A model generated the notes under the pieces. That model made no database searches. It saw only the letters and a list, made by a program, of their open reading frames with translations, and was not told the origin of the DNA. Source: an uncultured Gammaproteobacteria bacterium (GTDB lineage: Bacteria; Pseudomonadota; Gammaproteobacteria; Chromatiales; Chromatiaceae). Taken from it: DNA of 26,689 nt. A program made the position numbers and the translations under genes. How positions within the stretch are numbered: position 1 is the first letter of the stretch; every line of letters begins with the position of its first letter. Location: assembly GCA_965602975.1 (NCBI GenBank), contig CBFDBF010000001.1, positions 1-26,689 of the forward strand, read 5' to 3'. This document shows positions 1 to 26,689 of the stretch, piece after piece.

Positions 1-79
1 CGAAAAAACAGCTCTTGCAAGTCTTGGCATAGCCGTAGATGGTACAAGATTCCATCATTAAAGGGTAGCGTCCCCTTTA
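1..79 (-). mobile_element. Probable end of a REP-associated/IS200-like tyrosine transposase (RAYT-type) element; transposase start at 30 runs out of the window
   Basis: Minus strand from ATG at 30 reads MPRLARAVFS, resembling the MPRxAR... N-terminus of RAYT-type transposases. Hairpin TAAAGGG-TAGCGTC-CCCTTTA at 59-79 sits at the junction with the HlyD reading frame. Only 10 codons are visible. Confidence 0.45.
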
Positions 80-82
80 TTA

Positions 83-1243
83 AGGGTTAAGGTGATCCAA
101 CCTATGGATAAAGCTATCATTAACAAAATTCTGGTAGCTGAGGGGGAGTATGTTACCAAGGGGCAGCCGCTGATAGAGCTGGACAGCACCCTGACCGGGG
201 CCAACCGGGACCGCCTGTTGAGTGAGCTACATAGTGCCAAGATGGATCTTGCGGTCAACCAGGCGCTGCTATCTCGCCTGGGCAAGAGTGATGATTTCAA
301 GATAGATGCCGACTCTACTGAGCTGCAGTTTGGGCAGGATAGTATCACCGCAGATGATCCATTTTATCGGCGTATGCTGGATGAGAAGTGGCAGCAGTAT
401 CGAGCCAGACTCTCCTCTCTACAAAGTGCCGTCAGAGAGGCGGATGCAGGGTATGCGGCGACTACAGCTATAGTGGATAAGCTGCAACAGGTGCTACCAA
501 TTGTTAATCAACAGACGGCTAAAATAAAACAGATGCATGAGAAGAACTTTGCCTCAGAGAGCGAGTATCTGCAACTAAAACAGGAGAGTATAGAGAAGAC
601 ACATGATCTAAAGGCAGAGCAGCAGCGTCTGGAGCAGTTGCAGGCATCCAGAGAGGAGGCAGAACAGAGGGTGACAGCACTTCGGGCTGAGACCAGGGTG
701 GTCACGCTGGAGAAGATGACCGAGGCTAAACGGCAGCTTGCCATTCTACAGGAGGAGCTTAAAAAGGCCGCTGATCTGGATGCACGGCAGATACTCTACG
801 CCCCGGTAGCGGGTAGAGTGCATGAGTTGACTGTAACCACTCAAGGTGGAGTGGTTACAGAGGCGCAGCCGATAATGAACATTATTCCAGACAAAGCCTC
901 ACTGGAGGTAGAGGTATTTCTCGAAAACAGGGATATCGGTTTTGTCGATAGAGATATGTTGGCAGAGATCAAGATCCACACCTTTCCCTTTACCAAATAC
1001 GGTATAGTCAATGCGGCCATCAATACGATCTCTGATGATGCAACTATGGATGAGAAGCGAGGTCTGTTATATCGACTGCTGCTGACCATGGAGCGGGATA
1101 CGATTATGGTGCAGGGGAGAGAGGTTAAACTGATCCCCGGGATGGAGGTCACTGCTGAGATCAAGACTGGTAAGCGCCGCTTGATAGAGTTTTTTATGGC
1201 CCCACTGCTGCAACACGGCAAAGAGAGCTTGAGAGAGCGGTAG
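83..1243 (+). pseudogene. HlyD-family type I secretion membrane fusion (periplasmic adaptor) protein, lacking its N-terminal TM part in this frame
   Basis: RVKVIQP...ILVAEGEYVTKGQPLIELD, long coiled coil, APVAGRV, FPFTKYG, PGMEVTAEIKTGKRRLIEFFMAPL are typical MFP motifs. In-frame TAA at 59-61 precedes RVKVIQP, so the usual N-terminal cytoplasmic/TM segment is not contiguous. Confidence 0.8.
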
Positions 1244-1264
1244 CGATCTGTTTATACCCTATAA

Positions 1265-1353
1265 TTAAGGAACTTCTGATTGATTTCTCTCCCCCTCCCT
1301 GCCTCCCCCACTTGTAGAGAGGGGCTAAATGGTATTAATCAGAGCCTCTCTAA
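1265..1353. repeat. Small MITE-like element with imperfect terminal inverted repeats
   Basis: TTA-AGGAACTTCTGATTGAT (1265-1284) and ATTAATCAGAGCCTCTC-TAA (1334-1353) are symmetric (TCTGATT.AT core matches) and enclose a C-rich/G-rich CCCC...GAGAGGGG segment. Confidence 0.4.
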
Positions 1354-1466
1354 AGTGTAAAGCGAGACCATCTGCCTGTTACTGCCCTACATAAAGCAGG
1401 GTCAAAACTTGGCAAGCGGTGCATATTGGGCTAGCGTAGCATATACGAAACATTATGGAGGTTGTG

Positions 1467-3734
1467 ATGGGTAAGCTGATTAAATTTATCGCTTGGCTGC
1501 TGGGTGTTGTTCTACTACTGATTATAGTGGCAGTTATTGTTCTGCCGATGGTGTTTGACCCAAATGATTTTAAGGATCAGGTTGTGGCACAGGTTGAGAA
1601 GCAGACCGGCCGCACCATGCAGATCGATGGTGATCTTGGGCTTTCGGTGTTTCCATGGATAGCTGTGGATATCGGCAAGTTTACGCTGGGAAACGCTGAG
1701 GGTTTTGGTGAGCAGCCATTCGCTGCAGCCAATAGTGCGGCTGTTCGGGTCAAGCTGATGCCACTACTACAGCGGGAGCTGGAGGTGGATACCATCGGTC
1801 TGGATGGGGTGTTGCTGAATCTGGCAAAGGCCAAGGATGGGCGCACCAAATGGGCCGATCTAAGGGGTGACACTGCAGCCACGGCCGCAGAAGATGGTGG
1901 TGACAAGGCCGCAGCAGATCAGGGAGAGGGGCTGAACAGGCTAGCCATTGGTGGGGTTGATATTAGTGATGGCCGGGTGGTCTGGGATGATCAACAGAGT
2001 GGTCAGAGGTTTGAGATTGACCAGTTGAACCTGAAGAGTGGTGCTATTGTGCCGGGTAGTCCGGTTGGGCTGGAGATGGGGCTGTTGCTAAAGAGTAGTG
2101 CTCCTCAGTTGGAGTCCAGGCTGGATCTGGAGGGGACGGTAGAGCTGGATGATGAGGTGACTACGCTTAAGATAGGTGACTTGAAGCTGGCGGTTGATGC
2201 CACGGGAGAGGCGGTTCCACGGGGCAAATTGAAGGCGAAGCTGGAGACGGCACTTGCTATGGCGCTGGATGGTAGCTCACTCTCTATCAAGGGTCTCAGG
2301 CTCTCTTCGGGTGACCTCTTGTTGAGTGGTGATGTAGAGGGAAAAAATCTCGCTGCTACCCCAGCATTTAGCGGTGCCATCAAGTTGGCTCCAATCAACC
2401 TGCGTAGCTGGATGGCAAGTCAGGGGATGAGCGTGCCGGATACGGCAGATCCTAAGGCGCTAACCCAGTTCTCTGCCGATCTAAGTATGCAAGCCGAGGG
2501 GGAGAGTACTCGATTTGATAGGGTCTCTATAATGTTGGATGACACCAATATAAATGGTAGTGCCAGTTTGACTGGTGGGGTCATCGGTTTTGCCTTGAAG
2601 GCGGATACGATAGATCTTGATCGCTATCTGGCACCGGAGAGCGAGGGAGAGCCAGCGGCGGCAGCCAAAGGTGGAGGCGGTAGTGGTAGTGGTAGTGGTG
2701 GGGGTAAGGGTAAGGGTAAGGGTAAGGGTAAGGGTGAGGGTGAGGGTGAGGAGCTGTTTCCTGTTGAGATGCTGCGAGGCCTCAATCTGAATGGAACTAT
2801 TACTATCGGTAAAATGATAGTAAACAAGCTGCTGGCAGAGAGTGTCAAAGTGACGCTGAAGGGTAGCAATGGCCGGCTAAACATTAGTCAGAAGGTTGGC
2901 AGTTTTTATCAGGGAAGCTACCAGGGGGCAGTGGCACTCAATGTTAGGGGCAAGACGCCAACTATGACTATCGACAGTGCTATGAGCGGCATCCAGGCTG
3001 GGCCGCTGTTGAAACAGCTAACGGATGAGGAGCGCCTGACCGGCAAGGGGCGGTTCAAGGCTAAATTGAATGCTAGTGGTAATAGTGTGGCGCAGATCAA
3101 GCGCACCCTTGGAGGTAATCTGGACTTTCGGTTTGAAAATGGTGCCGTTAAGGGGGTCAATCTAGCGCAGGTTATTCGTGATGCCAAGGCGCTATTTAAG
3201 GGTGAAAAGGCGGTTAAGTCGGACGATGACCAGCAGACTGATTTCTCTGAACTTAGCGGTAGTGGGGTTATTAAACGGGGGGTTCTGACCAATCGTGATC
3301 TGCTGATGAAGTCCCCCTATATGCGGGTTAATGGTGCTGGTAGTGTCAGCATGGTGTCAGAGAAGCTTGACTATGATCTGGGTACCACCATCGTAAATAG
3401 TGCTGCCGGGCAGGGGGGGGAGGAGCTGGAAGATCTAGAAGGGGTGTTGATTCCGGTACATCTCTCTGGCCCCTATTCCGATCCAAAGTACAGCGTTGAT
3501 TGGGGCAAGATACTGGTAGATAGTCAGAAAGAGAAGCTGAAGGAGAAGTTCAAGGATAAGTTGTTGGACAAGCTAGGTGGCGGTAAAAAGGAGGCGGCAG
3601 CACCTCAGGATGGGGTGAGTACGGATGCGGCTAGTACGGATACAAACACTCCCGCTGAGCCTGTAGAGAAGCCGAGTGCCGAAGATGAGTTAAAGCAGAA
3701 GCTGAAGGATAAGTTGAAGGGATTTAAGTTTTAG
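1467..3734 (+). CDS. asmA: AsmA family protein
   Basis: N-terminal anchor then FDPNDFKDQVVAQVEKQTGRTMQIDGDLGLSVFPWIAV (AsmA N-terminus); C-terminal GAVKGVNLAQ...TDFSELSGS...NRDLLMKSPYMRVNGAG. GGAGG RBS at 1457-1461 supports ATG 1467 over 1455. Confidence 0.88.
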   Translation: MGKLIKFIAWLLGVVLLLIIVAVIVLPMVFDPNDFKDQVVAQVEKQTGRTMQIDGDLGLSVFPWIAVDIGKFTLGNAEGFGEQPFAAANSAAVRVKLMPLLQRELEVDTIGLDGVLLNLAKAKDGRTKWADLRGDTAATAAEDGGDKAAADQGEGLNRLAIGGVDISDGRVVWDDQQSGQRFEIDQLNLKSGAIVPGSPVGLEMGLLLKSSAPQLESRLDLEGTVELDDEVTTLKIGDLKLAVDATGEAVPRGKLKAKLETALAMALDGSSLSIKGLRLSSGDLLLSGDVEGKNLAATPAFSGAIKLAPINLRSWMASQGMSVPDTADPKALTQFSADLSMQAEGESTRFDRVSIMLDDTNINGSASLTGGVIGFALKADTIDLDRYLAPESEGEPAAAAKGGGGSGSGSGGGKGKGKGKGKGEGEGEELFPVEMLRGLNLNGTITIGKMIVNKLLAESVKVTLKGSNGRLNISQKVGSFYQGSYQGAVALNVRGKTPTMTIDSAMSGIQAGPLLKQLTDEERLTGKGRFKAKLNASGNSVAQIKRTLGGNLDFRFENGAVKGVNLAQVIRDAKALFKGEKAVKSDDDQQTDFSELSGSGVIKRGVLTNRDLLMKSPYMRVNGAGSVSMVSEKLDYDLGTTIVNSAAGQGGEELEDLEGVLIPVHLSGPYSDPKYSVDWGKILVDSQKEKLKEKFKDKLLDKLGGGKKEAAAPQDGVSTDAASTDTNTPAEPVEKPSAEDELKQKLKDKLKGFKF
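2679..2750 (+). repeat. In-frame hexanucleotide tandem repeats within asmA: (GGTAGT)3, (GGTAAG)5, (GGTGAG)3
   Basis: Read directly: GGTAGT x3 at 2679-2696, GGTAAG x5 at 2703-2732, GGTGAG x3 at 2733-2750; encodes GSGSGSGGGKGKGKGKGKGEGEGE. Confidence 0.95.
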
Positions 3735-3944
3735 CAAACCGCTGCTCTATTAGGTTGGACTTAAGTTTAATAATATTTGGAGTATGCGGTTGTGGACGTG
3801 GTTGGCAATATCACAATTTGCGGCCTGTTATCTATGGTACTACAGTTGAAATTAGGATAGGATTCAAGGTGATGTGCGAACGGACTGCTGTTTATGACTC
3901 TTCAGCGGCCCCATCATACTTAGGGTAAATAGGAGGATAGAGCG

Positions 3945-4136
3945 ATGATTAAAAGTGCTTTTCTAAAAGTGGCTGTAGTTGCAGTTAGTCTTGGTTTGAT
4001 GGCTGGTTGTGCTACGAATAGTCAGATGCAGGAAGATATTGCTAGAGCTCAGGCGACGGCTGATGCTGCACAGGCTACTGCAGATCGTTGTAACGAGCGT
4101 TGTGGGCGGATGGTAGAGAAGACTATGGCTAAGTAG
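3945..4136 (+). CDS. Lpp/OprI-family alanine-zipper outer membrane lipoprotein
   Basis: AGGAGG RBS; signal peptide with lipobox LMAG-C; Ala-rich heptads AQATADA/AQATADR; C-terminal ...RMVEKTMAK ending in Lys; adjacent to an L,D-transpeptidase. Confidence 0.85.
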   Translation: MIKSAFLKVAVVAVSLGLMAGCATNSQMQEDIARAQATADAAQATADRCNERCGRMVEKTMAK

Positions 4137-4160
4137 TTTGCCGTATCTGCTTTACCTAAA

Positions 4161-4188
4161 AAAGAGCTCACCAAACGGTGGGCTCTTT
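4161..4188. terminator. Likely bidirectional intrinsic terminator between the lipoprotein and L,D-transpeptidase genes
   Basis: AAAGAGCTCACC-AAAC-GGTGGGCTCTTT stem-loop (one G-U pair) with an A-run on the left and T's on the right, between convergent genes. Confidence 0.8.
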
Positions 4189-4200
4189 GCGTTTAGGGTG

Positions 4201-5091
4201 CTACAACAGCGGTACCGGTATGCCTCTGTGTTCCAATGCAACCTCTTTGACCTGCTCCCAATCTAGTGTGTCTGCACGCCCCTGTAGGGCTGAATCTACC
4301 ACCTGTTTTAGCATGTTGAGGTTAAACCCCTCGGCTAGAAACTGCTCGGAAAGGGGTGGGTGTACCTCTACATAGAGCTGGCCACTCCGCCAGCCAGCCT
4401 TGTAGGGCTGGTTAATGATCCGTATCTTGGTACCGACTGGAACCTGCGAGAATAGTTGGGATATGTCCTCTGGGTAGAGCCGGATACAGCCGTGGCTGAC
4501 CCGCATGCCGACACCATAGGGGCGGCTAGTACCATGTAGCATATATCCGGATAGGCTGAGATAGAGCGCGTAGTCTCCGAGTGGGTTATTGGGGCCGGGG
4601 CCGATCTGTTGTGGCAGTGTTTGGCCTCGTGCTTCCGCCTCTCTGCGGATTGATGCTGGTGGTGTCCAGGTAGGATGTGCCTTTTTCCGTACGATACTGC
4701 CACTGCTGACTGGGGTATTCCATCCCTCTCGACCGATCCCTAAAGGGTAGGTCTCCACCCGGTCGCCCTCTGGTGGAAAGTAGTAGAGCCGCAGCTCTGC
4801 CAGATTGATTACGATTCCTTCACGCGGGCCACTCGGTAGGATAAAACTGGATGGAACCATGATCTCGGTACCGGCACCGGGGAGCCATGCATCCACTCTA
4901 GGGTTAGCTGCGGTCATCTCGCGATAGCCTATATCGTGCAGGCGGGCTATATCGGAGAAGGTGTCCTCAAATTGCGCCTCCAGTGTCACCAAATCTCCAA
5001 CCACATCCTCTCCCGGTTGCAGGGGAAAGCTGCGGGCTTGGCCGGCCACAGGGGTGAGAGCCAGCAGAGCAGCTAGAAATATACTCTTCAT
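4201..5091 (-). CDS. L,D-transpeptidase (YkuD domain; ErfK/YbiS/YcfS/YnhG family)
   Basis: Signal peptide, IVINLAELRLYYFP, YPLGIGREGW.TP, GP.NPLG, catalytic LHGT...VSHGCIRL (His/Cys). Confidence 0.93.
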   Translation of the reverse strand: MKSIFLAALLALTPVAGQARSFPLQPGEDVVGDLVTLEAQFEDTFSDIARLHDIGYREMTAANPRVDAWLPGAGTEIMVPSSFILPSGPREGIVINLAELRLYYFPPEGDRVETYPLGIGREGWNTPVSSGSIVRKKAHPTWTPPASIRREAEARGQTLPQQIGPGPNNPLGDYALYLSLSGYMLHGTSRPYGVGMRVSHGCIRLYPEDISQLFSQVPVGTKIRIINQPYKAGWRSGQLYVEVHPPLSEQFLAEGFNLNMLKQVVDSALQGRADTLDWEQVKEVALEHRGIPVPLL

Positions 5092-5178
5092 CTTAGGTGT
5101 TACCTATATTAGTATTGTACTATTGAGTAACATTTTTACATATTTGAGTATAGATTGCTTGGAGCGGGGAGGGGCCTG

Positions 5179-5439
5179 GTGGGTAGAACAGTACAGTGTG
5201 TTAAGCTGGGGCAGGAGGCCGCGGGCTTAGAGCGCCCTCCATATCCGGGTGATTTGGGGCAGCGGATCTTTGAGCAGGTCTCGGCAGAGGCGTGGCAGCT
5301 TTGGGTGCAGCAGCAGACCATTTTGATCAATGAGAATCGCCTTAGCCCGATTGAACCAAAGACACGAGAGTTTCTGGAGGGTGAGATGGAGCAGTTCCTG
5401 TTTGGCTCCGGCAACCATCAGGATGAGGCTTCAGAGTAG
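5179..5439 (+). CDS. yggX: Oxidative damage protection / Fe(II) trafficking protein YggX
   Basis: RTVQCVKLGQEAAGLERPPYPGDLGQRIFEQVSAEAWQLW...QTILINENRL...EMEQFLF signature; GTG at 5179 with GGAGG at 5168-5172. Confidence 0.92.
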   Translation: MGRTVQCVKLGQEAAGLERPPYPGDLGQRIFEQVSAEAWQLWVQQQTILINENRLSPIEPKTREFLEGEMEQFLFGSGNHQDEASE

Positions 5440-5446
5440 ATTCTGC

Positions 5447-5475
5447 TTGACTATATCGGCCATGGCCGCTTTAAT
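5447..5475 (+). promoter_or_regulatory. Sigma70-type promoter for tRNA-Phe
   Basis: TTGACT (5447-5452), 17 bp spacer, TTTAAT (5470-5475), 15 bp upstream of the tRNA. Confidence 0.7.
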
Positions 5476-5490
5476 GTGGCTCTCTTTTTT

Positions 5491-5566
<76 letters not shown>

Positions 5567-5603
5567 TATTTTTCTTATTTTTGTGTGTAGCTCTGGCTTC
5601 TAC

Positions 5604-7016
5604 ATGAGACACAGCAAGACTCTCCTTTATATATTTCTGGTTATCGCCACAGTTAGTGCGCCACTCCAGGCTGGGGTGATGCACTCTAATGGTGGCCGCT
5701 CCATTATGGCAGTACCTCTCTTGGCCGTATCTGGTACTGCGGCTATGTCTGATGAATCTGTACAGCTAATGCTGCACGACAGAGAGCAGCGTTACTGGTA
5801 TTGGCTGGTGGTGGGAGCCATTATGCTTATATCTATGCTGCTGTTGATCTTGCGGGTGTTGTGGCTGAACAGGCAGCTGAAGCGCTCTAAGCTCTATCTG
5901 GAGAGGCAGTATGAGTTGATTTTGAATTCGGTGGCAGATGGGATCTATGGGGTAGATAGGGAGGGAAATTCAACCTTTGTGAATCGTGCCATGGAGAAGA
6001 TAACCGGCTGGAAGGCGGAGGAGTTGATAGGGCGTAATCAGCATGAGCTGCTGCACCACAGCCATGCCGATGGTAGGCCACACCTACCAGAGGAGTGTCC
6101 GATCTATCTTACTGCACAGGAGAACCGGGCGCGGTTTGTGACCGATGATCTATTTTGGAGAAAGGATCATTCCAGTTTTCCGGTAGAGTACAGCAGTACC
6201 CCGATTCGGAATGAGAGGGGGAGTGCGACGGGTAGCGTAGTGGTGTTTAGAGATATTAGTGCGCGTCAGCAGGTGGAGGATGCGGCGCGGCAGCATCAGA
6301 TGGAGTTGGCTCACGTAGCGCGTCTGAGCACTATGGGGGAGATGGCATCAGGTATTGCACATGAGATCAATCAGCCACTTACGGCCATTACCACCAATGC
6401 ACAGGCCGGTGTGCGCATGTTGGAATCGGAAGCGGTAGATCCAGAAAAGGTGTTGGATCTACTGGAGCTAATCGGGAGACAGGCGGAGCGTGCCGGCGAG
6501 ATTATACGGCAGCTGCGCCGGTTCGTGCGCAAGGAGCAGTTGGAGCTTACCTTAGTAGACCTGAACGATTTGGTGCGTGAGGTGGTTGTGCTGCTGCAGC
6601 CAGAGGCGAAGAGTGCAGCGGTCGATATCAGTTTAGAGCTGGATGATGCCATTGGCCTGGTTGCAGTGCAACAGATTCAGATTGAGCAGGTTGTCCTCAA
6701 TCTTGCTCGCAATGCCATCGAGGCGATGGCTACAATGGATGCGGGTACGCGTGAGTTAACTCTACGCACCTCCGTCGGAGGCAGCAATGCAGTTATTGTC
6801 TCAGTGGAGGATAGTGGCCCCGGACTTGATCAAGATGTTATGCAGAATCTGTTTGACCCATTTGTGACTACTAAGCCGGATGGAATGGGGCTAGGCTTAT
6901 CTATTAGCCAGGGGATTTTAGAGGCGCATCAAGGTAATATTTATGCTGATTCCAAGCATGGTAGAGGGGCACTGTTTCGATTTGTTCTTCCAGTAGCTAC
7001 TAAGGAGCAGTTGTGA
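5604..7016 (+). CDS. PAS-domain sensor histidine kinase (FixL/TtrS-like)
   Basis: TM helix (RYWYWLVVGAIML...), PAS (ILNSVADGIYGVD...FVNRA...LFWRKD.SSFPVEYSSTPI), H box GEMASGIAHEINQPL, N box QVVLNLARNAIEAM, DSGPG, FDPFVTTK, GMGLGLSIS. The start (5604 ATG vs 5583 GTG) is uncertain. Confidence 0.9.
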   Translation: MRHSKTLLYIFLVIATVSAPLQAGVMHSNGGRSIMAVPLLAVSGTAAMSDESVQLMLHDREQRYWYWLVVGAIMLISMLLLILRVLWLNRQLKRSKLYLERQYELILNSVADGIYGVDREGNSTFVNRAMEKITGWKAEELIGRNQHELLHHSHADGRPHLPEECPIYLTAQENRARFVTDDLFWRKDHSSFPVEYSSTPIRNERGSATGSVVVFRDISARQQVEDAARQHQMELAHVARLSTMGEMASGIAHEINQPLTAITTNAQAGVRMLESEAVDPEKVLDLLELIGRQAERAGEIIRQLRRFVRKEQLELTLVDLNDLVREVVVLLQPEAKSAAVDISLELDDAIGLVAVQQIQIEQVVLNLARNAIEAMATMDAGTRELTLRTSVGGSNAVIVSVEDSGPGLDQDVMQNLFDPFVTTKPDGMGLGLSISQGILEAHQGNIYADSKHGRGALFRFVLPVATKEQL

Positions 7017-7618
7017 CAGCAACAGTATTTATTATTGATGATGATCAGGATGTGCGCGATGCACTACAGCTGCTGATGGAGTCAGTAGGGCTGTCGGTAG
7101 AGTCATTCGCCTCGGCTCAGGAGTATCTGGATCAGTTTGAGCCGCAACGCTACGGCTGTTTGGTGTTGGATATACGTATGCCCGGTATGAGCGGCCTGGA
7201 GCTACAGGCTAGACTATCAGCAGAGCAGAGTCATCCACCTATTATCATAATGAGCGGGCATGGTGATATCCCCATGGCGGTACATGCAGTACAGGCTGGT
7301 GCCGCCGGATTTCTGGAGAAGCCCTGTAATGACCAGCTGTTGCTGGATAGTGTGCATCGCGCTCTGGAGCAGGATAGCAGACAGCGTGGTGCGGCCTCCC
7401 GTATCGCTGAAATAAGGGGGCGGTATGAGCAGTTGACCCCGCGTGAATTGGAGGTGATGGGGCAGGTGGTAAGCGGTAAAAGGAATAAGGTGATTGCGTC
7501 AGATCTTGGGGTGAGCCAGTCAACGGTAGAGGTTCACCGCTCCCGTGTTATGGAGAAGATGGGGGCCAAATCTATGTCGGATCTTATGCGTATGGTGATA
7601 GCGCTGGAAGAGTGTTAA
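7013..7618 (+). CDS. FixJ/TtrR-family response regulator (REC + LuxR HTH)
   Basis: IIDDD, LVLDIRMPGMSGLELQ, MSGHGDIPMAV, FLEKP, LTPRELEVM...NKVIASDLGVSQSTVEVHRSRVMEKM; GTG start overlaps the kinase stop (GTGA). Confidence 0.92.
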   Translation: MTATVFIIDDDQDVRDALQLLMESVGLSVESFASAQEYLDQFEPQRYGCLVLDIRMPGMSGLELQARLSAEQSHPPIIIMSGHGDIPMAVHAVQAGAAGFLEKPCNDQLLLDSVHRALEQDSRQRGAASRIAEIRGRYEQLTPRELEVMGQVVSGKRNKVIASDLGVSQSTVEVHRSRVMEKMGAKSMSDLMRMVIALEEC

Positions 7619-7657
7619 GCAGTCTGCTTGGCAGATAGTAGTGTTAGCTCTTTTGGG
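7387..7657 (+). repeat. Direct repeat copy 1: response regulator 3' end plus a decayed norD 3' end (on the minus strand)
   Basis: Aligns to 10732-10924 with about 19 mismatches over 193 aligned bases by manual count, plus a 78 bp segment (7508-7585) absent from copy 2. Confidence 0.92.
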
Positions 7658-7907
7658 CTCGGCCCGTGAGACGGGGGCGATATTAAATGACATGCGGATC
7701 AAGCAGGTTACAGGGGGAGCATTTAATGTCCGCCCAGCTGAGTGGTCACGAGCAGAACTCAACTCGGCATTAGGTAAAGTCATTAATGACTCAAATTGAA
7801 AATGTGTAATAGTGCGCATAGTTCTTGAATCTGTAAGACTCAGTCTGAATCGGTAATAAGTTTCGTAGCCTTTAGACCGCAGAGCATTTTTCTATTTTCC
7901 GATAAAG

Positions 7908-8160
7908 GCCGCGAGCATATTTCTTTTGCTTGCCCAAAAGAAAACAGGCGAAAGAAAAGGACACCCTGGTATTACACCCTACGGGTACCCTGTGCTTCTT
8001 GTTTTAAGCGGGGCTATCCATAAGGGGCGTCCTGCCCCAATGGACAGGATCGATATCCCTGTCGGTCCCCTTCGGGCCATTTCCGCATATATGATTAAAA
8101 AATCGTGGTTTGTCCATTTTTAACTGCGATACTTGGTGTAACACACGGGATTCGGGGTGT
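7908..8160. repeat. Highly structured intergenic repeat / MITE-like element
   Basis: Hairpins TTTCTTTTG-CTTGCC-CAAAAGAAA (7920-7943), GGGGC-GTCCT-GCCCC and GACAGG...CCTGTC; long-range complementarity CCCTGGTATTACACC / GGTGTAACACACGGG. Resembles the widespread proteobacterial ...TTTCTTTTGCTTGCCCAAAAGAAA...AAAGAAAAGG.CACCC repeat type. Confidence 0.55.
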
Positions 8161-8204
8161 GCCCATAATTAATTATTGTATTGCGGAGAAAGGGATTGCT
8201 TGCA

Positions 8205-8278
8205 CTCTAATGAACTAGAGTAGAACATGTTACTGTATACCACTATATTCGCGCATGTCGTACAATTAGCTGTTAGGC
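8205..8278 (+). other. Possible degenerate attC-like site upstream of the persulfide dioxygenase gene
   Basis: CTCTAAT ... TAGAACATG / CATGTCGTA ... GTTAGGC (8272-8278); partial dyad symmetry over 74 bp ending in a GTTRRRY core 39 bp before the ATG. Weak. Confidence 0.3.
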
Positions 8279-8316
8279 AATAAAAAAATCTAAGCAAACC
8301 GGGACAAAGATATCTA

Positions 8317-9069
8317 ATGATATTTAAACAACTATTTGAAACGGATTCGTCTACCTTTACCTATCTGATAGCAGACAGCGATTCAGGCGCTGCTATTTTG
8401 ATTGATCCGGTGCTGGAAACGGCCGAACGCGATTTACAGGTTTTAAAGGACATGAATCTGACGCTTACCGCTACATTGGGAACGCATGTTCATGCCGACC
8501 ACTTGACCGGAGCCAGGTTACTGAAAGCTAAAACAGGTTGTAAAATTGCTTATCCTGCCATGGTGAAACATTCTTGTATTGATATCGGTATCAAGGAAGG
8601 AGAAGCATTCAAAGTTGGCAATATAGAGCTCAACCCATTGTTTACACCGGGACACACCGATCATCACCATGCCTATCTGATAGATACCCCGATACAGAAG
8701 TTACTGTTTACAGGCGATGCCTTATTGATTGAAGCCTGTGGTCGGACCGATTTTCAATCCGGTAGTGCAGAGGTTCTTTATAATAGTATTCATAATAAAA
8801 TTTTCTCTTTACCTGATGAAACGCTGGTATATCCTGGTCACGATTATGAAGGACGGTTTATCACGTCTGTGGCACAGGAAAAGGTACGTAACCCAAGGTT
8901 GGGTGGTGGTAAAAGCAAGCAGGAGTTCATTAAGATAATGGACGGGCTTGATTTACCTTATCCGCGAAAAATAGATTTTGCTGTGCCTGGCAACGAGCAG
9001 TGCGGAATCTGTCCAGACAATATACCGGACGAATTTAAAGGCAGTTGCGCCATTTACGATCAGGGATAA
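8317..9069 (+). CDS. MBL-fold persulfide (sulfur) dioxygenase, ETHE1/Sdo-like
   Basis: FKQLFETDSSTFTYLIAD, LIDPVLE, THVHADHLTG, TPGHT, FTGDALLIEACGRTDFQSG, LPDETLVYPGHDY, EKVRNPRL, LDLPYPRKID.AVPGN motifs characteristic of ETHE1-type enzymes. Confidence 0.85.
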   Translation: MIFKQLFETDSSTFTYLIADSDSGAAILIDPVLETAERDLQVLKDMNLTLTATLGTHVHADHLTGARLLKAKTGCKIAYPAMVKHSCIDIGIKEGEAFKVGNIELNPLFTPGHTDHHHAYLIDTPIQKLLFTGDALLIEACGRTDFQSGSAEVLYNSIHNKIFSLPDETLVYPGHDYEGRFITSVAQEKVRNPRLGGGKSKQEFIKIMDGLDLPYPRKIDFAVPGNEQCGICPDNIPDEFKGSCAIYDQG

Positions 9070-9227
9070 AGAAAAAATTAAGAAGAATTAAGTGGTTAGC
9101 ATCCTTAACTGCCAGTCTATATTTAGAGTATCGTTTGATTTAAACGGGAAAATATCAGGGGTTGTCAGGTGGTAACGTTAATCAGTTACTCCATAAGGAT
9201 GCCGAAAAACAGCGCGGTGCTTGTTAA

Positions 9228-9327
9228 TTTTAACATTACACATGAAAAATGATGATGCCCCCTTTTATCGCGCATTTTTCGTTCTCTGCTCTCGCTATAA
9301 ACGCGTCGGTTACTGCTGGAGTTAGGC
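9228..9327 (+). other. Degenerate attC/attI-like site providing the 5' core of the methyltransferase cassette
   Basis: Ends in GTTAGGC (9321-9327), complementary to GCCTAAT at the end of the downstream gene; internal dyad TTTATCGCG/CGCTATAAA; left core (TTTTAAC) is imperfect. Confidence 0.4.
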
Positions 9328-9376
9328 TATGAGAGCACAAAGATGTTACACATGATATGGGGTTGCGAGAATCCAA

Positions 9377-9991
9377 ATGAATAAAAAAGATCACTGGGAA
9401 AATATCTATAAAGATAAGTCTCCTCTTGAAGTAAGCTGGCACCAAAAGAAGCCAACTATTTCACTGGCCCTCATCAAAAGGATCGCGCAGAATAATACTG
9501 ATTATATAATTGATGTTGGAGGTGGCGCCTCTACATTATCTGATTTTCTTCTAGAAGATGGGTTCAATAATGTAACTGTTCTTGATTTATCCTCTAATGC
9601 CCTTGCGCACACCAAGCAACGACTGGGGGATAAATCCACTTTTATAGAGTGGAAGGTAGAAGATGTAATGAACTTTGTGCCTACTCACAAATATGATATA
9701 TGGCATGACCGCGCAGTATTTCATTTTTTAACTGCTAAAGAAGATAGAGGGAAATACAAACAAGTATTAGAGTCGTCTATTAAGACAGGAGGTTGCGTAA
9801 TTATTGCTGCATTTTCAATTGGAGGACCCAAGAAATGTAGTGGCCTTGATATAGTTCAATATGATGCAGTAAAGCTAAAAAGTGAATTAGGTAATAACTT
9901 TACATTTATTGAAGAAAGGTATGAAAATCATATTACTCCTGCAAGTAAGGAGCAGAAATTCGGTTATTATATTTTCACTAAAAATGCCTAA
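9377..9991 (+). CDS. Class I SAM-dependent methyltransferase (gene cassette)
   Basis: HWENIY...VSW, motif I IIDVGGGAS, VLDLS, YDIWHDRAVFHFL. About 30-32% GC in sampled lines. Stop codon lies inside the attC R'' core. Confidence 0.88.
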   Translation: MNKKDHWENIYKDKSPLEVSWHQKKPTISLALIKRIAQNNTDYIIDVGGGASTLSDFLLEDGFNNVTVLDLSSNALAHTKQRLGDKSTFIEWKVEDVMNFVPTHKYDIWHDRAVFHFLTAKEDRGKYKQVLESSIKTGGCVIIAAFSIGGPKKCSGLDIVQYDAVKLKSELGNNFTFIEERYENHITPASKEQKFGYYIFTKNA

Positions 9992-10074
9992 TAAGAAAAT
10001 TAAGTCGTTCGCTGCGCTCACTGAGACTCCGTAAAGCGGCACTGAACTAGCACCCCTTGTTTATAATGTTATGC
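9986..10074 (+). other. attC site (integron cassette recombination site), 89 bp
   Basis: R'' GCCTAAT (9986-9992), L'' AAATTAAG, central GTCGTTCGCTGCGCTCACTGAGAC, L' CTTGTTT, 5 bp spacer, R' GTTATGC (10068-10074). L''/L' pair with one extrahelical base. Confidence 0.75.
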
Positions 10075-10098
10075 TTTAAAAATACGAGAACAAAAATT

Positions 10099-10488
10099 AT
10101 GAATATCCCAATGGTCATAGCAGGTGCATTATCACTACTAGCATTTTTTGCTCATGCATTTGTAGGCGATAAGGAATACGGGGTATTGAAACCAGAGACG
10201 GAAGCCCCTTCAAAAAATAAAGAAACTTGGGTGCAAGTAAGAAGCGGTTGGCATTGGGTTAGCGTAGACTTATTACTTTCAGGTGTTGTTCTGCTATTAA
10301 TGGCAACAACTGAGATTATAAAAGCAAAAACAGAAATATCCTTACTCCTAAGCATTTACTTTTTTGTTTGTGGTATTGTTTGGCTTGGTACTGTTTTACT
10401 ATCTAAAAGTGATAACAAACAAATTCTAGTTGTGGGTCAGTGGATTTTCTGTTTTCTCATGAGCGGTCTTATCTATGCTGGAACATAA
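10099..10488 (+). CDS. Hypothetical integral membrane protein (about 4 TM helices), second gene cassette
   Basis: 129 aa with four hydrophobic segments; ATG 10099 lies just after the GTTATGC core and the gene is followed by the complementary core GCATAAC. Confidence 0.75.
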   Translation: MNIPMVIAGALSLLAFFAHAFVGDKEYGVLKPETEAPSKNKETWVQVRSGWHWVSVDLLLSGVVLLLMATTEIIKAKTEISLLLSIYFFVCGIVWLGTVLLSKSDNKQILVVGQWIFCFLMSGLIYAGT

Positions 10489-10492
10489 GTAA

Positions 10493-10519
10493 GCATAACA
10501 AGCGACTGTGGCATCAACC
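10493..10519 (+). other. Left half of an attC site, truncated by an IS3-family insertion
   Basis: GCATAAC (10493-10499) is the exact reverse complement of GTTATGC (10068-10074), followed by AAGCGACTGTGGCATCAACC and then an IS end. Confidence 0.6.
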
Positions 10520-10690
10520 TGAACCTCCCCCGATAAAACGGACACTAACTTCTAATAGGAGAGTGTTTGATGCCAAGATACAACCAACCGAGAAAGACTT
10601 GGAGATACATAGAAGAATTTAAAGCAGGCAGTACAGCTAAGCTATTTAGATGGCATACAAGTAAAAGAGGTTGCGGAGACACCGATGCTT
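10520..10690 (+). mobile_element. IS3-family remnant: left end plus frameshifted, truncated orfA
   Basis: TG-initial end TGAACCTCCCCCGATAAAACGGACAC; RBS AGGAGAG; ATG 10570 MPRYNQPRKTWRYIEEFKA, continuing after a frameshift as AVQLSYLDGIQVKEVAET (HTH-type OrfA). No orfB or right end in view. Confidence 0.7.
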
Positions 10691-10731
10691 AAGTTCATGT
10701 GTTTGACGTCAGGTGTCGCAAAGACAAAAAA

Positions 10732-10885
10732 TGGTGAGGCCTCCCGTATCGCTGAAATAAGGGGGCGGCATGAGCAGTTGCCCCCGCGTGAATTGGAGGT
10801 GGTGGGGCAGGTGGTACGTGGTAAAAGAAATAAGATGATTGTGTCAGATCTTATGCGTATGGCGATAGCGCTGGAGGGGTGTTAA
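10732..10885 (+). pseudogene. Fragment of the FixJ/TtrR-like regulator C-terminus with a 26-codon in-frame deletion in the HTH
   Basis: EASRIAEIRGRHEQLPPRELEVVGQVVRGKRNKMIVSDL|MRMAIALEGC versus the intact gene; GVSQSTVEVHRSRVMEKMGAKSMSDL is missing. Confidence 0.88.
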
Positions 10886-10924
10886 GCAGTTAGCTTGGCA
10901 TAGAGCAGTGGTAGCTCTCTTGGG
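10732..10924 (+). repeat. Direct repeat copy 2: decayed response regulator 3' end plus the functional norD 3' end
   Basis: See copy 1; ends at ...GCTCTCTTGGG (10924), matching ...GCTCTTTTGGG (7657). Confidence 0.92.
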
Positions 10925-12714
10925 AGCTGGGATGGTTTGTGGATAAGCACATAGTTACCGCTGCCAAAGAGGTAGGGGAGATAGTCATTTCCACGACGAT
11001 CAATGGTTACACAGAAGGGTTGCAGGCCGAGTTGTCGGGCCGCATTGACCGCCTGCCGAGTATCTTCTATACCGTAACGCCCCTCATACTGATCCAGGTC
11101 ATTAGGTTTTCCATCGGTCAAAATTAGTAGCAGGCGTCGGCTTGCAGGCTGCTCGGTGAGTAGATTGGCACCGTGGCGGATGGCTGCCCCCATCCGGGTG
11201 TAGTATCCAGGTTTGATGGCGTTGATACGACCACGTATGTCGGCACTATAGCGCTCCTGAAAGGTTTTTATCTGATGAAAGCGGATCGGATCCCGCTTGC
11301 GCGAGGAGAACCCATAGATAGCGAAGGGGTCACTGGTGGCGTCCAGGCTCTCCGCAAAGAGAAACAGGCTATCCTGTACCACATCTATAACGCGTCTCTG
11401 GTTGTTTATCCAGGAGTCGGTGGAGAGAGATAGATCGGCCAGTAGTAGACAGGCCAGATCCCTGGCGCCTACTCGTAGATCGCGGTAGAGATTGTCTGCT
11501 ACCGCCTGATAACCGGATGCACGGTCACTGGTAAAACGTAGATAGGCATCTAGATCAATCTCACACCCATCCTGCTGGCCACGGTACCAGATACGGGCTG
11601 GGGCCAACTGTTGAAATTGTGCTTTTAATTTCCTTGCTGTGTGGTTTAGGTGTTTTGGTAGCGCACATGGTACTGCATTAGCGGCGATCATCGGGAATAG
11701 GCGGCAGTGATCTGGCTGTAGAGACTGTTTTTTGTAGTCCCACTCGGGTAGAAAGATCCCCTCTCCCAGTATGCGGTCATCATTGGCTTCAGATGGCAGA
11801 TCGAGGTCAAAACGGAGTTGGCTGGCTGAGGATGCACCATCTCGAGTTATGCTCATTGTCTCCATATCATCCGCGGCATTGGCCGCACTCTCCAGATCCT
11901 CATCCTCCTCTGTGCCACGATCCAGCTTGATAAAATCGGCCCAGGTAAAAATAGTCTCCATACGCAGGGTGATCAGTCCACGATCCTCTGCTGCCTTCTC
12001 TGTCTGTTCAGCTTTGCGTCTGCGCTGGTCCTCTAGCTCTTGTGTAGGGCCGTTTCCGGTTGAGTCGCTCTTTTCATCAGATAGACCAGTATAGGGTGTG
12101 GCGGTTGGAGGTGATGGATGCAACCATAGCGGGACAGGTTGTGGCGCTTTATTAGCAGATGGTAGCAGCCCGTATGTTCCAGGTTGATGCAGAGCTGCGC
12201 ATATCGCCTGCGCCTGCAACGCCTCTGCCTTGGGCAGTTTTGCTGGGTCTATGCGTTGTTTTAGGTGTGCGGTTACCAAGCGTTCATAGCGGGGTTTAAT
12301 GCCGGGATAGTTTTTGAGTGTCTCCAGGGTTAGCCGTTGGTTTTTAGCGAACCACGCCTCTTCATCTCCTCTGTCACCTACTGCCATAGCGGCTAGCCAG
12401 AGATATAGGTCTCGATTGAGTGATCTGGTTGGAAAGCAGTCGATGGTGGCAGGAAGGCGGAGCGACAGCTCATCGCGCCATGCGAGTTCAACTTGTCGAT
12501 TGCTATCGGCAATCCGTTGTAGCCAGCTACGTCTGGCGTGGTGGTCGGTAGCGTTGGCAGCTTCAACCTGTAGCCCGCCGTCACCTCCAAGTGCACGGAA
12601 CAGTATGCCTACAGTGCGATTCACCTCTTGCAGGGAGACGCCAGCCTCTGGGTGACGGGTATCTGCTGCCCGGGTAATAAAGCGATCCCATATCTGTCCT
12701 ACATGCTCTTCCAT
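10882..12714 (-). CDS. norD: Nitric oxide reductase activation protein NorD (VWA domain)
   Basis: MEEHVGQIWDRFITRAA N-terminus, LPEWDY, QDGCEIDLDA, MIDAS LADLSLST, PGYYTRMGAAIRH, LTDGKPNDLDQYEGRYGIEDTR; in a nor cluster. Confidence 0.93.
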   Translation of the reverse strand: MEEHVGQIWDRFITRAADTRHPEAGVSLQEVNRTVGILFRALGGDGGLQVEAANATDHHARRSWLQRIADSNRQVELAWRDELSLRLPATIDCFPTRSLNRDLYLWLAAMAVGDRGDEEAWFAKNQRLTLETLKNYPGIKPRYERLVTAHLKQRIDPAKLPKAEALQAQAICAALHQPGTYGLLPSANKAPQPVPLWLHPSPPTATPYTGLSDEKSDSTGNGPTQELEDQRRRKAEQTEKAAEDRGLITLRMETIFTWADFIKLDRGTEEDEDLESAANAADDMETMSITRDGASSASQLRFDLDLPSEANDDRILGEGIFLPEWDYKKQSLQPDHCRLFPMIAANAVPCALPKHLNHTARKLKAQFQQLAPARIWYRGQQDGCEIDLDAYLRFTSDRASGYQAVADNLYRDLRVGARDLACLLLADLSLSTDSWINNQRRVIDVVQDSLFLFAESLDATSDPFAIYGFSSRKRDPIRFHQIKTFQERYSADIRGRINAIKPGYYTRMGAAIRHGANLLTEQPASRRLLLILTDGKPNDLDQYEGRYGIEDTRQAVNAARQLGLQPFCVTIDRRGNDYLPYLFGSGNYVLIHKPSQLPRELPLLYAKLTA

Positions 12715-12716
12715 GG

Positions 12717-12782
12717 CTATGGATCTGAGTGATTAAGGTTTGGTGTTATGGGGTAGACAGTGATGGTGTTATAACTGCTCAT
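12717..12782 (-). CDS. 21-aa mini-ORF (MSSYNTITVYPITPNLNHSDP) directly upstream of norD
   Basis: Strong AGGAGGT RBS before ATG 12782; TAG stop ends 2 nt before the norD ATG; overlaps the end of the upstream gene. Translation unproven. Confidence 0.3.
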   Translation of the reverse strand: MSSYNTITVYPITPNLNHSDP

Positions 12783-13161
12783 GGCTACCTCCTATCAGTG
12801 GGAAGTAGTACTTCTCTCCAGCTATTGCTTTAATCAGACCCAACAGTCCAGGAATGAGAGAAATTGGTACGACCACAATGAAATAGACCTCGAAAATAAT
12901 TAGTGCATATATGGAGTAGTATCCACCTAACAGGAGTATTAGTATATTGGCCGCTAAAAAGATTGCAGTAGTAATCAGGGCTGCAGTAAAGGCCTGACGC
13001 AGGTGATTGCGTACCAATGCCTCCTTATGTTTGCGGTGACGTAGATATATCCCGGTCAACAGCAGCATAGAGATAATTGGAAACAGCAGATTAAGCAGAT
13101 AGAGACCTTCACCTGTTATGGCGAGTCTATGCGTGGCTGGTTGTGTGGTGGTTGTAGTCAT
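12769..13161 (-). CDS. Small 3-TM membrane protein (DUF4870-like C-terminus) in the nor operon
   Basis: Three hydrophobic segments; C-terminal GLIKAIAGEKYYFPLIG resembles the DUF4870/Tic20-like signature; ATG overlaps the norQ stop (TGATG). Confidence 0.65.
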   Translation of the reverse strand: MTTTTTQPATHRLAITGEGLYLLNLLFPIISMLLLTGIYLRHRKHKEALVRNHLRQAFTAALITTAIFLAANILILLLGGYYSIYALIIFEVYFIVVVPISLIPGLLGLIKAIAGEKYYFPLIGGSHEQL

Positions 13162-13964
13162 CAGGTGCGGCCAAAAACTATATCTACCACCTCCATCAGC
13201 GCATTTGTTGTATCTTCATCATCGCTAAGAGGCTCTACTAAGGCGGCACGGCACGCCTCTAGGGGGTCATATCCACCTAGAATAAGGGTGGCAGCATATA
13301 CCAACAGACGGGTGGATGCTGCCTCTTCCAGATCATGATCTTTAAGCGCGCGCAGGGAGTTGGCGAGTGATACTAGTCGCTTGGCAAGTTGCGGTTCAAT
13401 ATCGGTCTCTCCTAGTAGAATCTCCACCTCTAGATCTGGTCTAGGAAAATTTAGCCGCTGAGCCACAAACCGCTGTCTGGTACTGGGCTTCATCCCCTTT
13501 AATAGATTTTGATATCCAGGGTTGTAGGAGACCACCAGCATAAATTCAGGTGGTGCATGTAAAATCTCACCGGTCCGTTCGATGGGCAGGATGCGTCGAT
13601 CATCGGTGAGTGGGTGGAGCACTACGGTAGTATCCTTACGCGCCTCTACCACCTCATCCAGATAACAGATAGCCCCTTCACGGACAGCACGGGTGAGTGG
13701 GCCATCATTCCAGAAGGTGTTGCCATCACCAATCAGGTGTCGCCCCACCAGATCTGCAGCAGTCAGGTCATCATGACAGGCCACAGTATAGACTGGGCGT
13801 CCTAGACGGGCTGCCATATGGTTAATGAATCTGGTCTTGCCACAGCCAGTAGGCCCCTTTATTAGCATCGGTAACTGGTGTTTATAGGCGTGTTCGAACA
13901 GAACAATCTCATTGCCCTGTGGTTTGTAGAAGGGTGGTTGATCAATACTGTTATGTGCGCTCAT
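13161..13964 (-). CDS. norQ: AAA+ ATPase NorQ (CbbQ/NirQ/NorQ family)
   Basis: LPMLIKGPTGCGKTRF (Walker A), CHDDLTAADLVGR, YLDEVVEAR (Walker B), SYNPGYQ, LKGMKPSTRQRF, EEAASTRLLVYA. Confidence 0.95.
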   Translation of the reverse strand: MSAHNSIDQPPFYKPQGNEIVLFEHAYKHQLPMLIKGPTGCGKTRFINHMAARLGRPVYTVACHDDLTAADLVGRHLIGDGNTFWNDGPLTRAVREGAICYLDEVVEARKDTTVVLHPLTDDRRILPIERTGEILHAPPEFMLVVSYNPGYQNLLKGMKPSTRQRFVAQRLNFPRPDLEVEILLGETDIEPQLAKRLVSLANSLRALKDHDLEEAASTRLLVYAATLILGGYDPLEACRAALVEPLSDDEDTTNALMEVVDIVFGRT

Positions 13965-13973
13965 GAGTAATCC

Positions 13974-14249
13974 TCAGCCTGCCAGATAAAACGCAGTTCC
14001 TATCATGATGCCGGGTATGAATAGCCAGATTATGACTGGCCAGCGCCACATCCCTCGTAGCCGTCCCAGCCCCATAAAATAGGCACCTACCAGTTCACCT
14101 TTGATGAGAGCTAATAGAAGCACAAATAGTGATGTTTTTATACCGCTTAATCCCATCTGTCCTATAAAGAAGGTTACACAAGTAAACGTGATAAGCAAGA
14201 TATAGACCCAGGTGCAGGGGCGGATCCCCATTGTTTTATTTACATTCAT
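13974..14249 (-). CDS. NorF-like / cytochrome c oxidase subunit IV-family small membrane protein
   Basis: Three TM helices with ...LALIKGELVGAYFMGL... motif; lies between a norE-like gene and norQ. The start could be 14231. Confidence 0.7.
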   Translation of the reverse strand: MNVNKTMGIRPCTWVYILLITFTCVTFFIGQMGLSGIKTSLFVLLLALIKGELVGAYFMGLGRLRGMWRWPVIIWLFIPGIMIGTAFYLAG

Positions 14250-14256
14250 ATTGCTA

Positions 14257-14850
14257 TCACCGCATTACATAAACTAGAGGGAAGAGGATTATCCATACCA
14301 GATCAACCATATGCCAGTAGGAGGCTCCAGTCTCCACTCCGGTATGATCTGTTGCACTGTATTTGCCACTTTTCGCCATGATGACAATGGCAGCAAGAAT
14401 TACCATGCCCATAATGACATGCATGAAATGGAAAAAGGTGAGAGAGAGATAGAACATGTAAAAGGCGTTGGTGCTGAGATTGATCCCTTCACCAAAATGG
14501 TGGGCATACTCCGCCGCCTTTACTGCCACGAAGAGAGCGCCCATGCCTATTGCGGCCAGTAGCCAACGTATACAGTGTTGCTGGTTATTTAATTTGATCG
14601 CCGCTACTGCTCGTACTACAAAATAGGAGCTGGTGATCAGCGCTATGGTATTGATTAGTGCGGCCTGACGATCCAAGTGTAGTTGGTGTTCATTAAATAG
14701 CTCTACGTTATTCATGCGGGTGAATGCATAGGCCGCAAAAAACAGAGCGAATACTAGAAGTTCAGCCAGGATGAAAACCCATATTGCCAGGTCTCCAGGT
14801 GGGTACCTGTCGGAGTGGTCATTAGTGGCTGTTGTGGCTTCGTTAGTCAT
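14257..14850 (-). CDS. norE: NorE-like cytochrome c oxidase subunit III family protein
   Basis: PPGDLAIWVFILAELLVF, NTIALITSSYFV, FYLSLTFFHFMHVIMG, ETGASYWHMVDLVWIILFPLVY (COX3 fold). Confidence 0.85.
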   Translation of the reverse strand: MTNEATTATNDHSDRYPPGDLAIWVFILAELLVFALFFAAYAFTRMNNVELFNEHQLHLDRQAALINTIALITSSYFVVRAVAAIKLNNQQHCIRWLLAAIGMGALFVAVKAAEYAHHFGEGINLSTNAFYMFYLSLTFFHFMHVIMGMVILAAIVIMAKSGKYSATDHTGVETGASYWHMVDLVWIILFPLVYVMR

Positions 14851-14955
14851 AGAAAAAGTATACCTAAAAAGGGGTATGCCCTTTATGTTTATCTTAGAGT
14901 TGCATCAAAATATACACGTTTGTTCTGGTTACGCACCTCTCCTGCTGTAGCTTAA

Positions 14956-15156
14956 GGCCATCCATGGCCTCTCGCGGCATACGACCGCCAGGGATGGTGG
15001 AAATGCAGAAAATGCCGGAGCGATTTTCTGTGAGCCCATCCCTCTTAGCATTCACCGCTTCGGCCGTTGCTCACGGCCATCCATAGCCTGCCGCAACACT
15101 TGTACATCCTGTACATCGTCCACGCGCCTCTCGCGGCATACAGCCCATCCCTGGGC
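14956..15156. repeat. Nested palindromic repeat cluster between norB and norE
   Basis: GGCCATCCAT(G/A)GCC at 14956 and 15075; GCCTCTCGCGGCATAC at 14967 and 15126; GCCCATCCCT at 15034 and 15143; hairpin CAGAAAAT/ATTTTCTG (15006-15030); tandem TGTACATC x2 (15101-15117). Confidence 0.8.
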
Positions 15157-15158
15157 AT

Positions 15159-15191
15159 AAAAAAAGGCGGGCACCTTGCAGTGCCGGCCTT
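15159..15191 (-). terminator. Intrinsic terminator after norB
   Basis: Minus strand AAGGCCGGCAC-TGCAAG-GTGCCCGCCTT running into a T tract (7 T total), 35 bp after the norB stop. Confidence 0.8.
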
Positions 15192-15225
15192 GAACAGGAG
15201 AAAACATTCTCCTGAGAGGGTTTAT

Positions 15226-16629
<1,404 letters not shown>

Positions 16630-17076
16630 TTAACCCTGATTATTGGGTGGCCAGTTTGCAGTGTTGATCTCTGATACATACTTTAAGAACTCAGCAATGG
16701 CTGCGAGCTCATCATCAGAGAAGTTGAACTGGGGCATACTACGGCGCCCAGGAATGCCGTTGACTGGGCGGGATTTAATAAATCCTGCAATAGCCTCTTT
16801 GGAACCACCGAAGCGGGTGTATACATTACCCAGCTCAGGTGCATAGTAGCCACCCTCTCCGAGCAGAGTGTGGCAGCCGATACAGTTGTTTTTTTCCCAT
16901 AGCGCCTTGCCTTGAGCAATTTGAGGGCCTAATTCTCCCTCAAGAGCTGCACGGTTGTCCCGACTTGGTAGCTGGTTAATCGTATCGAAGGTTAATGCAA
17001 GAAACAGTAAAAAGAAAAACGCGGTACCACCGTAGAAGATGTTCCGCGCCATAGATTTAGTAAAAGTTTGAGCCAT
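16630..17076 (-). CDS. norC: Nitric oxide reductase cytochrome c subunit NorC
   Basis: MAQTFTKSMARNIFYGG, TM anchor, WEKNNCIGCHTLLGEGGYYAPELG, GRRSMPQF, WPPN. GGGGGAG RBS supports ATG 17076 rather than 17109. Confidence 0.96.
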   Translation of the reverse strand: MAQTFTKSMARNIFYGGTAFFFLLFLALTFDTINQLPSRDNRAALEGELGPQIAQGKALWEKNNCIGCHTLLGEGGYYAPELGNVYTRFGGSKEAIAGFIKSRPVNGIPGRRSMPQFNFSDDELAAIAEFLKYVSEINTANWPPNNQG

Positions 17077-17143
17077 ATCAACTCCCCCGTTAGTATTGTG
17101 CCTCGGCACCTCGTATTAAACTCTGTCTGGTATGGTGCAGGCT

Positions 17144-17157
17144 TTGATCTATATCAA
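17144..17157. promoter_or_regulatory. FNR/DNR/NnrR-type binding site upstream of norC
   Basis: Perfect TTGAT-CTAT-ATCAA. A minus-strand -10 TTTAAT at 17120-17115 places the box near -41.5/-42.5 (class II geometry). Confidence 0.88.
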
Positions 17158-17199
17158 AAACCGGGATGGACCTTATCTTCGAAAAAATATAGTTGAAAC

Positions 17200-17448
17200 C
17201 ACTGCTGTCCCATTTAGCTGCGACACCATAAACATAACTTGTTGTTACATAGGCGCTTATTAGCACTGTTCTTTGTTTAGAACATCAAATGCAAATAAAG
17301 AGCATTCCTTCTCCCTCAGGGACCTCGGTACCCCCCTTGAGGGGTGGAAGGATAGGATGAGGGGGTAAATAAATCAAAGCCTTAGCTTTTTAAATCCCCT
17401 CACCCCAACCCTCTCCCGGAGGGAGGGGTAGTAAGTGGGACAGCAATG
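17200..17448. mobile_element. 249 bp MITE with 17 bp terminal inverted repeats and 9 bp target-site duplication
   Basis: Left TIR CACTGCTGTCCCATTTA (17200-17216), right TIR TAAGTGGGACAGCAATG (17432-17448; 15/17 match); flanking direct repeat AGTTGAAAC at 17191-17199 and 17449-17457; no ORF. Confidence 0.82.
17305..17428. repeat. REP-like CCCCTCACCCCAACCCTCTCCC inverted-repeat unit nested inside the MITE
   Basis: TCCTTC...GAAGGA and TGAGGGG (17358-17364) / CCCCTCA (17396-17402), followed by CCCTCTCCC-GGA-GGGAGGGG. Confidence 0.7.
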
Positions 17449-17608
17449 AGTTGAAACCCTTTTAAATTATATTGCTTAGCAGAATAATGGTGCATTTTAC
17501 AGCTGAATCAATGAGTTGTATTATGTAGCGCTATGGATTGCTGGCTCCGGATAATCGGTGTAGCAGGGGGGGGCAATTTTTAATAATATTTTGATAGTTG
17601 GTATAATT

Positions 17609-18451
17609 ATGGGTAATTTAAACAAATATCTATTAATAAATATTTTAATTAAATTTCCTGTTGGTTTTGGGTGGGCAGATACGGTGGAGGTGCAGTTACC
17701 GCCATCTACGTTATCTCAGTGGTATAAGCCACAGAGTGAACGCCAGCTTTGGCTGCATAATATGTTCAAGTTGCGGCGGGAGATGCAGGCAGTGCAAGAG
17801 TACAGTGCTATCAAGGATCAGCCACACTTGCAGAAATGGACAGTACGTTTAGTAAGCCACTACCAGAAGATTGCCGAGATGGTGCCAGAGTGGGAGGATG
17901 AGCTAGAGCTTGAGTGGGCAGAGAGGCTACTGCTTGCAGCAGAAAGAGGGGATTTCAGGCTCACGGATAAGGCGGTGCGCAAGATAGACGGGAGTTGCAA
18001 GTCATGCCATCGGGAGTATCGGGCAGTGGCTGCTGCTATGTATCGTACCCCTAACTTCCATGGGGTAAAAGTCAAAGATAGTGTTACTCTGCAGGAGTGG
18101 GAGTATGGCGAGTTTATGCAGACGCTTATCACCCTGGTTAATCAGGTCAAGATTGCATCTGAGGATGATCGGTTAAAGGAGTCTCTGCAGGCGTTATCCA
18201 GTCTTGAGGTACGACTACAGGAGTTGGGAGAGAGCTGTGTCTCTTGCCATAAGGATGATGCTTCCAGAGAGAGGATACTGGGGGCAGAGATGGTGCGGAA
18301 ACTGGGAGAGCTTAGGGTTAGCCTCTCATCTGGGGATAAAAAGATGGCAGGGCGTAAGTTGGGGGCTGTGGCAGTACTAACTTGTGCCAGTTGCCACGGT
18401 ACGCACCGTACACTCTATGATTTGAGAAATATACTTAACTCCGTGGATTAA
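17609..18451 (+). CDS. Tri-heme c-type cytochrome, predominantly helical (cytochrome c'-like heme motif context)
   Basis: Three CxxCH motifs: CKSCH (17996-18010), CVSCH (18236-18250), CASCH (18383-18397); probable N-terminal signal ending GWA-DT. The start (17609 ATG vs 17591 TTG) is uncertain. Confidence 0.8.
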   Translation: MGNLNKYLLINILIKFPVGFGWADTVEVQLPPSTLSQWYKPQSERQLWLHNMFKLRREMQAVQEYSAIKDQPHLQKWTVRLVSHYQKIAEMVPEWEDELELEWAERLLLAAERGDFRLTDKAVRKIDGSCKSCHREYRAVAAAMYRTPNFHGVKVKDSVTLQEWEYGEFMQTLITLVNQVKIASEDDRLKESLQALSSLEVRLQELGESCVSCHKDDASRERILGAEMVRKLGELRVSLSSGDKKMAGRKLGAVAVLTCASCHGTHRTLYDLRNILNSVD

Positions 18452-19008
18452 GGAGCCTGCTTGGTGCGTTCGCTCCAGGCTTGCATGGTTTTTGGATGGC
18501 TGTTCCATAGCCCTCGCTCTTGAGTCGCAGCCGACTTCTCGTGCTCTGTTAACTGCTGTTTGAGCTCGGTTGGCAGGGGGTATCTATTCAATACTACGGC
18601 AAACCCATCCTCTACCATCGCTTCGCTCAAGGGGCGGCCAGCAGGGCTATACAGTATTGTGGGGATACGGCCATATTTGTCATGCGGTTGAAGCCCCCCC
18701 TCCAGAGTTACCCTTTGGCCGGGTGAGACCATGGTCTCAAGGTGTCGAGTGGCCTCCTGGCCAAGGTCGATTAGTGTAGCACTGGTTAGTCCCGTTCTCT
18801 GCCTGTCTCGTTGCAGCTTTGGATTGCCCACACTTTCAGGAGCATCTATTCCCATCAACTGGAGACGCTCTGGTTGGCCATCTATCTCTACTACAATGGT
18901 GTCACCATCTTCAACACTGATAACCGGGTAGTCTAGTTCCTTGCATATGCCAAAAGGGGCGTTTAGCAGGAGAATAGTTGCTAATAGAGAGGTTGATAGA
19001 TTAAGCAT
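18448..19008 (-). CDS. Thermonuclease (SNase-like) family secreted protein
   Basis: Signal peptide, VISVEDGDTI, GIDAPES, DKYGR, EAMVEDGFAVV, A...ERGLW. Confidence 0.85.
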   Translation of the reverse strand: MLNLSTSLLATILLLNAPFGICKELDYPVISVEDGDTIVVEIDGQPERLQLMGIDAPESVGNPKLQRDRQRTGLTSATLIDLGQEATRHLETMVSPGQRVTLEGGLQPHDKYGRIPTILYSPAGRPLSEAMVEDGFAVVLNRYPLPTELKQQLTEHEKSAATQERGLWNSHPKTMQAWSERTKQAP

Positions 19009-19030
19009 AATTTTTTACTCGGTATGGTGT

Positions 19031-19219
19031 TTAACGTGGTAACCAGAAGGCGAGAAACAGGCAGCATAATGTGAGACCGATAAAATAGAGGATAAATCGA
19101 CCCCTGGCGCCAGCGCGGTAGCCTGTTTGTTGATAGTGCGAGATGGATCCGCAGTGGGGGCACTGGGCGATGTCAGGCGCTATCTTTTTGCCGCAGTATA
19201 GGCAGTTTACCTTTTCCAA
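19031..19219 (-). CDS. Small zinc-ribbon membrane protein, resembling Pseudomonas DnrP
   Basis: CLYC...CPHC zinc ribbon, then one TM helix ending FWLPR; TTG start with AAGGAG RBS. The DnrP resemblance is from memory only. Confidence 0.6.
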   Translation of the reverse strand: MEKVNCLYCGKKIAPDIAQCPHCGSISHYQQTGYRAGARGRFILYFIGLTLCCLFLAFWLPR

Positions 19220-19281
19220 CGTGAACTCCTTGGTAACTGGCTTTTATACAGATGCATAGTGGTCGGTAGTGTCAAAAAGGC

Positions 19282-20535
19282 CTACAATAAATTCATAAAT
19301 GGCTCGATTTCCACTGTATCTCCTGTTGTCATCATAGTTACATCTGCGGGTAAAATTACGAAACAATTTGCATGGGCAATGGATGACAAGACATGCGATC
19401 CTTGGTTGGCTTGGGTGCTAACCTGCAGGTTGCCTTTATTATCGATAGAGTAGAATCCACGTTGGAAATCCGTGCGCCCCTTGGTTTTCTTGATATCATT
19501 ACTGCAGATTGCTTTTAGAATAAGTTTTTTGGGGATATTTTCAGATTCGGTTAATCGAATTGCATCACCCACAAATTGATAAAATGATGTTATGGCCGCA
19601 ACAGGGTTTCCTGGTAGGCCAAAAAAGAGGGCGGAGTGAATCTTGCCAACAGCTAATGGTTTGCCTGGTTTCATGGCGATTCGCCATAGATCAACGGTTC
19701 CAATCTCATCCAAAACCTGTTTTACAAAGTCTGCATCTCCAACCGAAACTCCGCCACTAGTAACTATAATATCTGCTTGTTGTGATGCCTGCTCCAAAGT
19801 CTCTTTTATGAGATTTTTATCATCTGCCAGAACGCCTTTATCAATCACCTCGCAACTAAGATTGGCCAACATCGCATTTATAGCATAACGGTTAGAGTCG
19901 TAGATTTTTCCAGGCTGTAGTATCTGGCCAAGCCCAGTAATTTCGTCTCCAGTGGAGAAAATGCAAACCCTTGGTCTCTTGTATGCAGTTATTTTTGCCT
20001 GGCCAACAGCAGCAAGATAGGCAATATGCGCTGCATTTAACCTGGTGCCTTTATCTAGGATATGGGAGCCGCGAATTAAGTCATCACCTTGTGGGCGTAT
20101 ATTTGAGCCTTTAGTGGTTGCTTGAGGGAAAACAATATGATCACCGTCATGCTCAACTTTCTCTTGCATTACTACTGTATCTACAGAGTCTGGTACCACA
20201 GCGCCAGTCATAATGCGCACACACTCTCCAGGGCGTATCTCTGTTAAATAAGGTTCGCCAGCATATATAATGCCAGTTTGTTTTAGTCTCTTATATGTTG
20301 CTAAATCAGCATGTTTGAAGGCGTAACCATCCATTGCTGAATTATTGAAAGGGGGAACATCTATACTAGATGTTATATCTTCAGCAGTTACTCTGTTTAA
20401 TCCAGCCGCCAGTTCCAATGTTTCAGTTGCTGTTATTTTACTGATTATATTTTTGATTTTTTCTCTGGTTGCAGATATAGAGTGAAGTTCTTTTTTATTG
20501 GATCCATCCATATTATCGCATTCACATTTACTCAT
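19282..20535 (-). CDS. moeA: Molybdopterin molybdotransferase MoeA
   Basis: PPFNNSAMDGYA, RIMTGA, STGDEI, DSNRY, SGGVSVGDADF, KPGKP, GLPGNP, DFQRG, QGSHVLSS. Confidence 0.96.
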   Translation of the reverse strand: MSKCECDNMDGSNKKELHSISATREKIKNIISKITATETLELAAGLNRVTAEDITSSIDVPPFNNSAMDGYAFKHADLATYKRLKQTGIIYAGEPYLTEIRPGECVRIMTGAVVPDSVDTVVMQEKVEHDGDHIVFPQATTKGSNIRPQGDDLIRGSHILDKGTRLNAAHIAYLAAVGQAKITAYKRPRVCIFSTGDEITGLGQILQPGKIYDSNRYAINAMLANLSCEVIDKGVLADDKNLIKETLEQASQQADIIVTSGGVSVGDADFVKQVLDEIGTVDLWRIAMKPGKPLAVGKIHSALFFGLPGNPVAAITSFYQFVGDAIRLTESENIPKKLILKAICSNDIKKTKGRTDFQRGFYSIDNKGNLQVSTQANQGSHVLSSIAHANCFVILPADVTMMTTGDTVEIEPFMNLL

Positions 20536-21634
20536 AATTCACCTGTTTGATAAATTTCTCTACGAATTTTGAAAGAGCGTCTATGTCATCTCTATGAGTT
20601 ATAAAACAGCCTTGTGTATGAGCAGTAATATCTACTGCTTTATTTGTAATAAACCCTAAAATAGTTTCATCCTCTAAATGGTGGCGGTTTATGTCATCAG
20701 GGTTGTTGAGAAAAACAAATTTCGGTATAACATCATTTTTAAATCCTTCCGCAAGTATTAGGTCTATACTGCTTTTATCAATACTATTTACTGCAACAGA
20801 AAAGTCAATCCGTTCATCAGTTTCTGTCATTAAAAACCATTGATTGGTGGTAATCAGAGCAACCTGTTTTGCTCCTGCTACCCGGTAGGCGTGACTGTCT
20901 TTTCCGGGTTTGTCTACGTCTACTTTGTGATGGGCGTGCTTTATGACCGCTATACGTATATTTATTTTAGCTAGAGTTTGAATTAGTCTATTTATCAGGG
21001 TGGTTTTGCCTGAGCCACTATCGCCACAAAAACCAAGCAGTGGTATTTGCGTGGCTTGTAGTTGTTTTTGCAGTTTATATAGATCTACGGGGGAGTTGAT
21101 ATTGGCAAAATCATTGGATTGGGGGAAGTCTGCCAGCACATGTGGTTGTTGTAGCATCCAATTAGTCAGGCTTTTATAAGATCCGTTTATGCTGGATAAC
21201 AGGGCGGTTGGGATTAGGCTAAATAGTGGCTGTAGTCTAGGCTTGTCGCTTTGCTCTTGCGGGATTATTATGTGACCTGGACGGTAAAATTTAAGTAGCT
21301 CTGTAACCAGGTTTGTATTTAACAGTGGGGCATCACAAGGTGTGCAGATACAATAATCCGTTGTTACGTGTTTATGTACGGAGTGCAATCCTGTCAGTGG
21401 GCCAACTATATCTGACTCTATATCGGAAATAACCGGGCAAGCAAAATCAGCATAAATATCTTTATGACGATTTGCGCTGATTAACAGTTGTCCACACTGC
21501 CCTTTTATTCGTTCAATTACATGTGCCACCATGGGCTTGTTAGCAAAAGGAATAAGTCCTTTATCGCACCCCATCATCCTCCTGCCGTCGCCACCAGCAA
21601 GGATAATGGCAGTAATGTCCTTGTTCTTTAACAT
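20528..21634 (-). CDS. mobAB: Fused MobA (Moco guanylyltransferase) - MobB (P-loop adaptor) protein
   Basis: N-half ILAGGDGRRM.GCDKGL...GPLTG...PCDAP...NINSPVDL (MobA); C-half GFCGDSGSGKTTLI...IKHAHH..DVDKPGKDS...AEGFK (MobB); one continuous 368 aa ORF. Confidence 0.9.
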   Translation of the reverse strand: MLKNKDITAIILAGGDGRRMMGCDKGLIPFANKPMVAHVIERIKGQCGQLLISANRHKDIYADFACPVISDIESDIVGPLTGLHSVHKHVTTDYCICTPCDAPLLNTNLVTELLKFYRPGHIIIPQEQSDKPRLQPLFSLIPTALLSSINGSYKSLTNWMLQQPHVLADFPQSNDFANINSPVDLYKLQKQLQATQIPLLGFCGDSGSGKTTLINRLIQTLAKINIRIAVIKHAHHKVDVDKPGKDSHAYRVAGAKQVALITTNQWFLMTETDERIDFSVAVNSIDKSSIDLILAEGFKNDVIPKFVFLNNPDDINRHHLEDETILGFITNKAVDITAHTQGCFITHRDDIDALSKFVEKFIKQVNYE

Positions 21635-21690
21635 ACTATATCCGCCAACAACATTGTCGATATTAAAGCTTGTGTCATTACCACCGTTGA

Positions 21691-22221
21691 TTACTTCTCT
21701 GTAAAACGTGGCATTAATTCCACCAGATTACAAGGCTTATGCCGGGCGTCTAGTTGGTGGGAGATGATGTGCTTCCAACCATCTTTACAAGCACCTGGTG
21801 ATCCGGGTAGACAAAAAATTGGAGTGGCATTGGCGAGCCCTGCAATAGCTCGTGATTGTATAGTTGAGGTTTTAATAAAGCCATATGATATGTGGCGAAA
21901 CAGCTCTCCAAAACCGGGAATTTCTTTATCCAGCAGTGGAGTAACAGCTTCTGGAGTAATATCTCTTCCGGTAAGACCGGTGCCACCTGTTGTTATAATT
22001 ACATTAACATCACTGTCGGCAATCCAAATTGATAACTGTTTGCGAATCTGATAAACGTTATCGACTGCTATTGTTCTCTCACTAAGTTTGTGTCCATAAT
22101 CTAACAGGTCTTCTTCTAAGGATAATCCGGCGCTGTCTGTCTCCATGGTTCTAGAGTCAGATATAGTCAATATTGCAATATTTAAGGGAATGAACTCCCG
22201 GTCTGTTGTAATTTTACTCAT
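21691..22221 (-). CDS. moaB: Molybdenum cofactor biosynthesis protein MoaB
   Basis: FIPLNIAILTISDSR, TTGGTGLTGRDITPEA, STIQSRAIAG, LPGSPGAC, QLDARHKPCN; ATG 22221. Confidence 0.93.
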   Translation of the reverse strand: MSKITTDREFIPLNIAILTISDSRTMETDSAGLSLEEDLLDYGHKLSERTIAVDNVYQIRKQLSIWIADSDVNVIITTGGTGLTGRDITPEAVTPLLDKEIPGFGELFRHISYGFIKTSTIQSRAIAGLANATPIFCLPGSPGACKDGWKHIISHQLDARHKPCNLVELMPRFTEK

Positions 22222-22326
22222 TATTATTTTACCCAATTATAGGGTACCTCTGTTAATTTGTATGTGGCGTCCATGGGTCACTAGACTCATTGAATAAAGC
22301 GGAAATCCCTTAAGTTTTCATAGGGT

Positions 22327-22821
22327 TTAAATATCCATAGATCTCTTCTGATATTTCCAGTGACCAGATTTTCCACCCTTTTTCTCCAGCACTCTAATGC
22401 TATGGATAAGCATCTCTCTATCAACTCCTTTGCACATATCATAGATAGTCAATGCGGTTACTGATGCCGCAGTCATTGCCTCCATCTCGACACCGGTTTT
22501 GGCATCTAATTTGCAAACGCAATATATAAAAACGGTTGATTTCTCTATATCAATATCAAAATCAACATTAACCACAGAAAGATTAATATTGTGGCACAAT
22601 GGAATCAAAGATGCTGTCTGCTTGGCCGCTTGAATGCCAGCAATGCGTGCAACATTTAATACATCGCCTTTTTTGTGCGCGTTTATAGTGATCATCTCTA
22701 ATGTGCTCGGGTTCATAGTAATGGCGGCAGAGGCTGTAGCAGTTCGACTGGTAATATCCTTGTCACCTACATCCACCATGCGAGCAGCACCATTTTCATC
22801 TACATGAGTTAATGTTTTCAC
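22327..22821 (-). CDS. moaC: Cyclic pyranopterin monophosphate synthase MoaC
   Basis: LTHVDENGAARMVDV, ARIAGIQAAK, LIPLCH, GVEMEAMT, LTIYDMCK, KKGGKSG. Confidence 0.96.
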   Translation of the reverse strand: MKTLTHVDENGAARMVDVGDKDITSRTATASAAITMNPSTLEMITINAHKKGDVLNVARIAGIQAAKQTASLIPLCHNINLSVVNVDFDIDIEKSTVFIYCVCKLDAKTGVEMEAMTAASVTALTIYDMCKGVDREMLIHSIRVLEKKGGKSGHWKYQKRSMDI

Positions 22822-22871
22822 TAGTATACGGCCTGGGATTTAATTCTATTCTGGTTATATGGAATCACTGT

Positions 22872-23315
22872 TCAATCCTCCCATTTCTGGCTTTGCAGTT
22901 CATCTGAATGCTTTGAGGTAACCCAGTATTCACTGTTACTGGTAAACTCTTTTTTCCAGAATGGTGCTTTGGTTTTTAGATGGTCAATTAAAAATTCGCA
23001 GGCGGCAAAGGCTGGCTTGCGATGAGCGCTGCTTACCATAACCATGACGATCTGTTGTTGCGGAAATAACGTACCAACTCTATGAATGATCTTACATTCC
23101 ATTATATCCCAACGAGTTTTTGCTTGATGAATCAACTCCAATAAAACTGTCTCCGTCATTCCAGGATAGTGCTCTAAATACATTTGTGTGATTGTTCCAC
23201 CCCTGACTTTGCCTATAAAGCTTACCACTGCGCCGGTCTGATCTGATTCAAAGTGCCTTAATTCATCTGCAGCATTAAAATCCTGTGGTTGAATTTTTAC
23301 CCATTCGTTATCCAC
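22872..23315 (-). CDS. moaE: Molybdopterin synthase catalytic subunit MoaE
   Basis: GAVVSFIGKVR, LEHYPGM, IIHRVG, SAHRKPAF, LKTKAPFWKKE. Confidence 0.95.
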   Translation of the reverse strand: MDNEWVKIQPQDFNAADELRHFESDQTGAVVSFIGKVRGGTITQMYLEHYPGMTETVLLELIHQAKTRWDIMECKIIHRVGTLFPQQQIVMVMVSSAHRKPAFAACEFLIDHLKTKAPFWKKEFTSNSEYWVTSKHSDELQSQKWED

Positions 23316-23321
23316 TAACCT

Positions 23322-23576
23322 CTAGCCTCCGGTGACAGTTGGGAAGATTGCCACTTCATCACCATCATGTAATTGTGCGCTTTGTTTTACTATCTGCTGG
23401 TTAATTGCAATATGCAGGTTGTTGTTTGGGCTGAACAGATCTTTATATGCTCCTCCCTTGGCATGTAGGTAGGTAAAAATGTCACCAGCACAACTAATTT
23501 GTTGTGACAACTCAACTTGCTCCTTGTCAATGTTTAGTTTCTCACGGACGCTGGCAAAATAACTTATTTCAATCAT
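23322..23576 (-). CDS. moaD: Molybdopterin synthase sulfur carrier subunit MoaD
   Basis: YFASVREKL, AINQ, DGDEVAIFPTVTGG with C-terminal Gly-Gly. Confidence 0.94.
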   Translation of the reverse strand: MIEISYFASVREKLNIDKEQVELSQQISCAGDIFTYLHAKGGAYKDLFSPNNNLHIAINQQIVKQSAQLHDGDEVAIFPTVTGG

Positions 23577-23838
23577 AATCTGTCCTTAAGTAGAATTTTA
23601 TGGGAAAAGCAGGTGTCTACTGAGAAACATTACCGCAACTACGCCCACACTGCCCAATGTTTTTTTAATAACATCGGTGTTGGGATTTGTCGCCCCTCAC
23701 AATGAGCCCAAAGAGCCGCTATTGCTTAAAGGTATATAATGCATTGGATCGATAGAATTATATTCTATGCGAGATATTAACCCAATAGCAGAATTTACCC
23801 AAATGAATACCGCACCACATGCCGCCGCCTTTTTGGTA

Positions 23839-24807
23839 TTACCCACCTGTAATGTTCATATTTCTAACAACAGGTTGGCTATTAAAGGTGTGCTCGAATG
23901 GTTTTTTATCAATGGCTTGCGATATTATGTTGGCCAGGTCTGCATCTGATATTCCTTGGCGCACCAGCTTGCCTAGTTCCACATTGTTCTCTTGTCCTAG
24001 ACATAAATATAGAGTCCCAGTAGCAGATAAACGCACACGATTGCAAGTATCACAAAAGTGTTGGGAGATGGGGGTGATATAGCCTATTTTAAAATCAGTG
24101 CCAGCAATGTTGTCATAACGCGCTGGTCCACCACCATACTCTGTCGTTGGGATTAATTGATACTTCTGTTGTAAGTTGGCGCGTAAATTCTGCAAACTAT
24201 AATAGTGTTGTGAGGCGTCTATACCATTTGCGCCTACCGGCATGGTTTCAATAAATCTCAGGGTAAATCCATTTTCACGGCAATAATCTACGATAGAATC
24301 TATGTCTTCTATGTTTTTTCCTCGCATGACTACGGTGTTTATTTTTATAGGATGAAAGCCAGCTTTTTTGGCTGCTTGTAGTCCATCCAATACCGGCTGT
24401 AGTTCACTGTTGGTGATTGATTTAAATATATCGGCCTGCAAAGTATCCAGGCTGACATTGATACGCTTAACCCCTGCAGCATACAGCTCTTCAGCATAAG
24501 TAGATAGCAGGCTGGCATTAGTGCTTAATGATATGTCGCAGATGCCATCAAGTGCATTAATGCCACGAACCATCGGCAGTATGTCCTTACGTACTAGTGG
24601 CTCTCCACCAGTTAGTCTTACTCTGGAGACTCCTAGTTTGGCAAATACTCGTACTATCTGGGTGATCTCATCTACAGTTGACCACTCTTCGGGTTGATTG
24701 AAATCGTTGCATCTTGTTGGCATGCAGTAAAAACACCGCATGTTGCACCTATCAGTTACTGATAGACGCAGATATTCTATCTTTCTGCCATATGAGTCTT
24801 GTAGCAT
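23839..24807 (-). CDS. moaA: GTP 3',8-cyclase MoaA (radical SAM)
   Basis: YLRLSVTDRCNMRCFYC, RLTGGEPL, NVSLDTL, FCDTCNRVRL...LYLC, C-terminal TGG. Confidence 0.96.
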   Translation of the reverse strand: MLQDSYGRKIEYLRLSVTDRCNMRCFYCMPTRCNDFNQPEEWSTVDEITQIVRVFAKLGVSRVRLTGGEPLVRKDILPMVRGINALDGICDISLSTNASLLSTYAEELYAAGVKRINVSLDTLQADIFKSITNSELQPVLDGLQAAKKAGFHPIKINTVVMRGKNIEDIDSIVDYCRENGFTLRFIETMPVGANGIDASQHYYSLQNLRANLQQKYQLIPTTEYGGGPARYDNIAGTDFKIGYITPISQHFCDTCNRVRLSATGTLYLCLGQENNVELGKLVRQGISDADLANIISQAIDKKPFEHTFNSQPVVRNMNITGG

Positions 24808-24894
24808 AATTATAAGTATATGATCTTTCAGTGGATCATGTAAATGCTTTTAAGGGCGCGCCGTTTAGTAGTTAAGGTGCCGTCGCGTGAGGTT

Positions 24895-25464
24895 TTATTC
24901 ACTAGGGGAGTTCCAGGACGGGTCAAAACCCGCAGGTAGTTTGTGGGCTATGCCTTTGTGACAGTCAATACAGGTATTGGTCAGATTTTTACCGTCCACC
25001 GCCTCCCAGTAATGGGGGTCGTGACGATCAGCGCTACGCGTGGACTGTTTTTCCAGATCCATAGATTCAAATTTGTGGCAATTACGGCACTCGCGAGAGT
25101 CGGTCTCCTTCATGGCTTTCCAGACATTTTGTGCCAGTTCTAGTCGTTTATCTTCAAATTTCTATGGGGTATCTATAGTACCCATCGCTTTGTGGTATAG
25201 CTCATTGGTCGCTTGGATCTTGCGTACGAACTTATAGACCCACTCCTTGGGGACATGACAGTCGGGGCAGGTAGCACGGACACCGGTACGGTTGGTGAAA
25301 TGTACAGTTTCCTGCAGCTCCTGATAGACAGTCGCTTCCATCTCATGACAGGAGATACAGAATGCCTCTGTGTTAGTGGCCTCCATTGCCGTATTGAACC
25401 CACCCCAAAGGATAACACCTATAATAACACCTATAGTGAGGAGGCTTGCAGTGCCTTTTTTCAT
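24895..25464 (-). pseudogene. napC: NapC/NirT tetraheme cytochrome c with a single in-frame amber stop at codon 101
   Basis: [22 protein letters not shown], ...GTIDTP-TAG(25164-25162)-KFEDKRLELAQNVWKAMKETDSRECRNCH...CIDCHKGIAH; the two ORF-track pieces are in the same frame. Confidence 0.9.
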
Positions 25465-25566
25465 CAGATTGGGTCTCCAGGATATAATTAGTAATCAGTC
25501 AACTTGACGACTTTACGCTTAAATTTGGAAGGGATGCCCTTCGCCATAGATAAAAATAGTCTTTAA

Positions 25567-25621
25567 AAGCCAGTCCCGCTTATCCCTAACTGTGGTGGCT
25601 AGGGATAAAGCGGTAAGGCTT
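25567..25621 (-). terminator. Long hairpin / probable terminator between napB and napC
   Basis: CCGCTTATCCCTA (25576-25588) pairs with TAGGGATAAAGCGG (25600-25613) with one bulge; outer AAGCC/GGCTT; followed by TTTT on the minus strand. Confidence 0.6.
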
Positions 25622-25625
25622 AAGC

Positions 25626-26054
25626 TTATTTAGCACCCTGGAATGTATTCTCCACCAGTGGAGTAGCCTCTACCTGTGTTGCATGGCATCCGTGACAGAA
25701 ATATCGACGGCTATCCACCTTCTCTGTCTTATTACCATTGCGATCCTCATAGTGGCTGTCGCCTGCCTTGGGCGCTTTCTCTTGTTCGTAGGTTGCAGCA
25801 CTGTGGCACTTCATACAGGTATTAACTTTGAGGTTAATCTCATCTTTGTCGATTTTGTGTGGAATGGCAGGGGGTTGGATTTTGTAACTCCGTTCAATCC
25901 CACCTTCTACCTCTATCTGTTGCATGGAGACCGGCTGTTGCGCTGATGCAGTCAGGTCATGAGTGCCGCGCAGAGAGGCGACTCCCGATAAGGCGATCTC
26001 GGTAAACACGAGAGTTGCCAGGGCTATTACTGTTATTGCAATTGTCTTTTTCAT
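25626..26054 (-). CDS. napB: Periplasmic nitrate reductase diheme cytochrome c subunit NapB
   Basis: Signal peptide, SLRG, QPPAIPH, NTCMKCH, HYEDR, RRYFCHGCHATQ...PLVENTF. GGAGAG RBS supports ATG 26054. Confidence 0.93.
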   Translation of the reverse strand: MKKTIAITVIALATLVFTEIALSGVASLRGTHDLTASAQQPVSMQQIEVEGGIERSYKIQPPAIPHKIDKDEINLKVNTCMKCHSAATYEQEKAPKAGDSHYEDRNGNKTEKVDSRRYFCHGCHATQVEATPLVENTFQGAK

Positions 26055-26118
26055 CTCTCTCTCCATTACGTGTGTAAATAGGTTTCTCAAAGACTTCATC
26101 AAAAACTGGGGTGGGGCG

Positions 26119-26689
26119 TTAATCTGCTGCACCCCGTCTTATCTCGGATGTTCCCCACTCTGTGTTGGTAAAACGGGTGCCAAAGCTAAATACATCTTCG
26201 GCACAAACATCTATACAGCGACCGCAGTTAGTGCAGTTGCCGGAAAGGATCGTTGGGCCGATGCCATCATCTGCCCCTTTCAAGGCTGGACGAATTACCT
26301 GCTCTTCTGTGCAAACTTCGTAGCAGTCCATGCAGTCATCACATTTTTCACGGTCATGCGCTACCACTCGGACTAGACTCTTATGGCCAAGCAGGCTGTA
26401 AAATGCTCCTACTGGACAAATTCGGCCGCACCACCCATCCTTGGCTATAAATAGATCGAACAGGAAGACACCAAGCAGGAGTACCCAAGCCATCCCCAAC
26501 CCGAATACGATGCCGCGGAACATAATTGATACTGGGTTGAACAGCTCCCAGATAACTACTCCAGTTATCAATGGTAAAATCAGGGTTAGTCCTAGCATCC
26601 AATAGCGGGTATTACGGGAGATATGAGCGCTGGTTCTGATATCCAGGAGCCTTCTGGTACAGCAGGCCGCATCGGTCACCAGATTTACT
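26119..26689 (-). CDS. napH: Quinol dehydrogenase ferredoxin subunit NapH (5' part outside the window)
   Basis: Frame is open to the window edge (VNLVTDAA...), RYWMLG, GWCGRICPVGAFY, CDDCMDCYEVC, CTNCGRCIDVC...F.FGTRF. Confidence 0.93.
   Translation of the reverse strand, partial: VNLVTDAACCTRRLLDIRTSAHISRNTRYWMLGLTLILPLITGVVIWELFNPVSIMFRGIVFGLGMAWVLLLGVFLFDLFIAKDGWCGRICPVGAFYSLLGHKSLVRVVAHDREKCDDCMDCYEVCTEEQVIRPALKGADDGIGPTILSGNCTNCGRCIDVCAEDVFSFGTRFTNTEWGTSEIRRGAAD

Follow-up and report, generated by a model that had tools for sequence, protein, structure and literature searches.

Foreign DNA lying between two copies of the 3' end of a gene is known from prophage e14 in E. coli icd, which lies between icd and icdC, a pseudogene of the icd 3' end (Hill et al. 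1989, cited via PMC13626634), and recombination between the two copies produces a chimeric gene (PMC13626634). A further established source of a duplication with donor DNA at its novel joint is interchromatid integration (Johnston et al. 2013, PMC3784515): in transformation-triggered merodiploidy, incoming DNA whose two pairing sites on the chromosome are taken in the "wrong" order gives a direct duplication of the interval between them, with donor sequence at the novel joint (PMC3784515). Here, we describe a locus that shares features with both. The window (the whole stretch of DNA analyzed, 26,689 nt) makes up an entire contig of a metagenome-assembled genome (379 contigs, 85% complete) of an uncultured gammaproteobacterium of the Chromatiaceae, and the contiguity of the two repeat copies described below is that given by the assembly alone.

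Two direct repeats, at 7387–7657 (271 nt) and 10732–10924 (193 nt), bracket an islet of foreign DNA, which separates the converging regulator and norD genes by 3.1 kb. A gap-aware alignment of the copies gave 19 mismatches over 193 aligned nt, i.e., the same figure (about 90% identity) as had been reported in an earlier note on this DNA. Repeat finding and a search of the whole assembly recovered the match as two segments—7387–7507 versus 10732–10852 (93% identity, E = 1.4e-45) and 7575–7657 versus 10842–10924 (87%, E = 2e-22)—and the junction repeat occurs exactly twice in the assembly. Relative to the left copy, the right one carries an in-frame deletion of 78 nt, the breakpoint of which lies inside the imperfect repeat GTCAGATCTT / GTCGGATCTT and is, thus, flanked by microhomology. 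As the earlier note had stated, each copy comprises the 3' end of a response regulator gene, overlapping TTAA stops, and the 3' end of norD; both carry GTGTTAAGCAGT, in which the regulator stop TAA overlaps the norD stop (TTA on the + strand).

Each copy keeps a different gene alive. On the left, the response regulator (7013–7618, +) is intact, with 201 aa, REC and GerE/LuxR HTH domains by Pfam, and a gap-free alignment at 87.5% identity to its orthologue in the same-genus genome G002; its partner, a PAS histidine kinase (5583–7016, +; Pfam PAS/HisKA/HATPase_c), is collinear with G002. On the right, a decayed 3' remnant of the regulator (10732–10885, +) has lost the recognition part of the HTH. 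Conversely, norD is intact on the right (10882–12714, −), where it is the final gene of norCB-norE-norQ-DUF4870-norD and encodes 610 aa that align full-length to orthologues, the last 27 residues, HKPSQLPRELPLLYAKLTA included, being identical to those of G010. Its assignment as NorD follows from the VWA domain, from its being encoded with norQ and norCB, and from the conserved C-terminus ELPLLYA.LTA. What is left of norD in the left copy (7615–7657, −) is 13 codons plus a stop, translated as PKELTLLSAKQTA*; three substitutions (P>T, Y>S, and L>Q), all derived, fall within the conserved LPLLYA.LTA motif at positions that hardly vary, with no more than one exception each among the 27 orthologues showing the C-terminus. 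In the regulator tail, comparison with outgroups assigned at least six derived residue changes to the right copy, versus one to the left. Decay is, thus, reciprocal, with the norD tail lost on the left and the regulator tail on the right, and its polarity against outgroups agrees with what the earlier note had read from the two copies. A 66-aa ORF at 10685–10885 was rejected as a real gene: it is a scrap of insertion sequence (IS) orfA fused in frame to the HTH-less regulator stump, and it should be annotated, together with the 13-codon norD tail, as a pseudogene scrap.

The regulator part of the repeat differs at 12 of 154 nt, and the norD-tail part at 7 of 39; the higher divergence of the latter may be noise, or the copies may not be of one age. 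The 12 regulator differences are spread 5/3/4 over codon positions 1/2/3, which fits free drift of one copy after duplication in situ. The right copy shares 90% identity with the left, compared to 77% for the nearest species' orthologue, which places its source in the organism's own lineage. Approximately 0.06 neutral changes per site separate the copies, versus a dS of 1.13 for the regulator gene between the present genome (G000) and G002, and, by this scaling, the duplication is much younger than the species split. Mismatches are evenly spread, and the copies are identical over a run of 31 nt at most, although decay could have erased a core. With a run of that length, excision by homologous recombination, which had been proposed in the earlier note, is a weak prospect, and a crossover to the left of the 78-nt deletion would leave a regulator without its DNA-binding helix.

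The DNA between the copies has a GC content of 36 to 43%, compared to 51% for the genome, and is a mosaic of different origins with at least three truncation joints, not a discrete element or a single entering unit. Next to the left copy lies unique DNA (7658–7867) with a hairpin of 16-nt arms at 7674–7735; this segment had no match in the organism's own genome or in relatives, and in any frame, its only Pfam match was a spurious one to Phage_integrase (E = 0.055; ORF 7520–7819, −), rejected since it falls mostly on the antisense of the regulator. It is followed by the truncated 5' part of a dispersed repeat (7868–8160) with a 31-nt insert, which by alignment has many copies in the same-genus genomes G001–G006; copies in the organism's own genome are only ~81% alike. 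A horizontally acquired gene for an MBL-fold hydrolase (Pfam Lactamase_B; 8317–9069, +) comes next, the homologues of which are named sulfur dioxygenase or glyoxylase-like in their sources. Relatives of the protein reach 94% aa identity, and positions 8270–9065 match a marine contig of 41% GC at 90.6% nucleotide identity and, at 86%, contigs of 38% GC with different neighbors; for the MBL region, relatives at 97 to 98% were present in two unrelated metagenomes.

The right half of the islet is a fragment of an integron cassette array. It starts with an attC that lacks its 5' (R'') part and terminates in GTTAGGC (9271–9327, +), recognized by comparison with complete attC sites: it is 85% identical to complete attC sites (GCCTAAC...GTTAGGC) from three genomes within the class, one of the same family (G012) and two of other families (G025 and G033), and in sequencing run X2, the full attC 5' part stands before position 9271. 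Cassette 1 (9321–10074, +) encodes a SAM methyltransferase (Pfam; ORF 9377–9991), ends in a degenerate attC (GCCTAAT...GTTATGC), and was also found behind a different attC in run X1. Cassette 2 (10068–10519, +) encodes a small membrane protein (ORF to 10488), and its attC, which begins GCATAAC... at 10493 (GCATAACAAG), is cut by an IS. Single ORFs bounded by attC sites, for which the inverse core is RYYYAAC and the core GTTRRRY, mark these units as integron gene cassettes. The window has no intI or attI adjacent to them; the genome carries an intI gene (TIGR02249, 468.9 bits) at the extreme end of a different contig (C175). The IS inside the attC of cassette 2 is the left 212 nt (10520–10731, +) of an IS3-family element of ~1.2 kb or more, i.e., the IRL TGAACC... 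and ~54 frameshifted orfA codons only (HTH_Tnp_1, E = 0.06), and matches in G010 and G015 begin at or near 10520. Its family was assigned from the full-length relatives L073, L080, and L084, which have an inverted repeat starting with TGA, an OrfA with HTH_Tnp_1 (1.8e-16), and a frame-shifted OrfB with the rve DDE domain (3.4e-20). An Rfam search across 7500–11000 returned nothing at E ≤ 1. With two attC-bearing cassettes (R'' xxTAAC...R' GTTRRRY), an IS inside an attC, and no integrase, the fragment resembles CALIN arrays and known cases of IS in attC. Unlike CALIN arrays, it has lost both of its ends and sits between two genes of the chromosome. Those IS that are known to target attC belong to the IS1111-attC group of the IS110 family, whereas the one in the islet is of the IS3 family.

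At the right joint, IS3 orfA (consensus ...ATYGTGGC) runs into the regulator (...GCGTGGTGCGG) at codon ~125 through a microhomology of 4 to 5 nt (GTGG), and the joints look illegitimate rather than made by a transposase or an integrase. The inner edge of the right copy is, thus, formed by microhomology within the truncated orfA and not by the end of an element, which makes 271 nt a lower bound on the length of the duplication. The left joint (7657/7658) abuts the unmatched DNA of 7658–7867, and the microhomology described is that of the right joint. A Pfam scan of all listed islet ORFs found no recombinase remnant in the islet; the 84-aa stop-to-stop frame at 7869–8123 was covered over 7926–8123, and shorter frames in 7640–8330 were inspected by eye. 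The earlier note had seen no integrase, which is borne out in that the islet holds no site-specific recombinase, but it had missed the IS3 transposase stump, the attC sites, and the dispersed repeat. Its remark that the nearby tRNA was not the target is also correct, as tRNA-Phe(GAA) (5491–5566, +; ARAGORN) is unused by the islet. Comparison of the genome with itself yielded no second case of gene-end duplication. Other nearby direct repeats in the genome are intergenic or at contig ends.

We then compared the junction with those of relatives. The earlier note had expected an empty site, with the regulator directly beside norD, but no such neighborhood was found by DNA and protein searches of 40 relatives, of 80 genera in the family, and of each of the 7 genomes in the genus. 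Within the genus, norD is present in this genome only; the six other species have no denitrification island carrying it. Of 29 norD loci in other genera, 28 extend into the 1.5-kb flank past the norD 3' end, and none of these 28 has a regulator there. The best NorD in 5.8 billion proteins is 72% identical and has other neighbors, and P0002, P0004, and P0005 (71 to 72%, among the closest homologues) have no regulator as neighbor. A search of metagenome and genome contigs with the exact junction pattern gave no uninterrupted junction. The locus was in no public run; just two runs matched at 5% of the words, and these carry relatives of the MBL gene and of the methyltransferase cassette and not the junctions. 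In G002, ~36 nt separate the regulator from a conserved motif and a 319-aa ORF located past it; the present genome has this motif and ORF on contig C24, beside nirS-type genes. This arrangement suggests that norD adjoins the regulator only because of an island. A single ancestral junction would follow from the repeat alone.

We consider it probable, though with considerable reserve, that the islet arose by a duplicative illegitimate insertion in situ, or by a duplication that was later filled and trimmed. We infer the order of events and the recombination route as follows. The denitrification island would have landed immediately past the regulator stop, leaving regulator and norD tail to tail with overlapping stop codons (TTAA) in the organism's own lineage. 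At least 271 nt across this junction would then have been duplicated in place by non-site-specific recombination with microhomology joints. Incoming DNA may have joined at one point and re-entered the chromosome ~271 nt upstream, in which case the route could have been template switching, a double illegitimate recombination, or an integration that bridged sister chromatids; as another option, a local and possibly longer tandem duplication may have arisen, with its novel joint filled later. Since there is no spacer, only a duplication of both ends keeps the two overlapping genes whole, which is why an insertion would have been tolerated here, and selection may have filtered for this outcome. 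The gap would subsequently have served as a neutral dump for the lineage-specific repeat, the foreign MBL gene, and the cassette-array fragment with IS3 in its attC, with later deletions, while the redundant norD tail on the left and regulator tail on the right decayed. Of the earlier proposal that foreign DNA came in through a ~270-bp duplication, the single ancestral junction, the foreign origin of the intervening DNA, and the preservation of both genes are, thus, retained, but the single entering unit is not, and ~270 bp is only a minimum. The islet is like a merodiploid in that one contiguous interval is directly duplicated with foreign DNA exactly between the copies. However, merodiploidy used kilobase repeats (IS861 copies) and gave duplications of 100 to 900 kb (PMC3784515), whereas here the interval is 0.27 kb and the visible pairing 4 to 5 nt, with no substantial donor-end homology at the right joint.

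The two copies could instead be alleles of two strains, brought together by homology-facilitated illegitimate recombination rather than duplicated in situ. A donor with a regulator disrupted by cassettes, IS3, and a deletion would have supplied the islet, the regulator stump, and norD onward, with the right end formed by homology in the nor region and the left end illegitimately, near the 3' end of a resident norD. Known processes account for such a topology, the joint in the IS interior fits as an older lesion of the donor, the higher divergence of the norD-tail part fits as well, and the nor region is accessory and, hence, probably exchanged. We nevertheless regard this as unlikely, since the regulator-part differences lack the third-position excess (5/3/4) that would be expected of two functional alleles diverging under selection; the joint would have to be an illegitimate one just 39 nt short of the end of a gene of 1830 nt, unless trimming followed; and the second strain or a near relative was in no database searched. 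An assembly artefact, i.e., a chimeric contig joining two strains or loci inside the islet, is distinctly improbable. The bin is fragmented, the islet has repeat-type sequences at which assemblers err (dispersed repeat, attC, and IS), and near relatives of its genes occur in other organisms from this type of sample; but copies at 10% divergence are not collapsible repeats, a misjoin at the dispersed repeat is unlikely given how little its own-genome copies are alike, and the attC and IS are truncated at the joints, where a misjoin would show the full shared repeat. Even in a misjoined contig, two decayed junction copies would still be present in the community.

The likeness to e14 raises the possibility of a site-specific integrative element, or a Campbell-type circle with its own copy of the junction, whose recombinase was lost later; its integration would have restored both gene ends, as that of e14 does with icd / icdC. 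As in e14 (PMC13626634), direct repeats holding gene 3' ends surround foreign DNA, the target genes are whole, the spare copies are diverged pseudogenes, and the decay polarity is compatible. However, e14 comes with an integrase and with a defined att core, and it duplicates one gene end, whereas in the islet no tyrosine or serine recombinase gene or remnant was found in any frame (bar the antisense-borne weak match), no core of identity is now discernible among the evenly spread mismatches, and the repeated unit spans two converging gene ends. Its inner edge is the interior of an IS and not an att arm, its cargo is a patchwork, and a copy of the junction existing only in this lineage would have to be invoked; we, thus, think this origin improbable, somewhat more so than the exchange between strains. 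A transposase or other dedicated enzyme that makes widely staggered cuts, and so a target-site duplication of ~270 bp, would account for the bare topology of target-DNA direct repeats around an insert. It is close to refuted: the repeats measure 271 and 193 nt, no element ends at them (codon ~54 of IS3 orfA on the right, anonymous DNA without a recognizable end on the left), no intact element with a transposase lies between them, and the genome has no second case. We give hardly more credence to an unrecognized recombination route, or an element decayed past recognition, that targets zero-spacer convergent junctions and restores both ends by duplications of hundreds of bases; if that were true, the islet would be the first scar of such a route.

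Most likely, the islet is a tidy scar left by ordinary, imprecise recombination rather than a novel type of mobile element. It neatly illustrates, in a natural setting, how duplicated ends can let foreign DNA settle between two genes with no space between them, and it represents duplication with complementary loss on a sub-genic scale. It is also a caution that long direct repeats around an islet need not be the attachment sites of a mobile element; the joints of this islet are indicative of illegitimate recombination and of a gap that was then filled and trimmed bit by bit. For the organism, the nor genes belong to a recently remodeled accessory island.

Two convergent genes meet twice in the window, which is one entire contig (C1) of a metagenome-assembled genome (MAG; 1.9 Mb, 379 contigs, 85% complete). 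A PAS histidine kinase gene (5583-7016) is followed by a response regulator gene (7013-7618; REC and GerE domains, LuxR/FixJ-type), which is faced by a gene for a VWA protein (10882-12714, minus strand). Beyond the latter, on the minus strand, lie DUF4870, norQ (AAA_5 and CbbQ_C), a COX3-like gene, norB (COX1) and norC (cytochrome c), which together with the VWA gene form a nor operon. The nearest homologues of the VWA protein are named NorD in their sources, and, judging by the named relatives, the family belongs with sulfur oxidisers of the Sedimenticola/Thiodiazotropha type. The closest nor operons (71-72% NorD identity) have a Fer4_5 gene of ~325 aa between the DUF4870 gene and norD; it is missing in the window, where these genes are only 55 nt apart (12714-12769).

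A repeat search of the window returned the regulator/norD junction as two direct-repeat blocks: 7387-7507 against 10732-10852 (93% identity; E 1.4e-45 in a whole-assembly search) and 7575-7657 against 10842-10924 (87%; E 2e-22). The whole-assembly search found only these two places and no third copy. A gap-aware count gave 19 mismatches in 193 aligned bases, exactly the figure estimated in the earlier note, with one 78-nt deletion in the right copy relative to the left. The deletion breakpoint may lie at any point within the imperfect repeat GTCAGATCTT / GTCGGATCTT, which makes it a slippage-type, microhomology-flanked event. Both copies hold the junction with overlapping stops, as had been claimed: GTGTTAAGCAGT is present in each, and in it the regulator TAA and the norD stop (TTA on the plus strand) have two bases in common. 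The feature is genuine and can be read clearly, and the original description of it was accurate.

Reciprocal decay of the two copies, also proposed from the sequence, was borne out by outgroup polarity in both parts of the repeat. The left regulator aligns gap-free, at 87.5% identity, with its orthologue in the nearest species of the genus (G002). The regulator part of the right copy differs by T>P, M>V, V>M, A>V, V>A and E>G from the left copy, which matches G002 at all six positions and further genera at most of them. A single derived change (E>A) is seen in the left copy, and two positions are ambiguous. The right norD can be aligned with orthologues from end to end, has the C-terminus HKPSQLPRELPLLYAKLTA and shares its last 27 residues with a norD-bearing genome outside the genus (G010). 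The left-copy norD part reads PKELTLLSAKQTA; across the 27 orthologues showing the C-terminus, the P, Y and L of the motif LPLLYA.LTA hardly vary, each having one exception at most. Since the polarized changes fall in both parts, each copy keeps one gene while its other half drifts. Between the source genome and G002, the regulator gene has a dS of 1.13 and a dN of 0.08, and the regulator part of the repeat fits ~0.06 neutral changes/site on the free copy, about a ninth of the distance to G002 per lineage. The duplication is old enough to show decay, yet it postdates the species split by far. Divergence is higher in the norD part (7 of 39 nt), a difference that is not significant with so few sites.

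Immediately left of the right copy lies an IS3-family left end (TGAACC..., from 10520; orfA start 50 nt in), of which only 212 nt are kept, with frameshifts. A pattern scan found full-length relatives, in which OrfA (HTH_Tnp_1, 1.8e-16) is accompanied by a frame-shifted OrfB (HTH_21 and rve, 3.4e-20). When the remnant was aligned with intact IS copies, orfA-derived sequence extended up to the right copy, and the IS consensus ...AARATYGTGGC and the regulator ...AGCGTGGTGCGGCC met at a common GTGG. Thus, the inner edge of the right copy is an illegitimate joint from the IS interior to regulator codon ~125, and neither an element end nor an attachment site. The joint may be original, the incoming DNA having had its break within the IS, or it may stem from a later deletion that took away the remainder of the IS together with further regulator sequence of that copy; on either reading, the duplication spanned at least 271 nt. 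The left joint (7657/7658) borders anonymous DNA. Nearly all copies found of this IS3-family element (window 10493-10731; L048 in G010; loci L071-L074, L078, L080, L081 and L084) lie ~8-20 nt past an attC inverse-core-like motif, xxTAACAAG, 18-27 nt from the core start; in G010 the IS directly abuts the motif, and the left end always faces that core. This placement suggests an IS3-family group that targets attC; attC-targeting IS are otherwise known from the IS1111-attC group, IS110 family.

The islet between the copies, with a GC content of 36-43% against 51% for the genome, is a patchwork, not a unit. It opens with unique DNA containing a hairpin (7658-7867), which matched no protein or RNA family, followed by the 5' portion of a truncated repeat that is multicopy in the six other genomes of the genus (G001-G006), here carrying a 31-nt insert (7868-~8160). 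Next comes an MBL-fold hydrolase gene (within 8270-9069). Its DNA (8270-9065) has 90.6% identity with a contig of 41% GC and 86% with contigs of 38% GC, where it has different neighbours; seawater and freshwater-sediment runs contain relatives at 97-98%. Relatives at 94% aa identity are found in many metagenomes, in unrelated chromosomal contexts of 38-41% GC organisms (one cluster has 203 members), and some sources call homologues sulfur dioxygenase. Only the 3' two thirds of an attC site are present at 9271-9327. Complete copies (GCCTAAC...GTTAGGC) occur in one genome of this family, in two from other families of the class and in sequencing run X2, which has the missing 5' part directly before position 9271. 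Two cassettes follow: a SAM methyltransferase with a degenerate attC, found behind a different attC in run X1, and a small membrane protein, whose attC (GCATAACAAG..., at 10493) is cut by the IS3-family element. An integron integrase gene (C175:3341-4282, minus strand; TIGR02249, 468.9 bits, cut-off 265) begins on another contig, 36 nt from its end, so an integron is present in the genome, its attI and cassette array having failed to assemble; the islet cassettes may stem from it.

Relatives had been expected to show regulator and norD directly convergent; no such empty site was found. Among 29 norD loci of other genera of the family, one ends inside norD, and none of the other 28 has a regulator within 1.5 kb of the norD 3' end. 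Only the source genome among seven of the genus carries norD, the sole other match being a VWA paralogue (38% identical). The best NorD in a 5.8-billion-protein collection is 72% identical, and three close homologues inspected (71-72%) have NapC-type cytochrome or chemoreceptor genes after norD. An exact pattern across the junction had no match in metagenome or genome contigs. It is the repeat alone that suggests an ancestral single regulator/norD junction.

The window is collinear with G002 from ~1457 to the regulator stop, where collinearity ends, except for 10.5 kb extra in G002 beside tRNA-Phe (G002:C12, ~5300-15870, opposite window 5418-5789 and without counterpart in the source genome); this tRNA-Phe site is a separate variable spot. 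Past the regulator of G002 come, at a distance of ~36 nt, a 32-nt motif and a 319-aa ORF; both lie on contig C24 in the source genome, with nirS-type and related genes beyond (C24:7130-11387). Window 12700-26689 had only dispersed repeats in common with the five same-genus genomes searched (G001-G005). Taken together, these comparisons put everything right of the regulator stop (7619-26689) in a denitrification island peculiar to the source genome. It holds the nor operon, Moco genes and nap genes, plus the nirS-type genes on C24, and is seated between the regulator and the 319-aa ORF, neighbours in G002; norD is absent in the six other species. The 32-nt motif ACCATCTATCTTTGRTGGTAATTGATAATTGT, which may be an operator, is 97% conserved upstream of the ORF in both species (G002 L005, ~3360-3391; C24, ~7206-7237), while the surrounding intergenic DNA differs. 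Two more dispersed repeats with many copies in same-genus genomes (~14967-15166 and ~17283-17465) are intergenic in the nor cluster, which shows that a genome of this genus has hosted the island for some while.

Topologically, the locus is one chromosomal interval duplicated in direct orientation around foreign DNA, and this requires that the chromosome was re-entered upstream of the point left. The earlier note had envisaged a single entry with a ~270-bp target duplication, which is unsupported in that form given the patchwork, the illegitimate right joint and the 271-nt minimum. We consider it somewhat probable that an in-situ duplicative event by illegitimate recombination was followed by filling and trimming. 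The denitrification island would first have come to lie directly after the regulator stop, creating the junction; the duplication could then have arisen by one of several known routes: template switching at microhomologies, double illegitimate recombination, integration of donor DNA bridging two sister chromatids, or a small tandem duplication that later had its joint filled. Donor DNA bridging sister chromatids has been shown experimentally to yield duplications with donor sequence at the novel joint (PMC3784515), in a system of long homologies and 100-900 kb intervals, unlike the islet's short repeat.

An inter-strain replacement with one homologous and one illegitimate end, making the copies alleles of two strains, is unlikely: the 12 nucleotide differences in the regulator part fall 5/3/4 on codon positions 1/2/3, without synonymous excess, which is a weak argument against it. 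Somewhat more doubtful is an e14/icd-type integrative element (PMC13626634), which is alike in architecture but would have to carry the lineage-specific junction, and for which no recombinase remnant among the islet ORFs scanned, no element edge and no surviving identity core were found. The 10% divergence between copies makes a chimeric contig improbable, as do joint repeats that are truncated, not shared, and own-genome copies of the dispersed repeat that are only ~81% identical. A transposase-made 270-nt target duplication is nearly refuted, self-comparison of the genome having yielded no second case.

Islet loss by homologous recombination between the copies, as had been suggested, is possible in principle but would be rare and mostly harmful, since the longest identical run is 31 nt (7393-7423) at 10% overall divergence, and a crossover left of the 78-nt deletion would deprive the regulator of its recognition helix; both genes would survive only if the crossover fell in the last ~70 nt. 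The feature, documented in one MAG contig, would be a scar left by ordinary processes. Since the stops overlap, any insertion that did not duplicate the junction would cut short either the regulator or norD, and selection would thus explain why this rare outcome is the one seen.

Follow-up and report, generated by a model that had tools for sequence, protein, structure and literature searches.

Results

The tri-haem cytochrome gene and its surroundings

An open reading frame with three haem motifs lies at positions 17591..18451 on the forward strand of the window, the whole stretch of 26,689 nucleotides that was analysed. The coding sequence of this tri-haem cytochrome likely begins at the ATG at 17609, with which the N-termini of homologues agree, and it then spans 17609..18451 (+), encoding 280 amino acids and a stop codon; a TTG at 17591 (+) is the alternative start. 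Both norC (16630-17109, -; likely ATG at 17076) and norB (15226-16614, -), which together span 15226..17109, are divergent from the cytochrome, as the earlier note had described. On its other side, the cytochrome is convergent with the gene for a secreted SNase-family nuclease (18448..19008, -), and the two stop codons overlap within the sequence TTAA. One flank of the cytochrome consists of norCBEF-norQ-(DUF4870)-norD. The other flank carries SNase, a zinc-ribbon protein, molybdenum-cofactor genes, and napCB. In the source metagenome-assembled genome (MAG), which is 85% complete, different contigs carry nirS, nirF, the gene for the di-haem peroxidase CCP, and the multihaem/cytochrome b genes. 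Pfam and NCBIfam showed no homology of the tri-haem cytochrome to NorC, NorB, NorQ, NorD, NorE, or NorF, and they placed the nor families on the neighbouring ORFs only. The view that the protein is not a named nor component was therefore borne out. No specific NCBIfam family was assigned to it.

The intergenic region between norC and the cytochrome is 482 bp long in the window and contains a repeat that is also present on two other contigs. A perfect FNR/DNR-type box (TTGATctatATCAA; 17144..17157) lies in this shared region and is placed as for the norC promoter. An equivalent box (TTGACCTTGATCAA) was found upstream of norC in 9 of the 10 homologous loci with a complete divergent norC ORF; a variant with two mismatches is present at one further locus, and one locus has no box. 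In Sedimenticola, the shared intergenic region is approximately 150-210 bp long, and the box is 125-175 bp from the tri-haem cytochrome gene. Upstream of the tri-haem cytochrome itself, an FNR-type box occurs in 16/84 loci, which is about a 4-fold enrichment. A universal FNR/DNR box for the cytochrome was rejected, since the box was present at these 16 of the 84 loci only and was mostly the norC box in the shared region. A sigma-70-like promoter candidate (TTTACA-17-TATTAT; 17496..17524, +), a consensus match only, lies about 85 bp upstream of the ATG. Co-regulation of the tri-haem cytochrome with norCB is plausible.

Three invariant haem motifs in an exported protein

On reading the sequence, a Sec-type signal peptide is predicted at residues 1-23 (17609..17677, +), as MGNLNKYLLINILIKFPVGFGWA / DTV with cleavage at the slash, predicted to occur after G-W-A. 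Homologues in the alignment have AxA signal peptides of the typical kind, and the same reading found no lipobox Cys in the signal peptide of the tri-haem cytochrome.

The three CxxCH motifs claimed earlier were confirmed at residues 130-134, 210-214, and 259-263. The haem 1 motif, CKSCH (C130/C133/H134; 17996..18010, +), is followed directly by a c'-like 'xxYR'. The haem 2 motif is CVSCH (C210/C213/H214; 18236..18250, +), and the haem 3 motif is CASCH (C259/C262/H263; 18383..18397, +), which together with His266 covers 18383..18406. All three motifs are invariant in 99 of 99 homologues, with identity down to about 20%. By estimate, the chance expectation of CxxCH-type motifs in 280 amino acids is about 0.001. 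The invariance of the three motifs among the 99 homologues indicates that the gene is real and that the motifs did not arise by chance.

A tandem duplication of the class II bundle

The AF2 model, which was built haem-free from the alignment of 99 sequences, had a mean pLDDT of 95.3 and a pTM of 0.81 and was almost wholly helical. It contains two helical bundles, at residues ~35-145 and ~150-278, and it puts each CxxCH at the end of, or inside, a long helix, in agreement with the long helices expected before the motifs. The N-terminal class II four-helix bundle (residues ~28-148; 17690..18052, +), delimited with AF2, VIA-align, and Pfam PF01322, bears haem 1, and its helices in the model are 47-67, 71-91, 101-113, and 116-145. 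The C-terminal duplicated four-helix bundle (residues ~150-278; 18056..18442, +), delimited with hhalign and VIA-align, bears haems 2 and 3. In the model, the first bundle is left-twisted and has a CxxCH at the C-terminal end of helix D, and residues 150-278 are arranged likewise.

Pfam PF01322 (Cytochrom_C_2) matched residues 102-138 with 45.9 bits against a cut-off of 26.5, a match that covers the last helix of the profile only. The best PDB sequence matches were the cytochromes c' from Rhodobacter capsulatus and Alcaligenes. The resemblance between IDGSCKSCHREYR and the cytochrome c' haem helix, pointed out earlier, is confirmed by this Pfam match and by the alignments with the PDB cytochromes c'. 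With VIA-align, domain 1 (residues 40-143) gave Z 10.9 to the cytochrome c' 1bbh and Z 10.7 to 1cpq (21% identity), with an rmsd of 2.2-2.5 Å over about 100 residues on cytochromes c'. The C-domain gave Z 10.4 to 3u8p (a b562-EGFP fusion), 9.5 to 5yo4 (b562RIL), and 10.2 to NaxLS (6r6n); Z values of 10-11 are common to many unrelated helical bundles and do not discriminate among c', b562, NaxLS, and PsbQ. With the whole model, Foldseek found nothing in the PDB at E <= 0.001; the likenesses to c', b562, and unrelated four-helix bundles that came up were all confined to single domains. The AFDB Swiss-Prot structure search gave nothing useful for the whole protein, and AFDB clusters and the ESM Atlas gave only unnamed members of its own family. 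The structural comparison that the earlier note had proposed gave c'/b562 likenesses for single domains and no solved structure or named protein matching the whole protein.

A profile-profile comparison of the N half with the C half (hhalign) gave a probability of 98.5% and an E value of 2.7e-15, demonstrating that the protein is an internal tandem duplication. The alignment pairs Met52 with Met170 and C130xxCH with C259xxCH. In the second bundle, the haem 2 site, C210xxCH, has been inserted between helix B' and helix C'. It occupies the position at which the first bundle has the M-V-P-E-W95 motif (17879..17893, +), a loop between helices B and C in which W95 is invariant. Therefore, haem 2 is an addition to the second copy. 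Class II cytochromes have one haem per polypeptide of ~125 amino acids, whereas this protein has three invariant CxxCH motifs in 280. The term 'multi-heme c'-like protein' used earlier holds as to class II homology but not as to three c'-like units, as there are two bundles and the second has two haems. The protein is an uncharacterised, tandem and tri-haem form of an established protein class, the class II cytochromes c. Neither our full-text literature searches nor the structure libraries yielded a described class II counterpart in tandem or with three haems.

The C-domain profile also matched the reaction-centre tetrahaem cytochromes at E 1.1e-5 over two consecutive haem segments, a match that is short, weak, and driven by the motifs. 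The tri-haem cytochrome shares with PufC, the tetrahaem subunit of the reaction centre (8K5O chain C, 1PRC chain C), the repeated helix-turn-CxxCH and would share the mixed His/Met and His/His ligation. However, PufC has four haems instead of three, docks onto the reaction centre, and differs in its overall fold. Membership of the PufC type was rejected on the basis of the three haems and the local match to two segments only. No photosynthesis genes were seen in the genomic contexts examined.

A large family in sulfur-oxidising denitrifiers

The family is large and unstudied, and in sulfur-oxidising bacteria its genes are neighbours of those for nitrite and nitric-oxide reductases. It comprises more than 1000 proteins at E <= 1e-3 (90% clusters) and 199 clusters at 50% identity, and a collection with one genome per species contains 335 stretches that encode a relative. 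Homologues, where they are named at all, are called 'cytochrome c', 'cytochrome c556', 'Cytochrome C'', or 'hypothetical protein', and the JGI name is 'cytochrome c556'. Almost all carriers are sulfur-oxidising Gammaproteobacteria. Named carriers include Sedimenticola and Sedimenticolaceae, Candidatus Thiodiazotropha, Thiotrichaceae, Thiohalomonadaceae, and others. Symbionts of tubeworms (Lamellibrachia, Escarpia, and Ridgeia hosts) and chemosynthetic symbionts of lucinid and thyasirid clams are also among them. Judging by the Atlas clusters, relatives may also exist in Aquificota, Nitrospinota, and Myxococcota. Full-text literature searches found no description of the gene in papers on Sedimenticola or the symbionts. 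The tri-haem cytochromes of Tenderiales were considered as a counterpart and rejected, as they are of the c7 type and unrelated.

Among 400 Gammaproteobacteria sampled across families, the gene was found only where cd1 nitrite-reductase genes occur. Genes of the cd1 family (PF02239) were present in 23 of 23 carrier genomes compared to 48 of 377 non-carriers (13%); these counts are descriptive, because the sampled genomes are related and independence is overstated. Six distant homologues with 22-28% identity were found outside denitrification contexts, in housekeeping or other redox surroundings. Since such superfamily members exist, the functional inference is limited to the subfamily at ~40% identity or more. 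One of the six has a cytochrome P460 gene in its neighbourhood, and a multihaem cytochrome gene comes after it.

The cytochrome gene is linked to nir and nor genes

The context set consisted of 84 loci, 83 of them fetched and one being the window. ORFs were called and clustered, and the frequent clusters were named with Pfam from one representative each. All context counts are floors, since many loci end at contig edges. At least one of nirS/N/F, nirJ, nirDLGH, norCB, nosD, or nosZ was present in 52 of the 68 loci whose flanks total 8 kb or more, and the other 16 had no denitrification marker. A cd1-type gene was located within 5 kb of the cytochrome in 40 of these 68 loci. A divergent norC was found within 1.5 kb in 17/84 loci, including eight in which the contig ends inside norC, and SNase was a conserved downstream neighbour in 43/84. 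The linkage to nor and denitrification genes, whose absence among homologues the earlier note would have counted against its proposal, is thus repeated across the family. The gene is more closely associated with nirS and the haem d1 operon than with norCB.

Gene order differed among the carriers. Loci of the Sedimenticola type, including the window, have a divergent norC, and the cytochrome is convergent with an operon of SNase-nirN-nirJ-nirDLGH-nirF-cytochrome c. In tubeworm symbionts, norCB and a PSCyt1 cytochrome are followed by the divergent tri-haem cytochrome, which is co-directional with a PF11783 multihaem cytochrome and cytochrome b. Thiodiazotropha has a co-directional string of nirS, an EB_dh-domain protein, a cupredoxin, the tri-haem cytochrome, and CCP, and in one of these loci (L060) the cytochrome and CCP genes overlap by 4 bp. 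Piscirickettsiaceae-like MAGs have the order Crp/FNR regulator, hemerythrin, di-haem cytochrome c, SenC-ZnuA, UbiA, and tri-haem cytochrome. On two Sedimenticolaceae chromosomes, hemerythrin, a Crp/FNR regulator, and the tri-haem cytochrome adjoin nirS. Crp/FNR regulators, hemerythrin, SenC, and UbiA are recurrent neighbours. The nir operon of Thiodiazotropha loci also encodes a separate c'-like monohaem protein of 155 amino acids. As the link to denitrification is kept across differing gene orders in several bacterial families, as judged by the locus titles, it argues for functional coupling over inherited synteny alone. These results demonstrate a strong genomic link between the tri-haem cytochrome and denitrification genes.

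The protein could instead be a general periplasmic cytochrome, for instance of sulfur oxidation or microaerobic respiration, with its position in the denitrification island reflecting co-transfer and not function. The sulfur-oxidising habit of almost all carriers, the housekeeping or other redox contexts of the distant relatives, and the 16 of 68 well-flanked loci that have no denitrification marker would fit this explanation. However, cd1 genes accompany the gene in all 23 carriers against 13% of non-carriers, the link persists over different local arrangements in different families, and the Thiodiazotropha gene lies within a co-directional string headed by nirS. We therefore give this explanation little credence.

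It may also be that the cytochrome is the dedicated partner of one accessory enzyme, either as electron donor to CCP, to which it is translationally coupled in Thiodiazotropha, as acceptor from NirN (a dihydro-haem d1 dehydrogenase encoded at the end of the convergent nir operon), or as partner of the multihaem/cytochrome b pair in tubeworm symbionts. The 4-bp overlap with the CCP gene (L060) and the cupredoxin-cytochrome-CCP order in about 15 loci point to the first, the convergent position beside SNase, nirN, and nirJ in about 40 loci to the second, and the order cytochrome-PF11783 multihaem-cytochrome b in 7 loci to the third. Against this, CCP, NirN, and the multihaem pair each adjoin the gene in a minority of carriers, and convergent neighbours are not co-transcribed. 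In the window the gene adjoins none of the three, and the contigs that carry CCP and the multihaem/cytochrome b pair are different ones. A single dedicated partner is thus improbable.

Conserved candidate ligands for all three haems

For the three haems, exactly three ligand-competent residues are well conserved. The candidate sixth ligand for haem 1 is Met52 (in WLHNMF; 17762..17764, +), a site at which 97 of the 99 sequences have Met and 2 have Lys. Met170 (18116..18118, +), which aligns with Met52, is the candidate sixth ligand for haem 3; 85 sequences have Met there and 14 have Lys. For haem 2, the candidate distal ligand is His266, which is conserved in 99/99 sequences. Lys, which is a haem ligand and not hydrophobic, was the sole replacement at the two Met sites. 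His50 was rejected as a ligand, as it is His in 60/99 and hydrophobic elsewhere, and so was Met91 (79 Met and 16 Leu of 99), which has hydrophobic replacements. When residues 164-266 of the model were superposed on residues 1-106 of the b562RIL chain, Met170 fell near Met7 of b562, the established axial haem ligand of cytochrome b562. His266 is located three residues past the haem 3 ligand His263 in one helix, and it adjoins the end of helix B' that bears haem 2. From this position, haem 2 would have His/His ligation, and haems 2 and 3 would be closely packed.

Cytochromes c' (class IIa, PF01322; Alcaligenes xylosoxidans 1E83, Rhodobacter capsulatus 1CPQ, Allochromatium vinosum 1BBH) share the four-helix bundle with the tri-haem cytochrome, including the c-haem CxxCH at the end of the last helix and the xxYR after it. 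Domain 1 is above the Pfam cut-off, and both occur in denitrifiers. However, a cytochrome c' is a monohaem protein of ~125 amino acids, usually a homodimer, with a five-coordinate haem in a hydrophobic distal pocket, whereas the 280 amino acids of the tri-haem cytochrome form two bundles in tandem, with three haems and with conserved Met/Lys/His candidates at every sixth position. The low-spin class II cytochromes c556/c554 (1S05) and E. coli b562 have the same fold; their axial Met is close to where helix A begins, and their His is close to where helix D ends. They are single-domain monohaem proteins, unlike the tandem described here, and Met52 and Met170 would occupy the place of their axial Met. 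The conservation of Met52, Met170, and His266 thus fits three six-coordinate haems, as in c556/b562. With a near-invariant helix-A Met in both bundles and an invariant His266, the five-coordinate, c'-like NO-binding haem suggested earlier appears less likely.

Monohaem cytochromes c' (CycP) bind NO, protecting the cell or handing NO on. By analogy, a five-coordinate haem or one with a labile Met could trap the NO released by NirS, and so protect the cell or pass the NO to cNor. Domain 1 is homologous to cytochromes c' in sequence and fold, down to the proximal motif CxxCHxxYR. The gene is located between nir genes, which produce NO, and nor genes, which consume it, and NO-response genes of the hemerythrin and Crp/DNR types are among its neighbours. 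The cytochrome P460 gene near a distant homologue points the same way, as does the likeness of the C-domain to the NaxLS bundle, though its Z value of 10.2 does not discriminate among helical bundles. NaxLS (Kuenenia Kusta0087/0088; 6R6N) is an NO-binding heterodimer that likewise pairs class-II-like c-haem bundles and is linked to N-oxide metabolism. It consists of two separate monohaem chains, and its Z value to the C-domain is no higher than for unrelated bundles. The haem ligation of NaxLS is His/Cys.

Several observations argue against NO binding. A conserved residue able to act as ligand is available to every haem (Met52, Met170 or Lys, and His266), and the hydrophobic replacements expected of a mere distal plug were not seen at the Met sites of the 99 sequences. 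Three haems with a close pair, H263 and H266 being in one helix, suit electron transfer over gas storage, and the Thiodiazotropha nir operon already has its own c'-like monohaem protein. Some true cytochromes c' have a distal Met that does not coordinate, such as Met16 of the Rhodospirillum molischianum c', and so Met52 is no proof of six-coordination. Overall, a role in binding or buffering NO seems unlikely. Met ligands of haem can be labile, and a soluble NO-handling enzyme can be conceived in which the haem of domain 1 binds the ligand, with Met52 labile or displaced on reduction, and is wired to a di-haem relay in domain 2. Such a protein would be a periplasmic NO scavenger or reductase beside the membrane-bound cNor in nirS-type denitrifying sulfur oxidisers. 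We regard this form of the idea as improbable.

The tri-haem cytochrome as a candidate electron shuttle

The reading that we prefer, with a probability of about 0.55, is that the tri-haem cytochrome is a periplasmic electron shuttle of the denitrification module. The gene would be expressed together with the denitrification genes, in part of the family from the DNR/FNR-controlled divergent region shared with norC or within the co-directional string headed by nirS. After export via Sec and maturation through the cytochrome c biogenesis system, the product would be a soluble periplasmic c-type cytochrome. Having arisen by tandem duplication of a class II bundle (c'/c556/b562 fold), it has retained in each bundle the Met of helix A and, where the last helix ends, the ancestral haem. 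The second bundle has acquired a further haem between its helices B and C, and the likely distal ligand of this haem is His266. We infer that the haems are six-coordinate, with His/Met, His/His, and His/Met ligation (Lys in some members), and would form a short electron wire. Electrons would enter from a membrane donor, either bc1 or a quinol-dehydrogenase cytochrome, and may leave to the cd1 nitrite reductase, to cNor via NorC, to the di-haem peroxidase CCP, or to NosZ. The cytochrome is rarely in a fixed operon with one enzyme, and no particular partner is therefore indicated. Of the earlier proposal that the protein buffers NO or feeds electrons to cNor, the feeding of electrons is the better supported half, while cNor does not stand out as the specific partner.

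To our knowledge, the routes by which electrons reach the periplasmic denitrification enzymes are well mapped in only a few model bacteria, which use cytochrome c550/c551 and pseudoazurin or azurin. If the tri-haem cytochrome is the carrier for NirS, cNor, or CCP in these sulfur-driven denitrifiers, it would supply a piece missing from models of sulfide-coupled nitrogen loss in sediments and symbioses. The class II fold would also gain its first multihaem, tandem form, which would inform how four-helix-bundle cytochromes evolve into wires. The interest would be higher if one of its haems binds NO.

Cytochrome c551 (NirM), NirC, and pseudoazurin/azurin are known periplasmic donors to cd1 NirS, cNor, and CCP. 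The tri-haem cytochrome has its proposed role and the location in nir clusters in common with them, whereas they have unrelated folds (class I cytochrome c or cupredoxin) and a single redox centre. Cytc108 and cupredoxin are also present in islands with the tri-haem cytochrome.

A possible divergent NirS clade in genomes carrying the tri-haem gene

The tri-haem cytochrome gene was present in 23 of 400 gammaproteobacterial genomes, and the match of cytochrome cd1 (PF02239) was compared between these carriers and the 48 nirS genomes among the 377 non-carriers. In the genome search, the best cd1 match had an E-value of about 1e-116 to 1e-122 in 17 of the 23 carriers (approximately 390-410 bits where the position of the match was listed), compared with 1e-141 or lower (approximately 470-530 bits) in 40 of the 48 non-carriers. 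One additional carrier, G168, gave an ambiguous, partial match of 432 bits. In the window's own genome, the cd1 match was located on another contig (C24:9468-10988). These match scores raise the possibility that the tri-haem family goes along with a divergent clade of NirS. In this putative clade there is also a long antisense ORF that is conserved (cluster unk424).

Neighbouring genes and distant family members

In many denitrification islands, nirS was directly followed by the gene for a large EB_dh-domain protein and then by a cupredoxin gene. The EB_dh protein (766-929 aa; ethylbenzene-dehydrogenase gamma-like, haem b domains) was found, for example, at L060:6633-9422, and as cluster EBdh766 in 29 loci, such as L026:15579-17879. 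To our knowledge, it has no described role in denitrification. In the nir operons of Thiodiazotropha, a separate 155-aa protein (cluster c52_155, 8 loci; L054:18471-18935) is encoded between nirN and nirJ and matched cytochrome c' (PF01322) weakly, with an E-value of 0.0019. It is possibly a true monohaem cytochrome c' within the haem d1 operon.

The gene for a distant homologue of 276 aa overlapped a downstream gene for a Cytochrome_C554-type multihaem cytochrome by 4 bp (L089:4787-8843). Genes for a two-component system and for cytochrome P460 were located upstream. This context is a further hint at N-oxide chemistry in the wider family. The homologue search also yielded some double-length members (P0167, P0178, and P0188; 539-610 aa) with two matched stretches each. 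These may have arisen by another round of duplication and would then contain four bundles and six haems.

Flanks of the tri-haem gene

Eight Sedimenticola contigs from different assemblies (L007, L014, L016, L017, L020, L024, L038, and L040) all terminated within norC, a short distance upstream of the tri-haem gene, with norC lying in their first 80-180 bases. This suggests that norCB is present in a second, nearly identical copy, or that a repeat prevents assembly at this point. In the window, a segment of the intergenic region between norC and the cytochrome gene (17347-17448) recurred on two other contigs of the same genome, C257 and C82, with approximately 79-81% identity, consistent with a repeat or MITE. 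This segment extends the shared control region to 482 bp, compared with approximately 150-210 bp in Sedimenticola.

On the other side, the stop codons of the tri-haem gene and of a convergent SNase-family nuclease gene overlapped in the palindrome TTAA (window 18448-18451), and a terminator would not fit between the two genes. In 43 of the 84 loci, the SNase gene was conserved as the final gene, following nirN. There, a haem d1 biosynthesis operon closes with a gene for a secreted nuclease.
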